Positions 1-64,000 of a stretch of 64,000 nucleotides of DNA are shown in pieces. The stretch is from Alphaproteobacteria bacterium. GTDB taxonomy: Bacteria > Pseudomonadota > Alphaproteobacteria > SP197. The notes below the pieces were generated by a model that worked only from the letters and a program-made list of their open reading frames with translations, did no database searches and was not told the origin of the DNA. The stretch covers positions 1,626,832-1,690,831 of the forward strand of contig OZ243917.1 of NCBI GenBank assembly GCA_965213815.1, in the 5' to 3' direction. A program made the translations under genes and the position numbers. Positions within the stretch are counted from its first letter, which is position 1, and each line of letters starts with the position of its first letter.

Positions 1-626
1 GAAAAGCGCTTCCGTCCCTTCGCGTGTGACGAATTCACGAGAATTGCGAGCCCGATGCTGGGGTGGCGCAGGAAGAGGCCTGACATGCTGTCGGGAAGCG
101 TGACGCCGGAAGCCCAGACGCCCTGGGAAGCAATGAGTTCGGAAATGTCGGCGATAGGCGCGTCGGCGATTCCGAGTCTGCGGCGCTCCTGTTCGGCCGC
201 CTCTTCTCCCTGGGCCACGGCCTCTCCGGGTGAGCGAGGAAGCCGCATCTCGTAGCTTGGTGGGCCAGACCGGGGTTCCGCGTCCAGCAGACGTTCAAGG
301 GAAACGCCTTCCCGGCAAAGGTGCACGCACCGGGCGACCTGCTCGCGCGTGACCGGATCCTCCTCCAGGCCTGGGGCTACACGGTGCAGGGCCAGGAGGA
401 CATCCCTGTCCTCATCCCTGGGCCCCTCATGCAGAAGGTCGGCGACAGGGTGCAGATAGAGTTCGGAGAGTCGGGTCAGTTCGAGGGTCGATACCGATCG
501 GCTGCCGGCCTCGAGTTGCGTGACAGCGGTCCGGGGAAGGCTCAAGGCATGGGCTACGGCTTGCTGGCTGAGGCCGCGTGCCTCGCGCGCCGAGCGCAAT
601 CGTCGTCCCAGTTCTTTCGCATTCAT
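1..626 (-). CDS. Partial CDS running off the left edge. N-terminal XRE-family HTH (MNAKELGRRLRSAREARGLSQQAVAHAL...) is followed by the start of an ImmA/IrrE (peptidase M78, DUF955-like) domain (...ILVNSSHAKGRKRF, just before the expected HExxH). Fused HTH-M78 regulator.
   Basis: Hand translation of the minus strand from ATG 626..624 gives a continuous frame to position 1. HTH and M78 motifs recognised by eye. It is absent from the ORF track because there is no stop inside the window. Confidence 0.55.
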   Translation of the reverse strand, partial: MNAKELGRRLRSAREARGLSQQAVAHALSLPRTAVTQLEAGSRSVSTLELTRLSELYLHPVADLLHEGPRDEDRDVLLALHRVAPGLEEDPVTREQVARCVHLCREGVSLERLLDAEPRSGPPSYEMRLPRSPGEAVAQGEEAAEQERRRLGIADAPIADISELIASQGVWASGVTLPDSMSGLFLRHPSIGLAILVNSSHAKGRKRF

Positions 627-696
627 GGTTTCTGCTCCTCCCTCTTGAAATGCCGCTGCTGCAGCATCGGGCGCATATTCCAATATCGAACATAGT

Positions 697-1113
697 ATGT
701 CAAGATGTGCCGTGGACAGTTTGATATTCACACTTGACACTATGCAGCGCTGGTCCAAGTCCATGCTGTGCCGGCTTATCGGTTCGGCGGCTTCTGCGAC
801 CTGGGACGGAAACGGCTGGTGCAAAGACGAGGAGGCGCCATTGGTGGGTGAGGACGAACGGCCGGGGCGAAGGAAGCGCCGCCTCCTGTGTCTTGACGGG
901 GGCGGCATTCTCGGCACGTTTCCGGTAGCCTTCCTGGCGGAACTGGAACAGCATCTCGACCATCCCATCGGATCGTACTTCGACCTGATTGCCGGCACCT
1001 CGACGGGGGGAATAATCGGCATCGCCCTGGCTCTGGGGCATCCCGCCTCGGAGATACTGAGTCTCTGAGAAGACAAGGGGCCGGAAATCTTCGGCCAGGA
1101 CCGGAACGTTCTC
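697..1113 (+). pseudogene. Patatin-like phospholipase, N-terminal fragment. It has the oxyanion motif CLDGGGILG and the GTSTGG (GxSxG) nucleophile elbow, then an in-frame TGA at 1066-1068, 15 more patatin-like codons (EDKGPEIFGQDRNVL) and a second stop. The rest of the domain is absent.
   Basis: ORF 697..1068 from the track, plus hand translation past the stop. No DGA/DGG catalytic Asp region is present downstream. Confidence 0.6.
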
Positions 1114-1739
1114 TGATGCACTACCAGACTTCCCGATCAGATCACGCTCTCGTAGAACAATCCGTCATAGAGAAATGCCAACGCGATGGCCTGGCAGTCG
1201 TGGTCGCTTGCCCCGGCACGCCGCATCACCGCATACCATCCGTCGCGAACAGTGCCCACGATGCGCTCGAACACCGCCTGTGCTTGCTCCTCATTCAGCA
1301 GAACGCGCGCGTGACCGCTCAGCAGGTTGGTGCTGTTCGCGTAGCGTCCGAAGTGGCCGCAGGTCATCGCGAGATCGCGCCGCCCCAGGGCCACTGAGGG
1401 TGATGGTGTGAGGTCGAAGGCCGGCTCAGTCGCCAGCGCCGTCCCTTGGCGAGCATCGCGTGATTGCGCGGGCGATCGTCAAGGTTGGAGACCGCCGCAT
1501 TGAAGCACATCCGGCCTTACAGCTCGCGAAGATCCTCCCCCGGCCTCGCGCTTGACCGACGGACCTCGTCGGCGATCTGCAGACAGGACCAGTCACCGTG
1601 ATCTCCGGCGCCGTCGCCGGCGTGCAGCAGCGTGAGCGCGCTCACCATTCGATGACGGTGATAACCGTCATCTGCTCGATCCCGGTCGAACCGCTGCGTA
1701 ATCTCACGATGGTAGCCACCGATTCTCACGCAAGGTAGC

Positions 1740-3736
1740 GTGCGCCGTGGAAAGGCGCTCTTCCCTAGCGGGTTCGAGTCCCGCCCGGCAAACTTTCGCT
1801 CCAGCCGGTAGCAATCGGAGCGGATTATGGAGGTAACGACATAGTCTGAAGCACTCTGACAGAAGGACCGTGTAAGGCGGTTCAGCGACCATGCGGGCCG
1901 CAACGCGAGTGAACGCTGAGCAGGCCTCGAAACGTGAAGACGCGGAAGCCGACCCGATCGCTACTTCGGGGAAGGCTGCCACCGACCGGGAAGCGAGCGA
2001 AATGGGCACCGGACGGTTCCGCCGGGGTAGTGGCGGCGGCACGCATGGCAGAGGGGAAGGGCAGCAACACGGGAAGCCCTGTCGGTGGCGTGCACGCGTC
2101 AACCGGAACCCCGCGAGGGGCAGGCCGGGCCGGCAGGGTGGCGGACAGGCCCGTACGACTGAAGACGCCGGGTAATGCCGGTCGAGGAAAGGGGCCTGAC
2201 TTTGAGAACAGTGTGGAAAGGAGGCAAGGCGTGACCACTGGCGCGAGCCTAACAGGGTCAGACAAGGTTCGGAAACTTCGGACCATGCTACATGCGAAAG
2301 CGAAGGAAGAACCCGACCGGCGTTTCCACGCGCTGATCGACAAGGTGTGGCGCAAGGACTTTCTTGCCGAAGCCTGGAGGCGTGTCCGCCGCAATGGCGG
2401 CTCTGCCGGGGTGGACGAAGAGACCTTCGCCGACATCGAGTCATCTGGCGTCGGACGCTGGCTTGGGGAACTGTCGCGGGATCTGAGGGACGGGACCTAC
2501 GTGCCGAAACCGGTACGGCAAGTGCTGATCCCGAAGAAACAGCCCGGAAAGTTCCGGCCATTGGGCATTCCCTGCATACGAGACCGGGTGGCGCAGACAT
2601 CGGCCCTGCTTGTGCTAGAGCCGATATTCGAAGCCGACCTGCAACCGGAGCAATACGCCTACCGACCGGGGCGGAGCGCGAACGACGCGGTCAAGCGCGT
2701 CCACAGGCTCCTGAACACGGGGCACAACGAGGTGGTCGACTGCGACCTGTCCAATTACTTCGGCGAGATTCCCCATACCGAGTTGATGAAGAGCATCGCC
2801 CGGCGCGTCAGCGACGGCAGGATGCTCGGGCTCATCAAGGCGTGGCTGGAAATGCCGGTGGAGGAGGACGACGGCAAAGGCGGCAAACGCCGCTCGAACC
2901 GGGCGCGCAGGGAGCGGAAGGGGACCCCACAGGGTTCACCGATCTCGCCACTGGCCAGTAACCTCTATATGCGGCGCTTCGTGCTGGGCTGGAAGGCGCT
3001 GGGCTACGCTCGGCGCTCCTGCTCGGAGATCGTGAACTATGCTGATGACTTCTGTGTGGTCGGCAAGGCCCCGGCAGCAGACATGCTGGTGGCGGTCAAG
3101 CGGCTCATGGACAGGCTGAAGCTGCCGATCAACGAACAGAAGACCCGATGCCTGCGATGCCCGGAGGAACCGATAGACTTCCTCGGACACCGCATAGGAC
3201 GCAACTACGGCCTGCACGGACGATCCTATATCGGGACCCGTCCGAGCAAGACGAGCATCCAAGGCATCTGCCGCCGGATCAGTGAACAGACAGCCGCGCG
3301 GTATGGGACGACGAGGACCGAGGACATGGTGCAGCGCCTGAACTGGATGATATCCGGGTGGGCGAACTACTACCGTCACGGCCAGGTCGGCCCTGCCTAC
3401 GCGGCCATCAACAATCACTCGACGAGACGGCTGCGACATTGGCTCTGCCGGAAGCACAAGGTGAAAAGCGGGAAGTACGTGCGCTTCCCCAACTCCCGGC
3501 TGTGGAAACACTACGGCCTGACCTGCCTTGAGCCAAAGACCCAGGGCCTTCCGTGGGCGAAGGCATGATCCCAAAGGAAAGCCGGATGCTGGAAATCGGC
3601 ACGTCCGGTTTGACGAGCGGGGGCGAGAAAACGTGGCTAAGGCTGAGATTGAGGCACCGGCGACGCGCGAAAGCTGCCGGATAACCGCTACTCCCTCAAC
3701 CTAAGGCCGGGCGCGTCTCCCCCCGACTCTACCACC
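1740..3736 (+). mobile_element. Group II intron, copy 1 of a perfect tandem pair. The 5' end is GTGCG at 1740. Domains I-III occupy about 490 nt, the RT/maturase ORF sits in domain IV, and the 3' end is near ...GACTCTACCACC (about 3736).
   Basis: GUGYG-type 5' end. Intron-encoded RT ORF. The unit repeats exactly 2015 bp downstream. Confidence 0.75.
2231..3568 (+). CDS. Group II intron reverse transcriptase/maturase. It has RT domains 0-7 including YADD and the GSPISP-like motif, plus a maturase X domain. There is no obvious En domain. The likely start is GTG 2231, 7 nt after AGGAGG; the track ORF 1934..3568 is the maximal frame.
   Basis: Protein motifs: RRNGGSAGVDEETF, FRPLGIPCIRDRVAQ, NYADDFCVVG, SGWANYYRHG. 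Confidence 0.85.
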   Translation: MTTGASLTGSDKVRKLRTMLHAKAKEEPDRRFHALIDKVWRKDFLAEAWRRVRRNGGSAGVDEETFADIESSGVGRWLGELSRDLRDGTYVPKPVRQVLIPKKQPGKFRPLGIPCIRDRVAQTSALLVLEPIFEADLQPEQYAYRPGRSANDAVKRVHRLLNTGHNEVVDCDLSNYFGEIPHTELMKSIARRVSDGRMLGLIKAWLEMPVEEDDGKGGKRRSNRARRERKGTPQGSPISPLASNLYMRRFVLGWKALGYARRSCSEIVNYADDFCVVGKAPAADMLVAVKRLMDRLKLPINEQKTRCLRCPEEPIDFLGHRIGRNYGLHGRSYIGTRPSKTSIQGICRRISEQTAARYGTTRTEDMVQRLNWMISGWANYYRHGQVGPAYAAINNHSTRRLRHWLCRKHKVKSGKYVRFPNSRLWKHYGLTCLEPKTQGLPWAKA

Positions 3737-3754
3737 TGTTCTCACCATGGTAGC

Positions 3755-5751
3755 GTGCGCCGTGGAAAGGCGCTCTTCCCTAGCGGGTTCGAGTCCCGCC
3801 CGGCAAACTTTCGCTCCAGCCGGTAGCAATCGGAGCGGATTATGGAGGTAACGACATAGTCTGAAGCACTCTGACAGAAGGACCGTGTAAGGCGGTTCAG
3901 CGACCATGCGGGCCGCAACGCGAGTGAACGCTGAGCAGGCCTCGAAACGTGAAGACGCGGAAGCCGACCCGATCGCTACTTCGGGGAAGGCTGCCACCGA
4001 CCGGGAAGCGAGCGAAATGGGCACCGGACGGTTCCGCCGGGGTAGTGGCGGCGGCACGCATGGCAGAGGGGAAGGGCAGCAACACGGGAAGCCCTGTCGG
4101 TGGCGTGCACGCGTCAACCGGAACCCCGCGAGGGGCAGGCCGGGCCGGCAGGGTGGCGGACAGGCCCGTACGACTGAAGACGCCGGGTAATGCCGGTCGA
4201 GGAAAGGGGCCTGACTTTGAGAACAGTGTGGAAAGGAGGCAAGGCGTGACCACTGGCGCGAGCCTAACAGGGTCAGACAAGGTTCGGAAACTTCGGACCA
4301 TGCTACATGCGAAAGCGAAGGAAGAACCCGACCGGCGTTTCCACGCGCTGATCGACAAGGTGTGGCGCAAGGACTTTCTTGCCGAAGCCTGGAGGCGTGT
4401 CCGCCGCAATGGCGGCTCTGCCGGGGTGGACGAAGAGACCTTCGCCGACATCGAGTCATCTGGCGTCGGACGCTGGCTTGGGGAACTGTCGCGGGATCTG
4501 AGGGACGGGACCTACGTGCCGAAACCGGTACGGCAAGTGCTGATCCCGAAGAAACAGCCCGGAAAGTTCCGGCCATTGGGCATTCCCTGCATACGAGACC
4601 GGGTGGCGCAGACATCGGCCCTGCTTGTGCTAGAGCCGATATTCGAAGCCGACCTGCAACCGGAGCAATACGCCTACCGACCGGGGCGGAGCGCGAACGA
4701 CGCGGTCAAGCGCGTCCACAGGCTCCTGAACACGGGGCACAACGAGGTGGTCGACTGCGACCTGTCCAATTACTTCGGCGAGATTCCCCATACCGAGTTG
4801 ATGAAGAGCATCGCCCGGCGCGTCAGCGACGGCAGGATGCTCGGGCTCATCAAGGCGTGGCTGGAAATGCCGGTGGAGGAGGACGACGGCAAAGGCGGCA
4901 AACGCCGCTCGAACCGGGCGCGCAGGGAGCGGAAGGGGACCCCACAGGGTTCACCGATCTCGCCACTGGCCAGTAACCTCTATATGCGGCGCTTCGTGCT
5001 GGGCTGGAAGGCGCTGGGCTACGCTCGGCGCTCCTGCTCGGAGATCGTGAACTATGCTGATGACTTCTGTGTGGTCGGCAAGGCCCCGGCAGCAGACATG
5101 CTGGTGGCGGTCAAGCGGCTCATGGACAGGCTGAAGCTGCCGATCAACGAACAGAAGACCCGATGCCTGCGATGCCCGGAGGAACCGATAGACTTCCTCG
5201 GACACCGCATAGGACGCAACTACGGCCTGCACGGACGATCCTATATCGGGACCCGTCCGAGCAAGACGAGCATCCAAGGCATCTGCCGCCGGATCAGTGA
5301 ACAGACAGCCGCGCGGTATGGGACGACGAGGACCGAGGACATGGTGCAGCGCCTGAACTGGATGATATCCGGGTGGGCGAACTACTACCGTCACGGCCAG
5401 GTCGGCCCTGCCTACGCGGCCATCAACAATCACTCGACGAGACGGCTGCGACATTGGCTCTGCCGGAAGCACAAGGTGAAAAGCGGGAAGTACGTGCGCT
5501 TCCCCAACTCCCGGCTGTGGAAACACTACGGCCTGACCTGCCTTGAGCCAAAGACCCAGGGCCTTCCGTGGGCGAAGGCATGATCCCAAAGGAAAGCCGG
5601 ATGCTGGAAATCGGCACGTCCGGTTTGACGAGCGGGGGCGAGAAAACGTGGCTAAGGCTGAGATTGAGGCACCGGCGACGCGCGAAAGCTGCCGGATAAC
5701 CGCTACTCCCTCAACCTAAGGCCGGGCGCGTCTCCCCCCGACTCTACCACC
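3755..5751 (+). mobile_element. Group II intron, copy 2. It is identical to copy 1 and is separated from it by only 18 bp (TGTTCTCACCATGGTAGC). That spacer resembles the last 19 bp upstream of copy 1 (GATTCTCACGCAAGGTAGC).
   Basis: GTGCG at 3755. The ORF and flanking ORFs are identical to copy 1 in the track. The shared 3' end is ...GACTCTACCACC. Confidence 0.75.
4246..5583 (+). CDS. Group II intron RT/maturase, copy 2 (identical protein).
   Basis: Track ORF 3949..5583 is identical to 1934..3568. Confidence 0.85.
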   Translation: MTTGASLTGSDKVRKLRTMLHAKAKEEPDRRFHALIDKVWRKDFLAEAWRRVRRNGGSAGVDEETFADIESSGVGRWLGELSRDLRDGTYVPKPVRQVLIPKKQPGKFRPLGIPCIRDRVAQTSALLVLEPIFEADLQPEQYAYRPGRSANDAVKRVHRLLNTGHNEVVDCDLSNYFGEIPHTELMKSIARRVSDGRMLGLIKAWLEMPVEEDDGKGGKRRSNRARRERKGTPQGSPISPLASNLYMRRFVLGWKALGYARRSCSEIVNYADDFCVVGKAPAADMLVAVKRLMDRLKLPINEQKTRCLRCPEEPIDFLGHRIGRNYGLHGRSYIGTRPSKTSIQGICRRISEQTAARYGTTRTEDMVQRLNWMISGWANYYRHGQVGPAYAAINNHSTRRLRHWLCRKHKVKSGKYVRFPNSRLWKHYGLTCLEPKTQGLPWAKA

Positions 5752-5790
5752 CCTTGGAGCGAACGTTTTTGTTCGACCCGAGGAGCCGTT

Positions 5791-6472
5791 TTGCCGTCTG
5801 GATTGTCGCGATCGATCCAGGGGTACGGGATGGCACAGGAGAGACTACCGATGAGGAAGGTGAAGCAGGTTCTGTCGTGTCACTTTGAAGAGGAACGCAG
5901 CGGTCGCTTCATTGCGCGGCACTGCGGGATGGCGCGGCGCTCGGTGGCGCAGACGCTGGAACGGTTTGCGGCGTCGGACCTGAGCTGGCCGCAGGCCCGT
6001 GATCTGGACGACGAGGCGTTGGAGGCGGCGCTCTATCCACCGAAGCAGGATGTGTCGGGGAGTGACGTGGACTGGGCGCAGGTCGAGAAGGACCTCGCTG
6101 GTCGCGGCATGACGCTGTTCGTGTTGTGGGAGGAATGGCGGGACACGAACCCCGACGCGATGAGCTATCCGACATGGTGCCGACGGTTCCGGCAAGCGCG
6201 GTCCCGACAGGATGTGACGATGCGCCAGAACCGCTCACCCGGCGAGCGTCTGTTTGTTGACTACGCCGGCATGACCGTGCCGCTGCTCACCGCCGACGGC
6301 AAGAAGCACACCGCACAGGTGTTCGTGGCCGCGATGGGGGTGTCGGGACGGCTCTACATCGAGGCAACACTAACCCAGAGGGTCGAGGACTGGTGTGCCT
6401 CGCACGTGCGTTGCTTCGAAGACATGGGCTGCATTCCGCACATCGTGGTCATCGATGATGTTCCCGGGAACA
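5791..6472 (+). pseudogene. istA: IS21-family transposase IstA, N-terminal 225 aa or so (HTH, ...MRKVKQVLSCHFEE...AAGLSWP-like, ...VIDDVPGNII). It is truncated at the palindromic junction.
   Basis: IstA-like N-terminal motifs. The frame degenerates into low-complexity antisense of the opposing gene after DDVPGNII. Confidence 0.65.
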
Positions 6473-6478
6473 TCATCG
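6453..6478. repeat. 26-bp perfect palindrome CGATGATGTTCCCGGGAACATCATCG. It encodes DDVPGNII on both strands. It is the exact fusion point of two different, oppositely oriented IS21 istA 5' halves.
   Basis: Read directly from the sequence; the reverse complement is identical. Confidence 0.85.
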
Positions 6479-7129
6479 CAAACCATGCGTGTTGCGACAC
6501 CGCCGTAGTACTCCAGCGCGGCGCGGTTCGCCCCGGTCCACGATGCCAGGGCCTGATCGGGCACCGCGACCGCGAAGATCAGGCCGGAACACGGCAGCAG
6601 GGTGACCAGGATCTCGACCATCCGCTCGCCGTCACGGGTCTGCAACGGCAGCGTCTTTCCGGAGAAGTCCGACATCATCCAGCCGCCAGGCTCGTAGTCG
6701 AACCGCATCTCCGGTTCCTGCCCGGGCCCCGCGACATGCTCCTTGAGAAGCTCGAAAAAGCGGCTGCGTGAATACGCCTTCAGACCCTGCGCCGCGGCAT
6801 CATCGCAATAGTCGTCCCACAACACCTCACGCGTCACGCGCGGCGCCCGATAGGCCCGCCTGGTCTTCTGGTTCTCCAGCGCCTGTGCCATGTCCGCCAG
6901 GTCCGGCTCCAGCCAGGCCGTCTTGCCCGTCTGCCTTGGCGGATAGAGAAGACGGCGCAGGTCCAAAGGCAGCGACACCATCGGGCAGCGGCCATGACAA
7001 CCCCGCCGCCACGGCCCGTGCCTGGACGTTCGACACCGTGCCGGTGCTGACCCCGGTGCTGAGCGCAATCTCCTTGCGCGTCAGGGCTCCGTCCTCGCTC
7101 AAGCGCAGAATATCTCCTATCTTCACCAT
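6459..7129 (-). pseudogene. istA: Second, non-identical IS21-family IstA N-terminal fragment on the minus strand (MVKIGDILRLSEDGALTRKEIALSTGVSTGTVSNVQARAVAAGLSWPLP..., then DYEPGGWMMSDFSGK...CDDVPGNII). It has an internal frameshift and is truncated at the same palindrome.
   Basis: Two overlapping minus-strand ORFs (6827..7294 and 6370..7068) together reconstruct an IstA N-terminus. Confidence 0.6.
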
Positions 7130-7392
7130 GTCTGTTCTCTCCATCTGAACGATCCCTCTTGCTGCAGAACAAGAAGGAACAGTGCATGAGCGGGTGGGAA
7201 CCGACACATCCGGCCGCAACCCTGCGAAACCGGACAAACCCTGACAGGAAACGATCCACAGGCCGCTCGGCCAGCACCCATGCGGGTGCTGCAAACCGCC
7301 GCGCTGACACGCGATATCCGCTGCGACTCGGGCCGGCCGAACCAGCCCCGGTCACCGCCACATCACGCGCTACAGTGGTCGGTCAAGTGTGA

Positions 7393-8216
7393 GCGGATTC
7401 ACGGTCAAGTGCGGCCGGATTTTGCATCCTGGACAAGCTCGCCTTCAAGGGCGGAACCTGCCTTCGCAAGATGTTCATCGGCAGTGGGGGCGCTTCTCGA
7501 CCGATCTGGACTTCACGCGGATCGAAGAACACGACCACGAAGACGTGATCCTCGCCATGATGGAGGCATTCGAGCAGCCATTTCACGGGATCCGGTTCGG
7601 CGTACCTGACGGCAGCTACTATGAGACTCAGGACGGTCTCGCCTGGGGCGTCAATCCTGTCTACGCCCATGACTGGAACCCGGACGGGCAAAGCCAGATC
7701 CAGCTCCAGGTCAGCCGCCGCGAGGTCTCTACCCTTCCCCCATCGCCGAACGCTCAACACGTTCAGAGCTACTTCCGGCACCTTCCTTTCGACCCGGCGG
7801 TCATCACGTGCCTCGCCCTGCCCGAGATCATCGCCGAGAAGGTTCGCGCCTGCTATCAGCGCAGCAAGGCACGCGACGTCTATGACCTCAGCGTCTTTGC
7901 GACCCGACCCCTTGATCGACTGCTCGTTCGCCGGCTCGTCGTACTCAAGATCTGGCAGGCCGGCGACGCGTTCGATCCGGAAGCCCTCATGACGAAGTTC
8001 GACGATGCCACCGCATTCGATTGGGACGATCTCCGGCAGTTGGTCCGGCGGACGCAGACGATCGACCCTGCTGAGATTGCCGCAGCCTGCCAGAAGGGGT
8101 TCGCCTTCCTCACGGAGCTGGATCCTCGCGAGGAGGACCTCGCGACCGATCCTCACCGGCACGATCACACCTTGTGGAAAGCCCTTCGTGACGATCTCCC
8201 GCTCAGCCGGCATTGA
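7393..8216 (+). pseudogene. AbiEii/AbiGii-family nucleotidyltransferase toxin homologue. The N-terminal KLAFKGGTCLRKMF motif is out of frame relative to the rest (RFSTDLDF...PEIIAEKVRACYQRSKARDVYDL), with the frame change at a G5 run near 7480. No in-frame start codon is present. The 5' end was probably removed by the adjacent IS21 fragment.
   Basis: Hand translation of two frames across 7424-7500. Track ORF 7389..8216 has a GTG start with an off-frame motif. Confidence 0.5.
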
Positions 8217-8508
8217 ACGAAGGCGCTCTGCGTCGTTGATCTTCGGAAGTTCGTGTTCCTCTTGCCGATGCCTTGCCTTTCCACTCGCGGGTTCAAATGC
8301 GACGTCACACTGATGTGTGTCATGGATTTGAGTGACGCCGGGCCGACAGAATGGCCGGGACCTCATCCGCATCGGCGGCGGCACCGGGGCAGCCAATCCG
8401 TACACTGATCGAGATGCGCCTTGTGCACCGTTGTCGATGCTTGACATGGTTTCGGGGTTCACCGGGTGTCACTCCCCGCCAGGCTTCGCCGGCTTGCCCT
8501 TGCACCGG

Positions 8509-9771
8509 TCATCTGTCGGCCACCGACAGGGCGACCAGCTTGCGCGCTGTCGCGGTCTCCTCATGATCGAATGCCGGTCGCAAGGCCGCAATCTCCCGTG
8601 CGGACATGCCCGCGGCCCGGCAGTGAACGGTCCACTGGCTCTCGATGATCCCGACCATGCGCTTCAGGTTCGCGCGGGCCCGGTCCTCGTCCAGTTCGAA
8701 AAGGGGGGCTGCCTCCATCGCCGCCTCGATTGAGGCGGCCCGGCCATACTCTTCGCTGATGCCCGTCTCGAGAATGCGGTGCCGCTCCGGCTGGGGATTG
8801 ATGTCGAACGCAGGGGCCAGCACCCAGCGGCCGTCACGATCATAGAGGAACCCGTGATTCTTCAGATGATCGTCATTGTTCGAGACGAGAATCGTGAACA
8901 TGAGCCGCTGGTGCAACTCCTCCATCTGGCGTTCCGGGTCCGAGCCATCGGTCGCGATTGCGTCGAGCATGTCGGTGTAGAAGGCACCGCTCCCCTCTTG
9001 GCGCCCCAGAAAGGACTGTGCTGACAGATAGGGAACACGACCCTCTGCCCGTCGATCGAAGCGCCGGATGACGGCTACAGGATGTGCGCTTGCGGAGAGT
9101 TCGAGGCGCGCCTCGGCCGCGTTGATCCCGGCTGCGCGTGCGAGGTGCAGGGTCGCCACCTCGACACGCTCGACCGGTCTGGTGTCGCGTGGTGACGTGA
9201 ACTTGGCGATTGCCAGGACTCCGTCATCGTCGAGGTCCGATTTTGGACGCGCTCCCCCGAGCGAGCCCACGTGGCCGACAAGCTTGCGAAGTTGCAACTC
9301 ACCGATCGCCGGATCGGTCTCGTAGGCCCGGGCCAGCGTTCGCAATCCCTCAAGATCGTTCCGGCGCGGGACGGCAGGCTGGTCCCCGGATTGCAGCCGG
9401 CCGGCCTCGTCGACGAACCGCAGGGCGCCCTGTCGGGTCTCGTCACTGGCAGCGAGCAGGAACTCAAGCTCGTTGGGTCGTCGCGCAAGCGACCTTTCGA
9501 CGATCCCCCGCCCCCAGCTGTCCGGCGCTGCGTCGCCGACAGCGCCCGGCAGCGCCGAGCGTGTCGCGCCGCGGCGGCCCGAACGTACATGCGGAGCCTC
9601 GCCAAGCGGCAGGTCCGGGGCAAGCGCGAAAGCGCCCGGCTGCTCAAGCCAGGACCGGGCATAGCGAAACGCACTGAACTGCCGTTGGCCATCGTCCTCG
9701 AACCGGAGTTCGCCGACGGGATGCATGCGCTCTCCCAGAAAGATGCCGATGCGCCGGCGCATCCGATTCAA
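8509..9771 (-). CDS. hipA: HipA-family serine/threonine kinase toxin. Catalytic motif NDDHLKNHGFLYD. TTG start overlaps the hipB stop by 4 nt.
   Basis: HipA N-terminal and C-terminal motifs in the 420-aa ORF. Operon arrangement with an upstream XRE HTH gene. Confidence 0.8.
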   Translation of the reverse strand: MNRMRRRIGIFLGERMHPVGELRFEDDGQRQFSAFRYARSWLEQPGAFALAPDLPLGEAPHVRSGRRGATRSALPGAVGDAAPDSWGRGIVERSLARRPNELEFLLAASDETRQGALRFVDEAGRLQSGDQPAVPRRNDLEGLRTLARAYETDPAIGELQLRKLVGHVGSLGGARPKSDLDDDGVLAIAKFTSPRDTRPVERVEVATLHLARAAGINAAEARLELSASAHPVAVIRRFDRRAEGRVPYLSAQSFLGRQEGSGAFYTDMLDAIATDGSDPERQMEELHQRLMFTILVSNNDDHLKNHGFLYDRDGRWVLAPAFDINPQPERHRILETGISEEYGRAASIEAAMEAAPLFELDEDRARANLKRMVGIIESQWTVHCRAAGMSAREIAALRPAFDHEETATARKLVALSVADR

Positions 9772-10118
9772 AACGCGGTTCCGGCTGGCCCGTCATCAGC
9801 GTCGCCAACATGAACGCGCCTCTTGCGGATACGCTTCGGCAACTCGGATGCTGCCATCGCCAGACCTGCGTCGTCGCCCGCCATGTCGAGCAGCTCCTCA
9901 AGGCGATGCATCTCGCCCAGGGCCCGAAGGGCCTTTGCCAGACAGCCAGTCGACACGCCCGGATCGCCCCTCTCGAGGCGCACGATGGTGGGAACAGACA
10001 CGCCCGTGCGTGCCGCGAAGTCGGCGACCGGCATGCGGCGCCTCTTGCGGGCGATCTGGATGTTACGACCCAGGCAGCTGAGCGCATGCAGGACTGCAGG
10101 AGTGTGTGTTCTTGTCAT
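9768..10118 (-). CDS. hipB: HipB-like XRE-family HTH antitoxin (116 aa).
   Basis: HTH_XRE signature (ARKRRRMPVADFAARTGVSVPTIVRLERG). Position immediately 5' of hipA. Confidence 0.7.
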   Translation of the reverse strand: MTRTHTPAVLHALSCLGRNIQIARKRRRMPVADFAARTGVSVPTIVRLERGDPGVSTGCLAKALRALGEMHRLEELLDMAGDDAGLAMAASELPKRIRKRRVHVGDADDGPAGTAF

Positions 10119-10119
10119 A

Positions 10120-10139
10120 TGACAAATATAGTTTTGTCA
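10120..10139. promoter_or_regulatory. Palindromic operator candidate TGACAAA-TATAGT-TTTGTCA, abutting the hipB ATG (10116-10118). It lies in a 60-bp AT-rich patch. A TATATT -10-like hexamer sits inside the palindrome, so the hipB mRNA may be leaderless.
   Basis: Read directly from the sequence. HipB proteins are known to bind palindromic operators in their own promoter. Confidence 0.45.
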
Positions 10140-10418
10140 AAGTGCGTTACAACAACAATCATATTTGCGTGTGATTCGGCCCCGCGACATCCCCTGCCTG
10201 TCGCACGACCTGGGCGTCACCGACCGGCCCCGTCACCCGGGAGCGGATGAGGAGGCGAAGCGACCAGAGGTCCGCACGCTCCTGGAGCACACAGTAGCCG
10301 GGTCACGAGATCGAGCCACGTCGCCGCCTTTGCCGATTCCCCCACTTGCGACAGGTGGTGGACGTCATGGCCCGCATCGTTGCGTCTTCCAGGCGCCCTG
10401 TGACGCACCTGCCGCCAG

Positions 10419-12131
10419 CTACAGGGCTTCGTGCGTGTCGGGTCCCGGTCGGGTTGAGCCGGGAATGGAAACATCGATGACGCGAATTTGGATCTTGCGT
10501 CTCTCGTCGGCAACGAGGGTCGACACCAGACGGCTTTCGAGTTCAAGCGAACTTGTGGCCGGTGGACCCGTCTCCGGCGGCGTGGGTCGGCAACGCTCGG
10601 TGTCTGCGAACCACAAGACAAGATAGATGCCATGTCCTTGCGTTTCCGGATCGACGGTGTAGCGGGCAATCAGCTGCGAGCGTACTGCACTCCAGAGATC
10701 GCGATGGCAGCTTCTCTTGATCTCCACGGGGATACTGAACCCCGCACAGGAAACACGCATGTCTGCCCGTTTGTCGTTGGCGTAGCGCCCTTCCGGCTGA
10801 ACGTCGATGCCAAGTGGCTTCAGCCTCGTCCGCAGATCAGACAACAACGCATCCCGGCACACGTCTTCCGGGCGAGGACTCGCCGGGCGGCCGTGACGAT
10901 CCACATTCCAGTACTGCTTCCAGTTGGAGGTATTGCCGTCGCGAATAGTGCGTGCAATCTGGTCCAGGTGTTCCAGGACCAGCGCCGCGAGGTCGGCCAC
11001 GTTTGCAGGTGCGCCGCCATCGAGGGTCCGAAGAACTCGCGCAGGATCGCAGTAGGCGAACTCGGCTTCGCGACGGGCTGCTGCTTGTCGGTACGCGGCC
11101 TCCATGAGAAGGGAACGCCAGGGAAGCAGGTCGTCGTCGGACGACAAGCCCCCAAGAGCGTGCGAAGCGCCTTGCGTCGGGATGCTCGCCAGTTGCTCCA
11201 TGCAATCCCGGACTCGATGGGCAGCACTCATTTCCGGCGTCACCATGACGCCTTCATCGGACTCGTTGCCAGGAGAGTATGGACGGCAGGAGGTGCCGAT
11301 GAGCCGGATCAGAAGCCGAAGCGCAGGCACACTCCGGCGGCACGTCAGATCGGGCGCGTTGCCGAACTGCCTCATCACAGCTTCCGCGAGGACACGAATG
11401 CGCCGCTCCTTGCCGGCGATACAGGACTCCAGTCGTCCAACGTAAGCCTCTGGTGCGATGCACAAGCCGGCGACCAGCCAGTGAACGCGCTGCGCCGCGC
11501 TCATTCGATGATCGGCATGCTTCTCGTCGATCAATGCCAGAAGCTGGTCACTGTCATAGTGGCGCCTGGCGGAGAGAAGCAGGTGGTCCAGGCTCGACAA
11601 CTGCCGGGATGCACAACGCACGGGAAATTGCCTGAGTAAAGGCATTGTGGCCAGGCGGGCAACGCCGGCATGGTCCGGAAAATGTGCCAGTTCATGGACA
11701 CCCGCAGGAGAGTCAGCACGCTTGCGCAGCTTCGACAGGGCGGACCTGACGAGCACATCGGCAACGACTTCCGCGTGGTTGGCAAGCGCCCAGACAAACC
11801 AGCGCGGCGGCCGGTCGGGATGCTGCGCAATGGGCCACATGGGCACGGTGTAGTGAACCGCAAGGGCGAGCCGCAAGCGCCGGAGGTCGATGACGACCGC
11901 AGTCTTGGTCAGTTCCTCCAGGCCCGCCATGAATGGCAGAGCGAGATAGTGCGTCTTACTTGCTGTTCCGAGGCGTATGACCTCCGTCACCGAAGGCAAA
12001 TCACTCCGGTCGATGGTCTTGCGAAACCCGGACAGAACGGCATCGATCAGGTTTTCGTCTCCGGCCAGGAGAGCATTCAGTCTGTCTCTCGGTGATGTGC
12101 CCCGAACGTTGAGGTATCCACCGAAGTACAC
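10419..12131 (-). CDS. Hypothetical 570-aa protein with a C-terminal PD-(D/E)xK-like nuclease motif (D-x13-EIK: ...ADMRVSCAGFSIPVEIKRS...). The large N-terminal domain is of unknown function. Candidate orphan defence nuclease. Start is GTG and uncertain.
   Basis: Long ORF with protein-like composition. The nuclease motif was recognised by eye. It sits in a toxin-antitoxin/defence-rich context. Confidence 0.5.
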   Translation of the reverse strand: MYFGGYLNVRGTSPRDRLNALLAGDENLIDAVLSGFRKTIDRSDLPSVTEVIRLGTASKTHYLALPFMAGLEELTKTAVVIDLRRLRLALAVHYTVPMWPIAQHPDRPPRWFVWALANHAEVVADVLVRSALSKLRKRADSPAGVHELAHFPDHAGVARLATMPLLRQFPVRCASRQLSSLDHLLLSARRHYDSDQLLALIDEKHADHRMSAAQRVHWLVAGLCIAPEAYVGRLESCIAGKERRIRVLAEAVMRQFGNAPDLTCRRSVPALRLLIRLIGTSCRPYSPGNESDEGVMVTPEMSAAHRVRDCMEQLASIPTQGASHALGGLSSDDDLLPWRSLLMEAAYRQAAARREAEFAYCDPARVLRTLDGGAPANVADLAALVLEHLDQIARTIRDGNTSNWKQYWNVDRHGRPASPRPEDVCRDALLSDLRTRLKPLGIDVQPEGRYANDKRADMRVSCAGFSIPVEIKRSCHRDLWSAVRSQLIARYTVDPETQGHGIYLVLWFADTERCRPTPPETGPPATSSLELESRLVSTLVADERRKIQIRVIDVSIPGSTRPGPDTHEAL

Positions 12132-12380
12132 CTTGGCGAGCTCGTGCAGAAGCTGGGGTCTTGCAGTGTTTGCGTGCAGCTCGTCCGCGTGAGGCTTTAC
12201 TTGGCTGTGCCAAACCGGTCGCTTCGTCCGTGACCGGGCCTCGAAGGGGGGCTGGAGATATCCCTGTTGGAAGTCGGGGCTCCAAGCTCAACCATTCTCC
12301 CGAGCCACAGACGACCCTCAGAAAAACCGCCGGTTCCCGGAGAAAAACACCCCGCCAGGCGCGTTTTGCAAGTGCCTCTA

Positions 12381-12398
12381 TTGAGTAAAATTACTCAA
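12381..12398. repeat. 18-bp perfect palindrome TTGAGTAAAATTACTCAA in an AT-rich patch, about 250 bp 5' of the 570-aa ORF. Possible regulator binding site.
   Basis: Read directly from the sequence. Confidence 0.3.
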
Positions 12399-12757
12399 TA
12401 CATTCGTGAACCGTGTCGATTCGTGACTGCTCACCCTGTGCTGGTTCTGGTCTTGGCTGCCAACCGCCCGGACATGTCAATCAGCAATCGCACCATCGTG
12501 GTGACCTGCGGCGCAAGAACGGCATCCTCGAGCATGCGGGACAGCTCCGGGCCAAGGGTCTCGATCTGGCCGGCGTGCTCATGCGTCGGCCTCGACGGTC
12601 ATCAGCGCCGCCATCACCGTCTATGAGGAGGGCCGGAAGGACTCAGTCGTCGTCTTCCCAGTCAGCTTCTTCCGCGCCAGCAGCTCGACGCTGTACGCGT
12701 CCGGCGAGCTCGAGCTGGTGGACTTTCCCGTCTGCGCAGGCGGCCAGGAGATCCTTC

Positions 12758-13135
12758 TTACTTGTCGAAGCGGGTGCGTGCATCAGGAAGCAGCTCGGGC
12801 AGGGCGGTGCCGACAAAACTCAAGAGGCGGACATCAGGCTCGTCGCCGACCTGGATGTCGTTGAAGCCGAGCAAGTCTTGCCGCTTTGCGCGGTCAGCCA
12901 GATCCTTATCGATGACGTGATAGAGTTGCTTGAGGGTTTGATGGAAGATTACGCCACACTCGCCGAGGACAATGAGTCGATCAAAGATGAAGGGCGAGCC
13001 AGTCCGGGGCAGGACGTTCGAAGTGAAGGATATGCCGCGTGGGCGGGACAGACTGCTGGTGAACAGTGCCGACCTTGTTACGCCCGGCTCTTCGCGACAT
13101 GGAGTGCGAGGGCTCAATGTCGAACGGAGAAACAT
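12758..13135 (-). CDS. Low-confidence small ORF. Only the C-terminal about 65 aa (...IFHQTLKQLYHVIDKDLADRAKRQDLLGFNDIQVGDEPDVRLLSFVGTALPELLPDARTRFDK) look protein-like. Possibly a gene fragment.
   Basis: Track ORF 12758..13312. The upstream part overlaps the cyclase 3' end and is S/T/R/P-rich. Confidence 0.2.
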   Translation of the reverse strand: MFLRSTLSPRTPCREEPGVTRSALFTSSLSRPRGISFTSNVLPRTGSPFIFDRLIVLGECGVIFHQTLKQLYHVIDKDLADRAKRQDLLGFNDIQVGDEPDVRLLSFVGTALPELLPDARTRFDK

Positions 13136-13178
13136 CCCTCTTTTCGAGAGTCGCTGATCCCGGAATGGGGCCTTGTCA

Positions 13179-15005
13179 TCATTCTCCCTCGAGAAGAAGC
13201 ACCTCGACCGGCGCGGCACGGCCCTTGACCGGGATCGTGCCGGCCTTGTTCGTGACAAAGTCGTGGCCTGCGTCACGGGCGGTTTCGGCGCTGATGGTAA
13301 TGGCCACCTCACACTCAGGCGCGATGTCCCGGCCCAGCTGTTCGAGACGTTGGGCGACGTTCACCGTGTCACCGATCACCGTGTAGTTCAGCCGGGTCGG
13401 ACTGCCGATGTTGGCCACGGTTGCCTGGCCGGAGTGGATGCCGATCCGCATGTGCAATGCCGCCACCGCGCAAGCCTTCCGTGCCCGGTTGTCCTCCCTG
13501 ATGCGCCGCCGTATGGCCAGTGCGGCCAGGCAGGCGCGCCGGGCGCGGTTCTTCTGCTTCTCCGGAGCCCCCCAGAAGGCCATGACGCCATCGCCGATGA
13601 ACTTGTCGACGGTGCCGCCCTCGGCCTCGATCTCCTCTGTCAGGATCGAGAAATGGTGGTTCAGCAGGGCCGTGACCGCGGCCGCGCTCATGCCCTCCGA
13701 GACTGTGGAGTATCCGGCGATATCGGTGAACATGACGGTGATGTTGCGGCGCTCCGACTCGAGTCCGGCCATGTTGCCTGAGTGCACCACCTGGCGGACC
13801 AGCGCCCTTGGGACATAGGCCTGGAACCATGCCAGGGCGCCGCGCATCGCGTTGAAAGCCTCCGCCTGGTGATCGAGTTCGATGACACGGCTGCCAGGCA
13901 GGCTCCGGATGCGGTCAAGGTCCATGCGTCCGACCATGTGGGCAGCGGCGGACAGCCTCTCGAGGGGACGCGACAGGCGACGTCCGATGATCATGGCGAC
14001 AAGCAGTGACACAAGGATGGCGGCCACGCCGATGACGACGGAATTGATGAGGCGCCCGAACTCCTCGTCAAAGACCTCGCTGCGATAGTAGGCGCCGACC
14101 AGGAACGGGACGGTGGTGTAGGCATCGATCGCCCGGTAGACGAAGACCAGTGTCGTGCCGTCGACTTCCACCGTGTGGCTCTCCATGTTGGTCGTTGCCG
14201 GCAGATCGATCCGCTCAAGGGTTTCGGGATCCCACATGCCGGCGAGAGCGGAATCGGCAAAGGTCTCCAGGCGAGGCAGGGGATCGGCGGCAGAAAGACC
14301 GGGATAGTCGTCGGCCATGAGGCTGTGGGCAAGGACCCGGTCTTGGCCGAAGAGGGCAAAGACCTGGCTCCTCAGGTTCTCGACAGTCGGTCCCATGCGT
14401 GCCGACAGCCGCCGCACACTGATAGCGGTGGCCAGCACCCCGAGAAACTCCCCGTTGCGCCGGACCGGCCATATGTAGGTCACGATTGTGACGTCATAGT
14501 CGGCTCTCCAGCCAGGCGGCATCCAGAAGGGCGCGTCGCCTGCAGCGGCCCTTGCCAGGGCTTCCGTGACAATCGGGTCGTCACCCGACGAGAGGCGGTA
14601 GGCCCGGGCCGGGGGATCGAGACGGTCGACAATCAGGGTCTCGCCATCCGGAAAGATGAAGGCATGGCCGCCGATGGCCGGGTCGGCGGCCATGGCGCCG
14701 GTCAGCAGCGATTCCAGACGCACGGCGTCGTCGACAGCGACCTTGCCCGTCTCCAGCATGCCGGCAACGAAAGCGGTCTGGGTCCGTGCGGCAGCGAAAT
14801 GGAGGTCGATCTCGCGGGCCACGAGAGAAACTCCGAGTTCCGCCTCATTGCGCAGGAGATCGATGGTGTTGCGGGTGGCGCCCGTCACGGTGATGCCCAG
14901 CACGGCCGCCATGGAGACGGTGATGAGTGTACCGAAGCACAACGACAGGACCAGCGACATCGACAGCCGCCAGCGTTTCGGCCCTCCCGTGTGTGCCTTG
15001 ACCAT
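13179..15005 (-). CDS. Membrane-anchored class III adenylate/guanylate cyclase. It has a periplasmic sensor region, a TM helix, a HAMP domain and a CYCc domain (FTDIAGYSTVSE, DKFIGDGVMAFWG). Start is probably MVKAH (15005) rather than the maximal 15122.
   Basis: Class III cyclase motifs in the 647-aa ORF. Confidence 0.8.
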   Translation of the reverse strand: MVKAHTGGPKRWRLSMSLVLSLCFGTLITVSMAAVLGITVTGATRNTIDLLRNEAELGVSLVAREIDLHFAAARTQTAFVAGMLETGKVAVDDAVRLESLLTGAMAADPAIGGHAFIFPDGETLIVDRLDPPARAYRLSSGDDPIVTEALARAAAGDAPFWMPPGWRADYDVTIVTYIWPVRRNGEFLGVLATAISVRRLSARMGPTVENLRSQVFALFGQDRVLAHSLMADDYPGLSAADPLPRLETFADSALAGMWDPETLERIDLPATTNMESHTVEVDGTTLVFVYRAIDAYTTVPFLVGAYYRSEVFDEEFGRLINSVVIGVAAILVSLLVAMIIGRRLSRPLERLSAAAHMVGRMDLDRIRSLPGSRVIELDHQAEAFNAMRGALAWFQAYVPRALVRQVVHSGNMAGLESERRNITVMFTDIAGYSTVSEGMSAAAVTALLNHHFSILTEEIEAEGGTVDKFIGDGVMAFWGAPEKQKNRARRACLAALAIRRRIREDNRARKACAVAALHMRIGIHSGQATVANIGSPTRLNYTVIGDTVNVAQRLEQLGRDIAPECEVAITISAETARDAGHDFVTNKAGTIPVKGRAAPVEVLLLEGE

Positions 15006-15120
15006 GGTGCCCCGCCCCAGTTGCCCATCAAGCCTGATGAAGGATAGCAAGTGCCGCTGGAATTCATCCACAGACCGCGTTCCCCCTGCCGCGACAGCCT
15101 TTAGGCTGCCGGCAGGGAAC

Positions 15121-16524
15121 ATGCCAAGGACGAAGGGTATGCCACGACTGCCTGATACCGTCGCCTACTACGTCGAACCCCGCATGGCCCGTATCTTCGT
15201 TTTGGGGATCATCAGCGGGTTCCCCTGGGTCCTGATCGGCAGCAGCCTCAATCTCTGGCTCCAGGAGGACGGTCTTTCCCGCAGCACCATCGGCTGGGCC
15301 GGGCTCATCTTCGGCGTCTATGCCTTCAATTTTCTGTGGGCGCCGCTCGTCGACCGTATCCGGATTCCTGTGCTCACGGACTGGATCGGCCACCGGCGCG
15401 CCTGGATCGTCGTCCTCCAGGCGGTCATTCTGGCAAGTCTGGTCATCTGGAGCCTCGTCGATCCCGTGGCCAACCTTGCGGCGGTGATCGGCGTCGGTCT
15501 CGTCATCGCCATCGCCTCGGCGACCCAGGACATCACCATCGACGCCCTGAGGATCGAGCAGGTCGGCCCGGCAGAATCCGAGGCCATGGCCGCCGGTGCG
15601 GCGACGGCCGTGGTGGGCTGGTGGACCGGCTACAAGCTCGGCGGAATCGTCGCCCTCGAGACGGCCCAGCGCTTCCAGGATGCCGGCATTGCAAACTACT
15701 GGCAGATGACCTTCCTGGTGCTGGGAGCCGTGGTCATCGCCTGCAACATGGCGCTGATGTTCGTCTCCGAGGCCCCGGCCACCAACCGCGTCGAACGCCA
15801 GGCGGATGACGAGGAGGCACTGGCGCGCACGTTGCCCCGTCCGCTGGCCTGGCTCGGCGCCACCGTCGCCGGGCCGTTGATGAGTTTCTTCCGCAAGAAC
15901 GGCCTTGCCATCGCCCTTGCCATCCTCGGCTTCATCTTCCTTTTCAAGATCGGCGAGGCCTTCCTCGGGCGCATGTCGCTCGTCTTCTACAAGGAGGTCG
16001 GGTTCACCAAGTCGGACATCGCGCTCTATTCCAAGGGGCTGGGCTGGATCACGACGCTGGCCTTTTCCGTGCTGGGCGGCCTCCTTGCCATCCGCATCGG
16101 GCTCATCCGGGCGATGTTCGTCTCCGGTCTTGCCATGGCGGCGACCAACCTGCTCTTTGCCGCGCTGGCCTGGACCGGGCGTTCGGAACTTCTCTTCGGC
16201 GCCGCCGTCATCATGGACGACCTGACGAGCGCCTTTGCCACGGTGACCTTCGTTGCCTTCATCTCGATGCTGGTCGATCGCACCTACACGGCGACGCAGT
16301 ATGCCCTGATGGCCTCCATCGGCACCGCCGGGAGAACGCTCTTTGCCGCCTCCTCGGGCGAACTCGTCGACTGGCTCGACGGCGACTGGGGCGCCTTCTT
16401 CATCATCACCACCGTCATGGTGCTCCCCTCCCTCATCTGCCTCTTCCTCATCCGCCATCGCCTTGCCGACATGCTGGCCGGCGCCCGCGTGCGCCTCTTC
16501 ACGAAGGAGGCCGATTCCTCCTGA
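15121..16524 (+). CDS. ampG: AmpG-family MFS permease (muropeptide transporter). Motif FLWAPLVDR, 12-14 TM helices.
   Basis: Motifs in track ORF 14656..16524; the true start is MPRTKGMPRLPD at 15121. The 5' part of the track ORF is antisense to the cyclase. Confidence 0.75.
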   Translation: MPRTKGMPRLPDTVAYYVEPRMARIFVLGIISGFPWVLIGSSLNLWLQEDGLSRSTIGWAGLIFGVYAFNFLWAPLVDRIRIPVLTDWIGHRRAWIVVLQAVILASLVIWSLVDPVANLAAVIGVGLVIAIASATQDITIDALRIEQVGPAESEAMAAGAATAVVGWWTGYKLGGIVALETAQRFQDAGIANYWQMTFLVLGAVVIACNMALMFVSEAPATNRVERQADDEEALARTLPRPLAWLGATVAGPLMSFFRKNGLAIALAILGFIFLFKIGEAFLGRMSLVFYKEVGFTKSDIALYSKGLGWITTLAFSVLGGLLAIRIGLIRAMFVSGLAMAATNLLFAALAWTGRSELLFGAAVIMDDLTSAFATVTFVAFISMLVDRTYTATQYALMASIGTAGRTLFAASSGELVDWLDGDWGAFFIITTVMVLPSLICLFLIRHRLADMLAGARVRLFTKEADSS

Positions 16525-16710
16525 GCCTCCAGGGCACGGCGCCCGTGGCAAGCCCTCTCCCGCTGAAGCCGTGACACAACCTCGCCTTCGATCCCGCCGA
16601 TCAGGGGGGCTGCCGCCCGTGTGACCCCATATCCCCGTAGCCGTTCTCTTTCCGCCGAAGGAGGGGCCACATCCCAAGATGACCCTTGACTGTCTCGCGC
16701 GTGTCGCCAT

Positions 16711-18849
16711 ATGAAGGAACATAAGCAGAACAAACAAGGGCAGGGGGCCATGGTTGCCAGTATCGCCCAGCTCACGTCGGCAGCGACGTCCGTGCGCTAC
16801 TATGCCAGGGAAGGCCGGGTACCGGATGATGAACACCGCCTGGCGAGCAGGTGGCACGGGAAGGGTGCCGCACGTCTGGGGCTCGCCGGACCGGTGGATG
16901 CCGAACCCTTCCAGGCGGTTCTTGAAGGGCATGTGCCCGGCACGGCTCTTCGCCTTGGGTCACGGCGCAAGGGCCGGCATCACCATGTGCCTGGAGTTGA
17001 TCTCGTCTTCTCGGCGCCCAAGTCCGTGGCCCTCGAAGCGCTCATCGAAGGCAACGAGCGCGTGGTCGCGGCCCATGATCATGCCACCAGGGAGGCGCTC
17101 ACCCTTGTCGAGAAGCGCTTCCTCGAGACGAGAGGGTACGATTCCACAACGCGCAAGCGGCCCCGGATCCGGGCCGGCCACCTGGTGGCCGCGATGTTTC
17201 GTCACGAAGCCAGCCGCAACCTGGACCCGCAGATCCATACGCACTGCGTAATCGCCAACATGACGTGGCAGGGATCAAGGTGGCGACCTGTGGATGCGAC
17301 AGCGCTGCGCCGCAACCGGAATCTCATCGGTGCCCTCTACCGGAACATTCTGGCGGCCAGGCTGCATGACCTGGGCCTTGTCATGGTGGCAACGATGATC
17401 GGCCGCGTTCCCGGTTTCGAGATTGCCGGCTACGACCAGGCCTTCCTCGATGAATTCTCCAGCCGGCGCCGCGAGATCCTGGAACACCTCGACCGCCTGG
17501 GCCTGCCACGCACGTCGCGCGCCCTCGCGGTCGCCCAGCGCGTCACGAGACAGCGCAAGGAGGTTCGCGACATCACCAGCCTCAGCCGCGAATGGAAGGA
17601 GCGCGCCACCCGCCTCTCCCTCAACCGCAAGAACGTGCCCCGGCCCCCCAATTCGCCGTGGCCCGATCTCCCTCCGCTCGAGATTGTCTGGCGCACCCTC
17701 GATGATCTCGAGGCCCGCAACCTGGTCATCAACCGGGCGGATCTCGAGGCGACCGCGCTGGCTCATGCCCCCGGGCGCCACGCCCCGCAGGCCATCCATG
17801 ATGCCATCGCCAGGCTCGCCCGGGATGGCCATCTCCTCGAAACCCGTCATCCCCGCATCGATCATGCCTTCACCACGCCGCGCCTCGACGAGGCGAGGGA
17901 CGTGCTCGCCGCCTGGGCCAGCGCCCCGCAAACCGGAACCCTGGCGCTCACGCCGCACGCTCCGGAGAGTCTCGCCGCCGTCCTCTCCAGCGACCGCCAG
18001 GTGGTGAGGCTCCACCACGCCGCCGGCGATTCCCCCTTGCGCTCCCTCCTCGAGAATTCATCCAACAGCCTCTTCGTCGTCCCGCACGCCTCCGCGATCC
18101 CCCCGCTCGCCATGGCAGCCCTCGCCACGCAACATGGATCAGCCCGGGTGGTGCTCATGACGTCCGCCGGTGAACGGCCGAGCCCGGCGCTCTCCTTCCT
18201 GGCCCAGGCAGGCCTCGAGACCGTGCGCACTCAGCCCGATCCCGGCCTCGTCGCCACCGCCCGCCTCCTCCACCCCGACAACGAGGAGGCGGTCATCGAG
18301 GTCGACCATGCCCGCCTCGCCGACGAGGCCCGCGATCTCATGGCAGCCCTCTCTCCCGGAACCACCGCCTTTCTCGCCGCCACACCCGACCTCGAACAGG
18401 AGATCCAGCATGCCTTCAACGAGTGGAGGGATCCCGCGACCATCATCGAGCGCAGCACCGGCCCCTTCACCCTCTACGATGGCAACCGTATCCACATCCC
18501 CGATGCCGGCATGGCCACCATCGAGGGATGCCGGATCACCCTCGACTCCGGCCACCACCTCGACCCCAACGACAGCCGCCTCACTCGTCTCGTCCCAGCC
18601 TGGGCCCACGTTACGAGGGCGACGCGCAGCGCCATCATCGTCCTCGACTCGGGCGATCCGGACGGCCAGGCCTCCTTCGCTCGCCGCATCCAGACCACCT
18701 TCGATGAGTGCGTCATCCTCACCGACAACCTCGAGGATCTCCTGGGCCAGAAAAGCCTCCTGCAGGCCACATACCGCGATCTGACACTGCTCGAAGCGCC
18801 AGCCCAACGCCAGGAGCGCTCATCCGCCCACCGGCTCTCCCTTGGCTGA
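16711..18849 (+). CDS. MobF/TrwC-TraI-family conjugative relaxase. N-terminal relaxase domain (LTSAATSVRYY, GVDLVFSAPKSV, HEASRNLDPQIHTHCVIAN). The C-terminal half has no recognisable Walker-A helicase motif.
   Basis: Relaxase motifs I-III recognised by eye. Confidence 0.75.
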   Translation: MKEHKQNKQGQGAMVASIAQLTSAATSVRYYAREGRVPDDEHRLASRWHGKGAARLGLAGPVDAEPFQAVLEGHVPGTALRLGSRRKGRHHHVPGVDLVFSAPKSVALEALIEGNERVVAAHDHATREALTLVEKRFLETRGYDSTTRKRPRIRAGHLVAAMFRHEASRNLDPQIHTHCVIANMTWQGSRWRPVDATALRRNRNLIGALYRNILAARLHDLGLVMVATMIGRVPGFEIAGYDQAFLDEFSSRRREILEHLDRLGLPRTSRALAVAQRVTRQRKEVRDITSLSREWKERATRLSLNRKNVPRPPNSPWPDLPPLEIVWRTLDDLEARNLVINRADLEATALAHAPGRHAPQAIHDAIARLARDGHLLETRHPRIDHAFTTPRLDEARDVLAAWASAPQTGTLALTPHAPESLAAVLSSDRQVVRLHHAAGDSPLRSLLENSSNSLFVVPHASAIPPLAMAALATQHGSARVVLMTSAGERPSPALSFLAQAGLETVRTQPDPGLVATARLLHPDNEEAVIEVDHARLADEARDLMAALSPGTTAFLAATPDLEQEIQHAFNEWRDPATIIERSTGPFTLYDGNRIHIPDAGMATIEGCRITLDSGHHLDPNDSRLTRLVPAWAHVTRATRSAIIVLDSGDPDGQASFARRIQTTFDECVILTDNLEDLLGQKSLLQATYRDLTLLEAPAQRQERSSAHRLSLG

Positions 18850-19139
18850 GAGGTAGCCGAAGCGTTTCATCTGCTCACCATGGTCCGCACAGATCCGCCG
18901 CACCTGCCCTCGCTCAGTTCCTTCCTCCACCCCCTGGAACAGATCCCGGTGCGGGGTATGTGCGCGCGCACTTTCGGCTGTGAAAGTGCCGTGATTCGAT
19001 CACATTGAGCAATCTCGGCGATCTTGCGCGAAGTCCGCCGAGGGGCTTGTTGTCATCTGGAAACTTCCACTCAAGTGTCCTCGCAGGGCCATCATGCGTA
19101 TGGCTCAGACCCCGCCTGCCGTGCGTCACGTAACGGGCC
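18850..19139 (-). pseudogene. Degenerate 3' remnant (about the last 95 codons, frameshifted) of a fourth sulfotransferase paralogue (...HDGPARTL..GLRARSPRLLNVIESRHF...QVRRICADHGEQMKRFGYLS). It is 5'-truncated by the ISAzo13 end at 19141.
   Basis: Hand translation of the minus strand. Homology to the C-termini of the three sulfotransferases at 47.7-59.1 kb. Confidence 0.45.
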
Positions 19140-19140
19140 T

Positions 19141-19233
19141 TAGGGCTCTCGCCAGAATAACTTGTCCTTCTTGGTGGGATCAGTTATCCCTGCTACCATG
19201 GATGGTATGGTTGACACGCTACGCTCCAAGTTT
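19141..19233 (+). mobile_element. Solo left end (about 93 bp: IRL plus first 24 transposase codons) of the ISAzo13-family IS that is complete at 28097-29406. It was truncated by insertion of the 2.4-kb IS.
   Basis: Near-identical to 28097-28190 (TTAGGGCTCTCGCC...ACGCTCCAAGTTT). Confidence 0.6.
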
Positions 19234-21602
19234 CAGACATCCTGACCTGATCTCCTGAGGGAGATTGCGTCGTCTTCCAGGAAATCCACTGTTTTCCTGT
19301 GGTTTCGCCCGTTCCGGGGCGGAATGTGCTTGACATGATGCGGTTTGTGTGGCCAATATATGGTGTTCCATCTGGAGGCTGCCATGGCCCCCTCCCTGTC
19401 GCTCCAGCCCGCCGATGCCACACCCATTGCCTCCTCCTTCTCATGGGCCGTCATCGACGGCACGGCCTGGTACTTCTCCAATCTCGATCCCTTCGACAGT
19501 CATGCCGCCGATGACACCCGCGCCAGGGTCCTGCGCATCGCCCGGTTCGCCACAGTCAGCGGTGTGCGCTGTGTCGACCTGGTCAGGGCCTTCGGTGTCT
19601 CGCGGCCCACCGTCTATCGTGCGGTGAAGCTCCTGGAGACCAGGGGCGAGACGGCCTTCGGTGCCCCGCGGCAGCCAAGACGGCGCACGGTGATCACCCC
19701 GGCGATGGCCCGGCGTGCCGGGGCCATGCTGGTTTCGGGCATGAGCGGCCGGGCTATCGCCGAAGCGCTCGGGGTGTCGCACAGCACCTTCAGCGAGAAC
19801 CTGCGCTCCGGTGTCATCGAGGCCCCGGTGGTCGAGGACGGGGCGGCAAGCGAGCGCTCGGCTCGCGCGAGGCAGGCGCGGGCTCCGGCGATGGGACGGG
19901 CCTGTCATGATGTCGACGGGCGCCTGCTGGCGGCGGTGGGGATGCTGGACGAAGCTCCTCCCCGGTTCGACACCCAGGCCCTTGCGGTGGAGCGCGGTGG
20001 TGTCCTGGCCGCCCTGCCGATGCTCCTGCGCGAGGGGCTTCTGGAGACGGCGCACCGCCTGTTCCGTCTGCCTCCGGGGTTCTACGGCGTCTCGACCATT
20101 CTTCTCATGGTGGCCTTCATGACCATGGCCCGGGTGCGGGCGCCGGAGAGGCTGCGCTATCAGGCCCCGGGAGAGTGGGGTCTTCTCCTGGGTCTTGACC
20201 GGTGTCCCGAGGTCAAGACCCTGAGGCAGAAGGTGGCGAGCCTTGCCGCATCCGGCGCCACGGTGGACGCATGGCAGCATGCCCTGGCGCGCTCATGGCT
20301 GGACGACGGTGACGAGGACTGGATGACGCTGGCCGTTGACGGTCATGTCAAGGTCTACAGCGGCAAGGGCAAGGTGCCGAAACACTTCGTGTCGCGCCAG
20401 AAGCTGTGTCTGCCGGCCATGGCAAGCTACTGGATCAACGCTCTTTCGGGTGCACCGCTTGTGTGTCTGCACAAGGATCTCGATCCCCGGATGGTGCATG
20501 CGCTGGAGCATGACGTGGCCCCCGAACTGGAGGCCCTGGGGATCGGTCCCGCAGGGGACCTTGAGTGTGGCGGGCAGCCGGCGTTCACCCTGGTCTTCGA
20601 CCGCGAGGGCTGGAGCCCGGATCTGTTCCGCCGTCTGGCGCGCCGCGGCATCGCGGTGATCACCTGGCACATGAACTTCCGTGGCGAGGACTGGCCGGTC
20701 GGGGACTTCCGGGAGTGCACGGTGCCGCTCCACGGACCGGCGGGAACCACGACGTCACGGATACGCCTGGCCGAGAAGGGGATCGTCCTGAAGAAGGGAC
20801 ACCGGGTCCGCCAGATCCGCCGCCTGCTGGACAATGGCCGCCAGGTGCCCCTGATCACCACCCACCCGGGAATGGCGATGGAAGAGGTCGCCGGAGCCAT
20901 GTTCTCTCGCTGGACCCAGGAGAACTTCTTCAAGTACATGCGCGATGCCTACAACCTGGATGGCCTGCCGGAGCATGGTCTCGAGGCGCTCGATGACGAC
21001 ACGCTCGTGGTCAACCCTGAGCACAGGAGCGTGCGCAAGGCCATCGCCAGGCATCAGGCGCGGCTCAACAGTGTGCATGCGCGGATCGCCAGGGCCAGGA
21101 AACAGGGCAAGGCTGTCGACGCTCTCGCCACCGAGGTCGCCGTCATCGAGGAGGCCCTCACGGAACTCAAGGAGCGCCGCGGGTCCCTGACCAGTCATGT
21201 CCGTGTCGGCGACCTTCCCGCAGACGAGAAACCCGACACCCTGCCACGGGCACGGCGACTCTTCATCGATCTCATCCGCATGATCTGCTATCGCGCCGAG
21301 ACCCGCATGATGATGCCCGTGATCGAGGACAAGGCCCGCCCCGACACCGTGCGCGCCTTGCTCGCCGCACTGATGACCGCCGATGCCAACATCCTGCCCG
21401 ACCATGACAAGGGCATCATCAGGGTCGAAATCCTCGGGCTGGCCAACAACGCAACCGAACAATCCCTGCTCCCCCTGATCGAACAGCTCAACCACACCAG
21501 AACCGTCTACCCCGGAACAAACCTCACAATGATCTACAGCATCGACAAGGCAACACCACGCAATCGTCTCATCTGATCTTGGCCGAGGTCCGGATGTCTG
21601 AA
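19232..21602 (+). mobile_element. Unclassified IS, about 2.37 kb, with imperfect terminal inverted repeats TTCAGACATCC(T/G)GACCT... and one long transposase gene.
   Basis: IRs at 19232-19252 and 21581-21602. A related right-end fragment lies at 47536-47752. Confidence 0.6.
19345..21576 (+). CDS. Long (about 740 aa) DDE-type transposase with an N-terminal HTH. Family not assigned.
   Basis: Transposase-like composition. Flanked by IRs. The C-terminus is conserved in a second fragment (47586..47837). Confidence 0.6.
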   Translation: MCGQYMVFHLEAAMAPSLSLQPADATPIASSFSWAVIDGTAWYFSNLDPFDSHAADDTRARVLRIARFATVSGVRCVDLVRAFGVSRPTVYRAVKLLETRGETAFGAPRQPRRRTVITPAMARRAGAMLVSGMSGRAIAEALGVSHSTFSENLRSGVIEAPVVEDGAASERSARARQARAPAMGRACHDVDGRLLAAVGMLDEAPPRFDTQALAVERGGVLAALPMLLREGLLETAHRLFRLPPGFYGVSTILLMVAFMTMARVRAPERLRYQAPGEWGLLLGLDRCPEVKTLRQKVASLAASGATVDAWQHALARSWLDDGDEDWMTLAVDGHVKVYSGKGKVPKHFVSRQKLCLPAMASYWINALSGAPLVCLHKDLDPRMVHALEHDVAPELEALGIGPAGDLECGGQPAFTLVFDREGWSPDLFRRLARRGIAVITWHMNFRGEDWPVGDFRECTVPLHGPAGTTTSRIRLAEKGIVLKKGHRVRQIRRLLDNGRQVPLITTHPGMAMEEVAGAMFSRWTQENFFKYMRDAYNLDGLPEHGLEALDDDTLVVNPEHRSVRKAIARHQARLNSVHARIARARKQGKAVDALATEVAVIEEALTELKERRGSLTSHVRVGDLPADEKPDTLPRARRLFIDLIRMICYRAETRMMMPVIEDKARPDTVRALLAALMTADANILPDHDKGIIRVEILGLANNATEQSLLPLIEQLNHTRTVYPGTNLTMIYSIDKATPRNRLI

Positions 21603-21899
21603 ATTGCGCTTCCTGACCGCTCAAGCTATCGGGCGATGAAAGCCGTTTTGCAACCGGCAGTTAGCCCGAGCGGCGCTTGAGCGGCAGCGCCCGCCGCGCA
21701 CTTGCGGAGACAGTTCCCGAACCGTCGCGCGGCTTCCGGGCGGCACTATAGGAAGCACTAGATGACAGTTCAATGCGGGAATCGAACACAAGAGAGAAAG
21801 GCAGCACAGGGTGCCCTTCTGCCGTTTCCAAAGGGAGCATACGAAAGTCAGGGTGATTAGCGCCCCGCCGGTCACTGCGGGCGGGGCGCTCACTCACGC

Positions 21900-23030
21900 C
21901 TAGTCTTGGGTTCCAAACCACGCACCGACGAAGACGCCCTCACTGCCGTCCGCTTCGGTCCATTCGGCTCCGGCGGTCCCTGCAACCAGGCGCGGCTCGC
22001 CAGTTTGAACTGGGACATTCGAGAATTGCCCGCCCCAGGAACCGTCCGTATGCGTAACGGTGCGGTCATCGCCGTCCAGCCTCACATTCCGGTTACGGAA
22101 GCTCCCATCCGGGTTGATATCCGTCTCTTCGAGACGCAGGCGCACCGGGACCGTTTCATCGCCGAATTCCGATGCGTTGCCGTTTGCGTCCGTCGCAACG
22201 CCCCAAATGGTGACGCCTTCCATGCAGCCGAGGCATCCCGATATGGTGTTCGACGTGAAGTTCGCAGTCAGTTGCGCATCCGTGTCGAATTCCCCGACTT
22301 CCGTGGACCGGCCCGCCTCATGGGCGTAAACGCCGCCCGCCCGGCCCGAATAGTGAGCCGTGACAAGGCGCGGGAGTGTGGGGGCCACACCGGAAAGCTC
22401 CGGCCCATCCACGAAGGCCCCGATGTCCGCCCCGGTGATTTCCAGCGTGTCGGTCCGGCCCTCAAGATGCATCCAGTAGCCGCCGGCCAGATAGTCGGTT
22501 GGGTCTGCGTTGTTCCAGTTCGTATAGACCGCCGCGACGGAAAGGGTTGTAGCGGTCGATGTCAGAAGCGAATCGCCCCGGTAAAAATAGTCGGGCAAAA
22601 CCGGAGGATGGGATTCGCGCCCTATCTGGTCGGTTGCGCCGTCGAAAGCGAGCTGGCTTCCGTCCGTCCGCTGGACCGTCACACGCACATTGCGGCCGTC
22701 GAATGAGGTGGAGGCGGCGTCGCCGCTTACGCCCGCGACCGAGCCAGCGTTCGACGATTGCGTGACGCTGCCGAAACTCGGAAGGTTGGTCGCCGCCTGC
22801 GCGCCGGCATTGCGCGCCGCGCTGCCATTCGCGGATCGGGCATCGGTAAGCGTGGGGCTATCATCGGTAAGCGTGGGGCTATCATCGGTAAGCGTGGGGC
22901 TATACGGCCCGTCGTTCGAGGCAGTTCCTCCGCCACCCCCACCACCGCAGGCGGCAAGAGTCAGCAGGGCGAGTGTTGCGGTAACAGCCAGCGTCGCGGC
23001 TCGTGCCGATCGTATATCCAAGGATGTCAT
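21900..23030 (-). CDS. Surface lipoprotein SLP1. Lipobox LLTLAAC followed by a poly-Gly linker, three in-frame SPTLTDD repeats, and a TbpB/fHbp-like C-terminal handle-barrel (...GVFVGAWFGTQD). Start is ATG 23030 with an AGGAG RBS.
   Basis: Signal peptide and lipobox. C-terminal similarity to the other surface lipoproteins in this window. Confidence 0.65.
   Translation of the reverse strand: MTSLDIRSARAATLAVTATLALLTLAACGGGGGGGTASNDGPYSPTLTDDSPTLTDDSPTLTDARSANGSAARNAGAQAATNLPSFGSVTQSSNAGSVAGVSGDAASTSFDGRNVRVTVQRTDGSQLAFDGATDQIGRESHPPVLPDYFYRGDSLLTSTATTLSVAAVYTNWNNADPTDYLAGGYWMHLEGRTDTLEITGADIGAFVDGPELSGVAPTLPRLVTAHYSGRAGGVYAHEAGRSTEVGEFDTDAQLTANFTSNTISGCLGCMEGVTIWGVATDANGNASEFGDETVPVRLRLEETDINPDGSFRNRNVRLDGDDRTVTHTDGSWGGQFSNVPVQTGEPRLVAGTAGAEWTEADGSEGVFVGAWFGTQD
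22842..22904 (-). repeat. 3 x 21-bp perfect or near-perfect tandem repeat (ATCGGTAAGCGTGGGGCTATC) inside SLP1. It encodes (SPTLTDD)x3. A C5/G5 run lies in the adjacent poly-Gly codons.
   Basis: Read directly from the sequence. Confidence 0.8.
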
Positions 23031-23337
23031 ACGTTGGTTTCTCCTGATTTGCATTTCGTACCGGCACGGGAATGGTGCCGGGCCATGCGACAACCACGCA
23101 GAAAATGCGAAGAAGTCCCGCCTATTCGCGCCAAGCGATGGTGGCCAAACCGTCGCCGGATCGGTGCTGTTGTATTCAGCAGGTGACCCGACCTCGGGTC
23201 TCTGCTGGTTGTCGCAGGGGCGAGTGTGAGGCTTCGCGAAGGTGTAGGCAAGCCTGCGGCTGGGAATATTCAGGAGCATCCCACGCTGTTTTCGTTTGAC
23301 GCAGTGAGTTTCCTGTGGAGGGTAGCGCGCCTTTTGC

Positions 23338-25236
23338 TTGGGCGCTTTTCCTTCGGTCTGTGCATGGTTGACTGGAAATCCCACGGTGATGGCGTTACAA
23401 GGGCGCCTGATGGATATCCGCCCGCACATGCTGCCCCCCGACCTGACGGAGGTGCCGGAAGGATTTTGCCTTTCGGAAGTCGAGGTGCGTCTGGCGACGT
23501 CGGACGAGCGCACGCTGTGGGATGCGCTGATGGTGGATCGGCACTATCTCGGGTTCAATCGCTTCACGGGCCGCGGTCTGCGCTACATTGCCGTGTGGCG
23601 GAGGCAGTGGCTGGCGCTGGGCGGCTGGCAGGTTGCCGCTCTCAAGTGCAGGCCGCGTGACCGCTGGATCGGCTGGAAGGCTGACGAGCAGTTCCGGCGC
23701 CTCCACATGGTTGCCAACAACACCCGGTGCCTGGTTCTGGCCGAGCCCGGTGTTATGGGGAACCTCGCTTCCTTCTTCATGTCCCGGATGACGCGGCGTC
23801 TTTGCGACGACTGGATGGACATCCATGGCCACGGCCTGTTGATCGCAGAATCGTTCGTCGACCCGTCGCGTTTCGTCGGCTCCATGTACAGGGCCTGCGG
23901 CTGGCAGGATCTGGGCAACACCAAGGGCTTTGCCCGGTGCAACGGCCACTACACGGACCCGCACGACAAGCCGAAGCGGATCCTGGTGCATGGCCTGCGC
24001 CGCGACGCCAGGCGTCTTCTGGCCCGGCCCGAGCCTTTGCCGGCGGACGTCATGCCGCCGCCGGATCCGGCCCTGGCCCCGCGCGACCTTGCGTCCATGC
24101 GCTCGCTCTACGAGGAACTGGCGTCGGTGGACGACTTCCGGCGCAAGCAGGGCATGAAGCACACGGTGGCCTGTGTGCTGACGCTGATCATCCTCGCCAC
24201 CTTCGCCAACATGAAGGGCTGCATGGCCGTGGCGCAGTTCGCACGGGCGCTGTCGCAAGAGGAACTCGAGGCCATCGGCGCCTGGAAGCGCCAGACCACC
24301 GGCCTTTGTGAGCCGGTCTCCAAGTCCACCGTCCACCGGGTCCTGCAATCCCTCGATCCCGAGGCTCTGGAGGACGTGCTGAAACGCTATGCCAGGCCCC
24401 GGTTTCCCCTGGCCCGGGCCCTGGCCGCCGACGGCAAGCGCATCCGCGGCGCCAACCGCAACGGCACCGGCCATCACGAGACTGTGTCCCTCGTCGATCA
24501 CATGACCGGAGCGCCGGTGGCCCTGCTCGGCTATGCCGAGCAGGGCGGCGAGATCGCGGCAACGCACGACCTTCTGGAACGCAGCGCCATCGCCGGCAAG
24601 GTGATCACCATCGATGCCCTGCACACAACCCGCGCCACCGCCCAGATGATCACCAGGCGCTTTTGTGCCGACTACATGATGACGGTCAAGGGCAACGCGC
24701 CGGAGACCTTCGCCCTGCTCGAAAGCATCGACTGGCAGCGCGACCGCACAGGGCACCACAAGGAGGACCTCGACAAGGCCCATGGCCGGCTTGAGCAGCG
24801 TCAGATCGATGTCATGACGCCTCTCAAGGGTCTGATCAACTATCCCGGCATCCGGCAGATCGCACGCGTCAGGCGGACCCGCGAACAACTCGGACCCAAG
24901 GCCGACGGAACGGTCAGCAACGAGTGCGCCTATGTCATCACCTCCCTTGGCGAAGAGGACGCCTCGCCGGCACAACTGCTGGCCCTCAATCGCGGGCACT
25001 GGTGTGTGGAAAATGCGAACCATCGAACCCGCGACACGCTTCTCGACGAAGACGCATGCCTGACCCGAACCAGGCACGGACCGCTGAACCGCGCCAGTCT
25101 CAACAACATCGCGCTTGCCGTCGTGTTCGCCATCCACCAGCCCGGTGAGGGGCCCGTCACCACCATGCGGCGCCTGCAACTCGATCGCGGAGCCGCCATC
25201 CGCGCCGTGTGCGAGCCTCCAGCCATCCCCGGCTGA
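23338..25236 (+). CDS. ISAs1-family (IS4-like, DDE_Tnp_1 plus DDE_Tnp_1_assoc) transposase with a long N-terminal extension (DUF4338-like).
   Basis: Motifs HTVACVLTLIILATFANMKGCMAVAQF and GHWCVENANHRTRDTLLDEDA. Confidence 0.65.
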   Translation: MGAFPSVCAWLTGNPTVMALQGRLMDIRPHMLPPDLTEVPEGFCLSEVEVRLATSDERTLWDALMVDRHYLGFNRFTGRGLRYIAVWRRQWLALGGWQVAALKCRPRDRWIGWKADEQFRRLHMVANNTRCLVLAEPGVMGNLASFFMSRMTRRLCDDWMDIHGHGLLIAESFVDPSRFVGSMYRACGWQDLGNTKGFARCNGHYTDPHDKPKRILVHGLRRDARRLLARPEPLPADVMPPPDPALAPRDLASMRSLYEELASVDDFRRKQGMKHTVACVLTLIILATFANMKGCMAVAQFARALSQEELEAIGAWKRQTTGLCEPVSKSTVHRVLQSLDPEALEDVLKRYARPRFPLARALAADGKRIRGANRNGTGHHETVSLVDHMTGAPVALLGYAEQGGEIAATHDLLERSAIAGKVITIDALHTTRATAQMITRRFCADYMMTVKGNAPETFALLESIDWQRDRTGHHKEDLDKAHGRLEQRQIDVMTPLKGLINYPGIRQIARVRRTREQLGPKADGTVSNECAYVITSLGEEDASPAQLLALNRGHWCVENANHRTRDTLLDEDACLTRTRHGPLNRASLNNIALAVVFAIHQPGEGPVTTMRRLQLDRGAAIRAVCEPPAIPG

Positions 25237-25472
25237 CCCTCCTTACCCACCAGTCACGACCGTCGCGGCGCCCATCGCTGTACGTGGGCGCCGGCGTGCG
25301 GCTGTCACGTCCGCAAAGGACGGGCCGAAGCCGCTCACGACGCCGCGAATCGGGTCAACCCCGGCAAGCAGACCGCACGTCAAATCGCCGAATCACACTC
25401 GGCGCAACCCAGTCCGGTCCTCATTCGCCCAGCGTGGGAAAGTCCTGTGGGAACATTGTATGGCCGCGGCAA

Positions 25473-25695
25473 TGATCGAGCCAACCTGTTCAGCCGCCTC
25501 GACGAGATGGGCGTCGGCTACGTGGGCGTAGCTCGCCGTGGTGCGGTGGCGGCGGTGCCAGAGCAGCTTGCCCACGAGGGGCAGGTTCTCGCCCGCCATG
25601 ACCGCCTGGCTGGCCGCCGTGTGGCGCAGATCGTGCAAGCGGAGCCTATCGAGAGACTCTTGCGCTGTAGCGATTTTCAGCGCCTCGGCCTGCCG
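25473..25695 (-). pseudogene. C-terminal catalytic fragment of a tyrosine integrase (LHDLRHT...LLGH...TTASYAHV). It belongs to the same family as the two intact integrases at 54.5-56.8 kb.
   Basis: R-H-R-Y region motifs. It continues the fragment at 27715-28094 across an IS insertion. Confidence 0.6.
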
Positions 25696-27714
25696 GGCTG
25701 ACTCCGCCCATCGGGTGCCAGCACCACCCGGCACCTCCCCTGACCCCGCTTCGGGCACCTGAATCGATGCTTCACGACTGATTTCGAGCGCTGTTGAGGG
25801 CCGGCGGTGACATCCGGACGAGCGGAAGCGTTCCGCTCAGACGGGTCTCGCGGAACGCCGGGCTTCAGCGGCAGCCTGGATCAGCTGGTATCGGGCAGGG
25901 TGCCGGTCCGCACCAGACTCCGCATCAGGTGGGGCTGGCGCTCCTCGACGCTGGCATGAGCCAGCGCCATCATCACCACGAGGGCGAGATTGACCCGGGC
26001 CTTCATCTTGCTCAAGCCCCGGATCGTGTGGTGCTCGAAGCCGAAGCTCTGATCAAGACGGCCATTGATTCTCTCGAGTGCGGACCGTCCCCGGTAGCAG
26101 CGGGCCCAGGTGAGTGAACTGCGGGGTGTCGGGGTGAAGATCCGGCGGTCGAGGTCGAGAGGCACCCGGACGATGCGGCCGTATCCTTGTGTGTGGCACT
26201 CACCGGCCGCCTCACAGACCTTCCGACCCTGGCAGTTGAAGCCATAAGCTGCCGCCGGACAGCGGTACTTGAGAGTTCCTCTCGTCGCCTCGAAGCCCTG
26301 GAAGGCCAGATCCCGTTCGGCGCCGGTCTCGGGACAGATGCAGCGGACCTCGCCACGTTCGGTATAGACCATGGTATCGGCCTTCCCGGCATCGAGCGGC
26401 CGACTGATCCGCTTCTTCGGGTCATGACCGGGCTCCGCCTTCTCGTGGCGCCACATCAGGCGGGTATCGATGATCGGGCGGACCTGCCAGGTCTCCCACA
26501 AGGTCCTCTTGAGAGAACCGCTGTCGTAGCCCCGGTCGGCACTCATGTCCCTGCAGCGTCGCGCCAGGTCCGGACTTTCCTCGAACAACGCCGGCAGCAT
26601 CCCTTCAAGGGTCTTGACCTCCGAGGCCGAGGCCTTCGTCAGCACCGCCGCGACGGGGATCTCATGGGTCGTGTCGGCGATCAGATGAAGAGTATAGCCG
26701 AACCAACTCTTGACCTTCGTCCAGACCTTGCCTCCGGCATTCACGCCCGAGGTCTCGTGCTTGCCCCAGTCCGCGTCCTGGTCCGACGTCGTGCCCGTCG
26801 TCGTGTTGACCACGCCCGTCGATTGGCTCGCGATGGCCTTGCCATCGCAGCCAAGGTGGACGCCGAAGTCGGGTATGAGATCCATCAGTCGGTGCCGCAG
26901 GTCGACGAGCATCTGTGACAGCAGTCCCTCCTCTTCCTCGACCCTGAGCAGGGACACGACAAAGCGTGACACATTGTAGCTCGAGGGGATCGACGAACGC
27001 TCCTTGCCAGCGATGACGTGGATCACTCCGGTCTGCGGATCCTGTCGAAGCCTGCGCTTGCCCCTCAAGGGCACCGGATGGAAGCCGCAGGCATCGAGCA
27101 AGGTCGGATTGCGGTTGAGTTCTCTCAACAGCGCCTCGATCGAGGGATGCTGGAAGACGATGCCGGCCACCAGGGCCCGCCACATGGCTTCGAGGGGATA
27201 GTCGTTGCGGCCCTTGCCGCGCCGTCTCTCGAGAGCCGCGATGAGGGCGTCGTCGGGCAGGGAATCGAGGACCCGTCGCAGGCGTTCGATGTCGGGAAGG
27301 CTCTCGACGTCGGACCAGGAGAAGAGTAAGGGTGTCTGTGTCGTCATGGCGCTGGTCGTACCTCCTTGCCGAGGTGGGGTTTGCACTCGAGACATAGCCC
27401 ATGACGACGCCTTTCGTCAATTTATTCCGTCAGTTAATACACCTCCGCACCATTCAGGAGGACGCCGTATGGTCACGTACGGCAGGCGCGGCGAGGAGAG
27501 GCTGTCGCCGGGCCGATGCCGGTTCAGCCCGCCTGCAGAGGCTGCCGGCGCGACGTGAGCAGGGCCCTGGGGTGGAATCCCGCCAGATGAGCCAGGGCCG
27601 GAACAGACAATCGTGTCTTCTCAGAAGGTTACAGGACGTCGATTGGGGGAAAACAAATTCCGACCCCCAACTTCCATCTATACTCTCAACGAGTTAGAAA
27701 CAACGCAGAGGTCT
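25654..27714 (-). mobile_element. IS5/IS1182-like insertion sequence, about 2.06 kb, flanked by an 8-bp direct repeat CTATCGAG (25646-25653 and 27715-27722). It splits the integrase gene between its LDR codons.
   Basis: The 8-bp target duplication and the reconstructed integrase reading frame across the insertion. Imperfect IRs AGAC..TGCG.TGT. Confidence 0.6.
25881..27347 (-). CDS. Transposase with an InsH-type N-terminal domain (DUF772) and a DDE domain. Likely IS5 or IS1182 family.
   Basis: N-terminal motif LPDIERLRRVLDSLPDDAL...GRNDYPLEAMWRALVAGIVFQHPSIEAL. Confidence 0.6.
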   Translation of the reverse strand: MTTQTPLLFSWSDVESLPDIERLRRVLDSLPDDALIAALERRRGKGRNDYPLEAMWRALVAGIVFQHPSIEALLRELNRNPTLLDACGFHPVPLRGKRRLRQDPQTGVIHVIAGKERSSIPSSYNVSRFVVSLLRVEEEEGLLSQMLVDLRHRLMDLIPDFGVHLGCDGKAIASQSTGVVNTTTGTTSDQDADWGKHETSGVNAGGKVWTKVKSWFGYTLHLIADTTHEIPVAAVLTKASASEVKTLEGMLPALFEESPDLARRCRDMSADRGYDSGSLKRTLWETWQVRPIIDTRLMWRHEKAEPGHDPKKRISRPLDAGKADTMVYTERGEVRCICPETGAERDLAFQGFEATRGTLKYRCPAAAYGFNCQGRKVCEAAGECHTQGYGRIVRVPLDLDRRIFTPTPRSSLTWARCYRGRSALERINGRLDQSFGFEHHTIRGLSKMKARVNLALVVMMALAHASVEERQPHLMRSLVRTGTLPDTS

Positions 27715-28094
27715 CTATCGAGCTTCGCATCTGCGCACGCTGTCCGCCAGCAGTTCGACAGTATCCAGATACCCCGGCCCTCGGCGTGGCGCGGAAACAG
27801 GAACGCGTCGGGATCGCGCGCGCCGGGCAGCGCCTCAATGAGCGCCCGCGCGGCCTCGCCGAGCGGCACCGCGCGCGGGCCGGTCTTCGAGTCTTCGAGT
27901 GTGATGGCGTCCCCGCCAATGTTGCGCCAGCGCAGATCGAGCACTTCGATGCGCCGGCAGCCGGTGAGTGCCAGCAGCCGGATCGCCGCGACGGTCTCGG
28001 GCCATTGGAAGCGCGCGCCCGAGCCGGGCCAGCTCGTCCATGTCGAGGAAGCGGGCGACCTGCTTCCTCGGGTTCTTCGCGATACCGAGACAGG
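27715..28094 (-). pseudogene. Middle portion of the same tyrosine integrase (GIAKNPRKQVARFLDMDELARLG ... LRWRNIGGDAITLEDSKTGPRAVPLGEAA...). It is interrupted upstream by ISAzo13 at 28095-28097.
   Basis: Hand translation of the minus strand. P4-type integrase core motifs. Confidence 0.6.
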
Positions 28095-28096
28095 GG

Positions 28097-29406
28097 TTAG
28101 GGCTCTCGCCTGAATAACTTGTCCTTTTTGGTGGGATCAGTTATCCCTGCTACCATGGATGGTATGGTTGACACGCTACGCTCCAAGTTTGTGGGGTTGC
28201 GCCCGGTTCTTGACGAACGCGCCCGGCGTTTGTGGGCGGCGACGGAAGCGCGCGCCATCGGGCGCGGCGGCATTGCGAGGGTGGCTGAGGCGACGGGCAT
28301 GTCGCGGGGCACTGTTCGGGCTGGTCTGAAGGAGCTTGCGTCCGGCGTGGTTGCCGAGGCTTCTGGCGAGGCGCCATCGGGGCGTGTGCGTCGACCGGGC
28401 GCCGGGCGCACGCGTGTGACGGAACTGGACCCGGACCTTGTGGTGGCGCTGGAGCGTCAGCTTGAGCCGGTGACGCGCGGTGATCCGGAGAGCCCATTGC
28501 GCTGGACATGCAACAGCGCCGCGCATCTGGCGGACCGGCTTAGGGCCGAGGGTCACCCGGTCAGCGAGCGCACGGTGAACCGGCAGTTGCATGCACTGGG
28601 ATACAGCCTTCAAGCCAACGCCAAGACACTGGAGGGGCGCCAGCATCCGGACCGGGATGCGCAGTTCCGCTGCATCGACCGCCGGGTGCGCGCCTTCCAG
28701 AGGATGGGCCAGCCCGTGGTGTCGGTTGATACCAAGAAGAAGGAAATCGTTGGCCAGTACCGCAATGGCGGCCGTGAATGGCGCCCCAAGGGTGAGCCTG
28801 AGGCCGTGAAGGTGCATGACTTCCCCGATCCGGACCTGGGCAAGGCCATTCCTTACGGGGTGTATGACCTCACCGCCAACGCCGGCTGGGTCAGCGTCGG
28901 CATCGACCACGACACGGCGACATTCGCCGTCGAGACCCTGCGCCGCTGGTGGCAGCACATGGGACACCCGCTCTACCCCGATGCCAGGCGCCTGCTCATC
29001 ACCGCCGACGGCGGCGGCTCCAACAGCAGCCGCAACCGGTTGTGGAAGCTCGAACTCCAGAAACTCGCCGATGAACTCGGACTGACCGTCTCGGTCGCCC
29101 ACTTCCCGCCCGGTACCAGCAAGTGGAACAAGATCGAACACCGCATGTTCTGCCACATCACACAGGACTGGCGCGGCAGGCCCCTCGTCAGCTACCAGGT
29201 GTCGTCAAGCTGATCGCAGCCACTACGACAGGCGCCGGCCTCATCGTACACTCAGACCTCGATGGCAACTCCTATCCGCTCGGGGTCAAGGTCACCGACA
29301 ATCAGATGGAAGACCTTGCCATACGAAGAAACCCCTTCCACGGCGAGTGGAACTACAGTCTGTCACCACGAACATAACGTACAATCTATTTTGGCGAGAG
29401 GCCTTA
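28097..29406 (+). mobile_element. ISAzo13-family insertion sequence, about 1.31 kb, with 14-bp imperfect IRs TTAGGGCTCTCGCC / GGCGAGAGGCCTTA.
   Basis: IRs read from the sequence. Internal ISAzo13-type transposase. Confidence 0.7.
28119..29377 (+). pseudogene. ISAzo13-family transposase. A frameshift near 29210 splits it into 28119..29213 and 29123..29377 (...VVKLIAATTTGAGLIVHSDLDGNSYPLGVKVTDNQMEDLAIRRNPFHGEWNYSL).
   Basis: Family motifs (LDERARRLWAA; C-terminal NPFHGEWNY). Two overlapping ORFs in the track. Confidence 0.6.
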
Positions 29407-30378
29407 GCGCAGCAGTCCCGACGCATACCCGCAAGCGATGCCAACCCTCCGCCAACCGGCACGCCGCGGAGGCGCTTGCCACGAAAACCCCACAATGGAA
29501 GCACCAAGGGAAGAAGACGGATACCTCGCCACAGATATGATCATGCCTTCACGAAACCCGATGCCGTGTCCAAAACCGTGCCTTACAGCCAATGTTCCGC
29601 GTTTTGCAAAACCGCCGATAGACCGGCCGGAACGACACGCCACGGCACTCCCGGTGCCGCGCGACGCCATCGCAGCCGGCTGCCATCATGCAGTCCGTCT
29701 TTCCGCCCGTTCAAACTTCCGTTGCGTCATCCGGCCCCTGACCGAGCTCACGCCCGGGACCAGTGCCCGCGTCACCAACGTCGCGCTTGCACTGATCATC
29801 CTCAAAGAACGGGTTCGTTTCGGTAGCCCGGTTTCCGTTGACCCTGAGCGTCTCGATCCTGGCGTCCAAGATGACTGTCAGCGCTGACGAACCGTGCCGT
29901 CAGGCCATCATTCGAGCGAATCTGGCTGCCGCCCACACCGGCAATCGGGACGCTGGCAGTGTATCCGTGACGGCCGGGTCGCCAGGATCGGGTTCGTGCG
30001 GACAGCCCTGCCACAGGCATGGACGACTCCGAGACCCTGCATTAGGTTTGCGCTGTGCTGGTGCAGATGGAAATCAACGGATAACCGGCTCTCAAAGTGC
30101 GCAGGCTCGCGATCCGTCGATCAGCTTCGATGCCGTTGACAGGGCTGGCTCGGTGGTGCCGCGACTCAAGTGACGTTTCATGCCTCGGGTGATCGGCCGG
30201 GGCGGCCATGATAGTTCGGTCTCCAGGATTGCGCACGGGTAGAAGCAGGCAATGACCCAGACAAGATTCGTGACAATGACCACCCTTGCGACCTGCCTCC
30301 TAACTCGTTGCGTCATGTGGTGGAGGAGGCGGTGGTGGTCCCGGCCCCGGTTCCGTCCTGGACAGACCACCAACAGTC

Positions 30379-32589
30379 ATGCCTGACCCACCCCCGTCCA
30401 ATGCCGCAGATCTCCTCGGCACGCCCCGGTTCACGACGCACCAGCCACTCGTTCTGGAGCAGATCGGCGCACATCATGCCTACGCCAGAGGCCTGACCGG
30501 CAGAGGCATCAGGATCGGGATCGACGACACGATCGTCGACTACACGCAGCAGGCCGAGTTCGAAGGCAGGATAGCGCTCACGGCGGCTGACGGCGCGGAC
30601 CTTGCCTACAACCGTCCGGACGGGAACGAGTACTTCAGCCATGTCGGCAACTGCCAGTTCGCCCGAACATGCGACATCTGGCAGGCCGACAGTGCGGGAG
30701 ATCCTGAAGCGGTCAACAACTGGGTGCAGCAGATCGTGGACGAAAACGGGTGGCCCCTCAGGGACGATTCCGTCTTTATCCGGGACGAGCACTACAGCGA
30801 GTCCGACGCTCTTGAACGGCTGTATCGATGGAAGGAGGTGCCAACACCTTATGAAGAAGGCGCCCACGGAACCATCGTGGCTTCAGTCGCGGCCGGGAAG
30901 AACCTCGGTGTGACGCCGGCAGCAACCATCATTCCGGTTGCACAGAATCTCACCGACGACCAGAGAGCGGACATCCTGGCCGACGCCACGGTGCGACAGG
31001 CGATTGCGCTTCTTTCCCCTGCAGACCGACATCAGCTGGATATGCAGTTGGCAAGCGACCAACGGGTCGAGTATGCGAAGTTCGATATCATCAACCGATC
31101 CTACGGGACACCCATCTTCGATCCGGAGGTGGTCTCCAGCGCTGTTGATTCGGAAATGCGATGGTACCGGCGGTACATGCCCCGCTACCTCGATGCCGTA
31201 TTGCAGGTCGACAGGTCTGCCGATGAGAAGACCATTCTTGTTTACGCCGCCGGCAACGAGGCAGAACCCTGGTCCGGTCTGGGAGCGGACCTGCCCTATT
31301 ACATCCCGGAGTTGAGAGGACACTCCCTTGCCGTCGCTGCAACGGATCCGCAAACGGGAGCCATTGCCGAGTATTCCAACCGATGCGGTACCCTTCCGCC
31401 TGACTGGAATGCCGCGAGACACGGCCCGCACTACTGCCTCGCCGCGCCAGGCACGGTCCGGGGCCTCGTGCCGAACCAGAATTCGCCCGGGCAGGGCGAC
31501 GTGGGTGACGGACTGAAGGGAACCAGCTACGCCGCGCCCATGGTTACAGGAGCGCTTGCGCTGATGATGGAGCACTTCCGGGGGACGCGCGGCAACACCG
31601 AGGTCGCGAAGAGGATGCTCGATACGGCGGACCGAAGCGGACGCTACGCCGATCTGGAGGTCTATGGGGCTGGGCACCTCGATCTCGAGGCCGCGCTGGC
31701 GCCCGTCGGCGCGCTGAACGTCGGCCCGTCGGCCCAGGCGATCCACAGCACCGTGTTGCAGACGCCCGCGGCCTTCGGCTCCCTGGCGTCGCGTACCGCC
31801 AGCCTCGAAGTCGCCGCCTTCGACAGCCATGACTTTCCATTCTGGGTTCCGGTATCGGCATTGATTTCAACTCGGACGAGCCAGCATTCTCCCATCCCCG
31901 AGATCGATGAGGCAGCACCCGAGCCAGCCACCGGACTCGACGTTCTCGGCCTCCATTGGACCCCTCTCGCAGACCTCCACAGCAGTGGACCCGCGGCCAA
32001 CCGGAACTGGGTGGCGGGCTTCAATCCGACATCCGCCAGCCTCGCACGCCAGCCCGTGGATGGTGGCTGGGGCTACGGCCTCAGCGTCGATGCAGACAGT
32101 TATCTGGGAGCACGTTCGTCCGGCGCATTCGGATCGGATCTCACCTCCGGCATGATCTGGGCCTCCCACAGCCGCAGCCAGGATCTCCCGAACGGCTGGG
32201 CACTGGAGGCCGCGGGAACGCTGGCGTTCAGCATCCCTGCCTACGAGAGGGACGCGATCTTCCAGGCCTCTCCCTCCGTGCTTTCGTCATTCTCGATGCA
32301 GGTTGGCACGCCCGGGACGCACCTCTCAGTCGAGCAGCCGCTGCGTGCCGAAACGGGTACAGGCACGTTCGTTGTGGATAACGGATGGATAGAGAACGGG
32401 CGCAGGCTCCATGATGAGCACCGCGTTTCGCTCAGTCCCGATGCACGGGAGATGCGCATCACGCTTCGTCACGAGGCAGACGCGGCCGGTGGCCGCATCG
32501 CCCTCAAAATAGGAGGCGCACTCAACTCCGGTCACATTCCAGGCGAGCAGGAAGCGACCACGGGCTTGGCCTGGCGCTTCCTCTGGTAG
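30379..32589 (+). CDS. Subtilisin-like (S8) serine protease autotransporter, NalP-like. Catalytic triad D (GIRIGIDDTIVD), H (HGTIVASVAAG) and S (GTSYAAPMVTG), then a C-terminal beta-barrel ending ...LAWRFLW. The lipoprotein signal peptide is in a different frame upstream (30252-30303); see finding.
   Basis: Motifs in the 736-aa ORF. C-terminal aromatic residue typical of outer-membrane barrels. Confidence 0.7.
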   Translation: MPDPPPSNAADLLGTPRFTTHQPLVLEQIGAHHAYARGLTGRGIRIGIDDTIVDYTQQAEFEGRIALTAADGADLAYNRPDGNEYFSHVGNCQFARTCDIWQADSAGDPEAVNNWVQQIVDENGWPLRDDSVFIRDEHYSESDALERLYRWKEVPTPYEEGAHGTIVASVAAGKNLGVTPAATIIPVAQNLTDDQRADILADATVRQAIALLSPADRHQLDMQLASDQRVEYAKFDIINRSYGTPIFDPEVVSSAVDSEMRWYRRYMPRYLDAVLQVDRSADEKTILVYAAGNEAEPWSGLGADLPYYIPELRGHSLAVAATDPQTGAIAEYSNRCGTLPPDWNAARHGPHYCLAAPGTVRGLVPNQNSPGQGDVGDGLKGTSYAAPMVTGALALMMEHFRGTRGNTEVAKRMLDTADRSGRYADLEVYGAGHLDLEAALAPVGALNVGPSAQAIHSTVLQTPAAFGSLASRTASLEVAAFDSHDFPFWVPVSALISTRTSQHSPIPEIDEAAPEPATGLDVLGLHWTPLADLHSSGPAANRNWVAGFNPTSASLARQPVDGGWGYGLSVDADSYLGARSSGAFGSDLTSGMIWASHSRSQDLPNGWALEAAGTLAFSIPAYERDAIFQASPSVLSSFSMQVGTPGTHLSVEQPLRAETGTGTFVVDNGWIENGRRLHDEHRVSLSPDAREMRITLRHEADAAGGRIALKIGGALNSGHIPGEQEATTGLAWRFLW

Positions 32590-32593
32590 TCCG

Positions 32594-32857
32594 ATGCGCC
32601 CCATTCTGGCAGTTGCATGCGTCGCCACCCTGGCAACCGCGTGCGCGGAGCAACAAGGACGGGAACCTCCGCACGCTCCGATCGTGCAGGACGGCGCCAT
32701 TTACACCCCCGCCGATGTCGGCCCACTGGGGTGCGTACTCTACAGCATCGAGATTCCGGGATTCCACACGCCGGCAGCCTTGGTCTACAGAAACGACGAT
32801 GGTTCATTCAGTTATGCCCGACCTGAGCGCTGTGAAAAGACTGAAGAAAAAAGATAG
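32594..32857 (+). CDS. Small putative lipoprotein (87 aa; signal peptide with lipobox LATAC). It starts 5 bp after the protease stop and is probably co-transcribed.
   Basis: Signal peptide and lipobox. Function unknown. Confidence 0.4.
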   Translation: MRPILAVACVATLATACAEQQGREPPHAPIVQDGAIYTPADVGPLGCVLYSIEIPGFHTPAALVYRNDDGSFSYARPERCEKTEEKR

Positions 32858-33400
32858 GCGTCACGCATTCGGCGAGGTCCTGGTTTGCTTCGATGGGTCA
32901 TGTTTCAAGCAGGAGCGGATTGGCGTGGGAGCGAGGATCGTGTGGGGCAGGAAGTGGCGTGGCCCATTCTTCTTTTCCTTGCATGGCGGCAACCCCCCGT
33001 TTGCGTGCGACTCTATCGCGATGAGGAATGATCAGCGCGCACAGCATCAATTCTTGCATCGCCCGGTGGGGCGCTGCCGGGCCATTGAAGCAAGGGTCCG
33101 GTCTGGGTTTCGCCGGCTCGGAAGATGTCCACGGGGTCATGTTGACGACCGGAGATAGCAGGGGTTAAACTTGACGTGCGGTTGAGGGATCTGACTATGG
33201 CCGTATGCACATCGCAAGAGGCGATTCGCCGGTGAGCCAGGAGAACGGATGTCCTTGTCCTGAGGGGTGTGTCCTTTTTGCAACACGGTCTGAAGGATCG
33301 CCGCTTGACCGGTTGTCCCCCGACGGGGTTAGATAGTTTTGTTTACACACCCGATTCGATTCGGGCCACGCATCATCCTTGCAAGGGAGAAATGTAACCT

Positions 33401-34966
33401 ATGACCAGATTGAACAAACTTACCGCACTTGCGGCAGTTGTGGCCTTGTCGGTCGGGCTTGCTGCGTGTGGCGGTGGGTCGTCATCCACGACCATGATGG
33501 ACACAACTCCGGACCCAGCCGTTGAGCAGAAGATGTCGGCAGAGCAAGCCATTGCAATGGCAAAGGCTGCCGTGGACGCGGTCACCACGAGTGCGACCGA
33601 CGCACAAGTTGCGGCTGCGAATCAGGCCATCGCGGACGCCACGGCCGCAGTTACGGCAGGTACGGCCCTGTCGGCGGCTGACATGACAGCACTCAACGGG
33701 CAGATCGCAGCAATCCAGGGCAATCTCACCCAGCGTTTGGCGGATCGTCAGGCCGTTGCGGATGCGGATGCCATAACCGACAAAGAGAATGCAGAGCAAG
33801 CTGCGGCAGACGCGAAGGCCAGGATTGCATCAGCGAAGGCTCTCGAGGGTGCTATTGCGAGTGCAGCAGCTGTAGCGGACCTCACGGTCTCAATGGATTC
33901 AATTCCTGTGATCACAGATGGCGACGGCACAACCACCGCGATCACGCTTAAGGCAGGTGACGAGGTTGGTTCCCTCGGAGGCTGGATGGGCATGACCCGC
34001 AGCGGCACGGATAGTGAGGAGGATGATGCGAACAGCGGCGAAGCCAGAATCTATACCAACCAAGACGCTGACAAAGTCACCACTCACGCATTTATTAGTG
34101 AAGCCGCTGCGGTTGCACGTACTGGACTGACGATCAACGACGGGGCTGGTGACGTTGACGACGACTACACCGTCGGCCAAGAGGCTCACAAACACATCGA
34201 CAGCCCCAGTTTCCCAATGAGGGGAACAGTAACTTACACCGAAGATGATCGTAAGTTCACTGGCACCTTCAAGGGTGCGTCAGGTACCTATCAGTGCACC
34301 GTCCTCTCGTGCACCGCTGTTTACGGCGAAGAGGGTCTCAGTCTGACAGGAACTTGGACCTTCACACCCGCTGCAGGTGCCATGCTGGATGTCGTCGTAG
34401 AAGACGGTGAATACCTGTACTTTGGATGGTGGGTCCGCAAGGACGACGAGGGAACTCCAACACATGCGGGTGTCCTTTCTGGTGCAGTCGGTGACGATCT
34501 GCCCCCAGCGCCGGGCATCGGCACTGCCGACCTCGTTGGCGAGGCCACTTACACCGGCAAGGCCGCAGGCAAGTTTGCCGTCAGCGACCCGATCAATCCG
34601 GCTAGCGACAACTCCGGCCACTTCACCGCGGATGCTGAGTTGATGGCCGACTTCAAGGATGACGGTGCCACTCTGTCTGGCACTATCGATGCCTTCAGGT
34701 TGAATGATGGTAGCGAGGATGCTGGTTGGAGTGTTGAGTTGAAGGAGGCAACATTCTCCGTCGACACGTTCGCAGCTGGTACAGACGGCACTGTCTGGTC
34801 CGTTGGCGACAACAGCGGCAACGCATCGGGTGAGTGGGAAGCGCAGATGTTCGACGAGGAGACCGATGACGACAGCAATGTCCCAACGACCGTTGTCGGT
34901 AGCTTCATGTCAGATATCGGCACCACACACAGCATGGTCGGCGCGTTCGGTGCCCACGTCGACTGA
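33401..34966 (+). CDS. Surface lipoprotein SLP2 (521 aa; lipobox GLAAC, poly-Gly/Ser linker, TbpB-like C-terminal barrel ending MVGAFGAHVD). It is the expressed copy, with a GGGAGA RBS and an ATG.
   Basis: Signal peptide and lipobox. C-terminal GAFGA motif typical of Slam-dependent surface lipoproteins. Confidence 0.7.
   Translation: MTRLNKLTALAAVVALSVGLAACGGGSSSTTMMDTTPDPAVEQKMSAEQAIAMAKAAVDAVTTSATDAQVAAANQAIADATAAVTAGTALSAADMTALNGQIAAIQGNLTQRLADRQAVADADAITDKENAEQAAADAKARIASAKALEGAIASAAAVADLTVSMDSIPVITDGDGTTTAITLKAGDEVGSLGGWMGMTRSGTDSEEDDANSGEARIYTNQDADKVTTHAFISEAAAVARTGLTINDGAGDVDDDYTVGQEAHKHIDSPSFPMRGTVTYTEDDRKFTGTFKGASGTYQCTVLSCTAVYGEEGLSLTGTWTFTPAAGAMLDVVVEDGEYLYFGWWVRKDDEGTPTHAGVLSGAVGDDLPPAPGIGTADLVGEATYTGKAAGKFAVSDPINPASDNSGHFTADAELMADFKDDGATLSGTIDAFRLNDGSEDAGWSVELKEATFSVDTFAAGTDGTVWSVGDNSGNASGEWEAQMFDEETDDDSNVPTTVVGSFMSDIGTTHSMVGAFGAHVD
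33413..33490 (+). repeat. About 78-bp segment (SLP2 signal-peptide/lipobox codons), about 92% identical in inverted orientation to 41138-41215 at the 5' end of SLP3.
   Basis: Hand alignment found about 6 mismatches over 78 bp. Confidence 0.7.
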
Positions 34967-34989
34967 GTAAGTTCACTTAAGACACACCT

Positions 34990-35025
34990 AAGGCGAGGGC
35001 TGTAGTGGCCCTCGCCTTTCTTCTG
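34990..35025 (+). terminator. Rho-independent terminator: stem AAGGCGAGGGC / GCCCTCGCCTT followed by TCTTCTG.
   Basis: Read directly from the sequence, 24 bp after the SLP2 stop. Confidence 0.6.
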
Positions 35026-35071
35026 CGACTAGACTGCGGTCATTGATTCTTCGTTACGAACGTCCCTGCCG

Positions 35072-35170
35072 TCACGAGATACCACTGAGGGGTCCGGCAA
35101 TCAGAACGGTGAAGGGCAGTAGCATCCAACCGCCGACGAAGAAGATGGTGAAGAGGCTTTTATCATTCAT
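35072..35170 (-). CDS. Possible 32-aa single-TM peptide (MNDKSLFTIFFVGGWMLLPFTVLIAGPLSGIS).
   Basis: C-terminal part of track ORF 35072..35293. Confidence 0.2.
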   Translation of the reverse strand: MNDKSLFTIFFVGGWMLLPFTVLIAGPLSGIS

Positions 35171-35179
35171 CGTTTGGCC

Positions 35180-35560
35180 TGGTCTCTGACCGACGCCGGC
35201 GGTAGAAGTGCAGGAAGATGCACCGGGATGGCTGAGCACCATGACGAAGGCCATCAAATCGCGGTAGCACCGGGTTGCCCCGGTCCCCCGCACAGATTCG
35301 GACAGGCGCTGTTCGCATCCGGCTCTTCCCTCAGGTCTTTAAGACGAGTCGCTGGTTTGGCCACGGGTGGCGGATACTGGCTGTGGGCCAGTGGGCTGCG
35401 GTGAGGAGAACGATGTCCCCCCCATTCAGTGCGATCCCGCTGGGACCGTCGCCGAAGGGCACGCATGAGCAGCCGCTTACTGGTGTATGAACCTCTGCAG
35501 GTCGCGACCGCTCCCGGGGACGGCATAGTAGTTGAGCCGGCCATTGAGGACCCGCCCAAG
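35180..35560 (-). mobile_element. 3' fragment of a group II intron (RT C-terminus ...LLMRALRRRSQRDRTEW... HWPTASIRHPWPNQRLVLKT). It belongs to the same lineage as the fragment at 44104-44850.
   Basis: Similarity between fragments in the two minus-strand ORFs 35254..35637 and 35331..35753 and the 44530..44799 ORF. Confidence 0.4.
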
Positions 35561-36039
35561 CCACTTGGCCGTCTCGTGCCGGTTGTCGTGCCACCGGCGA
35601 AAAATTCCTGCGACACTTGACGGCTATTCTTGGGCATTTGACGGCCGGGATGGTGCCGTATGTGTTCTCTCCCGAGAGTCTACAGGAGCGTTCCCTGTTG
35701 TTGGTTTCGGTAGCTGGCCGGAGGCCAGCGGGATGCGAGCGTAGGCGAGCCATTGTTTTGTTTCAACAGCCGGCTGAACGCGGCGGCTGGCCCCTCACCG
35801 TGGCATGGCCGCCGCGCGTTCCGGGCCTGTGAATGGCGACCCGGCGCCGCAGGCGCCCATGGACCCGGCCGACAGGCCGGGCTCCCTCAGGCGCCGCTGC
35901 CGTCCGGCGGCGGATTGTTTGGCTTGTGCCGGTGCGCAGACATGTCACTGCCCGTTGCCTCAAGAGAGGCCTGGCTTGTTCTGCTGGGTCCGTCCACCGC
36001 CTCCTTTGTGCATGGACGAGAGCCAGGCACCCATCGCCG

Positions 36040-36131
36040 ACGCCGTCCTCGACCGTCTCGTTCACGGCGCCTTCGAGCTGCACGGTACGTCCATGCGCAC
36101 CGACGACGCTGGCGCCGGTACCAAGGCATGA
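36040..36131 (+). pseudogene. istB: About 30-codon C-terminal remnant of an IS21 IstB helper ATPase (...IADAVLDRLVHGAFELHGTSMR...).
   Basis: IstB C-terminal consensus AILDRLLHH..I.GESYR. Confidence 0.35.
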
Positions 36132-36251
36132 GCGCGGTAAGGGAGCGCCGCACCCCGGGGCGCGGCACCTGCGTCGCTGCGCTCCGGGGTGGCTACTTTG
36201 GTGACATCAGGCGGCTACGTTGGTGACATTCGGCATAGTGGAACCGCTTGT

Positions 36252-37625
36252 TCAGAACTGCTGGACGAAGCGCAACTCGCCCGAGGTTCGACTGTAGCCG
36301 TGGAGCTGGGCGTTACTTTCGCGGGTCTCACGGACGACCGCGAGTTCGGGGCTGAACCCCATCAGGTTCAGTGCCCGGTTGTAGGTGGAAAGCCTGTACG
36401 ACCGGGTACGGTCCTCGCGCGGGCCGTTGTCGGCAACGAAGGGAAACCAGCCCCGTTCGTAGTCCGTCCAGCGCATCTCCGCACTGCCGCCGACCGTAAA
36501 GCCCAGGGGAAGGGCAACGGTGATGCCCGTGCCGAGCCACCGGCCACGGTGGCGCTCGTGCCGGGCCTTCGGTCGCTGCTGCGCGTAGCCGGCGGAGACA
36601 TCGGCCCGCACCGTCGGCATGACCACCCACGAGCCGCGCAGGGTCGCATCCCAGACCGGACCATCCAGGCGGGTCCGGGTGCGGTAGCGACGGTCGTGCC
36701 ACGACGTCTGGGCGCTGGCGGTCACCCGCGGGCCCAGCCGGTGGGCGGCCTCGATGCGGACGCCCAGGTCGTGGTAGTCGGGCGTGCTGGACCAGCGCTG
36801 CCGAGCGCTCGCCAAAAGGCTCGCCTCTGTCGAGGCGTCCAGAAGCCAGCGCGGACCGAGATGGAGGGCAACGAAGTGCTGGTCGAAGTCGGAGCGGGCG
36901 TACTCTCGCCGAGATGCCTGCGCGCCGGCGCGGATGCGCAGACTGTCGGAGACCGGCGCCTGGTACTCCGCCCCACCCCAGAACGACAGACCGATGCCCG
37001 ACCTGGTCAGTTCCTCTGCGTCCCGCTCGAACGGAAGGCCGTAGATGATGATGGTGCGCTCGTTTGACGTGCCGCCAATGTTGGTGTCCGGTGCCACCGC
37101 GAAACCCAGATTGAAGCTCCAGCGTTTGCGGGCACGAATCTCGGCAAGAAAGGCGTTGACGTTGCTGGCCACCGCTTCGGGCGGCTCGCCCGCAAGTACG
37201 TGCTCGAAATGCCGCAGGGCGAGTTCGTCCTCACCTTTCAGGAAGAAGGCGCGGGCCAACTCCAGGCGCACCCGCACCAAGTTCGGATCGTGAACCAGCA
37301 TGGTGTGGAAGGCGGCGATCGCCTCATTCAGCAAAGCGTCGCGCTCCTCCTCGGTACGCCCGGGGCGCTGAGCCGCCCCGACGGCGGCGAGGCCGTAGAG
37401 AAAGAGCGTATTGGGTTCGACCGCTTCCCCGAGGAGCAGGGGCTGCAAAAGGCCAAAAGCATCTTCGAACCGTCCGGCGTCGATCAACTCCTGCGGGCTT
37501 GCCGCCTCGACCGCGTCCGCGGCGTCGGAGGACTGCGCCCCGGCGTGGTGAGCGGAGAGCAGGGCGAAGAGGAGACAGGCGGCGAGCGCCAAGGTGCGGT
37601 AGGGCGATGCGGAAGCAGAGAGCAT
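36252..37625 (-). CDS. Slam (surface lipoprotein assembly modulator)-type outer-membrane translocator. Signal peptide, periplasmic TPR region, and a C-terminal DUF560 14-strand barrel (...RALNLMGFSPELAVVRETRESNAQLHGYSRTSGELRFVQQF). Start is ATG 37625 with an AAGAGG RBS.
   Basis: Domain architecture and C-terminal motif. It is co-located with TbpB-like lipoproteins. Confidence 0.75.
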   Translation of the reverse strand: MLSASASPYRTLALAACLLFALLSAHHAGAQSSDAADAVEAASPQELIDAGRFEDAFGLLQPLLLGEAVEPNTLFLYGLAAVGAAQRPGRTEEERDALLNEAIAAFHTMLVHDPNLVRVRLELARAFFLKGEDELALRHFEHVLAGEPPEAVASNVNAFLAEIRARKRWSFNLGFAVAPDTNIGGTSNERTIIIYGLPFERDAEELTRSGIGLSFWGGAEYQAPVSDSLRIRAGAQASRREYARSDFDQHFVALHLGPRWLLDASTEASLLASARQRWSSTPDYHDLGVRIEAAHRLGPRVTASAQTSWHDRRYRTRTRLDGPVWDATLRGSWVVMPTVRADVSAGYAQQRPKARHERHRGRWLGTGITVALPLGFTVGGSAEMRWTDYERGWFPFVADNGPREDRTRSYRLSTYNRALNLMGFSPELAVVRETRESNAQLHGYSRTSGELRFVQQF

Positions 37626-37639
37626 TGTGCCTCTTGGCA

Positions 37640-39620
37640 GGAACGGCGACATCGGTGACATCACAACGAGGTGATCAGGATAGGGAGGAGAGCCGCGCGG
37701 CTCCACTTCTCTCACACCACCGAGTGTACGGGTCTGTACCCGGCAGTTCAACGGATTTGAGCTGTGGCATGGTTCGCGAACGGGACGAGGCCAGGCCGGG
37801 TGAAGAAGGCGTTGAGCAGTGCACAGAAAAGCACGGGGCCGTTGCTGAGCCACCATGGACCATGGGCACCGCCGGCAGTTTTCGTTACCAGATGCTTGTT
37901 GACACTGAGGCCGCGCAACGCAACGAAGCGTGTGCGTCCGCGCTTCCTTTGCCGCCAGACGATGGCACGAAGCCTCCGACTGACCCATCGGTCGAGGCGG
38001 TGCGGCACCAAGGGGTTTCGCAGAAGTCGAAGTAGCCCGGCGTTCCGACGAGGTAGCGAGTCAGCTCCGTAACGAAGTGAACGAGACTGACGCTCCTCAA
38101 ACAGCGCGTCAGTGCCCGGATCCGCGTCTTGAGCCGGGCAAGCTCCGGCTGCGGCGTGATGCGCCGCCTGGGTGTCCGCTCGGCCGTGAAGCCGAAGCCC
38201 AGTGATGCCTGCGCCGACGCCCGGCCAACAGCGCTCTTGTCTGTGTTCATCGTCAGCTTGAGCCGCCGGGCGAGGAAGTCGGTCACGCTCGCCATGACTC
38301 GCTCGCCCGCTGAGACAACAGGTAGATGCTGCAGTCGTCGGCGCAGCGCACAAAGCGGTGGCCGCGCTTCTCCAACTCCTTGTCCAGAACGTCGAGCATC
38401 AGATTCGACAGAATCAGCGAGAGCGGCCCAACCTGCGGGACTCCCTCGGTCATTGGGCCAACAGCCCACCTTCCAGAACGCTCGCGGTCAGGAAGTCGCG
38501 GATCAGCCTGATCAAGCGTTTGTCGGCCACCAGACCCATCAGAACGTCGTGATTGACCCGGTCGAAGAACTTTTCGAGATCAAGATCGACCACGATACCG
38601 AAGACCGCGCTGATATGATCCTGCGCGCACTTGACCGCTTGATGGGCTGAGCGTCCGGGCCAGAACCCGTGGCTCGCGTCTGAGAGGGTGGGAGCCCAGG
38701 TCCCCCTGCAGCACCTGCATCACCGCCTGCTGGATGAAGCGGTCGAGCACCGTTGGTACACCGAGCGGACGAATCCCGCCTGATGCCTTCGGTATCTGTA
38801 AACGCCGCACCGGCTTCGGGGTGTAGGCACCATCAAGAAGCCGGGACGTGATCTCAGGCCAATGGCTCTTCAGGTGGTCATCCAAGTCATCGACGGTCAC
38901 ATCGTCGATACTGGGCACCCCTTGTTGCGGTGGACACGCGCCAGCGCCTTCCGCAAATTGCCGGGCTGGATCACCGCCTCCATCGACGGTCCCTGCCCGG
39001 CCGCAGGGCGTTCGGGCTCGACGCGCGATGCAGACTTCGGTCCCCTGGCGTCCGACGCTCCGGGCTTCACCCTTCGCCGCCGACACCAAGGCCAGTTCCA
39101 GCTGGATTTTCTGTCGCCGGGGCCTCATGAGCGTGCCGTCCTGGCAACCCTGTCCATCGTTCAGGCCTTCACCAGAGAGCCGGCTACTAAGCCTTCTGCT
39201 GACTTCTGCGCCGCAATCACGGCCCTTGCGGAACCGCTCAGCCGGGAACTTCCGAACACGGCGCAGACCCCAAGGTTGAGACCAACCGCCTTCACCGCAC
39301 TCCCGTCGGATTTGCCACCCCGACCCTTGATGGCTCTGGGCTTCGCAATCATTGGCCCGCTCGTCCGGCCGGGTAGGCCTCGTATCCGGTTCTTGTTCAT
39401 CGGATCGCGGCTTTGCTCCACACTTCCTTCAATCACCGCCTCGCGACGACGCCCTTGCGTTTCGCTGATCCTTCGCCGCCATCGGGCTGGGATAGAGGAC
39501 TTGCATCTCCAAGCTGTCGATCATGCTCGGCACACAAAGAGAGGGTGGCACGCAGTGCCACCCTCCTCAAGTCCGACCCAAGTAGTCTGGAACCTGTCGC
39601 AAGGTCCCAGACCAATCAGA
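37640..39620 (-). mobile_element. Degenerate group II intron between SLP3 and the Slam gene. The RT/maturase is broken into at least three frames (38580..39128, 37885..38469, 37748..38353), and the YADD region is lost.
   Basis: RT motifs LLDGAYTPKPVRRLQIPKASGGIRPLGVPT, FLARRLKLTMNTDKSAV and RLRAIVWRQRKRGRTRFVALRGLSV in separate frames. Confidence 0.6.
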
Positions 39621-39629
39621 CGGTAACTC

Positions 39630-41215
39630 CTATTCTTCTTCCTTGACCCTAGCGCCGAAGGCACCGGCCACCGAGCCATCGCTGAACACGGCACCAAACT
39701 CGCCGACCACGGAGCCCGGATGGGGAGCGACACCTTCGACGGCCGTCACGTCCCCATGGAACGTCGCGCTGAAATCGCCGACATCGTCGTCGCCCACCAT
39801 GGTGTTGCCGGACGCTGTGCCTTCAGCCGCATCGATATCACCATCCAGAGCCGCAGACCAACTGTTCTCCTCATCGCCCGACAACATGAAGTTGCTGACC
39901 ATGCCAGTGAGAGTGTTCAGCAGGTTCTCAGCAATGGTGCCCGTGTCGTCACCATCGGAAACCGGAACCTGACCGAAGGTTGCCTTCAGGTTGACGGTTG
40001 CATGGAAGTCGCCGGAACTACGGTCAATGACGTCACCCGTGGAGGAATCATACTCATTGTTCATCGTGTACACGCCAACTGCGCCACCGCTGTACTCGGC
40101 GCTTCCCGTGACACTGGCAACACTTCCGCTTGTCTGAGCCGACGAACCGGCGAAGGTCTCGACCTCGTTATACGTGACCATATCGTCTGCATCCTCTGTC
40201 TTCTGAAGCCAGAAGCCATAGTGCAGGTAGTCATACTGCGGCTGAGGTGACTCGGCACCCATGGCAGGGGTGAACACCCAACCGGTGCCAACTGCGGAGA
40301 TCTCTCCCATTGCATCATATGTGACTTGGCATCGACTAGTACCGGTGCACCGATAGGTGCCCGGTGCGCCGTTGTAGGTGCCTTCGGTTTCGAAGGCCTC
40401 GTCCATATCCGCAGTATCACTATCGTCAAAGGCATAGGTCAGATCACCAGCCCCACTGGACGAAAACCCACTCGCCATGATCTGCGCGACATTGGCAGTT
40501 ATGACATTCAGAGCCGTGTAGTCGTTGGTCATGTTACCGTCACCATCGGTGCCGTCCATGTTTTCATCAAGGTCACGGGCGTTCAGCATCTGAGGCATAT
40601 CTGTTGTTGTCGATGTGCCGTCATCAGATACGGTTACGAGTTCGAAGTCCGCGAACGACACCATTGTTGGTGCGTCACGGTCATTGTAGACGATCGCGAC
40701 TTCTGTCACCACGTTTCCGTCGTCGTCAGCATCATGCATGCGAGTGTGCATGGTGCGGCCATCCATCATGTCCTCAGCCAAATCGAACATGACATCATCT
40801 TTGTCGGTAGCTTCCACGGTGATCGAAACCTTCGTGCCATCTTCATCAATGGCAAGGGTGTAACCTATCACCGGCGTGCCATCGGTCATGGAGCCGCCAA
40901 GCCCAGCATCCGCATGCATTTCAGTGGTCCCCAGACCTCCCTGGGCGGCCTCCGCGGCGATGGCCGTTGCTTTCGTGCCAGCCGCCTTGGTTGTCGCAGC
41001 TAACTCCGCGGCCTCTTCTGCGGCCACATCCTCGGCGCTCGTGCAGGATCCGTCGGTTTCATAGCGGCCCATCGCCATCTCGCATTCTTGTTGCGCGGTC
41101 AGCTCTGGCTCCGGCTCCGGCTCCGGCATAGCCGTCTTGGACGACCCGCCACCGCACGCAGCAAGCCCGCCCGACAGGGCCACGACTGCCGCAAGTGCGG
41201 TAAGTTTGTTTAACG
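39630..41215 (-). CDS. Surface lipoprotein SLP3, a paralogue of SLP2. The body is intact (TbpB-like C-terminus ...GSVAGAFGARVKEEE). The signal-peptide codons (TLNKLTALAAVVALSGGLAAC) are present, but no ATG/GTG/TTG start codon or RBS precedes them (TGCACGTTAAAC in place of ATGACCAGATTGAAC). It is a silent copy or a start-codon pseudogene.
   Basis: Hand translation upstream of track ORF 39630..41183. An in-frame stop lies 14 codons upstream, with no start codon between. Confidence 0.6.
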
Positions 41216-41356
41216 TGCAAGTGGCTTCTGTGGTAGCGTCCGTAGCCGATGGCCTTCAACAGGGGATCCTTCGGCGGACGCGCCATGTCCGCACCATCGC
41301 CAGAAGGCCTTCGACAGTCGGTCGGGAATGCAAGTTCCCGGCAATCCGGAGTTGTC

Positions 41357-42298
41357 ATGACCATCCCATCCGTCCCTGCCCTCGAGGCTCTCCCAGCGGA
41401 GCGCAATCCGGCGATCGTTTACCTCGCAAGTCTGACTGCCGGTGAGGGACGGCGCTCGATGGCCTCGACGCTCTCTCAGCTCGCCGCCATGCTCGGTTGT
41501 AGTGATGCTGCGTCCTGCCCCTGGCACGAGCTGCGCCATCAGCACGTCGCTGCCCTTCGTGCTGTGCTGGCCGAGCGCTACGCGCCAGCCTCGGCGAACA
41601 AGGCCCTCGCCGCGATCCGCGGTGTACTCCGGGCGGCCTGGAGGCTGGAACTGATCCCGACCGAGTCCTATCACCGCGCCATCGACGTGCCGCTCGTCCG
41701 CGGCGCGCGCCTGCCTGCCGGCCGGTCCCTCGAGCCCGCCGAGATCCGGGCGCTGTTTTCCGCTTGTGCCGATGGCACCCCGGCCGGCGCCCGCGACGCC
41801 GCCGCCTTCGCCCTGCTGTTCGGCTGCGGCCTGCGCCGCGCCGAAGCGGTTGCAGTGGAGGTTGCCGACCACCACGCAGACACTGGCGCGATTCGAGTCA
41901 TCGGCAAGGGCAACCGCGAGCGAATCGTCTACGCTACCGGCGGTGCGAAGGCAGCCCTCGATGCTTGGCTGGCTCACCGCGGAGTCGCCGTGGCCGGCCC
42001 GATTCTCGCTCCGGTGTCGCACACCGGCGCCGTCGATGTCGGTCGCGGCATCACCCCGAATTCGCTGATGATGCGTCTGCGCAAGCGGTCCGAACAAGCC
42101 GGAATTGCCGCGTGCTCGCCGCACGACCTCCGCCGCTCGTTCGTGTCGGCAGCCCTTGAGGCCGGAGCCGATCTTGCCATGGTCCAGGCTCTTGCAGGCC
42201 ACGCCTCCCCGACCACAACCGCGCGTTACGACCGCCGCCCTGAATCTGCCAAGGCTGCCGCTGCGCGTCTTGTCCACGTTCCGTTTGCTGCGGTGTGA
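41357..42298 (+). CDS. Tyrosine site-specific recombinase, XerC/XerD-like (about 313 aa; RRAEAV ... HDLRRSF ... TTARYDR). It is divergent from SLP3.
   Basis: R-K-H-R-H-Y signature residues in the 349-aa ORF. The start is probably MTIPSVP. Confidence 0.7.
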   Translation: MTIPSVPALEALPAERNPAIVYLASLTAGEGRRSMASTLSQLAAMLGCSDAASCPWHELRHQHVAALRAVLAERYAPASANKALAAIRGVLRAAWRLELIPTESYHRAIDVPLVRGARLPAGRSLEPAEIRALFSACADGTPAGARDAAAFALLFGCGLRRAEAVAVEVADHHADTGAIRVIGKGNRERIVYATGGAKAALDAWLAHRGVAVAGPILAPVSHTGAVDVGRGITPNSLMMRLRKRSEQAGIAACSPHDLRRSFVSAALEAGADLAMVQALAGHASPTTTARYDRRPESAKAAAARLVHVPFAAV

Positions 42299-42641
42299 CG
42301 ATCAATGCACAGTGCTTGTCCGGTTGTCGTTCAGCACTTGTCTTGCCGACACGTCCGGAGTGCGCTGAAGGTCATCATTTTCTCGCGATCCGCTGCGTTG
42401 GAGACGACCAGGATGAAATCGGTGGCCTCTTGATGAAGTCGAGGCCCGTGGGTCCTCGATGGCCATGCGGTCACATCGCCGCGGGCCAGCCCCAGTCGAA
42501 GTTGGTAGGGGCTTGAACTATCCCAGCAGGACTTCAACGAGGTGTTGCTGCGGCTGCGCCTCTTGTCCTCCCCGGCTTGGCCGATGAACGGGCCACCGCG
42601 CGCCGGGTTCTGGGTGCGGATGGATCAGACGTATTACCGGG

Positions 42642-43694
42642 TCATTCCTGCAGCCGCCATCTCAAGGCGAGGTGGAGACCGATGTCGGGCGCGGACTGGC
42701 CGATGCCGTCGTCCTCCGTGACCGCGGCGTCGAGCACGAGGCGCTCGGTCAGCCGTAATGTGCCACCCATGCCCAGAATTACCGCGGTGTCCGAAAGCTC
42801 AGCCAGGTTGGAGGCGCCGTAGGGCGAGGAATGGGCGTCGATCTGTGCCGTCAGATGTAGATCCTCGAGCACCCGCCAAGTCACGCCGAGACGGCCAAAG
42901 GCGATGAACCGGCCGCCTGTTGCGGCGAGGCCTTCCGGTGCGGCGCTCGTGAGCGCACCGAGTGTCGCCGCGTACAGCCAGCGGCGCGAGATTTCGGATC
43001 CGGGAAAAGCGCCCGAAGTCTCCGCCCACGCTGATGCCGAAAATCTCCCCGAACCGGTCAGTGACTCCGGATCCCCGGTCGGAAGCTTCGCCATCGCACG
43101 CACCACCATGCCATCGTTCCGGAACGGCGGAGAGGCCAGCGCATAGCCCACCCCGAGGCTCGCGTCCCCCAGTGAAAGGACGTCGCGGTCTACGTCAGCA
43201 CGAGTTCCCATGCCGTCGGCATAGAGAAACGCTAGCTGGTCGCGTGGTGCCTTGTCTCGCTCGCCTTGGGGCAGGCTGAAAGTATCGTGCCAGCCCTCGA
43301 TAAATCCGTCGAAGACGCCTGCACTGTGTGCAACCGCCGGAATCTCGAGAAAGTACTCCCAGCCACCTCCGAGCCCGTGGCGCAGCGACAGTGCCTGGCG
43401 GTACGTCTCTCCGTCCATAACGACCCGTTCATCACCGACATAGTCGGCACGCATGTGCGACGCCATGTCAACAGAAGTGACCACTTCCCATGCGCCTTCG
43501 GGCATCACCCGGGCTCCAGACGAAGCTGGCACCCCATAGAGGAGATGGAACGGGTTGAGGTTCACCAGGCGCAGTGGTGTCGCTACACCGTGCTCCTCTG
43601 CGGAAACGGTCTGAGTGGCAGCCGACAGGATGCATAAGAGGAGCGCGTAGGAGAAGCCACGGCGACGGTGGAGGTAATCCATGATAGTGGTCAT
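42642..43694 (-). CDS. Predicted outer-membrane protein with a signal peptide (possibly DUF3187-like).
   Basis: Signal peptide MTTIMDYLHRRRGFSYALLLCILSAATQTVSA. Beta-rich composition. Family assignment uncertain. Confidence 0.45.
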   Translation of the reverse strand: MTTIMDYLHRRRGFSYALLLCILSAATQTVSAEEHGVATPLRLVNLNPFHLLYGVPASSGARVMPEGAWEVVTSVDMASHMRADYVGDERVVMDGETYRQALSLRHGLGGGWEYFLEIPAVAHSAGVFDGFIEGWHDTFSLPQGERDKAPRDQLAFLYADGMGTRADVDRDVLSLGDASLGVGYALASPPFRNDGMVVRAMAKLPTGDPESLTGSGRFSASAWAETSGAFPGSEISRRWLYAATLGALTSAAPEGLAATGGRFIAFGRLGVTWRVLEDLHLTAQIDAHSSPYGASNLAELSDTAVILGMGGTLRLTERLVLDAAVTEDDGIGQSAPDIGLHLALRWRLQE

Positions 43695-44103
43695 GCCGGT
43701 TCCTTTCATCGAGACTCCGCCTCCCTTGTCAATCGACGGGGCAGGACCGAAAGGCCAGCGTCACCCACCGGGTAATCCTCCGTCAACCGCCCTGGAGATC
43801 AACCCCGGCGATCGGGTGCCTGCGGCGAGGGAAAGGGCCCATGACGAAATGTGCGAGGACATCTGCTGTCGTCTATCGTGCGGAAGCCGGTGTTGCAAAT
43901 GACGCGTCACGCTTCGGTGCCATATCGACTCCGGTGCGTCCCGCTGTTGTCCGACGCTGAACCCGCTCGGGTCCGCCCGACGAATGTCCGTGCCTGTGTT
44001 TTGTAGCGCTGCGTATACCGTTGAAACCCAGCTGCACCGCTTGTCGTAACGTAACTGCTCACCCCTCCCTGGGCCACAGACGCGGCATATCCCTGGTGTC
44101 GGC

Positions 44104-44850
44104 ATGGCGATCATTGTTCGCTATGCGGACGATATTGCGGTCGGGTTCCAGTACAAGCGGGATGCGGAGCAGTACCTCCGCGACGTTCGGGAGAGGCTGG
44201 AGTGCTTCGGCCTCGGCCTTCACCCGGACAAGACCCGTCTCGTGGAGTTCAGGCGGTTCGCGGCTGCGAACCGTCGCAGTCGTGGGGCGGGCAGGCCGGA
44301 AACATTCGACTTCCTGGGCTTCACGCACTTCTGCACGACGACCCGGCGATGCCGCTTTCCGCTTGGTCGCAAACCGGTCGCGAAAAGGGTCAACAGGACT
44401 CTGGCGCGCATCGAGGAGGTTCTTCGCGAATGTTGGCATCACGACATCTGGGAGGTCGGGAAGTGACTGGGGCAAGTCTATCAGGGCTGGCTCAACTACT
44501 TCCCCGTCCCGGGGTCGGGCTGGTGGCTCATGACGTTCCGCCGCCGGCTGCAACGCTTGTGGATGCGGACGCTACGCCGTCGGTCCCGGCGAGACCGCTC
44601 CAACTGGAAGCGATTGGCGCGCATGGCCGAAGTCCTTTGGCCACACACGACGATCCGCCACCCATGGCCGGACCAACGGTTCGCCGTCAAACACCCGGGG
44701 CAGGAGCCGGATGGATTACCGTCCAAGTCCGGATTTGTGCGGGGGGGGGGCCGGGTAACCGGCATTCCTACCGCGACTGGGGAAGGGGTTCAGGAATGAC
44801 CCCTTCTACCCGGCCACTGTCACGCGCCGATGTCCTTGGCACCAGGTGCT
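44104..44850 (+). mobile_element. 5'-truncated group II intron 3' fragment. The RT starts at the YADD motif (MAIIVRYADDIAVG...LHPDKTRLVEF...FDFLGFTH), has a frameshift at 44466, then the maturase C-terminus (...WMRTLRRRSRRDRSNWKRLARM...) and domains V/VI.
   Basis: ORFs 44104..44466 and 44530..44799. Confidence 0.55.
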
Positions 44851-45063
44851 GAACCTGGAGAACTTCCTGGTCGAGTTCTGCGTCGGCTCGTAGCATGCAC
44901 GATAGGCATCGAAGGATCACATGATCTGCGCTGCTGCATTGTCCCAATTTCCGATCCGCGTCTCGCGGCGATCCAGCTCCGTGAGCGCCTGCCAACAATG
45001 AATCTCCCTTCGCGAGAGTAGTGCCTCTCTGGCCGTGACGCGGCCAGGGAGCGATTGGTGGTC

Positions 45064-46563
45064 CTACCGCAACTCGCCTCCAAAGGCGGCGGTGAGATCG
45101 TCGCGCTCCAGAACACCAGCTACAGCCTCGTGCCCTGGTCCGAAGAATCCGCCGTCCAGAACACCGGAGTCGTCGTTTGGTGCAGGGCGGTAATTCCCGA
45201 AGGTATCGCCATAACCTGTGTTCACTTGGATCGTGTAGTGCAGGTCGCCATCGCCCCACATAGTTCCTGTTCCCGGGTCCGATGGTTGACCTGCCCAGGA
45301 CTCCAGGCTCGTGAAGTCCACAGTTCCGTCAAGGTCAGCAAGATCAAGGGACATATCTGCATCGCCCATGACCGATCGGGCTGAGGGTGTGAAACCGACC
45401 AGCATTCCCGCCCAGCTCGCACTCCCCGACAGTCGGGGGTTGTCCCATATCCACGTCAGAGGCTCTGGACCCACCGCCCATGGCATGGCGCGGCCGTTCA
45501 TCAGACGCACGCCGAAGAGCGTGACATCCTCGGAGAGCAGACTGTCCGGACGATTCGGCACTGCCAACCCACCGAAGATATGGGTTGCCGTGTTGTCCCA
45601 CGGCCCGAGGTCGGATGCCAGTCCGACCGAAGTCGTGCCCGGTTGGAGTCTGCCGTAGGTGGCCAGCAACATCTCTTGGTCCAGCTGCGACAGCACGAAC
45701 GGGAGGCTGTTGTAGCTGTATGACATGATCGTGTCCGTGCGCCCGTAGAGTGGGACCGGATGCTCGCGGCCGAGGGAATGCAGAATCTCATGGACGAGCG
45801 TGTCCTCCATCTGGATCGCGCCACTCTCGACGTGTAGGTGCTGAGGGTGCGCGGGGTTGATCCAGATCGGAGCGGACCGGATTGAACCGTCCGGATTGGG
45901 ATCCCTTCTCCACGATGCGCCAAGCGTTGCCATGCTCGTTTGTTCCTGCCAAGTGGCAGGCCATTGGCTGCGGGGCGCGAACGTGATGAATATCTCGCCC
46001 AGGGCTTCGGTATTGCTACCTGCTGGCGCAGGCTGGGGGTCGAAGCCCACCTGCCAATCGCCCGGCAGGGCCGTGTTGATCATCTGGACCGCGTACTGCA
46101 CAGCCCCGATCAGATCGTCGGGAGTGCCGTGGGCCACCCTCACGGTTGGCGGCGCGATCCAGCGATCCAGATAACCCACGCCCTCCCGTATGTCGTCCTG
46201 CAATTCCGAAAGAAGGGTGCTGCGTCCGACGCCAGGACTGTCGATCCCATAGACAATCTCGATGCCGTCATATGTGCCGACAGCCGCGCCGACGGCCGAT
46301 CCGGGACGGATAATCGCATCGCCGCCGATGAAGTAGTAACCGGGCAAATCACTCCCCTCGATTACGGAAAGGTCGGTGTAGGGGAAGCCGGTTGGCGATT
46401 GACTGGCGGCCGTTGGAACGGTCGGTTTCATCGACTGTGGGGGCGCAACGGGCGTCGTGGGCCCCGTCGTCGACATGTTCATGGCGGACATGCCGCCTCC
46501 GCCACCTCCACAAGAGGCAATCAACAGCGTGGCGACGAAAGCCGCGATCATTCGCAATGTCAT
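45064..46563 (-). CDS. Surface lipoprotein with a metzincin zinc-metallopeptidase domain (HEILHSLGREH = HExxHxxGxxH; Met-turn IMSY). Lipobox LLIASC followed by poly-Gly. C-terminal SLP-type barrel (...LTAAFGGELR).
   Basis: Motifs in the 499-aa ORF. Confidence 0.65.
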   Translation of the reverse strand: MTLRMIAAFVATLLIASCGGGGGGMSAMNMSTTGPTTPVAPPQSMKPTVPTAASQSPTGFPYTDLSVIEGSDLPGYYFIGGDAIIRPGSAVGAAVGTYDGIEIVYGIDSPGVGRSTLLSELQDDIREGVGYLDRWIAPPTVRVAHGTPDDLIGAVQYAVQMINTALPGDWQVGFDPQPAPAGSNTEALGEIFITFAPRSQWPATWQEQTSMATLGASWRRDPNPDGSIRSAPIWINPAHPQHLHVESGAIQMEDTLVHEILHSLGREHPVPLYGRTDTIMSYSYNSLPFVLSQLDQEMLLATYGRLQPGTTSVGLASDLGPWDNTATHIFGGLAVPNRPDSLLSEDVTLFGVRLMNGRAMPWAVGPEPLTWIWDNPRLSGSASWAGMLVGFTPSARSVMGDADMSLDLADLDGTVDFTSLESWAGQPSDPGTGTMWGDGDLHYTIQVNTGYGDTFGNYRPAPNDDSGVLDGGFFGPGHEAVAGVLERDDLTAAFGGELR

Positions 46564-47040
46564 GGTGCGTCTCCTCTGCGCAGGCGCTCAATTCCTCGAT
46601 CGGCGCGTCGAACTTGTCCTTGATACTCAGGCCCTTGAGAATGCGCAGGAAGTGCCACTTCGACATTTCCCGTGATGGCGGCACGCGAAAACGTGCAAGA
46701 CCTTGTTGTGCAGGGTGATGCCGAAATTGCGGGTCGGGTCCCACGCGACCGTAAAGCCTGGGCATCGTCGGCGTCCTCGCCGCAGGTATCGGGATTGCTG
46801 GCATCGAGATCGAAGCCGACTGCCTCAACGTCACCCCTGACAGTCTCGATCACCGGATCGGGTGTTGCGCCGACCTTGCTGAAGCCATTGTCGGTTGAGT
46901 TGAACTCGCTGAGGAAGGATACCTTCCCGGTCCATTCGTTGAACCTGCCCCTGTTGAAAGTTTCGGCCCAGTAGATGACGACCTTCACTCGGTTGGAGGA
47001 CGTGTCTTCCTAACCCCACCAGCCATCCACCACGCGAAAC
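46560..47040 (-). pseudogene. Unidentified gene fragment (MDCFEGQVFRVVDGWWG / frameshift / VKVVIYWAETFNRGRFNEWTGKVSFLSEFNSTDNGFSKVGATPD...). Function unknown.
   Basis: Hand translation. Protein-like segments lie in two frames. Confidence 0.2.
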
Positions 47041-47535
47041 ACCTGGCCCTCGAAGCAATCCATGTTTCTGTCTTAGACCTCGGTCACCCATTCATCGCCG
47101 CCACGGGTCAATCCGACCCGTCCGTCTTCCGGGTCTATGCGCTGTCAGTTGTCCCATGCGGTGCACAGGATCCCGGCCGTCAGTGTCACCACTGCGATTC
47201 CATTCATGTTCCAACCTTCCGAGCCTTTGCGGCCTGGCGGGATGCCGGACCATTGTCAACATCATAAGCTCAAGCAAATTCCCGCCTGTTCGCCGGGCTC
47301 CGGTGGCCTACCGGTGCCGGTTCAAGGGTTGTTCTATTCAACGGGAGGCCCGGTCGAGCGAGCGTTTGGATGTTGAAGGCAGGAGCGTGGAACCTGTCAG
47401 GGATGAAGTCAACCTTGCTAGGCAACCAGTCTGCGGTACGTCATAAGACGGGTACGCACGATCCGGACCAGCGTGTCGCGGAAGACGTGCGAATTCTTCC
47501 GGTTGCTGAATCGCTACTCCAGTTCCTCAAGGTAG

Positions 47536-47752
47536 CGCTCTATGTGCTTGCGGCTCATCTTCAGACATCCGGACCTCGGCTAAGTTCAGATATGACAATT
47601 GCGTGGTGATGCTCTGTCGATGTTGTAGACGAATCTGAGGTTTGTTCCGGGGTAGACGGTCCAGGTCCGGTTGATCTGGCCGATCAGGGATTTTTCGGTC
47701 GCGTTGTTGGCCAGCCTGAGGACTTCGATCCTGACGATACCCTGTACTCCGG
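47536..47752 (-). mobile_element. Right-end remnant (about 217 bp: IR TTCAGACATCCGGACCTCGGC plus the last 50 or so transposase codons) of an IS related to the 19232-21602 element. It truncates the 3' end of sulfotransferase 1.
   Basis: IR and C-terminal peptide (...LANNATEKSLIGQINRTWTVYPGTNLRFVYNIDRASPRN) homologous to 21400-21602. Confidence 0.55.
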
Positions 47753-48586
47753 GGGAAGATAGCCAAAACGTTCCATCTGGACGCGGTGTTGGGAACAGAT
47801 CCGTTCCACCTGTTCGGGTGTCAGTTCCTGTCGCCAATGCCCGGCTGTGCCCCGTCGGAAGAACTTCTCCTGGGTAGGTGACTTCTCCTTAAAGCCCCGT
47901 TGATCCTCCTGACTCCTCAAGGCCTTGAACGAGGAATTCCTGATCGCCCGCAGAAGTCTTTGCCGGGATGGCTTCAGACCGAGAAACCGCGCCGTCGCCC
48001 CGAAGGTTCTCGAGGGAAGGTCCAGCATGTCCTCATAGCGCACGACGTGAAGGCGCGGATCAGGGTTTCCAGTCCAGCTCTCGACGTTCTGCGACCAGCT
48101 TCCAAGAATGATCCCGACGTTGTTCTTTGTCGGATCGTGCGGCGTTTCGAGGTTGTGGGTCGCCATGTGATCGATCGCCTCGTCGACATCGAATCCCATG
48201 AAATCGGCGAACGACAGGGCAATATCCAGAGGGTTTCGGACGATGTATATAGCACCGGATGTCACGGAAAGGTTGATGGCCGGATACCCTCTTATCGTCA
48301 TCAGCGCATTGTGCGTCTTGCAAAAGAGTGTGTATTTCTGCGCCTGTGCGATCAACTCGTTCACCCTTGGCCGCATGCTCGCCACATCCTTGGATGACCA
48401 CTCAGCGAGTGGTCTTTTGTCGAGCATTTGAAACCACATGAGCGCGCCATCGCTCTGGAAGAGTTCGCCCGCCATCTGGTTGACGTCAAACGCTCGCTCG
48501 CGGTTGTTGAAGAGGTTGTACAGGAATGCCCGCATCCAAGTGTTCCCCGATTTCGGGAAACTTGCGAGCCAGACAATGTTACCCAT
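47684..48586 (-). CDS. PAPS-dependent sulfotransferase paralogue 1 (5'-PSB motif SFPKSGNTW). Its last few codons are replaced by IS-derived sequence.
   Basis: Sulfotransferase P-loop motif. About 65% identity to paralogues 2 and 3. Confidence 0.7.
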   Translation of the reverse strand: MGNIVWLASFPKSGNTWMRAFLYNLFNNRERAFDVNQMAGELFQSDGALMWFQMLDKRPLAEWSSKDVASMRPRVNELIAQAQKYTLFCKTHNALMTIRGYPAINLSVTSGAIYIVRNPLDIALSFADFMGFDVDEAIDHMATHNLETPHDPTKNNVGIILGSWSQNVESWTGNPDPRLHVVRYEDMLDLPSRTFGATARFLGLKPSRQRLLRAIRNSSFKALRSQEDQRGFKEKSPTQEKFFRRGTAGHWRQELTPEQVERICSQHRVQMERFGYLPPEYRVSSGSKSSGWPTTRPKNP

Positions 48587-48653
48587 GGAATGCAGTCATA
48601 ATAAAGGGAGCGACCGCGAGGGCCGCTCCCTTCAACCCGTCCCGAAAGAGACC

Positions 48654-49658
48654 TCAGAAACTGATGCCGAGCGCGACACCGGCGAAGGTCGAGTCGTTGC
48701 CCGTGACATTGTTCGAGTCGCTGCCGACAGCGCCAGCAAGGCTGATACCTGGACCGAGGTTGTAATTGGCCAGCAGGCGGGCCAATTCGGCGTCGGTGTT
48801 CGCATCTTCCTGCTCCACGGCACCGAAGTTCGCGCTGACGGTCAGGTTGCCCATGCTGTAGCTGATACCGGCGTCGAATTGCACGAGGTCATCGCCACCT
48901 GCATCGTAGTCGGTTGTTCGGAAGGAACCGCCGACCGAGACATCGGACATCGAGACCACGACACCCATACTCATGTCTTCGGTCGTAGTATCAGCTGCGT
49001 TATCGTCCAGCGACGCGTAGCCGACCGAGAAGGCGACACCTGCATCACCGAACGATCCGTCATAGCGAATGCCAACGGACGCGACCTCATTGCCTTCGCT
49101 CTGGTCTGCCGGGCTGTTGCGGGCTTCCTCACCGGCTTCCGGTGCATAGGAAAGACCGAACTGGATCCCGTTGAACGACGGCGAGAAGTACATGATGGAT
49201 GCGGAATCGCCAGCGTCTACACCTGCGAACGTGCTCATCCAAGTCGCATTGCTAGAGCCTTCGAACGCACTACTGATGCCAGGAGAATATGCCCAGTACG
49301 GCGTGTTAAGACCGTAGAAGTACGTTGCATACGGCGCCGCCGTACCCATCTGGGCCGATGCCGCGTCGTCGTTGCCGATACGCAGCGTGCCGAACGAACC
49401 CTCGATGTAAGCGTAGGTCTCATCCATCTGATCGCTGGCTTGCTCGCCCTCAAGTTCCATGCGTACGCCGATCTCAAGGCCGCTGTCGAGCACAGTGCTG
49501 CCAGCAAAGCTGATTTCTACGTCGTTCGCGATGGAGATGTCGTCATTGTCGGGCGTGGCGTCGTTGTCGGAGACGGCGACACCCCAGTGCGAATTACCGC
49601 CAACACTGAGCGAGATTGGCTCGGCCATCATCTCATCGGCGGCCACACCAGTGGGCAC
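48654..49658 (-). CDS. Porin cassette 1 (Rhodobacter-type general porin, ends ...GISF). It lacks a start codon, RBS and signal peptide. Homology begins at the shared core CCACTGGTGTGGCCG (49640-49654).
   Basis: Porin similarity to 57111..58148. Hand translation upstream shows no signal-peptide coding. Confidence 0.65.
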   Translation of the reverse strand: MPTGVAADEMMAEPISLSVGGNSHWGVAVSDNDATPDNDDISIANDVEISFAGSTVLDSGLEIGVRMELEGEQASDQMDETYAYIEGSFGTLRIGNDDAASAQMGTAAPYATYFYGLNTPYWAYSPGISSAFEGSSNATWMSTFAGVDAGDSASIMYFSPSFNGIQFGLSYAPEAGEEARNSPADQSEGNEVASVGIRYDGSFGDAGVAFSVGYASLDDNAADTTTEDMSMGVVVSMSDVSVGGSFRTTDYDAGGDDLVQFDAGISYSMGNLTVSANFGAVEQEDANTDAELARLLANYNLGPGISLAGAVGSDSNNVTGNDSTFAGVALGISF

Positions 49659-50019
49659 GTCCCGGTAGCCAACACATTGATATGGTGCGGCATCAGGTCA
49701 GCAGAGATTGGGGGGATGAGAGAATCCAGCCCACTAGTTTCCCGGGCCTGTGACTGATGACCATGGGCCAGAAGTTGACGATGCCATCGATCGCTGGACC
49801 GGAAGTCGGGATCAGCGACTCCTTGCTCACCTCGAATGTCGCATGTCCTCGGGAAGGCAGAAGCACCTCACGCACATGCACCACACGAAGCAGAACGAGG
49901 CCGGAACTTCTTGAAAGTCTCCGACTCTACCCTCCGGTTCAGCCGGCACTTTCGCCGGCGCCAAGGTGAACGAGTCACTCATCTGCACAAGACGACCTTG
50001 TCACACATACCGTCAACAC

Positions 50020-51588
50020 TCAGGCCTGTTCGCCTCTGACACTCAACAGATTTCTCTCGGCCTGTCCGAAGACAATGCCCAAGAGATGAACGGGCTCGCC
50101 ATGGTCACGATACGTCTCAGCGTAGCCCCGCTCCCGCATCTGGCGGATTGCCTCTTCCAGAGCCGCCCCAACCTCCCTATCGGCCATCTTGAACTCCATG
50201 ACGAATACCTGGCCGTCCAGAAACACCACCACGCCGGCCCGGCCACGGGATGATGCCTCCTCCACGCGAAGGCCCACATCGATGGCCCTGAAACACATGT
50301 AAAGGAGGCTCGCATACCATGCCTCGTACCGCGCAAGATCCCCATGACCTTGCCACGGGTACGGGATCCCCGAGATATACGAACGAAGCCTCTTTCCGAA
50401 CCCTTCGAAGTCGTTTGCCTCCAGAAACCCACAGAGTTCCCTGCCGTGGTCCGATGTCTCCTTCGCCGCGGCTCCCAAGTGTCCCAAGAGACCGTCGTTC
50501 AGGCTCCACTGTACTTCGAAATTGGGATAGTCCAGCCTGTAGAGCGTTCGGGGACCTTGACTTTCCTCTGCCGTGATCGTCAGGTAGCCTGCCTGAAAGA
50601 GAAGTGCGTCCACGGAGATATCGTCCACATCAAATGTCGCCATCAACCGCTCGTCCGCCAACCGGTTCTCAAGATCGATCGGGTTCACGTGCTTCTCCAT
50701 CAGAAGACGGTAGAGAAACTCCGGTGAACCGGTCTCGTACCACCACGGCCGGAAGGTTCTGCGGTCAAACAACAGCAGCACGTCAAAGGGGTTGTAGACT
50801 TTCTCACTGCCCAACCAGTGATAACCGTTGTACCAGCGCCGGATCTCGTCACGGTTGAGCTCGTCAAGTTCCACCGCAAATGTTCCATCAAGATCCTTCT
50901 CCGTGTAGCCGCAGAGGGTCGCGTATCGCGGGTCAAGGCTGATGTCCTTCAGATTGTTGAGGCCCGAAAACAGACTGACCTTGGAGAACATGCTCACCCC
51001 GGTCACAAGCACGAAGCGGACGTGTTCGGCGCTGCCCTTGATGATTCCGTAGAGACCTCTGAGTGCATCCCGATTCGCCTTAGCAAGGGACGGATCTTCC
51101 AGCACATCCAGAATTGGCTTGTCGTACTCGTCCACCAGAACCGCGACCCGCTGACCGGTGGCATGGTGGAGGCGGTCCAGGAGATCCAACAAACGCACTG
51201 GACCGGTACACTCAGGTGAGGGTGCAAGGCCGGCGTTGCGTTCGATGATCGTCAACTGGCCGATAATGCTACGCTCGACATCCTCGGGCTCGTTGTATCT
51301 TCCGTCAAAACTCAGCCGGACTACTGGATGCTTCACGGACCAGTCCCAGTGGCGGTGGATGTCGAGCCCTCGGAACAGCTCCTCTTTGCCTTCAAAAAGG
51401 GATTTCAGCGTGTCCACCAGCAAGCTCTTGCCGAATCGACGCGGACGGGAAAGAAAATAGTGCCGTCCCTCGTCCACCAGACGCCGAATGATCGGCGTCT
51501 TGTCGACATAGTAGCAGTCTTCTTCCCGAATCGTTCGGAAATCCTGGATCCCGATCGGGAGTCGACGGTGCTCCACAGCTCTCTCCAT
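50020..51588 (-). CDS. AAA-ATPase-like (PF09820-type N-terminus: GIQDFRTIREEDCYYVDKTPII...FLSRPRRFGKSL) fused to a PD-(D/E)xK nuclease family-9-like C-terminus (DUF1703-type).
   Basis: N-terminal and C-terminal motifs in the 522-aa ORF. Confidence 0.6.
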   Translation of the reverse strand: MERAVEHRRLPIGIQDFRTIREEDCYYVDKTPIIRRLVDEGRHYFLSRPRRFGKSLLVDTLKSLFEGKEELFRGLDIHRHWDWSVKHPVVRLSFDGRYNEPEDVERSIIGQLTIIERNAGLAPSPECTGPVRLLDLLDRLHHATGQRVAVLVDEYDKPILDVLEDPSLAKANRDALRGLYGIIKGSAEHVRFVLVTGVSMFSKVSLFSGLNNLKDISLDPRYATLCGYTEKDLDGTFAVELDELNRDEIRRWYNGYHWLGSEKVYNPFDVLLLFDRRTFRPWWYETGSPEFLYRLLMEKHVNPIDLENRLADERLMATFDVDDISVDALLFQAGYLTITAEESQGPRTLYRLDYPNFEVQWSLNDGLLGHLGAAAKETSDHGRELCGFLEANDFEGFGKRLRSYISGIPYPWQGHGDLARYEAWYASLLYMCFRAIDVGLRVEEASSRGRAGVVVFLDGQVFVMEFKMADREVGAALEEAIRQMRERGYAETYRDHGEPVHLLGIVFGQAERNLLSVRGEQA

Positions 51589-52202
51589 CGATCACCGGAT
51601 GCAACCTTACCACACCCGGTTCGCAGGCATGCCATCAGGGTCGTGGTCTTTCTCGAGCAACACGTCACGGCTCCGGCATCCGTTCGGGGCTGCCCACCGC
51701 CATATCGAAGTCGACACCAGCGCGGATCACGAAGCTCGACACCGTGAGCACCACAACGGCGGGCGTCCACAGACCCACCACCTATCGCCTGTTATCACGG
51801 TCACGCTTGGCGGTGCGCGACGCACAACTCGCGGAGAAACGTGGATCGGCTGCTCCTTCGTTCCAGAGGACTTTCACCTCCAACCTTCCGCCACTTCGCT
51901 TGGCACGTGTCTCTACCGCGACCGATCCTCCAAGAACATGGGACTCGGGCGAAAGTCCATGCCTGGCTCGCTGTGAGAGAGGAACCACAGCGCATGGGAG
52001 CAGCAATTCACTCCGGCGATCTTGAGATGGATGGAGCGCTTGCCACCCGGTTTCTTGCCGGCTTGGCAGGCTGTTCGACCATCAGGCCCAGACGCCTTGA
52101 TCACGTGCTGCAAGGCAAATGCGCACAACGTGTTTGACCGTCCTCGAGACAGTATTAGGTGTCATGCGCATCCTGCAGCCCAGCCAAGCGTTTGCAGTTC
52201 AT

Positions 52203-52430
52203 TCACCCGGGCCAACGGATCATGAGACCAAGAACTGCCACGGCGAATGCCAAGAGCCCTGCAATCGTCACAATCAACCGAGTTTCCCTCTTGGCGGCTT
52301 CCGCATCCCGCTTGGCGTTATCCTCGGCCAGTCGGGCAATATCGGTCTTGTACTCGGCCTGCATAGTCTTCATGCGTTCCTCCAGGACGGCCAGCTTCGC
52401 CGCCATTTCCACGGTGCCTGGGTCACTCAT
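52203..52430 (-). CDS. Small coiled-coil protein with a C-terminal TM helix (MSDPGTVEMAAKLAVLEERMKTMQAEYK...IAGLLAFAVAVLGLMIRWPG). Function unknown.
   Basis: Track ORF 52203..52487; start at an internal Met. Confidence 0.3.
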   Translation of the reverse strand: MSDPGTVEMAAKLAVLEERMKTMQAEYKTDIARLAEDNAKRDAEAAKRETRLIVTIAGLLAFAVAVLGLMIRWPG

Positions 52431-52499
52431 GTGTAACAGGGTAGCCGATGCGTCACGCGTTGGCGAACTCCCCTGATCAAGGCACAACGGAGCAGGCTC

Positions 52500-53345
52500 T
52501 CAGCTGTCCTCAGAGACGTAGCCGAAGCGTTTCATCTGCTCGCCATGAGTCTCACAGATCTGCCTGATCTGGCTCTCGCTCAGTTCATCCTTCCAAGTCC
52601 CGACCTTACCGCGCCGGAAGAATCTCTTCTGATGCTCCGACCTCTCCTTGAACCCGCCAGTGGCTTCTTGACTTTGAAGGGTCTTGAACGAGGAATGGCG
52701 GATGGCCCGCAACAACCTCTGACGCGACGGCTTCAGACCGAGGAACCGCGCTACTCCCCCGAAGGTCGCCAACGACTTTTCGACCATGTCCTCATACCTT
52801 ACCACATGGAGACGCTCACTCGCCCTGCCGGTCCAGCTCTCGACGTGCTGCGACCAGCTCCCCGACATGATCGAGACATTGTTGCGCTCCGGGTCGTGGG
52901 GCATCTCTAGGTAGTCGGTCGCCATGATCTCGATCGCCTGGTCAAGAGCGATTCCCATGAAGTCCGCCGAGGAGGAGGCCACATCGAGGGGATTACGTAC
53001 GATATAGATGGCACCGGATGTCACGCCCAGATTGATGGTCGGATGCCCTTGCACCGTCATCAGTGCATTGTGTGTTTTGCAGAATATGGATCTCGGCTGT
53101 CCCTGGGCGATCAGATTACAGACCTTCGGCCGCATGGCGGCGACATCCTCGGACGACCATTCGCTCACCGGTCGCTTGTCCAGCATCCTGAACCACATCA
53201 GCGATCCGTCGCTCTGTAGGATCTCGCCCTGCATCCTGTCCAGGTTAGCCGGCCGCGCCTCGTTGTGGAAGAGATTGTGAAGGAACGCCCGCATCCACGT
53301 GTTGCCGGATTTCGGATAGCTGGCCAGCCAGACGATGTCGCCCAT
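52500..53345 (-). CDS. Sulfotransferase paralogue 2 (intact, 281 aa).
   Basis: SYPKSGNTW motif. Full-length relative to paralogue 3. Confidence 0.75.
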   Translation of the reverse strand: MGDIVWLASYPKSGNTWMRAFLHNLFHNEARPANLDRMQGEILQSDGSLMWFRMLDKRPVSEWSSEDVAAMRPKVCNLIAQGQPRSIFCKTHNALMTVQGHPTINLGVTSGAIYIVRNPLDVASSSADFMGIALDQAIEIMATDYLEMPHDPERNNVSIMSGSWSQHVESWTGRASERLHVVRYEDMVEKSLATFGGVARFLGLKPSRQRLLRAIRHSSFKTLQSQEATGGFKERSEHQKRFFRRGKVGTWKDELSESQIRQICETHGEQMKRFGYVSEDS

Positions 53346-53415
53346 GCACTAAACCCCAACGGAAAGGAGCGGTCACAAAGGACCGCTCCTCACAACATTA
53401 GACCTATGACTTCAA

Positions 53416-54390
53416 TCAGAATGAGACCAAGAACGCCACCGCACCGAATGAGGTATCCTCATTGCTCGATGGGGAATCACGTCCGACGACACCGGCAACA
53501 TTAACGCCTGGACCAAGATTATATGTCGCCATCAGACGGGAGAAGTCAGTATCAACATTTGCGCTATCCTGGCTCTTGTTGCCAAAATTGGCGCTGATGG
53601 CCCAAGGGCCTTCACCATACATGGCGCCGACATCGTACTGGACCACATCGTCCACTCCATCCATGTCCGTATCATTCGACCTATAGGACCCACCGGCAGA
53701 CACTCCAGACATGGTCACTACCAAGCCTGCGTTCCAGTCAGTCACAGTCCGATCGGCCGCACCACCTGCTGCTGCCACGTCCGTGCTGGCATAACCGGAA
53801 GCAATCGTGACACCAGCATCACCGACAGCGCCGTCATAGCGCAGACCCACGGAGTACACATCATTACCTTCGTCAGAATAAACGGTATTTGACTGCGCTT
53901 CTGTTCCGGCCTCGGGAGCATATGACGCACCAAATTGGATACCGTTGATTACAGGCGAGAAGTACAGCAAGGATGCACCGCCAGCGCCTTCGCCTGCAAA
54001 TGTTGAATGCCACTCTCCACTGAGATGTCCAGACCAAAATGGAGTGTTGATACCATAGAAGTATGTGGCATAGGGAGCAGCTGTCGACATCTTGTACGAA
54101 GCAGTGTCCTCATTGCCTATACGAATTTCTCCGAAGGAACCGCTGAGATAGGCGTACTTCCCGTCACCCTGATCCTCACTTTCTTCACCTTCGATATCAA
54201 TTCTCACACCGACTTCGAGACCACTGTCAAGAACCGTAGATCCCGTGAACACAAGCAAGATGTCATTCGAGATTGCGATGTCATCCTTGTCGGCTTGCGT
54301 GTCGCTGTCGACAATTGCCACGCCCCACATTGACCGACCGCCAACGCTGAGCGAGATCGGTTCGGCCATCATCTCTTCGGCAACGGCCAC
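53416..54390 (-). CDS. Porin cassette 2. It is silent, with no signal peptide or start context; an upstream in-frame stop lies in AT-rich non-homologous DNA. Homology begins at the core CCACTGGTGTGGCCG (54385-54399).
   Basis: Hand translation of the 5' junction. The porin body is intact and ends ...FLVSF. Confidence 0.65.
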   Translation of the reverse strand: MAVAEEMMAEPISLSVGGRSMWGVAIVDSDTQADKDDIAISNDILLVFTGSTVLDSGLEVGVRIDIEGEESEDQGDGKYAYLSGSFGEIRIGNEDTASYKMSTAAPYATYFYGINTPFWSGHLSGEWHSTFAGEGAGGASLLYFSPVINGIQFGASYAPEAGTEAQSNTVYSDEGNDVYSVGLRYDGAVGDAGVTIASGYASTDVAAAGGAADRTVTDWNAGLVVTMSGVSAGGSYRSNDTDMDGVDDVVQYDVGAMYGEGPWAISANFGNKSQDSANVDTDFSRLMATYNLGPGVNVAGVVGRDSPSSNEDTSFGAVAFLVSF

Positions 54391-54517
54391 ACCAGTGGGC
54401 GTATACGCTATATTAACTATCTGTTAACGTGCTTATAATGCTCCCTGCACAATTGCAATGTCGGGAGGTGCATCATCGGATCTTCCCATGCCTGCAATTT
54501 CAGCGAAGGGAGGACCC

Positions 54518-55642
54518 ATGGCCAAGACCAAACTCACTGAAGCCTGCGTAAGGGCACTGCGGCCCCGCAAGAGTGTCCGAGACATTCGGGACTCGCAGCT
54601 CAGAGGCTTCGGTGTGCGCGTCTATCCATCTGGCTGCAAACGATACTTCATCCACGTTCAGCACGAGGGACATCGTGTTTGGAAAATCGTCGGTGATGCT
54701 GCTGCCCTCCGGCCTGCCGAAGCACGGGATCGGGCGAAGACCATGATGGCGGCGACACGCAAGGGAACCTCCCCTGCGACGGATCGCATACTGTTCGAGG
54801 CGGTGGCCGAAGAAACCTTCCACCGGTACGGAAGAAACAACTGGAAGCCCCGTACTTTCAAGGTCAATCGGTACTGCCTGGAAAACCAGATTCTGCCATG
54901 GTTCAAGGGGCGTCAGATCGCCGGTATCACCGATGGAGACGTGCAGGAGTGGTTTGCGTCGCTGCATGCGACGCCAGTAGCGGCCGATCGCGCTGCACCG
55001 GTTCTCTCTGTCATTATGACCTGTGCCGAAACATACGGATACAGGTCCGCGGAAAGTAATCCCTGCAAGGGCATCAAGCGCTACCGGAGGCAGGAAAGGG
55101 AACGCTTCATGTCGGAGGAAGAGTTACGCCGCTTGGGGGTCGCGCTGAAGAAGTATGAGGACACAGGCCCCATGTGTGTGGCCATCATTCGACTGTTGCT
55201 GCTGACCGGCTGCCGCAAATCGGAGGTGGTGACACTTAAGTGGAAGAACTATCGGGACGGACATGTTCACCTCAGCGACTCCAAGGCGGGTCCGCGGATG
55301 GTCTGGCTTTCGACTTCGGCCCGCCGGATCCTGGATGGCATCCGCAGGGAATCCACGTGGGTCTTCCCATCACCAAGAACTGATAAGTCACTGACTACCG
55401 CACCTGTTGAGCGCTTCTGGCACCGTATTCGATCGGAAGTGGGACTACAGGACGTGCGCCTTCACGACCTGCGTCACACTTACGCCAGCATTGCTGTCAT
55501 GCAAGGTGAGAGTGTTCTAACCGTCGGCCGGCTGCTTGGTCACAACAATCCAGAGACAACTCTCAAGTACACCCATCTAGCGCACGGCAAGGTAGTGGAG
55601 GCTGCTCGGGCCATGGGCGATGTTCTTGGAGGGTCTGCGTGA
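54518..55642 (+). CDS. Tyrosine integrase/recombinase 1 (P4-type; ...VRLHDLRHTYASIAVMQGESVLTVGRLLGHNNPETTLKYTHL). It lies inside the putative invertible segment.
   Basis: Integrase core-binding and catalytic motifs. Track ORF 54458..55642; the start is probably MAKTKLTEA. Confidence 0.75.
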   Translation: MAKTKLTEACVRALRPRKSVRDIRDSQLRGFGVRVYPSGCKRYFIHVQHEGHRVWKIVGDAAALRPAEARDRAKTMMAATRKGTSPATDRILFEAVAEETFHRYGRNNWKPRTFKVNRYCLENQILPWFKGRQIAGITDGDVQEWFASLHATPVAADRAAPVLSVIMTCAETYGYRSAESNPCKGIKRYRRQERERFMSEEELRRLGVALKKYEDTGPMCVAIIRLLLLTGCRKSEVVTLKWKNYRDGHVHLSDSKAGPRMVWLSTSARRILDGIRRESTWVFPSPRTDKSLTTAPVERFWHRIRSEVGLQDVRLHDLRHTYASIAVMQGESVLTVGRLLGHNNPETTLKYTHLAHGKVVEAARAMGDVLGGSA

Positions 55643-56772
55643 TGAATCAAAGGACGAAACTGACAGAGTCACGTATCAGAAGACTCAAGCCGGCCGATCG
55701 CGAGTACACCATCCGCGACACTGTCGTGCCAAGCCTTGGCGTACGGGTTCACCCCTCAGGAGGAAGCAGCTACGTACATTTCAGCAATGGCACGAAGGTG
55801 TCGCTTGGTCCTACCATGCACCTGGAAGTTCGGGAAGCTCGAGTCCAGTGCCTTACACTGCTGGTCGACGGGCGGCCGAGAAAGGATCCGGTTCCCCTGT
55901 TCCAAGACTTCACCATGCATGAATGGCGGAACACGTGGATCCATCGGAGCAAGCCTGCAACGATCCAATGGAGGGAGAAGTGTCTGAAACGCCAGTTGTT
56001 CCCAGCATTCGCGGCTTGTCGTTTGGACAGGATCACGACTGCGATGGTTCAACAGTGGTTCGACAACTACAGCAGGACCGCTCCGGGCGGAGCCAATCAC
56101 TGCCTCAAGGTCCTTCGCCAGATCTTCAACCATGCTATCTCCTGCGACCACATCACATCGAATCCGGCGAGGAATGTCAGACCCAACCGCAGGCGGAAAC
56201 TCACACGCTTCCTTTCGAGTGAAGAGCTTGGACGATTGCATTGTGTGCTCGACCAGCATGACCGCGAGTCACCTCACAGGCTGTCGCAGCGTCAACAGAT
56301 CGATATCATTCGCCTGCTCCTTCTGACCGGCTGCCGCAAGAGCGAGATCGTCCGTCTTCGCAGGGAGGAAGTGTCCGGTGATTGTCTCCACCTGGTGGAC
56401 AGCAAGACGGGACCACGTACGGTGTTTCTGAACGAAGAGTCGAGGGTCATCATCGACCGCCACATCTCAGGCCACAGCGCCTTCCTGTTTCCGTCGCCCA
56501 GAGATCCCGGGCGCCCTCTCCATGGCGAGCTTGCGCTCTGGTATACAATTCGCAGGCAAGCGGGCATCGAGGATGTACGCCTTCATGATCTGCGTCATAC
56601 GTATGCCAGCCATGCCGTCATGCAGGGAACACCTCTGCCGGTCGTGTCACGTCTGCTTGGACACTCACGACCAACCATGACGATGCGGTATGCACACATG
56701 GGCGACCGCGAAACCGAGGAGGCTGCGGAGCGCATCGGAGCCGTGATCGCCGGAATGCTGGACATCGGATGA
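55639..56772 (+). CDS. Tyrosine integrase/recombinase 2, a paralogue of recombinase 1. It overlaps recombinase 1 by 4 bp.
   Basis: Motifs ...VRLHDLRHTYASHAVMQGTPLPVVSRLLGHSRPTMTMRYAHM. Confidence 0.75.
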   Translation: MMNQRTKLTESRIRRLKPADREYTIRDTVVPSLGVRVHPSGGSSYVHFSNGTKVSLGPTMHLEVREARVQCLTLLVDGRPRKDPVPLFQDFTMHEWRNTWIHRSKPATIQWREKCLKRQLFPAFAACRLDRITTAMVQQWFDNYSRTAPGGANHCLKVLRQIFNHAISCDHITSNPARNVRPNRRRKLTRFLSSEELGRLHCVLDQHDRESPHRLSQRQQIDIIRLLLLTGCRKSEIVRLRREEVSGDCLHLVDSKTGPRTVFLNEESRVIIDRHISGHSAFLFPSPRDPGRPLHGELALWYTIRRQAGIEDVRLHDLRHTYASHAVMQGTPLPVVSRLLGHSRPTMTMRYAHMGDRETEEAAERIGAVIAGMLDIG

Positions 56773-57110
56773 CAAGCGCTGTCCGGGAAACACTTGATGG
56801 GCGCCGCAGGTGATCGGCGGTACTCCGGGATGACCGCCGACCGCGAGGCTCCCAGTGATAAGACCAAGCAACCTTTCCAGAAATGCAACTGGACCTTGCT
56901 TGAGTGCCCTCTGATCGGGCCGCGGAAGCTAACGCCAACCGGCCAGAGGTTATGACTGTGCACAGCCTCTGTTGCAATAGTGCAACACCTGTTGACGTTA
57001 CACCATACATGCCTTTGACGGAACAGTGGTATCACGCTACCTAACCTGCGGCCAGCACCCGTTGTGCGGGCAATTCCTTGATTAGGATCCTACATGAAAG
57101 GAAGTGAACA

Positions 57111-58148
57111 ATGAAAAAGGCCCTTATGGGTACCACTGCCCTTGTGGCGGCCGCGGTGACCACTGGTGTGGCCGTTGCCGAAGAGATGATGGCCGAGCCG
57201 ATCTCGATGACCATTGGCGGCAGGTCACACTGGGGTGTGGCGATGTTTGACAATGAGGCAAGGTCGAACGATGACGATGTCCGGATTTCGAACGATGCTC
57301 TGCTGACGTTCTCGGGTTCAACGGTTCTTGACAGCGGCCTTGAAATCGCCGTGCGCATCGAGATTGAGGGCGAGCAGTCCGGTGATCAGGGCGATGCCAA
57401 ATATGTCGACATTTCAGGCAGTTTTGGCGAAATCCGTATTGGTAATGACAGCCCTGCCGGCAAGAAGTTGGCTACGACCGCACCCTACGCTACGTACTTC
57501 TATGGGATCAATGACAACTATTGGGCGCAGTCAGTGTCAAGCGTTGGCTCTAGTCCCTGGATGGACACGTACGCGAACGCCGGTGCAGGAGATTCCGCGT
57601 CGCTCCTGTATTTCTCGCCTGTGTTGAACGGATTCCAGTTTGCCGTTTCCTATGCGCCGGAAGCTGGTGCAGAGGCACAGTCGGCCACTGCGAGTACTGC
57701 TGATGGAAATGATGTGGTCTCTGTCGGTCTGCGTTATGACGGCGCCTTCGGCGATACCGGCGTTACCGTTGCTGCCGGATACGCGAGCAATGACGCGACC
57801 ACGGCAACCACTTCGGAGATGGCTGGCGGGGTAGTCGTCTCCATGTCGGGTGTGTCACTTGGTGGCTCCATGAGTGTGATGGACGACGATGCGGGCAGCG
57901 ACGACCTGACGCAATTCGACCTTGGCATCAAGTATGGCGAAGGTCCGTGGTCAGTCAGTGCGAACGTGGGTAGTCAGCAAGATGATGATGCTATGCTCGA
58001 CAATGACTTCGCGCGGCTGCTCGCCAACTACAATCTCGGCCCTGGCATCAACATTGCCGGCGCAATCGGTGTCGACTCACCCAACGCGGGTGCCAACGAC
58101 GGACAGGATACTTCCTTCGCAGGTATTGCGCTGGGGGTCAGTTTCTGA
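57111..58148 (+). CDS. Porin, the expressed copy. It has an RBS (GGAAGTGAACA-ATG), a signal peptide MKKALMGTTALVAAAVTTGVAVA and a C-terminal F. The core site CCACTGGTGTGGCCG lies at 57160-57174, inside the signal-peptide codons.
   Basis: Gram-negative porin features. Two paralogues elsewhere. Confidence 0.8.
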   Translation: MKKALMGTTALVAAAVTTGVAVAEEMMAEPISMTIGGRSHWGVAMFDNEARSNDDDVRISNDALLTFSGSTVLDSGLEIAVRIEIEGEQSGDQGDAKYVDISGSFGEIRIGNDSPAGKKLATTAPYATYFYGINDNYWAQSVSSVGSSPWMDTYANAGAGDSASLLYFSPVLNGFQFAVSYAPEAGAEAQSATASTADGNDVVSVGLRYDGAFGDTGVTVAAGYASNDATTATTSEMAGGVVVSMSGVSLGGSMSVMDDDAGSDDLTQFDLGIKYGEGPWSVSANVGSQQDDDAMLDNDFARLLANYNLGPGINIAGAIGVDSPNAGANDGQDTSFAGIALGVSF

Positions 58149-58230
58149 CCATCAGACCGATACTTGCTTTTATGTTCTCTGGAGCGGCCCTTGTGGCCGC
58201 TCCCTTTTCTTCCAGGGCATTGAAGACGCC

Positions 58231-59076
58231 ATGGGCGACATTGTCTGGCTGGCCAGCTATCCGAAATCAGGCAACACGTGGATACGCGCGCTTCTTCACA
58301 ACCTCTTTCGGAACTGGAGCGACCCTGTCGACGTCAACAGTATGCACGGAGACCTCTCCCAGAGTGACGGCATGCTCGCGTGGTACCGGATGCTGGACAA
58401 ACGCCCCTGCCAGGAGTGGAGTTCCGAAGACGTGGCGCGCATGCGCCCCAAGGTAGACGCACTGATTGCCAAGACATCGCCAGGGTCCATTGTCTGCAAG
58501 ACCCACAACGCACTGCTCACGACACGCGGCTGTCCGACCATCAATCTGGAGGTGACATCCGGCGCAATCTACATAGTGAGAAACCCGCTGGATGTAGCCT
58601 CCTCGTTCGCTGACTTCCTGGGAGTTGACCTGGACAAGGCCATTGAATTCATGGGTACGGATTATCTGGAGACACAGAGCGATCATTCGCTCGACAATGT
58701 TCAGATATTGCTTGGAAGCTGGTCGCAGCATGTCAAGAGCTGGACAGGTAGACCCAACCGTCAGCTTCACGTGATTCGCTACGAAGACTTGCATGAGGAT
58801 CCGACTCGAACATTGAGACGCCTGGCGCGGTTCCTTGGACTGAAGCCGTCGCGGCAGAGATTGCTGCGTGCAATCAGGAACTCGTCGTTCAAGGTCATGC
58901 AGGGTCAGGAGAAGAGACAGGGCTTCAAGGAACGCTCCCCCTTTCAGCAACGCTTCTTCCGTCGCGGCAAGGCCGGGTCCTGGAAGGGCGAACTGAGCGA
59001 AAGCCAGGTCAGGCGGATTTGCGAAGACCATGGCGAACAGATGGAGCGCTTCGGCTACCTGCCCGAAGGATCCTGA
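58231..59076 (+). CDS. Sulfotransferase paralogue 3, co-transcribed downstream of the expressed porin.
   Basis: SYPKSGNTW motif. Start at MGDIVW, which is internal to track ORF 57922..59076. Confidence 0.8.
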   Translation: MGDIVWLASYPKSGNTWIRALLHNLFRNWSDPVDVNSMHGDLSQSDGMLAWYRMLDKRPCQEWSSEDVARMRPKVDALIAKTSPGSIVCKTHNALLTTRGCPTINLEVTSGAIYIVRNPLDVASSFADFLGVDLDKAIEFMGTDYLETQSDHSLDNVQILLGSWSQHVKSWTGRPNRQLHVIRYEDLHEDPTRTLRRLARFLGLKPSRQRLLRAIRNSSFKVMQGQEKRQGFKERSPFQQRFFRRGKAGSWKGELSESQVRRICEDHGEQMERFGYLPEGS

Positions 59077-59149
59077 CAGGAGGGCGCAACACTCGTGGCT
59101 CGCTCCTGATCACAGCGATGGGGTCGGGCGTGCGGGCCGATGTTCCGTG

Positions 59150-60469
59150 TCAGATGTCCTCTGGAAGGACCTGGTTCAGCACGATGGCGATGATGGCGGT
59201 GGGCAGCAGGCCGGAGACGGCCATGGTGTGGAGGACGCCGGGCAGGTACTGGACTGCCGTGGGGACCAGATTGAGGCCGAGTCCGAAGGCAAGGGAAACG
59301 GCGATGATCACCATGTTCCGGCGGTTCATGGTGACTTCCGCCAGCATGTTGAGGCCGGCGGCGGCTACCATGCCGAACATCACGATCACGCCACCGCCGA
59401 GCACCGGCAGAGGCATGGAGGCGATCACCGCGCCGATCTTCGGCAGGAATCCGCACACAACGAGGATGATGGCGCCGATCGTGACCACATGGCGGCTCAT
59501 GATTCCGGTCATGCCGACGATGCCGACGTTCTGGCTGAACGACGTGTTGGGAAGGCCGCCGAAGACGGATGCCACCGCGGTCCCGAGACCGTCGGCGTAG
59601 GTTGCGCCGGCAATCTCCTTGTCGGTGGCGTCGCGATTGGCGCCCGCCTTTGCCGTGGCCGACGTGTCACCGACGGTCTCCACAGCCGAGACGATGCAGA
59701 TCAGTGTCACCGCAATGATCGCGCCAAGGCTGAATTCCAGTCCGTGGGGGAAGACGTCGGGGATGGCGATGAAGCCTGCCTTCTCCACCGGAGCAAAGCT
59801 CACCATGCCGAGGATGAGCGCCAGGATGTAGCCCGCCATGAGGCCGACCAGCACCGCAGCAGCCGAGACGATCCCGCGGCAGTAGAACTTGGCGACGATG
59901 GCCACAATGACGACGACCAGTGCGACCGACCAGTGCTCCAGTGAACCGAAGCTCTCCGCCTCCATCTGGAATGTCGCAGCACCCCCTGCGGCGTACTTGA
60001 CGGCCACGGGGATGAGATAGAGGCCGATCGCCAGGATCACCAACCCTGTCACGAGAGGCGGAAAGAGGAAACGGATGCGGCCGATGATGGCGCCGAACCC
60101 GAAATGGATGATGCCTCCCACGAGGCACGCGGTCAGAGCGACGCCGAGGCCTTCCGTGGCTGCAATAGCCGTCAGCACCGAGACAAAGGCAAAACTGGTT
60201 CCCTGCATGATCGGTAGACGGGATCCGACCGGGCCAACACCAACGGTCTGAAAGAGGGTGGCGATACCCGCAAAGAGCATGGCCATCTGGATGAGATAAA
60301 CCTGTTCGGTGCCCCCGAAGGCAAGACCTGCAGCACCGGCAACGAGGATGGAGGGAGTGATGTTGGAGGCGAACATCGCCAGCACGTGTTGCAGGCCAAG
60401 CGGTATTGCCACGGCCAGCGGCGGTGTGACGTCAGGGTTCGTGTAGCGATCCTCTGCCTGGTCGGTCAT
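59150..60469 (-). CDS. NCS2-family nucleobase:cation symporter (xanthine/uracil permease-like).
   Basis: NCS2 motifs; 12-14 TM helices. Confidence 0.8.
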   Translation of the reverse strand: MTDQAEDRYTNPDVTPPLAVAIPLGLQHVLAMFASNITPSILVAGAAGLAFGGTEQVYLIQMAMLFAGIATLFQTVGVGPVGSRLPIMQGTSFAFVSVLTAIAATEGLGVALTACLVGGIIHFGFGAIIGRIRFLFPPLVTGLVILAIGLYLIPVAVKYAAGGAATFQMEAESFGSLEHWSVALVVVIVAIVAKFYCRGIVSAAAVLVGLMAGYILALILGMVSFAPVEKAGFIAIPDVFPHGLEFSLGAIIAVTLICIVSAVETVGDTSATAKAGANRDATDKEIAGATYADGLGTAVASVFGGLPNTSFSQNVGIVGMTGIMSRHVVTIGAIILVVCGFLPKIGAVIASMPLPVLGGGVIVMFGMVAAAGLNMLAEVTMNRRNMVIIAVSLAFGLGLNLVPTAVQYLPGVLHTMAVSGLLPTAIIAIVLNQVLPEDI

Positions 60470-60628
60470 GTCTCTGGATGCTCCTTCGCGATCGCTCCGG
60501 TTTCTGCACCGGCATCATGAACGTCGCAAGGCGGATTGTCACATGGGTTCATCATGCCGCCGGGTCATCCTTGCACAGAAATTCGGGATGCCGTCTACTC
60601 TGTTGGTGTCAAGGATTGTCTACCAGCG

Positions 60629-62152
60629 ATGTTCAACCTTGCCAGCAACCTGGAGAGTGCCGCCGCGAGTTTCCCGGAGCGCGAGGCCATCGTTTTCGGC
60701 GGGCGGCGGCGGACCTATGCGGAGATGGAGGAGGAAGCCAGCCAGGTGGCCAGCGGGCTGTATCGCGCCGGTGTTCGCGCGGGGGATCACGTGGCCCTGG
60801 TCTGCCCCAACCGACCGGAGTTCGTGACCTGCTATTTCGGCATTCTCAAGCTTGGCGCCGTGGTCGTGTGTGTCAGTGCGTTGTTGAAGGCCCGGGAGAT
60901 CGCCTACCAGCTCGACCATTCCGATGCGGTGGCCATGATCGCCTATGGTGGTGAAGACATGACGATTGGACACCAAGCTCGTGAAGCCTTCGGTCAGGTC
61001 GGGGCCTGTCGCAATGCCTGGTTCATCGCGCCTCCAACGGAACTGATGAGCTATGACGATCTCGTCGAGAATGAGGACAGGGAGTTCGAGAGCGCAGCCG
61101 TATCCGGTGAGGCGACGGCCGTCATCCTCTACACGTCGGGCACGACTGGGTACCCCCGGGGCGCTGAACTCAGCCATGCCAACATCATCATGAACGTCAT
61201 GGCGCTGGCCCGGGTCAGGCCGCCTGTCGAGGAAGGCGGAAAGACCCTGATCGCGCTGCCGCTCTTCCACGTCATGGCGCAGACCTGTGCCATGCATCTT
61301 GCCATCTACAACGCCATGACAATTGTCCTGGTCCAGCGGTTCAGGGCGGCAGAGGTGATCCGGCTCATGCTGAAGGAGGGCATTACCGGTCTCCACGGCG
61401 TACCGACGATGTACCGGGCCATTCTTGACTGCGAGGAGACGACGCAAGAGGAGAAGATGATGTTGGCCAAACAGCTCGAATCATTCTCGGCCGGTGGTGC
61501 GTCCCTGCCTCCTGAATTGCAGAAGGAGTGCATGGAGACCTATTCCATCAGCATGTCGAATGGATACGGCGCCACGGAGACCTCGCCTGCCTCGTGTTTT
61601 CACCAGACAAGCGGTGCGATCCCTCTTGGCTCTGTGGGCACCGCTGCCTGGGGTGTCCGGCTGAAAATCGTGGACGGGACGGGCGGTGGCGTGCCGGCAG
61701 GAGAGGTCGGTGAACTCCTCGTACGCGGCCATTGTGTCATGAAGGGCTACTACAAGGACCCGCAGGCGACCGCCGAGGCGATCCGGGGCGGCTGGTATCA
61801 CACCGGTGATCTGGCCAGAATGGATACCGAGGGCCACCTCTTCATTGTCGGGCGCAAGAAGGAGATGATCATCCGCGGCGGATTCAACGTTTACCCGGCG
61901 GAGGTCGAAGGAGTCCTCCTGGAACATCCGGCCATCTCACAGGCAGCTGTCGTCGGTGTGCTAGATCCGGTCTACGGGGAAGAGGTGAAGGCGTTTGTCA
62001 CCACGAGGCCGGGATCGTCACTCGACGCGGCTGACGTCGTCAACTGGGCACGGAGTGCAATGGCGGCTCACAAGTATCCCCGCCTTGTCGAATTCAGGGA
62101 GACCCTGCCACTCGGTCCCACCGGCAAGATTCTCAAGAGGATGCTCAAGTGA
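60629..62152 (+). CDS. AMP-binding acyl-CoA synthetase (fatty-acid-CoA ligase-like; LYTSGTTGYPRGAELSHANI).
   Basis: AMP-binding motifs. Start at MFNLASNL, internal to the track ORF. Confidence 0.8.
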   Translation: MFNLASNLESAAASFPEREAIVFGGRRRTYAEMEEEASQVASGLYRAGVRAGDHVALVCPNRPEFVTCYFGILKLGAVVVCVSALLKAREIAYQLDHSDAVAMIAYGGEDMTIGHQAREAFGQVGACRNAWFIAPPTELMSYDDLVENEDREFESAAVSGEATAVILYTSGTTGYPRGAELSHANIIMNVMALARVRPPVEEGGKTLIALPLFHVMAQTCAMHLAIYNAMTIVLVQRFRAAEVIRLMLKEGITGLHGVPTMYRAILDCEETTQEEKMMLAKQLESFSAGGASLPPELQKECMETYSISMSNGYGATETSPASCFHQTSGAIPLGSVGTAAWGVRLKIVDGTGGGVPAGEVGELLVRGHCVMKGYYKDPQATAEAIRGGWYHTGDLARMDTEGHLFIVGRKKEMIIRGGFNVYPAEVEGVLLEHPAISQAAVVGVLDPVYGEEVKAFVTTRPGSSLDAADVVNWARSAMAAHKYPRLVEFRETLPLGPTGKILKRMLK

Positions 62153-62282
62153 AAAGTGCGTTGGCGCTGCATTGCGTATCGGGGCAGGTGCCAATCCGGG
62201 CTGCAGCGTGTCGTCGTTCAAGATCGCTTTCGGCACCTCTTGCACGATAGCATGATCGAGTCATGTGCATGCGATGGCGGGA

Positions 62283-62560
62283 TGTTGATGAAGACAACCC
62301 TCAATCTGAATGATCAGGTTCTACGTCAGGCCAGGGATCGGGCGGCCCGTGAAGGGATTACGCTGACGAGGTTCGTCGAAGACGCTCTGCGGGATGGCAA
62401 GGCGCCGTCCCGCATGCCACTGAAGTCCGTGAAGGGGGATCGGTCGCCCAATCTCGATATCTGCGACCGAGACGCACTCTACGATGTGATCGCGTCTGAT
62501 AGGGACGTTCTGATGATGCACATCGAGTCGAGACGGCATCGACGGGATTCTGAAACATGA
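62283..62560 (+). CDS. VapB-like (ribbon-helix-helix/DUF2191-type) antitoxin homologue (MKTTLNLNDQVLRQARDRAAREGITLTRFVEDALR...). No cognate PIN toxin follows.
   Basis: N-terminal antitoxin motif. Confidence 0.45.
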
Positions 62561-62663
62561 CAGGAGTTTCCACCGGTTTGATGATTTGCAGGATCAGCAC
62601 CTCTATAACGGCGCGCATGCGGGGCTTGGCTGACGGATTGGACTTCTCCCGGGGTGTGATGTG

Positions 62664-64000
62664 ATGGCAACTGTAGCGGACTACATCGTGATTGGTGCGG
62701 GTTCCTCGGGATGCGTGCTCGCAAACCGGTTGAGTGAGGATCCGGATGTGGCGGTGAAGGTCCTGGAGGCCGGCCCGTCGGATCGCAGCCTGTGGTTGCT
62801 GCGCATGCCGGCGGCGGCATGGCTGATCATCAACGGCAGGCGATACAACTGGCGGTACTTCTCCGAGCCCGAGCCGGGCATGAACAACCGTCGGCTCCTC
62901 TATCCGCGGGGCAAGGTCCTGGGCGGATCGTCATCGATCAACGGCATGGTGTATCTCAGGGGCAATCCCCTGGACTACGACCATTGGGCCACCAATCGTC
63001 TCGACAATTGGTCGTTCGCTCACTGTCTTCCCTACTTCCGGAAAATGGAGAAGACCGACCGGGGCGACGATTCCTTCCGCGGTCGTGACGGTCCTCTGGA
63101 AATCACCGTGGGCGGTGACAGCAGCCCCCTCTACCAGGCCTATGTTGATGCGGGCCAGCAGGCTGGGTACCCGTTCACCGATGATGTGAACGGCTATCGT
63201 CAGGAAGGGGTCTTCTTCATGGAACGCACGGTGCTGGGCGGTGTACGCAATTCGGCGGCGCGCGCCTGGCTTCATCCTGCACTCCATCGCCCCAACCTCG
63301 AGGCCCTTACCAACGCCACAATCAACCGCATTCTCTTCGATGGCAGTCGTGCGGTCGGTGTCGAGTACGTCCAGGGCGGACGATCAAAGACCATGCGGGC
63401 TGAACGAGGCATTGTCCTCAGTGCCGGCACCTTCAACTCTCCGCAAATTCTCCTGCGTTCTGGGATTGGTGATGCCGATGAATTGAAGCAGCACGGTATC
63501 GATGTGGTGAGTCATTTGCCAGGCGTTGGCCGCAATCTCCAGGACCATCTCGACTGGACCATTCAGTGGCAGTGCAAGCAGCCGGTCTCCCACTACAGTG
63601 CGACGAAGCCCCTTGGTCAGGCCCTGGCCGGCGTGGAGTGGTTGCTGGCGAAGCGGGGTGTCGCAGCCTCCAACCTTTTCGAGGCCGGCGGCTACTTTCG
63701 CAGCCGTCCGGGCATCGAGTACCCCAACATCCAGCATCACTTCGTCGCCGCCGCCATGAGTTATGATGGCACGGTGCCCTGCAAGGAACACGCCTTCCAG
63801 ATCCACATCAGCCAGATGCGCCCGACCAGTCGGGGCAGCGTGCGTCTGAAGTCTGCCGATCCCTTCGATCCCCCACGCATCCGGTTCAACCACCTTGAAA
63901 CCGAGAATGACCGCCTTGAATTCCGGGAGGGACTCGAACTCACGCGCGAAATCGCCGCCCAGCAAGCCTTCGCACCCTACCGTGGACGGGAACTCGCTCC
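62664..64000 (+). CDS. GMC-family FAD oxidoreductase (choline dehydrogenase BetA-like). Partial; it runs off the right edge.
   Basis: GAGSSGCVLANRLSEDP FAD-binding motif; GMC signatures. No stop within the window, so it is absent from the ORF track. Confidence 0.8.
   Translation, partial: MATVADYIVIGAGSSGCVLANRLSEDPDVAVKVLEAGPSDRSLWLLRMPAAAWLIINGRRYNWRYFSEPEPGMNNRRLLYPRGKVLGGSSSINGMVYLRGNPLDYDHWATNRLDNWSFAHCLPYFRKMEKTDRGDDSFRGRDGPLEITVGGDSSPLYQAYVDAGQQAGYPFTDDVNGYRQEGVFFMERTVLGGVRNSAARAWLHPALHRPNLEALTNATINRILFDGSRAVGVEYVQGGRSKTMRAERGIVLSAGTFNSPQILLRSGIGDADELKQHGIDVVSHLPGVGRNLQDHLDWTIQWQCKQPVSHYSATKPLGQALAGVEWLLAKRGVAASNLFEAGGYFRSRPGIEYPNIQHHFVAAAMSYDGTVPCKEHAFQIHISQMRPTSRGSVRLKSADPFDPPRIRFNHLETENDRLEFREGLELTREIAAQQAFAPYRGRELA

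Follow-up and report, generated by a model that had tools for sequence, protein, structure and literature searches.

A probable recent frameshift in the signal peptide of a NalP-like lipidated S8 protease gene in an alphaproteobacterium

Results

The window, which here means the whole 64,000-nucleotide stretch of alphaproteobacterial DNA analyzed, from a genome of the sponge-symbiont type, carries a gene for an S8 protease on its forward strand, and the features of this gene described below all lie on that strand. The 5' part of the coding sequence (30252..30302) has the start codon and the n- and h-regions of a signal peptide (MTQTRFVTMTTLATCLL), as delimited by the N-termini of the related proteins P0002 and P0005 and of locus L001, the closest orthologue, and by the end of a tblastn HSP at 30302. 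In DNA alignments the lesion is AA for G (30302..30303), which creates a TAA at 30301-30303 in the downstream frame. Behind that stop, in the frame of 30250, a segment (30304..30339) encodes the lipobox L-V-A-S-C, with its cysteine codon TGT at 30316-30318, and a tract of seven glycines (30319-30339), severed from every start codon; the frame then continues uninterrupted (LVASCGGGGGGGPGPGSVLDRPPTVMPDPPPS...) up to the stop at 32587-32589. The lipobox, the poly-Gly linker, and the entire S8 protease are therefore one base off the signal-peptide frame.

Translation from the ATG at 30252-30254 gives a residual ORF of 44 codons (MTQTRFVTMTTLATCLLTRCVMWW...; 30252..30386) that consists of the signal-peptide head and an out-of-frame tail, and its TGA (30384-30386) overlaps the ORF opened by the ATG at 30379. 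The latter is the first start codon in the protease frame after the TAA and begins the longest remaining ORF (30379..32589), which equals protein P0001, has 736 amino acids, and comprises the S8 protease and the C-terminal barrel; its N-terminus, MPDPPPSNAADLLG, is not a signal peptide, so the first-pass annotation was right that this ORF lacks an export signal. The same annotation had placed the signal peptide in the frame of 30252 and the protease in a frame with a TAA at 30301-30303, an arrangement confirmed by translation and by tblastn with an intact orthologue, in which residues 20-61 aligned to 30174-30302 and residues 62-825 to 30304-32586 in the other frame. The split signal peptide is not a chance resemblance, since 16 of the first 17 residues of the upstream frame are those of L001 and removal of one base regains the family-wide sequence CLLLVASCGGGGGGG. 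The site itself, CTCCTAACTCG, starts at 30297 as previously reported, while its true end is 30307 rather than 30306; without the extra base it would read CTCCTACTCG or CTCCTGCTCG.

The Peptidase_S8 domain (30499..31674) matches Pfam PF00082 over model positions 1-288 of 288 (E=5e-28). Invariant D, H, N, and S columns give a candidate triad of Asp92, His205, and Ser425 with Asn335 as the oxyanion residue, and two cysteine pairs are also invariant, Cys134/Cys140 and Cys378/Cys395 (all in the numbering of the repaired 778-aa protein). The catalytic residues and the four cysteines are all kept in the source genome. A PDB sequence search with the S8 domain had 8e7f, the subtilase autotransporter Ssp, as its sole match, the NCBIfam matches of the domain were the autotransporter subtilases EprS and fusolisin, and Foldseek with the whole protein found only subtilases (subtilisins and Ssp). 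Among the best 120 homologues (at least 58% identity), 106 have a lipobox cysteine followed by a glycine tract, most commonly of seven residues, and the named records span several phyla. The gene product belongs to a widespread, uncharacterized family of lipidated S8 outer-membrane proteases, in which the order of the parts, with the barrel taken from structure prediction, is a Sec/LspA signal peptide, a lipobox cysteine, a Gly/Pro-rich tether, the S8 domain, a linker, and a predicted C-terminal beta-barrel of about 12 strands with an aromatic end.

The C-terminal beta-rich domain (32008..32586), with 12 long antiparallel strands predicted in AF2 models and the ending ...GLAWRFLW, is probably an outer-membrane barrel or translocator. 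A model of the domain alone (AF2, pLDDT 62.6) has 12 long strands, and its Foldseek matches were all outer-membrane barrels, including the beta-domains of EspP and BrkA, at weak scores (E of at least 4e-3, TM 0.2-0.3). The C-terminal 290 or so amino acids had no Pfam match at E<=10, including to the autotransporter beta-domain PF03797, and a PDB profile search with the domain had no match; hhalign against the beta-domain of E. coli Ag43 gave a probability of 0.9%. The term "NalP-like" applied to this gene in the first-pass annotation is right for the architecture (lipobox, S8, and predicted 12-strand barrel) and does not extend to C-terminal sequence similarity to the autotransporter beta-domain; by analogy, the mode of action is probably alike.

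The non-coding leader upstream of the protease (29621..30251, forward strand) is conserved with L001 and L002, and the promoter region is presumably kept for that reason. The homology with these two loci (blastn blocks 29621-33499) begins at 29621, adjoining an IS element. At 29555-29884 there are recognizable remains of the 3' end of the gene that precedes the protease in L001, and that L001 gene may be a spurious call. Upstream on the same strand is an ISAzo13-family transposase gene (28119..29377, Pfam PF07592) with a -1 frame change near 29190: model positions 2-252 lie in ORF 28119-29213 and positions 252-308 in ORF 29123-29377. This break is also at a non-homopolymer site, 1.1 kb upstream of the protease lesion.

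Downstream, a lipoprotein gene with the N-terminal sequence MTRLNKLTALAAVVALSVGLAAC-GGGSSS... (33401..34966, forward strand) encodes a putative substrate of the surface lipoprotein assembly modulator (Slam) and is homologous to Slam-flanking genes in L002. The apparently intact Slam gene itself (36252..37661, reverse strand; PF04575 SlipAM positions 1-285 of 288, and TPR_Slam) likely starts at 37661 or 37625. A paralogous lipoprotein gene (39630..41212, reverse strand) is truncated at the 5' end and no longer has a start codon, with homology to the paralogue at 33401 from codon 4, and an integrase gene (41249-42298) lies upstream of it. Slam and TbpB-like lipoprotein genes are beside the protease in the window, L001, L002, and L004; a Slam gene is absent within 6 kb of the protease in L003 and L005-L012, which are most of the homologues. 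The island around the protease has transposases, integrases, a relaxase, and group II introns. About 25 other ORFs of the window (about 37 kb, spanning 35 homopolymers of at least 5 bases) are full length relative to Pfam models; intactness was judged by Pfam coverage, and a GC3-based gene map was dropped because its strand assignment was unreliable.

Orthologues were compared, as the first-pass annotation had proposed, and all 15 of the related loci examined have an uninterrupted protein (M..CLLLVASCGGGGGGG..) with a lipoprotein signal peptide in the passenger frame, where the source genome has the elements split over two frames. The earlier expectation that a shift of +1 would give LVAS-C and a poly-Gly linker is thereby borne out. 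In DNA alignment the five closest relatives have CTCCT-GCTCG at the site, and the change from G to AA is a net insertion of one base (at 30302/30303) that is unique to the source genome among the loci compared. It is more than a plain one-base duplication and creates the leucine codon CTA, which accounts for 1.6% of the leucine codons in the window and for none of the 62 in the protease gene. The longest run at the site is AA, in agreement with the earlier remark that it has no homopolymer. Four related proteins (P0003, P0091, P0107, and P0119) look N-truncated and were considered as cases of recurrent signal-peptide disruption; their DNA is in frame and encodes a normal lipoprotein signal peptide, and their appearance is due only to the choice of start codon.

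The 736-aa ORF is known from a single 3.85-Mb contig, and cluster look-ups for P0001 gave no second contig. The exact 44-aa residual peptide was absent from the protein collection searched, a scan of metagenome contigs with the pattern ACCTGCCTCCTN{1,2}CTCGTTGCNTCATGTGG gave no matches, and no independent sample of the same species with the frameshift allele was found, the closest relative being 88% identical.

The rest of the gene was compared with its intact relatives. Codon changes on the branch of the window number 45 synonymous and 26 non-synonymous, and those on the intact sister branch 50 and 24. At conserved columns the source-genome protein has 11 deviations, the median being 7 and the highest count 16. 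Relaxed selection on this branch was rejected on both counts. Given that the gene is otherwise undamaged and that its ratio of synonymous to non-synonymous changes is like that of the intact sister, the frame break is either very recent or artefactual.

Discussion

The reading that best fits these results, and one that is probable without being secure, is a real and recent inactivation of the protease gene. A very recent mutation of G to AA at 30302-30303 would have added a net one base at codon 17/18 of the signal peptide, so that translation from ATG 30252 would stop after 44 codons, leaving the lipobox and everything downstream without a start codon before ATG 30379. Termination and reinitiation would at best yield a cytoplasmic protein of 736 amino acids, with no export, lipidation, disulfide bonding, or membrane insertion. 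As judged from the four invariant cysteines, the lipobox, and the predicted outer-membrane-like barrel, export would be needed for function; because the reinitiation product could undergo none of these steps, the source-genome allele is best taken as a null allele and a young pseudogene. The intact orthologues, by analogy with NalP and SphB1 (PMC9977779, PMC5472700), would be exported, lipidated on the cysteine, and transferred to the outer membrane, where the barrel would insert and the protease would be shown on, or set free from, the cell surface.

The alternative with the most in its favor, which is possible and distinctly less probable than inactivation, is an assembly or consensus error: the true sequence would be CTA CTC (or CTG CTC), the gene would be intact, and the extra A would have arisen when the metagenome-derived chromosome was sequenced or assembled. 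The gene is flawless except for one base and has no sign of relaxed selection, the break is known from one contig, the inserted base lengthens A to AA, and a second isolated frame break, that of the transposase, fits a low background of indel errors. However, for an error to explain the change from G to AA, a genuine substitution to the rarest class of leucine codon would have to lie right beside it; this compound change, making a nearly unused CTA, is somewhat against a simple sequencing error. The site is also not a homopolymer, and the roughly 25 full-length ORFs span 35 homopolymers of at least 5 bases without a break. Related records resemble long, high-accuracy assemblies, with the platform inferred from contig naming only. 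We infer that the lesion is real, because an error would require a rare-codon substitution beside an unrelated error, because the break is at a non-homopolymer site yet the 35 homopolymers show none, and because the surroundings are decaying and rich in mobile elements, with a frameshifted transposase and a 5'-truncated lipoprotein paralogue.

Regulatory explanations fare much worse. Programmed +1 ribosomal frameshifting or another form of recoding, at CUA-A or ACU-C, by which a regulated fraction of ribosomes would make the full lipoprotein, is very unlikely. The needed shift is indeed +1, the zero-frame codon CUA is very rare and could be slowly decoded, and the downstream gene is fully conserved; however, re-pairing of the peptidyl-tRNA in the +1 frame is impossible for CUC to UCC, CUA to UAA (a stop), and ACU to CUC. 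An upstream Shine-Dalgarno-like stimulator is absent, the sequence there being CCUCCU, and the local RNA does not fold more stably than shuffled sequence (z=-0.5). A GCCUCCU/AGGAGGC stem is present and was considered as a stimulatory structure, and was rejected on the same z-score. Evolutionary conservation is a hallmark of programmed frameshifts, and the frame break is in none of the 15 relatives examined. The prfB/RF2-type genes resemble this locus in having a +1 shift near a rare codon and a stop in the target frame, but the protease site lacks their slippery codon, upstream Shine-Dalgarno stimulator, and conservation in orthologues.

Reversible phase variation by slipped-strand mispairing, with the gene in an OFF state as in Neisseria nalP, is just as improbable. 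In NalP, phase variation works through a tract within the coding sequence (PMC3723659, PMC5472700), and the break here is in the 5' part of a surface-protein gene, a common place for such switches. That type of variation requires a poly-C tract (PMC3723659, PMC5472700). The protease lesion has none, and no homopolymer or short tandem repeat lies on or close to it; the glycine tract consists of imperfect GGN repeats whose length changes in threes, and the relatives are fixed in frame with no length polymorphism. Least credible of all is that the extra base is real and tolerated, with a +1 shift at the rare CUA (CUA-A-CUC) giving a low, tRNA-availability-dependent level of lipidated protease; if this were true, the shift would be a newly arisen recoding or a "leaky off" switch at a non-repeat site.

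The locus resembles ordinary frameshift pseudogenes, which likewise have a single indel early in the coding sequence, in one genome and in an accessory surface gene, with IS elements, introns, integrases, and further broken genes in the surrounding island. The lack of decay in the rest of the gene is the one unusual point in comparison with them. We take the lesion for an ordinary, very recent loss of function, or with lower probability for a single-base assembly error, and not for a regulatory device.

The closest known systems are the lipidated subtilase autotransporters (type Va) NalP of Neisseria meningitidis and SphB1 of Bordetella pertussis. Like the protease family described here, they carry an N-terminal lipoprotein signal peptide whose lipobox cysteine leads into a flexible tether rich in Gly and Pro, an S8 passenger in which the catalytic triad is complete (here assigned from sequence), and a C-terminal domain of about 290 amino acids with an aromatic end, which in this family is a predicted 12-strand barrel. 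They differ in that the C-terminal domain here has no sequence homology to the autotransporter beta-domain, and in their hosts, which are pathogens, whereas the family described here is found in sponge-associated MAG lineages. Ssp has a beta-helix stalk and the protease has none. The nalP gene is phase-OFF in about half of meningococci and disrupted in gonococci (PMC5472700); as in the source-genome copy, a frame change close to the 5' end turns it off, although in nalP this involves a poly-C tract and here a unique non-repeat indel.

NalP also releases the Slam-dependent lipoprotein LbpB (PMC5472700, PMC9977779), a link with a Slam substrate that recalls the surface lipoprotein and Slam genes beside the protease here. 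The adjacency of these genes in four loci is the only, and indirect, hint of autocatalytic release and of cleavage of other surface proteins. Slam-dependent lipoproteins of the TbpB, LbpB, fHbp, and HpuA type are like the protease in having a lipobox cysteine followed by a Gly-rich linker and, in the window, L001, L002, and L004, in lying beside a Slam (PF04575) gene. Slam substrates have a small soluble 8-strand barrel, whereas that of the protease is predicted, with modest model confidence, to be a long-stranded, membrane-type barrel of 12 strands. The protease as a Slam substrate was not kept as the main reading, as Slam genes adjoin it only in the closest clade and its barrel is unlike that of TbpB.

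For annotation, the two parts are best merged into one entry marked as a frameshifted pseudogene, or verified in the reads, rather than reported as a cytoplasmic "S8 peptidase" of 736 amino acids. Losing a surface-exposed accessory gene in an island rich in mobile elements is a routine event. Of more use is the uncharacterized family itself, which combines a lipobox, a poly-Gly tract, an S8 domain, and an unclassified, predicted C-terminal barrel and which, by analogy, could act on symbiont surfaces as a sheddase of the NalP/SphB1 kind.

Two reading frames at the start of the protease gene

The gene for the S8 protease (30252-32589, + strand) starts in one frame and continues in another. The frame from ATG 30252 reads MTQTRFVTMTTLATCLLTRCVMWW... 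and ends at TGA 30384-30386, while a second frame, one base further on, has a TAA at 30301-30303 and then reads LVASCGGGGGGGPGPGSVLDRPPTVMPDPPPS..., open until the stop at 32587-32589. The earliest start past the TAA in the protease frame, ATG 30379, gives a 736-aa ORF with the N-terminus MPDPPPSNAADLLG and no hydrophobic core. The sequence bears out exactly how the first-pass annotation had described both frames, the TAA, and ATG 30379. Its coordinates also stand, except that the end of CTCCTAACTCG had been placed one base short, because these 11 nt span 30297-30307.

Opposite CTCCTAACTCG, DNA alignments place CTCCT-GCTCG in five related loci (CTTCT-CCTCG in one of them), with protein identities to the window of 88% (L001, the intact sister), 83% (L002), about 78% (L003 and L004), and 69% (L012). 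Relative to these loci, the window has gained one base net, formally G->AA. The intact homolog P0002, used as a tblastn query, splits at the lesion: residues 20-61 end at 30302 and residues 62-825 begin at 30304 in the other frame. Removal of one base from the window yields M-T-Q-T-R-F-V-...-A-T-C-L-L-L-V-A-S-C-G7-P-G-P-G-S, as in the closest relatives. All 15 related loci examined have a single frame and a normal signal peptide, and the comparison with orthologs that had been proposed thus finds the break in the window only (0/15 related loci). These 15 include the loci of P0003, P0091, P0107, and P0119, database proteins that seem N-terminally truncated; they were rejected as further frame breaks, since their DNA is in frame and the short proteins reflect the gene caller's choice of start codon. 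With relatives in a single frame and an extra base in the window, the earlier interpretation as a pseudogene or off-state, or else a one-base assembly error, is judged correct.

State of the remaining gene and its product

In the 778-aa protein obtained by repair of the frame, all family-invariant residues are kept, including the candidate triad Asp92/His205/Ser425, the oxyanion Asn335, and four invariant cysteines. Of 314 columns conserved to 90% or more, the window copy differs at 11, always by a conservative change (family median 7, maximum 16). Codon changes, polarized with three outgroups, number 45 synonymous and 26 non-synonymous on the window branch and 50 and 24 on the L001 branch. 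Neither the codon changes by branch nor the conserved-column deviations give a sign of relaxed selection on the window branch, so the break, if real, is very young.

Translation from ATG 30252 would give a 44-residue peptide. The stop of this short ORF overlaps ATG 30379 (ATGCCTGA), so some reinitiation could give a cytoplasmic 736-aa protein. Lacking a signal peptide, that protein would not be lipidated, would lack the disulfides expected from the four cysteines, and would have a C-terminal domain unable to enter the outer membrane, which would make the allele functionally null.

Origin of the frame break

A real, recent inactivating mutation is the favored explanation and is considered fairly probable. 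A one-base assembly error is rather unlikely, although the gene is otherwise perfect and the allele has been seen once, with just one sample of the species in the collections searched. The change is compound, so an error of one base would need an adjacent real substitution to CTA, which makes up 1.6% of Leu codons across the window's genes and none of the 62 in the protease gene. The site is also not a homopolymer, and some 25 other ORFs (37 kb), with 35 homopolymers of at least five bases among them, match their Pfam models over the full length. The surroundings, an island rich in mobile elements where further genes are damaged (among them the lipoprotein gene at 39630-41212, described below), likewise argue against an error. 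One of these genes, an ISAzo13-family transposase (28119-29377, +) 1.1 kb upstream of the protease, is split by a -1 frame change, with PF07592 positions 2-252 in ORF 28119-29213 and 252-308 in ORF 29123-29377. This frame change, near 29186-29195, does not fall in a homopolymer (..AGCTACCAGGTGTCGTCAAGCTGA..); either the transposase gene is a second real pseudogene or, equally possible, the sequence has a second sporadic indel error here.

Programmed +1 frameshifting that joins the two frames is extremely improbable. The lipobox cysteine is kept only if the shift falls at CUA-A or ACU-C; neither CUA nor ACU can re-pair in the +1 frame, and a slip at CUA lands on UAA. The upstream CCUCCU does not resemble a Shine-Dalgarno stimulator, shuffled sequence folds just as stably as the local RNA (z=-0.5), and, as the main objection, the shift is conserved in no relative; the rarity of CUA is the sole fitting point. 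GCCUCCU (30294-30300) and AGGAGGC (30323-30329) on the + strand are perfect complements around the lesion (30292-30329); the pairing also occurs in relatives and is probably a by-product of Leu- and Gly-coding sequence. Phase variation of the nalP kind needs a poly-C tract (PMC3723659, PMC5472700) and is hardly credible here, where the longest run is two bases and length is constant among relatives. The event is ordinary either way: the accessory surface-protease gene has recently become a pseudogene by frameshift, or its sequence contains an error of one base.

Mobile elements and neighboring genes

Mobile and defense-type genes are dense at 1-30000 and 41000-57000. They include HipA (8509-9771), a TrwC relaxase without the helicase part (16711-18849), transposases (19345-21576, 25881-27395), a DruA-like/DDE fusion (23338-25236), and three tyrosine integrases (41249-42298, 54458-55642, 55639-56772). 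A group II intron occurs twice in tandem (1731-5760, +), the copies being perfectly identical and spaced by 2015 bp; each has an RT/maturase ORF (1934-3568, 3949-5583) as well as Rfam matches for D1-D4 and domain V/VI, and the tandem could reflect real retrohoming or an assembly artifact. GC content falls from about 0.64 to about 0.57 past 47 kb. Three full-length Porin_4 paralogs (48654-49658, 53416-54390, 57111-58148) are interleaved with two full-length Sulfotransfer_1 genes (47684-48586, 52500-53345) across 47684-58148, a repeated, unusual combination that may be related to surface or host-glycan modification.

Directly downstream of the protease, genes for Slam (PF04575) and TbpB-like lipoproteins are present in the window, L001, L002, and L004, but this linkage is missing in more distant homologs (none within 6 kb in L003 and L005-L012). 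The window holds a Slam/TbpB-like lipoprotein locus of a probable sponge-symbiont alphaproteobacterium. Its Slam gene (36252-37661, -; PF04575 1-285/288 plus TPR_Slam) is apparently intact; the Slam homologs of L004 seem fragmented, in several tblastn pieces. Paralogous lipoproteins (..LNKLTALAAVVALS.GLAAC-GGGSS..) lie on either side, at 33401-34966 (+) and 39630-41212 (-). The latter has its start codon and 5' end replaced: homology begins at codon 4 (about 41212), the DNA upstream is the integrase gene 41249-42298, and the sole possible start left is a GTG midway through the h-region. The 5' segment of a third group II intron (39164-39450, -; RF02001, RF01998) lies just downstream of this gene. 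That the protease is a Slam substrate was rejected as the main reading, because the linkage is limited to the closest clade and the predicted C-terminal domain is not the small soluble barrel of such substrates. The Slam-dependent lipoprotein LbpB is among the targets of NalP (PMC9977779, PMC5472700), and, speculatively, the Slam link may be a protease-substrate relationship in the window's clade.

The protein family

Peptidase_S8 is the sole Pfam domain of the repaired protein (residues 83-474 of 778, E=5e-28, whole model covered). The top NCBIfam matches, all under cut-off, are mycosin and the autotransporter serine peptidases EprS and fusolisin, and the only PDB match by sequence is 8e7f, the subtilase autotransporter Ssp from Serratia. 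A large protein collection has 721 homologs; among the best 120 (58-100% identical), 106 have a lipoprotein signal peptide with lipobox and Cys, followed by 4-8 glycines, most commonly seven.

NalP and SphB1 belong to the lipidated subtilase autotransporters and cleave other proteins of the cell surface (PMC9977779, PMC5472700). The family matches their layout, with a lipobox and a flexible tether ahead of the S8 domain and, at the C-terminus, a domain of about 290 aa whose last residue is aromatic. This C-terminal domain lacks sequence similarity to the autotransporter beta-domain. It has no Pfam match to such a domain at E<=10, no match among PDB profiles, and an hhalign probability of 0.9% against the Ag43 beta-domain. 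AlphaFold predicts 12 long antiparallel strands in it, with a mean pLDDT of 66.9 in the full-length model and 62.6 when the domain is modeled separately. The top Foldseek matches of the domain model are all outer-membrane barrels (FadL, Pla/OmpT, OmpG, OMPLA, and the EspP and BrkA beta-domains), although weak (E>=4e-3, TM 0.2-0.3). The protease therefore probably works like NalP or SphB1, with kinship to classical type Va by architecture rather than sequence, and membership of that class is not claimed.

The family is an uncharacterized architectural relative of the lipidated subtilase autotransporters. The lipobox-polyGly-S8-barrel protein (L003-L013, P0002-P0120) occurs at about 51-69% identity across MAGs labeled Alphaproteobacteria, Binatia, Rhodospirillales, Deltaproteobacteria, Gammaproteobacteria, Thiotrichales, Chloroflexi, and Nitrospira. 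Many of these appear from isolate names to be sponge-derived bins, and this distribution points to mis-binning or to horizontal spread inside a single habitat. The frameshift itself is of low interest; it is the protein family, widespread in MAGs, that may merit follow-up.

What the first reader, a model, noticed from the sequence alone, without database searches (positions are those of the whole stretch)
33413..41215. SLP2 and SLP3 share inverted 5' ends; SLP3 has lost its start codon and sits next to an XerD-like recombinase
The signal-peptide coding regions of SLP2 (33413-33490, +) and SLP3 (41138-41215, -) are about 92% identical inverted repeats, 7.7 kb apart. The bodies are diverged paralogues. 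SLP2 has an RBS and an ATG. In SLP3 the corresponding ATGACCAGATTG is TGCACGTTA, with no alternative start, so SLP3 is currently silent. A tyrosine recombinase gene (41357-42298) is divergently adjacent. Recombination between the repeats, whether homologous or recombinase-mediated, would invert the 7.7-kb segment that also carries Slam. It would place the SLP3 body behind the SLP2 expression signals. That would be a second, lipoprotein-level variation switch. Note that the alignment does not run through the start codon itself.
Basis: partly seen in the sequence, partly recalled or inferred. Interest (0 to 1): 0.6.

Follow-up and report, generated by a model that had tools for sequence, protein, structure and literature searches.

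The report
Invertible surface-lipoprotein expression-site switch
One surface-lipoprotein gene has a promoter and start codon, a second intact copy 7.7 kb away in opposite orientation has neither, and the two share a short inverted repeat next to a recombinase gene, so flipping the DNA between them would swap which protein the bacterium displays; related genomes share this design, but the flip itself has not been seen.

Summary
33413-33485 (+) and 41210-41138 (-) are an inverted repeat. The first 26 nt are identical and 65 of 71 nt match overall; shuffled sequence gives no such match. Homology starts abruptly at codon 5 of the signal peptide.

SLP2 has a conserved ~270-nt leader, an RBS and ATG ACC AGA TTG. 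SLP3 has an in-frame stop upstream and no start before GTG 41183, which would leave only 9 residues ahead of the lipobox cysteine.

Related alphaproteobacterial MAGs show the same design:
- One expression site (ES) lies downstream of an S8 peptidase.
- One to three start-less cassettes are always inverted relative to the ES.
- A 313-aa tyrosine recombinase (86-96% identical, full RKHRHY catalytic set) sits divergently beside a start-less junction in 10 of 11 cases.

Start-less cassettes keep 500-codon ORFs under purifying selection (dN/dS 0.25-0.31). Body lineages alternate between ES and start-less contexts. A relative has exactly the arrangement predicted after inversion.

I read this as a Mycoplasma vsa-like or Bacteroides susC-shufflon-like inversion switch for Slam-dependent surface lipoproteins. 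Inversion was not observed directly, because only one assembly of this genome exists. The recombinase is not a true XerD. I rate it a new variant of a known kind.

The parts
30379..32589 (+). S8 subtilase gene, the conserved upstream neighbour of the expression site
   Evidence: PF00082, E 4.5e-28. An S8 orthologue of 77-89% identity, or a fragment of one, lies upstream of the ES in L004, L018-L021, L023-L025 and L027.
33130..33400 (+). Expression-site leader: ~270 nt of non-coding DNA with promoter-like hexamers, GGGAG RBS and an ATG-TAA mini-ORF
   Evidence: Nearly invariant across six genomes, more conserved than the coding DNA around it. One promoter-like match, TTGACG-18-TAAACT, at 33142-33171. 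No Rfam family matches.
33401..33412 (+). ES-specific first four codons, ATG ACC AGA TTG (M T R L)
   Evidence: Present only at ES copies; absent from every start-less copy.
33413..33485 (+). Repeat copy at the ES (candidate recombination site). 33413-33438 is identical to the partner. It encodes NKLTALAAVVALSVGLAACGGGS
   Evidence: Contains the imperfect dyad ACTTACCGCA-CT-TGCGGCAGT.
33401..34966 (+). SLP2, the currently expressed surface lipoprotein (521 aa)
   Evidence: ORF with ATG. Lipobox LAAC and C-terminal barrel motifs.
34967..36251 (.). Spacer inside the invertible segment with no recognisable gene
   Evidence: No Pfam hits for its ORFs. 35606-35913 is 81% identical to L001 4988-5298, which lies beside an IS21-type element.
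36252..37988 (-). Slam (surface lipoprotein assembly modulator) outer-membrane translocon gene; true start uncertain
   Evidence: PF04575 SlipAM, E 3.4e-21, plus TPR. Its 5' part overlaps the frames of the intron RT remnant.
37546..39450 (-). Degraded group II intron between SLP3 and Slam: frameshifted RT pseudogene plus ribozyme domains
   Evidence: tblastn with the L018 RTs gives three frames. Rfam RF02001 at 39281-39450 (115 bits) and RF01998 at 39164-39240. TIGR04416 fragment.
39540..39566 (-). Terminator-like hairpin just after the SLP3 stop codon
   Evidence: 12-bp stem with 8 GC pairs, followed by CTTTGTGT.
39630..41213 (-). SLP3, an intact but start-less surface-lipoprotein cassette (527 codons from the junction)
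   Evidence: Open frame with no start. AlphaFold2 model pLDDT 83.8, with top PDB matches fHbp, TbpB and HphA. dN/dS 0.25-0.31 against start-less orthologues.
41138..41210 (-). Repeat copy at the start-less cassette. 41185-41210 is identical to the ES copy
41211..41356 (.). Recombinase-side flank between the junction and the recombinase ATG; replaces the ES signals and contains the in-frame TGA
   Evidence: Homologous flank in L026, L031, L032 and L033.
41357..42298 (+). Tyrosine recombinase (313 aa), the candidate invertase
   Evidence: PF00589. R-K-H-R-H-Y all present when aligned to XerD 1a0p. 86-96% identical copies sit beside start-less junctions in eight other loci. dN/dS 0.12-0.15.

Best explanation
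**What it is.** The locus looks like an expression-site (ES) switch for Slam-dependent surface lipoproteins.

**How it is built.**
- Only one place in the locus carries expression signals. This is the ES: the conserved leader, the RBS and the first four codons (33130-33412).
- Each lipoprotein body begins with the same ~73-nt stretch encoding the rest of the signal peptide and the lipobox.
- SLP2 is currently joined to the ES.
- SLP3 is complete from codon 5 onward. It lies in inverted orientation, and its 5' end abuts the upstream region of a tyrosine recombinase gene, so it is silent.

**How it would work.**
- Recombination between the two inverted copies inverts 33413-41210.
- The crossover is most likely recombinase-catalysed and falls within the first ~13-26 nt (AACAAACTTACCG...).
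- Inversion fuses MTRL in frame to the SLP3 body, followed by Slam, and parks the SLP2 body beside the recombinase.
- The cell would then display a different surface lipoprotein.

**Shown:** the geometry, the missing start, the intact recombinase, conservation of the design, and selection on silent cassettes.

**Inferred:** that inversion actually occurs, that this recombinase catalyses it, and where the crossover lies.
For: 1. **Repeat and junction.** establish the repeat and its sharp 5' edge.
2. **SLP3 has no start.**
3. **The same two junction types recur.** The ES flank and the recombinase flank meet the repeat at the same nucleotide in the window, L001, L002, L004, L018, L022 and L025-L033.
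4. **Orientation.** Wherever an ES and start-less copies share a contig they are inverted: window 1/1, L004 3/3, L027 1/1, L030 1/1.
5. **Recombinase adjacency.** Ten of the eleven recombinase copies of 85-96% identity examined lie divergently next to a start-less junction. These are the window copy, L001 829, L004 twice, L022, L026, L027, L031, L032 and L033. The eleventh, at the right end of L028, is separated from its junction by a transposase gene. The two loci with only an ES (L018, L002) have neither a start-less copy nor this recombinase within 21 kb.
6. **Selection on silent cassettes.** Start-less SLP3 orthologues in three genomes keep ~525-codon ORFs. Their dN/dS is 0.25-0.31 at dS 0.8-1.1, no higher than for ES-linked pairs at 0.34-0.39.
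7. **Context switching.** On a tree of bodies, ES and start-less contexts are interspersed. Examples are L022 silent with P0013 ES at 69%, and L028 silent with L027 ES at 64%.
8. **ES N-terminus on SLP3-type bodies.** Database proteins carry the full MTRLNKLT... N-terminus on SLP3-type bodies (P0039, P0049, P0013). Others are called from the internal GTG (P0001, P0002, P0032).
9. **Sequence exchange within genomes.** The two copies share 92 identical nt in L027 and at least 68 in L025/L026. In L030 both copies carry the variant ACAAAACTTACCG.
10. **The predicted flipped state exists.** L018 has S8 -> ES::SLP3-type -> group II intron -> Slam.
11. **The recombinase looks active.** It has all six catalytic residues and is under purifying selection.
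12. **A further break at the same boundary.** In L032 a second copy of the recombinase flank is joined to unrelated DNA within 1-2 nt of the same boundary.
Against: - No assembly or read shows this genome, or any single strain, in both orientations. The exact chimeric proteins are absent from a 15-billion-protein collection, and the source genome is represented by one contig.
- All four members of the SLP3 clade examined are in the start-less context. This fits rare switching or a long-fixed state.
- No convincing symmetrical core site is visible, only a short imperfect dyad.
- In L030 the two copies differ at 4 positions in the dyad centre.
- Some cassettes are decaying: L001 829, L004 9324, and IS or transposon insertions in L001 and L031.
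- In L027 and L028 the recombinase flank happens to supply an in-frame GTG or ATG. There, 'silent' cassettes might be translated in place.
Confidence: 0.65

Rival explanations
1. The same switch operates, but inversion occurs by general homologous (RecA-type) recombination across the ~73-nt repeat. The neighbouring recombinase has another role. This would resemble the Campylobacter fetus sap system (recalled from memory).
For: - No clear two-arm core site is visible.
- Tracts of 68-92 identical nt within some genomes look like gene-conversion or homologous exchange rather than fixed-point crossover.
- Downstream polymorphisms (V-type vs G-type signal peptide) occur in both contexts.
Against: - Perfect identity is only 26 nt in the window and 13-15 nt in L030. 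That is at or below the length usually needed for efficient RecA exchange (established knowledge).
- The homology edge is identical to the nucleotide in all copies.
- The recombinase is next to the junction in 10 of 11 cases and is absent where there is no start-less cassette.
Confidence: 0.12
2. The arrangement is a fossil. An ancient inversion or insertion cut SLP3 off from its start. The arrangement has simply been inherited, SLP3 is a dead gene, and nothing switches today.
For: - The SLP3 clade is start-less in all four genomes seen.
- Several cassettes are visibly degraded or interrupted by IS elements.
- The locus is littered with group II intron and IS remnants.
- No two-state evidence was found.
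Against: - The ~525-codon ORFs are intact in three lineages at dS ~1, with dN/dS 0.25-0.31. This equals the expressed copies and is not expected for dead genes.
- Contexts are interspersed on the body tree.
- Repeats are homogenised within genomes, and the variant in L030 is shared by both copies.
- The recombinase is strongly conserved.
Confidence: 0.13
3. SLP3 is expressed where it is, by an unrecognised start. Candidates are GTG 41183, a near-cognate codon, or a frameshift from the out-of-frame ATG at ~41276. On this reading it is not silent.
For: - An ATG-initiated ORF in another frame runs through the junction and is conserved in L026.
- In L027 and L028 in-frame GTG or ATG codons lie 8-9 codons upstream of the junction.
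Against: - GTG 41183 would leave 9 residues with no positive charge before the lipobox Cys and has no RBS.
- In-frame stops lie 3-14 codons upstream in the window, L001 and L004.
- The upstream flanks differ between genomes, so no shared start or slippery context exists.
Confidence: 0.05
4. Silent cassettes donate sequence to the ES by non-reciprocal gene conversion, as in the pilE/pilS or vlsE systems, rather than by inversion.
For: Start-less cassettes and a single ES are also the hallmark of gene-conversion systems. Homogenised 5' tracts are seen.
Against: - SLP2 and SLP3 share no second block of DNA homology at or beyond their 3' ends to resolve a conversion tract.
- Cassettes are full-length genes with their own stop codon and terminator.
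- Strict inverted orientation is not needed for conversion, but it is needed for inversion without deletion.
Confidence: 0.05

Closest known systems
Mycoplasma pulmonis vsa locus with HvsR tyrosine recombinase
   Same: - There is a single expression site carrying the promoter, RBS and 5' coding end.
- Silent lipoprotein genes lack their 5' end.
- Site-specific inversion at a site inside the coding region joins the ES to another body.
- The recombinase gene lies beside the locus (as summarised in PMC2268961).
   Different: - The vsa ES contributes 714 nt of coding sequence; here it contributes only 12 nt.
- The organism is a Gram-negative alphaproteobacterium, not a mollicute.
- The substrates are Slam-exported, TbpB/fHbp-fold proteins.
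- There is no sequence relationship in the site, and none in the recombinase beyond the superfamily.
- Inversion is not demonstrated here.
Mycoplasma agalactiae vpma / M. bovis vsp loci with Xer1 / Mbr
   Same: A family of variable surface lipoproteins, one promoter, an adjacent tyrosine recombinase, and inversions that place silent genes behind the promoter (PMC2268961).
   Different: - The vpma and vsp sites lie in the 5' UTR (-1 to -72), so silent genes are complete ORFs.
- Here the site is inside the signal-peptide coding region, and silent genes lack their start codon.
Bacteroides thetaiotaomicron BT1032-BT1053 susC shufflon with tyrosine recombinase BT1041
   Same: - It is a Gram-negative outer-membrane system.
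- Two genes are truncated at their 5' ends relative to one full-length copy.
- A tyrosine recombinase gene sits within the locus.
- Recombination occurs within the 5' ends and was narrowed to a 7-bp crossover (bioRxiv 10.1101/521070).
   Different: - The substrates there are TonB-dependent transporters and their operons, not lipoproteins with a shared signal peptide.
- The phylum, the recombinase and the site are all different.
- That system is experimentally shown; this one is not.
R64 shufflon (Rci recombinase, sfx sites)
   Same: These are inversion-only systems in which homology between sites begins at the crossover region, and only one arm is conserved. That would explain the one-sided homology edge seen here. 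This point is recalled from memory and was not tested.
   Different: - Rci swaps the 3' ends of pilV.
- No similarity of this recombinase to Rci was tested.
- The asymmetric-site idea is an inference only.

Membership tests
Expression-site inversion systems for surface proteins (vsa/vpma/susC-shufflon kind) | One copy carries the expression signals; other family members lack a promoter and/or 5' end | tested here: met
   The ES leader, RBS and ATG are found only at 33130-33412. SLP3 has no start. The same holds in 7+ related loci.
Expression-site inversion systems for surface proteins (vsa/vpma/susC-shufflon kind) | Short conserved repeats at the 5' end of each member, in inverted orientation relative to the ES | tested here: met
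   All 6 start-less copies that share a contig with an ES are inverted relative to it.
Expression-site inversion systems for surface proteins (vsa/vpma/susC-shufflon kind) | Dedicated site-specific recombinase encoded in or beside the locus | tested here: met
   Gene 41357-42298 is PF00589 with an intact catalytic hexad. Ten of the eleven copies examined lie directly beside a start-less junction.
Expression-site inversion systems for surface proteins (vsa/vpma/susC-shufflon kind) | Both orientations detectable in a population, and dependent on the recombinase | not testable with these tools
   No reads are available. The exact chimeric proteins are not in the collection, and there is only one assembly of the source genome.
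Slam-dependent surface lipoproteins | N-terminal lipobox | tested here: met
   L-A-A-C is present in SLP2 and, after the junction, in SLP3.
Slam-dependent surface lipoproteins | C-terminal eight-stranded barrel / TbpB-like fold (PMC5449769) | tested here: met
   SLP3 AlphaFold2 model has pLDDT 83.8. Top Foldseek PDB hits are fHbp, TbpB, hemophilin and HphA, at probability about 1.0 and E down to 2e-5. SLP2 was not modelled, but it shares the C-terminal motifs.
Slam-dependent surface lipoproteins | Gene adjacent to a Slam (DUF560/SlipAM) gene | tested here: met
   Slam lies at 36252-37988, PF04575 E 3.4e-21. SLP-Slam adjacency is seen in all related loci.
Slam-dependent surface lipoproteins | Surface display requires Slam | not testable with these tools
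   This needs a translocation assay.
XerD / XerC chromosome-dimer resolvases | Score above the equivalog cut-off of TIGR02225 / TIGR02224 | tested here: not met
   113 bits against a cut-off of 330 for XerD, and 124 against 335 for XerC. Similarity is at superfamily level only.
Integron integrases | Score above the TIGR02249 cut-off; cassette array at an attI next to intI | tested here: not met
   53 bits against a cut-off of 265. The expressed copy is not the one next to the recombinase, and the repeats are inverted rather than direct.
FimB/FimE-type tyrosine DNA invertases | Score above the NF007371 cut-off | tested here: not met
   20 bits against a cut-off of 222.

The most novel reading that the evidence does not exclude
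A lineage of uncultured, probably sponge-associated Alphaproteobacteria has a dedicated and so far undescribed tyrosine invertase. It shuffles whole Slam-dependent surface-lipoprotein bodies onto a four-codon expression site. The crossover lies at a one-sided site inside the signal-peptide coding sequence. This would be the first DNA-inversion antigenic or phase variation system for Slam substrates, and a vsa-type system outside the mollicutes.
Probability: 0.5. Interest if true: 0.7.

Novelty: new variant of a known kind. Interest (0 to 1): 0.62.

Why it matters
Slam-dependent lipoproteins such as TbpB, fHbp and HpuA are major host-interaction and vaccine antigens. In the papers I searched, no DNA-inversion variation system is described for them.

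If this switch is real, it has three consequences:
- Symbionts vary their exposed lipoprotein coat by whole-gene swapping. That bears on how they evade host recognition or phages.
- It gives a compact recombinase-plus-site pair to test, with a minimal shared core of 13-26 nt inside a signal peptide.
- It warns annotators that start-less, 'truncated' lipoprotein genes next to recombinases are functional cassettes rather than pseudogenes.

Tried and rejected
- **Two-state evidence, protein look-up.** I looked up the predicted post-inversion proteins by exact sequence: MTRL+SLP3, and SLP2 called from its internal GTG. Neither is in the collection, and SLP2, SLP3 and the recombinase each occur on one 3.85-Mb contig.
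- **Two-state evidence, metagenome scan.** A scan with the degenerate site found only 4 contigs. An ES contig (L025) and a start-less contig (L026) come from one metagenome, but the ES contig ends inside the repeat, which is uninformative.
- **Two contigs with an identical recombinase.** L032 and L033 turned out to be about 5% diverged in DNA. L032 is a rearranged, largely deleted locus, not the opposite orientation.
- **Alternative starts for SLP3.** I considered in-frame upstream codons, GTG 41183 and the out-of-frame ATG ORF. All were rejected as unlikely.
- **Integron-like model.** Rejected. The expressed copy is not beside the recombinase, the repeats are inverted, and the IntI cut-off is not met.
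- **Integrative-element origin.** Rejected as a current explanation. Integration gives direct repeats, and the genes on the far side of the recombinase are conserved chromosomal neighbours across species.
- **Gene conversion.** Rejected because there is no 3' homology block.
- **Known RNA element in the ES leader.** Rfam gave no hit there, and the RNAalifold covariation term was negligible.
- **Same design with other signal peptides.** The P0120 context and L013 showed ordinary starts, with no recombinase in the P0120 neighbourhood.
- **'orf254' (38862-39626 +).** Rejected as a gene. It is the antisense frame of the intron RT remnant.


Full report
**1. The observation**

The two 5' regions are a true inverted repeat.
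- The repeat finder reports arms at 33410-33518 and 41105-41213.
- blastn of the window against itself gives 33413-33483 vs 41210-41140, 91.5% over 71 bp, E 6e-21.
- The first 25 bases, AACAAACTTACCGCACTTGCGGCAG, occur exactly twice in 64 kb, on opposite strands. They occur zero times in 100 shuffles.
- A pairwise alignment with 300-nt flanks shows no similarity upstream. Identity starts abruptly at AAC, codon 5. There are 26 identical bases, then six mismatches up to position 63, five of them synonymous. Similarity is lost after about position 73.

SLP2 (33401-34966, +) reads MTRLNKLTALAAVVALSVGLAAC..., with GGGAG 11 nt before its ATG.

In the SLP3 frame (minus strand) a TGA lies 14 codons upstream of the junction. 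No ATG, GTG or TTG follows until GTG 41183. That start would leave M-ALSGGLAA before the lipobox cysteine, with no charged N-region and no RBS. The recombinase gene is at 41357-42298 (+).

**2. What the genes are**

- Slam (36252-37988, -) matches PF04575.
- SLP3 was modelled with AlphaFold2 from a 51-sequence alignment and gave pLDDT 83.8. Its best PDB matches are fHbp, TbpB, hemophilin and HphA, all Slam-dependent lipoproteins. This fits the family definition of lipobox, C-terminal eight-stranded barrel and Slam adjacency in PMC5449769.
- SLP2 and SLP3 are not alignable by BLASTP beyond residue ~60. They share the C-terminal barrel motifs.
- Between SLP3 and Slam lies a degraded group II intron, with ribozyme domains at 39164-39450 and a frameshifted RT. 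A strong hairpin at 39540-39566 follows the SLP3 stop codon.
- The recombinase is a PF00589 protein. It scores far below the XerC, XerD, IntI and invertase family cut-offs. It aligns to XerD (1a0p) with Arg, Lys, His, Arg, His and Tyr all in place.

**3. Related loci**

Loci were retrieved through Slam, through SLP3 homologues, through recombinase cluster members and through the site pattern. All come from uncultured Alphaproteobacteria MAGs or metagenomes. The contig and bin names suggest sponge samples. That association is my inference and was not checked.

Twenty distinct copies of the repeat fall into two classes.
- **ES copies.** These are the window copy, L002, L004, L018, L025, L027, L029 and L030. 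Each is preceded by the same leader...CCTTGCAAGGGAGAAATGTAACCT ATG ACC AGA TTR. The leader is nearly invariant for ~270 nt across six genomes. It usually lies downstream of the orthologous S8 peptidase.
- **Start-less copies.** These are the window copy, L001 (two), L004 (three), L022, L026, L027, L028 (two), L030, L031, L032 and L033. They begin their homology at the same nucleotide but are preceded by unrelated sequence, with in-frame stops in the window, L001 and L004.

Wherever an ES and start-less copies share a contig, they are inverted relative to each other. This holds in the window, in L004 for three cassettes, in L027 and in L030.

Ten of the eleven recombinase copies of 85-96% identity that I examined lie divergently beside a start-less junction. 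The eleventh, at the right end of L028, is separated from its junction by a transposase gene. The two loci with only an ES, L018 and L002, have no such recombinase and no start-less copy within 21 kb.

L018 is among the closest relatives I found (S8 88.5% identical, Slam 85.6%). It has S8 -> ES::SLP3-type -> group II introns -> Slam. That is exactly the ES-side arrangement the window would have after inversion.

**4. Are the start-less cassettes alive?**

- The window's SLP3 and its start-less counterparts in L001 and L027 keep ~525-codon ORFs at dS 0.8-1.1. Their dN/dS is 0.25-0.31. ES-linked pairs give 0.34-0.39. Dead genes would not stay open or show this constraint.
- In a tree of bodies, ES and start-less contexts are interspersed. 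L022 silent pairs with P0013 ES at 69%. L028 silent pairs with L027 ES at 64%. L030 silent groups with the L002 and L004 ES bodies.
- In the protein database, SLP3-type bodies occur with the full MTRLNKLT... N-terminus (P0039, P0049, P0013, P0053, P0115). They also occur as calls from the internal GTG (P0001, P0002, P0032).
- The recombinase is under strong purifying selection, with dN/dS 0.12-0.15. Between the window and L027 it is much less diverged at synonymous sites (dS 0.35) than the adjacent SLP bodies (dS 0.95). The cassettes therefore turn over faster than the recombinase.

**5. Where the crossover might be**

- Within genomes the two copies are often identical over long tracts: 92 nt in L027 and at least 68 nt in L025/L026. 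In L030 they share only 13-15 nt, and both copies carry the variant ACAAAACTTACCG in place of AACAAACTTACCG.
- The segment identical in every putatively active pair is the first 13 nt at the homology edge.
- The repeat contains an imperfect dyad, ACTTACCGCA-CT-TGCGGCAGT, which the terminator scan also picks up as a hairpin. Its centre differs between the L030 partners.
- In L032 a second copy of the recombinase flank is joined to unrelated S8-downstream DNA within 1-2 nt of the same edge. This suggests another breakage-rejoining event at that point.
- I infer a crossover in or next to AACAAAC, with one conserved arm. This recalls the one-sided sfx sites of the R64 shufflon, which I cite from memory. 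It is an inference, not a result.

**6. Mechanism, with status of each step**

Shown:
- There is a single set of expression signals.
- The inverted repeats are in frame.
- SLP3 lacks a start.
- The adjacent recombinase is intact and conserved.
- The architecture is conserved across genomes.
- The silent cassettes are under selection.

Inferred:
- The recombinase inverts 33413-41210.
- This yields MTRL-SLP3, followed by Slam, behind the ES promoter.
- It also silences SLP2 beside the recombinase.

Slam is separated from SLP3 by a terminator and intron debris. It presumably has its own promoter, since SLP2 export needs it in the present orientation (inference).

**7. Comparison with known systems**

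- The closest is the Mycoplasma pulmonis vsa system. There an ES with promoter, RBS and the first 714 nt is joined by site-specific inversion to 5'-truncated silent lipoprotein genes, and hvsR lies nearby.
- The vpma and vsp systems differ in having their sites in the 5' UTR (PMC2268961).
- In Gram-negatives the closest is the B. thetaiotaomicron BT1032-1053 shufflon. It has 5'-truncated susC genes, a locus-encoded tyrosine recombinase and a 7-bp crossover (10.1101/521070).
- Full-text searches found no inversion system for Slam substrates.
- This is therefore the known principle with new parts: a new recombinase lineage, a new site inside a signal peptide, an ES contribution of only 12 coding nt, Slam-dependent substrates, and symbiotic Alphaproteobacteria as hosts.

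**8. Limits**

- No direct two-state evidence could be found.
- The SLP3 clade is start-less in all four genomes seen.
- Some cassettes are decaying.
- The switch may therefore be rare, conditional or, in some lineages, defunct.

I put 0.65 on a working recombinase-driven inversion switch and 0.12 on the same switch by homologous recombination. I put 0.13 on a fossil, and about 0.05 each on in-place expression and on gene conversion.

Noticed in passing
window 53416-58148: Two divergent porin-type genes (53416-54390 -, 57111-58148 + PF13609) flank two tandem, overlapping tyrosine recombinase genes (54458-55642, 55639-56772). Their 5' ends form an 85-bp inverted repeat, 54314-54398 vs 57160-57244, 86% identical. 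L022 1-4600 has the same porin-Int-Int-porin layout. This may be a second inversion module for porins.
   Followed up: partly
window 33130-33400: The expression-site leader is almost invariant for ~270 nt across six genomes, more conserved than the neighbouring coding DNA. It contains a conserved ATG-TAA 'start-stop' mini-ORF 3 nt before the real ATG. There is no Rfam match and little covariation, and its function is unknown.
   Followed up: partly
window 1716-5751: A 2021-bp tandem duplication, 99.8% identical (1716-3736 / 3732-5751). Each copy carries a group II intron RT/maturase gene (1934-3568, 3949-5583).
   Followed up: partly
window 37546-39450 (-): A degraded group II intron sits just downstream of the SLP3 terminator hairpin. 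L018 has two intact intron RT genes at the same position between SLP and Slam. The 254-aa ORF at 38862-39626 (+) is the antisense frame of the RT and is spurious. The annotated 5' part of Slam overlaps RT-derived frames, so the true Slam start is uncertain.
   Followed up: partly
window 45064-46563 (-): A further lipoprotein with its own signal peptide (MTLRMIAAFVATLLIASC), an HEILH zinc-protease-like motif and a weak Slam-lipoprotein C-terminal match (NF041636, E 1e-4). It is not part of the repeat system.
   Followed up: no
L032 9440-10010: A rearranged relative. The S8 gene is internally deleted and the SLP/Slam segment is missing. Two direct copies of the recombinase flank bracket a 135-nt SLP 5' fragment. 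The first copy is joined to unrelated DNA within 1-2 nt of the usual junction.
   Followed up: partly
L028 1-12259: Two start-less junctions with identical recombinase-type flanks face each other. One has a recombinase gene directly beside it; the other is separated from its recombinase gene by a transposase gene. No ES lies between them. The interior is interrupted by IS110-, IS21- and Mutator-type transposases.
   Followed up: no
L027 10445-10460 (-): In this genome the ES start codon reads ATA instead of ATG. The TTG three codons later may serve as the start. The ES and start-less copies are identical over 92 nt.
   Followed up: no
window 35513-35566 and 44461-44514: A 54-nt inverted repeat of 74% identity, with weak tblastx similarity over ~250 nt between 35.3-35.6 kb and 44.4-44.7 kb. 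The ORFs there have no Pfam hit. It remains unexplained.
   Followed up: partly
window 19140-19233 and 28097-28190: A 94-bp direct repeat of 98% identity covering the 5' end of an ISAZ013-family transposase gene (28119-29213). The copy at 19.1 kb is a fragment.
   Followed up: no

Follow-up and report, generated by a model that had tools for sequence, protein, structure and literature searches.

Within the stretch of DNA that was analysed (the window, 64 kb), three porin genes are each followed by a sulfotransferase (ST) gene, and only one of the three porins begins with an ATG and a signal peptide, which raises the question of how the two other copies could be expressed. The host is a sponge-symbiont-type alphaproteobacterium, and the locus most likely represents a switch of the expression-site type, in which site-specific DNA inversion chooses among the three porin-ST cassettes.

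The three cassettes are tied together by a short repeat. Exactly three copies of the 15-mer CCACTGGTGTGGCCG are present in the 64-kb window (49640-49654 and 54384-54398 on the minus strand, 57160-57174 on the plus strand), against a chance expectation of 0.24, and the 10-mer CCACTGGTGT within it is the core that is invariant over all relatives. Each intact cassette starts at this core, and alignment of the copies places the beginning of their DNA similarity exactly there. Past the core the cassettes are 84 % identical over about 90 bp (repeat family I6); cassettes 2 and 3 are identical over 37 bp at the core region (S2 versus the expression-site core), and cassette 1 has a 3-bp deletion following CCACTGGTGTGGCC. 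The porin-to-ST spacing is 82, 70 and 67 bp. An earlier note on this DNA had described the three cassettes, their common 15-bp start and a porin-ST gap of 65-85 bp, all of which hold; its range for cassette 1 (48654-47684) spans only ST1 and has to be extended. The segment of 2.76 kb that it placed between divergent cassettes is bounded by inverted cores, which enclose 54399-57159, or 2,761 bp. The elements from cassette 1 to the expressed porin are as follows.

47684-49654, minus strand: silent cassette 1
48654-49644, minus strand: silent porin 1 body, intact in translation, lacking start codon and signal peptide
49645-49654, minus strand: recombination core S1 (CCACTGGTGT), from sequence search and alignment
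49655-49700, minus strand: S1 5' flank; at 14 nt from the core it has a degenerate motif rich in AT, ATCAATGTGTTGG
50020-51588, minus strand: AAA-ATPase_like + PDDEXK_9 gene (Pfam), a passenger between cassettes 1 and 2
53416-54388, minus strand: silent porin 2 body, from translation
54389-54398, minus strand: recombination core S2 (CCACTGGTGT), left edge of the putative 2,761-bp invertible segment
54399-54517, plus strand: S2 5' flank and int1 leader, with the AT-rich element GTTAACAGATAGTTAAT on the minus strand
54518-55642, plus strand: tyrosine integrase 1 (int1), 374 aa from Met21, with an arm-binding N-terminal domain (Pfam)
55639-56772, plus strand: tyrosine integrase 2 (int2), 377 aa (Pfam Phage_integrase), overlapping int1 by 4 bp
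56773-57110, plus strand: expression-site leader, conserved over five loci as far as the core
57111-57159, plus strand: signal-peptide exon, constant 5' part (MKKALMGTTALVAAAV and the first base of Thr17)
57160-57169, plus strand: recombination core E (CCACTGGTGT), right edge of the putative invertible segment
57170-58148, plus strand: porin 3 body, in the current expressed position (Porin_4, E=2.9e-45)

The single expression site (56773-57174) combines a candidate promoter, a ribosome-binding site, an ATG and 16 signal-peptide codons. Its leader contains GAAATGCAAC at 56880-56889 and the palindrome TGTTGCAATAGTGCAACA at 56970-56987. A simple scan detected no consensus sigma-70 promoter, and TTGACG (57015-57020)-N16-CTACCT (57037-57042) is a candidate promoter. 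The Shine-Dalgarno sequence AAGGAAG (57099-57105) precedes porin 3 (57111-58148, plus strand), which starts with ATG and the signal peptide MKKALMGTTALVAAAVTTGVA. Core E falls in the signal-peptide codons (T-T-G-V), and the body beyond it encodes the signal-peptidase site and the entire mature porin; because the core lies 5' of that site, an exchange at the core would swap the mature porin as a whole. The constant N-terminus MKKALMGTTALVAAAVT[TS]GV, running into the core codons, is found on different bodies in 20 of the best 120 porin matches.

Porins 1 and 2 have in-frame stops directly 5' of their cores, and alignment identifies them, as well as ST2, as paralogues. In-frame GTG starts can be called at or near the cores, at 54390 (P0123, porin 2) and 49658 (P0121, porin 1), so that the earlier claim of a start in the plus-strand copy alone stands for the ribosome-binding site, ATG and signal peptide and fails for these GTG codons; porins begun there would carry no signal peptide. 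Similarly, the regions upstream of the cores, previously taken to be unrelated, are roughly so, except that silent-site 5' flanks across genomes have a common AT-rich element (GTTAACAnATAGTTA or ATCAATnGTTTGG) about 15-33 nt upstream of the core, which is absent from the expression site. The S1-flank motif recurs at the same distance from the core in four silent sites of the related locus L093. The S2 flank holds TATAAT at 54434-54439, a putative promoter for int1, whose ATG at 54518 is preceded by the Shine-Dalgarno sequence GGGAGG.

The segment between S2 and E encodes two integrases, as claimed before: full-length paralogues (39 % identical) that are both catalytically complete by residues. 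Int1, identical (100 %) to P0001, has the Pfam domains Arm-DNA-bind_3, Phage_int_SAM_3 and Phage_integrase and all catalytic residues (R, K, HxxR, H, Y); its closest solved structure is 5c6k, deposited as 'Integrase'. The tandem overlapping pair is kept across L001-L018, and every one of the six porin loci that contain it has it between the S core and the E leader. Int1 and int2 are the probable catalysts of inversion. Integrases of this family occur in several copies and frequently without linkage to porins, and most of the distant int1-int2 pairs have neither porins nor flanking repeats; the pair is therefore not exclusively the invertase of the porin locus. The passenger gene, of which L093 has a homologue near its integrase pair, sits within a larger segment of 7.5 kb that reaches to S1. 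The window is rich in mobile DNA, including group II introns and other integrase remnants.

In the proposed mechanism, a segment of 2,761 bp has the candidate promoter, the ribosome-binding site, the ATG and the first 16 codons of the signal peptide at one of its ends and also encodes the translationally coupled recombinases. It is bounded by inverted copies of the core: E in the signal-peptide codons of the expressed porin and S2 at the 5' border of a porin that has neither promoter nor start codon. Recombination of E with S2 would invert 2.76 kb, and that of E with S1, which sits 4.7 kb to the left of S2, would invert 7.5 kb; either event would join promoter and exon in frame to a different body, exchanging the whole mature porin. 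The nested inversion to cassette 1 proposed earlier would work from the present state. With cassette 2 on, cassette 1 would stand in direct orientation, and could thus be reached only by deletion or by way of the current state. Porin 3 is predicted to form a 16-strand barrel (pLDDT 83.5). When the porin alignment was placed on this barrel model, mean column conservation rose from 0.60 in extracellular loops through 0.73 in strands to 0.86 in periplasmic turns, and 108 of the 110 inserted columns fell in extracellular loops, so that the variation is concentrated in the predicted surface loops. A speculative purpose of the switch is evasion of phage or host recognition.

Evidence for such exchange comes from relatives. 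The architecture is present again in at least five related genomes, one of them a symbiont of the sponge Aplysina aerophoba. The order of ST and silent porin on one side, int1 and int2 in the middle and exon, porin and ST diverging on the other is found in L001, L002, L094 and L097. L083 has the silent cassette, integrase pair and exon in common with these loci; at its empty expression site the exon continues into unrelated sequence and a stop codon, which indicates that such loci can decay. In five loci similarity extends through leader and exon to the core and ends there. The identical exon is fused to the orthologue of silent cassette type 1 in L001 and L002, and exon-fused bodies elsewhere include type 1 (P0122), type 2 (P0130, P0210) and, in other assemblies, type 3. 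All three body types thus occur elsewhere both exon-fused and truncated at the core, and the two forms coexist in 6 of 10 clusters (at least 90 % identity); porin 3 itself is identical to P0279, which clusters at this level with the silent copy P0126. Bodies at least 90 % identical in both states among close relatives point to recent and repeated exchange. In L098, the exon passes, precisely at the core, into a body that has 94.3 % identity with the silent cassette of L001. Moreover, the long-read metagenome ERZ24894577 contains both orientations of a homologous locus: L096 533-6601 and L097 9933-16003 agree at 99.87 %, the match beginning precisely at the core, L096 1-532 matches the reverse complement of the L097 expression site, and the crossover maps within the 10-bp core. 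The two contigs part 6 kb downstream, where their insertion sequences differ, and they may come from two strains that coexist, each fixed in its state, and not from a single population that switches. These recombinant products support the exon transfer by inversion that had been postulated from the window.

The features that bear on a joint switching of sulfotransferases and porins are listed below.

47684-48586, minus strand: ST1 (300 aa), downstream gene of silent cassette 1 (Sulfotransfer_1, E=1.8e-29)
48603-48629, minus strand: GC-rich hairpin in the porin 1/ST1 gap (repeat families D7 and I14)
52500-53345, minus strand: ST2 (281 aa), downstream gene of silent cassette 2, intact ORF
58181-58203, plus strand: hairpin with T-rich tail in the porin 3/ST3 gap, terminator/attenuator-like
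58231-59076, plus strand: ST3 (281 aa), downstream gene of the expressed cassette (Sulfotransfer_1, E=3e-34)

ST3 has cytosolic SULTs and Teg12/StaL as closest solved structures. Orthologues of ST1 (84 % identity) are located in the expressed cassette of L001 and L002, and those of ST2 (86-87 %) in L001, L002 and L083. The hairpin before ST3 has a 9-bp stem with 8 GC pairs and the tail CTTTTCTTCC, a terminator-like match, and the structure is kept in six cassettes with compensatory changes, 20-27 nt 5' of the ST ATG. An ST would probably be transcribed only by read-through of this hairpin, and would then switch with its porin. It is rather doubtful that only the porin switches, with the three STs transcribed independently from porin 3' ends or the AT-rich S flanks and the pairing being mere linkage. 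Such independence would suit the ATG of every ST, the terminator-like hairpin, the promoter-like hexamers in the S2 flank, the stronger conservation of ST types than of porin types, the varying partner porin between genomes and the cassettes of L093, which lack STs. Against it, the 20-27 nt between hairpin and ATG in all cassettes are few, the TATAAT of the S2 flank faces int1 rather than the cassette, and porin and ST are linked in all cassettes of the window, L001, L002, L083, L094, L096 and L097.

A less likely reading is that core inversions belong to the past of the clade, and that the arrangement is now fixed here with cassettes 1 and 2 as decaying pseudogenes. The genome of the window shows one arrangement only (the exact proteins are located on one contig of 3.85 Mb). 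The Aplysina symbiont population (L083-L092, L095) has the same arrangement in several samples wherever the junction is reached, with the empty expression site of L083 and no contig break at a core in its assemblies, and thus no sign of frequent switching there. Fixation is nevertheless hard to reconcile with the uninterrupted reading frames of the two silent porins, each of about 330 codons, and of the two silent STs, the perfect cores with 37 bp identical between E and S2, the intact integrases and the near-identical bodies in both states among close relatives. The inversion switch is therefore preferred, and it may still be operating in the genome of the window.

RecA-dependent homologous recombination or gene conversion between porin 5' parts, comparable to Campylobacter fetus sap or Neisseria pilE/pilS and with the integrases as unrelated mobile-element genes, is very improbable. 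The similarity past the core and the frequent lack of linkage between integrases and porins would agree with it, but the junctions of L096/L097 and L098/L001 fall precisely on the 10-bp core, where the homology begins, and are not scattered along it, and the integrase pair keeps its position in six of six porin loci. Upstream of the core the silent copies offer no homology, so that the substrate for reciprocal homologous exchange would also be very short. It is scarcely credible that an integrative mobile element with two integrases and an outward promoter inserted in a porin gene and left the truncated porins as debris: the arm-binding domains of the integrases, the closest resemblance of these integrases to phage and island integrases, and the group II introns and integrase remnants around would fit, but insertion predicts gene halves in the same orientation, whereas two complete mature-porin bodies diverge here, three bodies have one 5' end, and a relative has the segment in both orientations.

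The earlier note cited Campylobacter fetus sap, the pilV/hsdS shufflons and Mycoplasma vsa as matching systems and knew of no described system of this kind; the logic of the inversion switch has precedents in the Mycoplasma vsa, vpma and vsp loci and the SusC/SusD shufflons of Bacteroides. M. pulmonis vsa, M. agalactiae vpma and M. bovis vsp employ the tyrosine recombinases HvsR, Xer1 and Mbr, and vsa-type loci have one expression site, the vsa recombination site lying within the 5' coding region. Mycoplasma surface-protein families undergo site-specific inversions, with a gene for a lambda-integrase-family recombinase near the locus and proposed recombination sites in gene 5' regions (PMC2268961). 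The present locus differs in its Gram-negative host, its cargo of a predicted 16-strand outer-membrane porin and a cytoplasmic sulfotransferase, its two overlapping paralogous P4/P2-like integrases with arm-binding domains instead of one Xer-like enzyme, the position of these recombinases on the invertible segment, and the AT-rich 5' flank that distinguishes silent sites from the expression site. In Bacteroides shufflons the unit is susC followed by susD, and what is exchanged is the promoter together with the 5' end. Gene-altering programmed inversions have SusC/RagA among their recognised targets, SusD and tyrosine recombinase/integrase genes are enriched around targets of this kind, and the words 'porin' and 'sulfotransferase' are absent from the main text of that systematic survey (PMC9881135). 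Outer-membrane proteins are targets in both cases, whereas the protein is here a Porin_4 general porin and there a 22-strand TonB-dependent transporter, the partner is here an enzyme and there a surface lipoprotein, and the phylum differs.

Tandem paralogous tyrosine recombinases, FimB and FimE, are also encoded beside the invertible promoter element of E. coli fim. That element, fimS, is a 314-bp non-coding ON/OFF inverton for one operon, whereas here the inverted repeats lie inside coding sequence, inversion would swap alternative genes instead of turning one off, and the recombinase genes overlap by 4 bp within the segment. The R64 shufflon (Rci, pilV) has a tyrosine recombinase and sites in both orientations, whose asymmetry restricts productive pairings; its promoter and 5' exon stay in place and the C-terminal (3') exons are swapped, while here promoter and 5' exon would move to fixed 3' bodies, and cargo and recombinase subfamily differ. 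Campylobacter fetus sap has a promoter-bearing invertible segment between divergent surface-protein paralogues, with nested inversions reaching farther cassettes. It is RecA-dependent, with about 600 bp of conserved 5' coding sequence including the start codon in every homologue, whereas here the 5' ends are missing from the silent copies and the crossover does not extend beyond the 10-bp core. The proposed switch is thus a known type of mechanism in a gene family and a host group that are new for it, and its new features are the cargo of a classical porin and a sulfotransferase, the coupled integrase pair and the asymmetric sites.

Three exact copies of the 15-mer CCACTGGTGTGGCCG were found in the 64-kb window, against approximately 0.24 expected by chance, and similarity among the three porin junctions begins abruptly at this sequence in the alignment. 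One copy (E) is located within the signal-peptide codons of the expressed porin 3 on the (+) strand, and the other two (S1 and S2) at the 5' edges of the silent porins 1 and 2 on the (-) strand, E thereby forming inverted pairs with both. The earlier note, which proposed promoter inversion for the porin-sulfotransferase pairs, had described this sequence as starting both (-) porins and recurring in the (+) copy, which proved correct; the alignment of the three 5' regions that it advised placed the start of similarity at this core, with the 10-mer CCACTGGTGT, found at each E and S site of eight loci, as its invariant part. For cassette 1 it had given 48654-47684, which is wrong; the actual span opens the feature list.

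47684-49654 (-), cassette 1, porin 1 followed by its sulfotransferase ST1
48603-48629, porin-sulfotransferase hairpin
49640-49654 (-), S1, exact copy of the 15-mer
49655-49700, AT-rich silent-site flank
50020-51588 (-), AAA-ATPase_like and PD-(D/E)XK (PDDEXK_9) gene between cassettes 1 and 2
approximately 53370-53395, porin-sulfotransferase hairpin
54384-54398 (-), S2, exact copy of the 15-mer
54399-54445, AT-rich silent-site flank
54458/54518-55642, int1, Phage_integrase (tyrosine recombinase) by Pfam
55639-56772, int2, Phage_integrase (tyrosine recombinase) by Pfam
56880-56889, leader element GAAATGCAAC, nearly invariant in five loci, candidate regulatory element
56970-56987, leader palindrome TGTTGCAATAGTGCAACA (perfect), nearly invariant in five loci, candidate regulatory element
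57015-57042, TTGACG-N16-CTACCT, kept in five loci, candidate promoter
57097-57159, single exon with ribosome-binding site and ATG
57160-57174 (+), E, exact copy of the 15-mer
58181-58203, porin-sulfotransferase hairpin

The exon is the sole 5' end for the three porin bodies, i.e., the parts of the porins 3' of the core. Translation of the (+) porin 3 starts with MKKALMGTTALVAAAVTTGVAVAEEMMAEP, and AAGGAAGTGAACA precedes its ATG, while both (-) porins are devoid of a signal peptide and have in-frame stops at a distance of a few codons on the 5' side of the core, in agreement with the claim that only the (+) copy has a ribosome-binding site, an ATG and a signal peptide. The accompanying claim that the (-) copies lack both a signal peptide and a start codon holds for the former and needs qualification for the latter, as gene callers take in-frame GTGs at or near the silent cores as starts (P0121, P0123), which would result in porins without signal peptide. 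Similarly, the loci had been considered unrelated upstream of the core; similarity does start there, and no homology resembling the long 5' region of sap-type systems was detected 5' of the core among the window copies in the junction alignment, but the silent flanks share an AT-rich element (GTTAACAnATAGTTA / ATCAATnGTTTGG) at approximately 15-33 nt from the core, which is absent at the expression site and was also recognized by sequence comparison at the S sites of the homologous loci L001, L002, L083, L093, and L097. Next to int1, the S2 element overlaps a TATAAT (54434-54439) directed at this gene, and in L093 the element is present without a neighbouring integrase; it could represent an accessory recombinase site, an integrase promoter, or both. 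The repeats are positioned inside signal-peptide codons rather than in non-coding DNA, and the core precedes the signal-peptidase site (between VA and EE or between AA and DE), the mature protein retaining no constant residue.

The Pfam scan, which covered porin 3, ST1, ST3, and the integrases, assigned Porin_4 to porin 3 and Sulfotransfer_1 to ST1 and ST3; porins 1 and 2 and ST2 were assigned as paralogues by alignment. Int1 and Int2 are 39 % identical over their full length, their genes overlap by 4 bp, and the R-K-HxxR-H-Y catalytic set is complete in both. Throughout the family, Int1 starts at Met21 (54518); GGGAGG precedes this start, which agrees with the database protein P0001. An exact-protein look-up gave no match for Int1 (from Met1), porin 3, ST2 or P0001, NCBIfam yielded no specific family for the sulfotransferase or porin, and PADLOC defence models matched no part of the locus, including the AAA-ATPase_like gene, which recurs near the integrase pair of L093 (14455-16011). 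In the leader, a sigma-70 consensus scan detected no promoter, such a consensus being uninformative for Alphaproteobacteria, and the promoter is proposed on basis of conservation. Both GAAATGCAAC and TGTTGCAATAGTGCAACA contain TGCAAC, and these elements could be a regulator-binding or an arm-type recombinase-binding site.

With good probability, the porin cassettes are controlled by a site-specific inversion switch at this locus, or were until very recently. The proposed present state would read, from left to right, ST1 and porin 1 directed leftward from S1, the AAA-ATPase gene, ST2 and porin 2 directed leftward from S2, the segment comprising the integrase promoter, int1, int2, leader, and exon, and finally porin 3 and ST3 directed rightward from E. 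Recombination between E and S2 would invert 54399-57159 and bring porin 2 and ST2 to expression, and recombination between E and S1 would invert 49655-57159 and do the same for porin 1 and ST1. All fusions are predicted to be in frame (...V-T-T-G-V-A...), which is confirmed by naturally occurring fusion proteins. Following the flip between E and S2, S1 would be in direct orientation to E, such that cassette 1 would be reachable only via deletion or a return to the present state. Speculatively, the different 5' sides of E (signal-peptide exon) and S (AT-rich element) may restrict recombination to E-S pairs.

Exchange of the exon between cassettes was apparent from protein relatives as well as from homologous loci. 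Querying the protein database with porin 3 and the two predicted recombinant porins retrieved 166 relatives, and among the best 120, which were classified, the constant N-terminus MKKALMGTTALVAAAVT[TS]GV was present on 20, 71 started at or after the core without a signal peptide, and 29 had a different signal peptide without the core. Exon-fused and truncated members occurred together in 6 of the 10 clusters opened (at least 90 % identity), one of which contained the window's own porin 3 (P0279) and the silent copy P0126. Each of the three body types was encountered in both forms:

Body type 1, exon-fused P0122; core-truncated P0141 and P0154
Body type 2, exon-fused P0130 and P0210; core-truncated P0145, P0167, and P0187
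Body type 3, exon-fused P0124 and P0153; core-truncated P0126, P0131, P0132, and P0138

The counterpart of silent cassette 1 of the window, an orthologous porin-sulfotransferase pair (sulfotransferase 84 %, porin 68-69 % identical), is attached to the exon in L001 and L002, and the silent cassette of L002 is of window type 2. Moreover, in L098 the exon continues, precisely at the core, into a body that is 94.3 % identical over 1,223 bp to the silent cassette of L001. The most direct evidence that the exon moves is the presence of both states in one sample, in L096 and L097, two contigs of a single long-read metagenome assembly (ERZ24894577). In L097, int1 and int2 are followed by the exon, porin A, its sulfotransferase and a permease in one direction, and a silent porin B, its sulfotransferase, a peptidase S8 and a hydrolase extend in the other, while L096 opens within the 3' end of int2, after which leader, exon, porin B, its sulfotransferase, peptidase S8, and hydrolase follow. 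Positions 533-6601 of L096 match 9933-16003 of L097 at 99.87 % identity, the match starting exactly at the core at the DNA level, and positions 1-532 are the reverse complement of the L097 expression site, barring one 3-bp indel. As the first cassette-specific base past CCACTGGTGT is already of the porin B type, the crossover lies within the 10-mer. The predicted product of an inversion that moves the exon onto a silent porin was thus seen at a homologous locus. The insertion-sequence content of the two contigs differs 6 kb downstream, and they may therefore derive from co-resident strains. The window genome itself is represented by one assembly with one arrangement, the recombinant junctions coming from homologous loci.

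The int1 family comprised 4,606 matches at E<1e-20, and its closest relatives (72-77 % identity) were traced to contigs. Porin-sulfotransferase pairs beside tandem integrases, for which a search of related genomes had been advised, were found in L001, L002, L094, and L097. L001, L002, and L097 share a layout in which a silent cassette diverges from int1, int2, leader, exon, and an expressed cassette, and L094 has three cassettes and the permease/AMP-ligase flank of the window. The position of the integrase pair is conserved in L001, L002, L083, L094, and L097, and in five loci the conservation of leader and exon extends to the core and ends there. L083 (contig MPMV01000027) belongs to bin56, an alphaproteobacterial symbiont of the sponge Aplysina aerophoba, and contains a silent cassette and an 'empty' expression site. 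Bin56 has been assigned to clade EF100-94H03 and has 63.7 % GC (PMC5649159); the window has 62.2 % GC. At the empty site (L083:12540-12620, also in L084-L088 and L095), leader and signal-peptide exon are intact and unrelated sequence follows after ACCACTGGTGTG, the reading frame running into a stop after MKKALMGTTALVAAAVTTGVTQ, beyond which lie two NikA-like genes. The site could represent an OFF state, or else the product of a deletion, and deletions of the kind that would make cassette 1 reachable may explain it. L093 (a 1,373,385-bp contig, ERZ25067984) has the integrase pair as in the window, flanked by Transposase_31/DUF4351 genes, and four silent cassettes within 10 kb, which are without paired sulfotransferases; an expression-site leader was not detected within this distance. 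Cassette-type porins with long loop insertions (365-479 aa) number at least 10 in its genome, and a signal peptide is present on one, P0162. Among the 80 loci listed from an int1 scan of genome contigs, the best match was 65 % identical and none had porin or sulfotransferase neighbours.

The empty expression site was found in a single arrangement in Aplysina contigs from several samples, none of which breaks at a core, and probing of metagenome contigs with the exon yielded one contig (L095), of the same population and arrangement as L083, and no alternative junctions. This uniformity counts against frequent switching. That the locus is a frozen relic is nevertheless disfavoured, as the silent reading frames and the integrases are intact and the cores perfect. 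RecA-type exchange between the paralogues is likewise disfavoured and was rejected as a candidate, the junctions falling within the 10 bp at which homology begins. An integrative element with direct-repeat att sites in a collinear target was rejected on account of the inverted flanking cores and the divergent orientation of the two porin bodies, and an assembly chimera was considered and rejected. Insertion of a mobile element is excluded, as the bodies are complete and divergent, only one 5' end is present, and both orientations have been observed.

Within the site-specific inversion switch, the sulfotransferase would plausibly be switched together with its porin, although this is unproven. 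Each porin is followed by a GC-rich hairpin with a T-rich tail, which is kept in six cassettes with compensatory substitutions (arm pairs GGAGCGGCC/GGCCGCTCC, GGAGCGGTC/GACCGCTCC, and GGGGCGGCC/GGCCGCCCC), suggesting selection on the structure as attenuator, terminator or stabiliser. The hairpin ends 20-27 nt before the sulfotransferase ATG, which leaves no space for a separate promoter, and transcription of the sulfotransferase is most simply explained as attenuated read-through from the porin promoter; expression of each sulfotransferase independently of the porin switch is a less probable alternative. By structure comparison, the enzyme resembles PAPS-dependent cytosolic SULTs and bacterial Teg12 and StaL. 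The AlphaFold porin model is a 16-strand barrel (pLDDT 83.5). Mean column conservation decreased from periplasmic turns (0.86) via strands (0.73) to predicted external loops (0.60), and the external loops accommodated 108 of the 110 inserted alignment columns, L5 alone 44. Judged on this model, the concentration of variation and insertions in loops fits surface-directed diversification.

Several other elements were observed in the window. Rfam identified three group II introns (1766-1908 with 3577-3732; 3781-3923 with 5592-5747; and 39164-39450 on the (-) strand), two of which have identical scores at 2,015 bp distance and look like a tandem duplicate, and frameshifted-looking reverse-transcriptase reading frames are present at approximately 38-39 kb. 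A second integrase pair, now degraded, appears to be represented by fragments at 25459-28116 (-), in which short stretches are 41-50 % identical to int2 and int1. To the left of the cassettes, a surface-protein-like island (39630-46563) was recognized:

39630-41183, acidic putative lipoprotein, no Pfam match
41249-42298, XerC-like recombinase
42642-43709, DUF3187 protein
45064-46563, acidic putative lipoprotein with a HEILHSLGREH metalloprotease-like motif, no Pfam match

In the corresponding region, L002 and L083 contain SlipAM (surface lipoprotein assembly modifier) genes together with additional integrases; possibly, the island is a further locus of surface variation.

Porins serve as major receptors of phages and as targets of immune or host recognition. 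The occurrence of the switch in uncultivated sponge-symbiont Alphaproteobacteria is supported, and swapping of the whole mature porin, probably with a sulfotransferase, would vary the symbiont surface without mutation. Sulfated polysaccharides are abundant in the sponge matrix (PMC5649159), and a variable bacterial sulfotransferase is therefore a lead on host mimicry or recognition that can be tested. Such loci will confound assembly and annotation of metagenome-assembled genomes (MAGs), because silent porins are called as 'porins' without signal peptide, and the compact 10-bp core and two-integrase module are of possible interest as a recombination tool.

A wider reading, which we regard as tentative, is that int1 and int2 form a dedicated two-subunit invertase module that is widespread in sponge-associated bacteria, acting here on asymmetric, attP/attB-like sites and between E and S only, each flip swapping a whole mature porin and a surface-sulfating enzyme. 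If true, this would couple protein and glycan/lipid variation in phage-receptor or host-recognition functions in one event. Cassette repertoires range from 2 to at least 10 per genome, and related integrase pairs sit between other inverted paralogous genes (L015, L017); the module may be an invertase for other gene families. Distant pairs (51-54 % identity; Pseudomonadales, Vicinamibacteria, and Aestuariivita MAGs) were also seen between long inverted repeats:

L015, 9241-9898/15349-16006, 658 nt, 93 % identity, spanning the 5' ends of two divergent reading frames of 1,237 and 1,283 aa
L017, 7638-8662/12011-13035, 1,025 nt, 95 % identity
L012, 8285/5567, 55 nt

Nine other pairs had no adjoining repeat of at least 15 nt.

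Programmed inversions that change coding sequences are well documented, including those of hsdS, pilV, phage tail fibres, mycoplasma lipoproteins, and Bacteroides SusC/SusD. The mechanism is of this known type, and no earlier description was found for a classical general porin or a sulfotransferase as target; targeted literature searches yielded no description of a porin shufflon, and 'porin' and 'sulfotransferase' are absent from the main text of a systematic survey of gene-altering inversions (PMC9881135). The earlier note had likened the locus to C. fetus sap, the pilV/hsdS shufflons, and Mycoplasma vsa. Of these, sap and the R64 (pilV) shufflon differ from it. The sap system is RecA-dependent and recombines through extended 5' homology, start codon included, that all homologues carry, whereas here no such region exists and the crossover is confined to 10 bp, and Rci of R64 swaps 3' exons under a fixed 5' part, whereas here promoter and signal-peptide exon are mobile and the 3' bodies complete. 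Two tandem tyrosine recombinases are shared with fim; in contrast to simple ON-OFF promoter invertons (fimS/hin), inversion here replaces one gene pair by another. The switching logic is that of the Bacteroides SusC/SusD shufflons (PMC9881135), in which a SusC/RagA TonB-dependent transporter and a downstream SusD lipoprotein take the place of the Porin_4 and Sulfotransfer_1 targets found here, and that of Mycoplasma vsa/vpma/vsp (PMC2268961). Like the vsa/vpma-type class, the window combines one promoter and 5' end for several promoterless, 5'-truncated paralogues with a shared inverted short site and a tyrosine recombinase at the locus.
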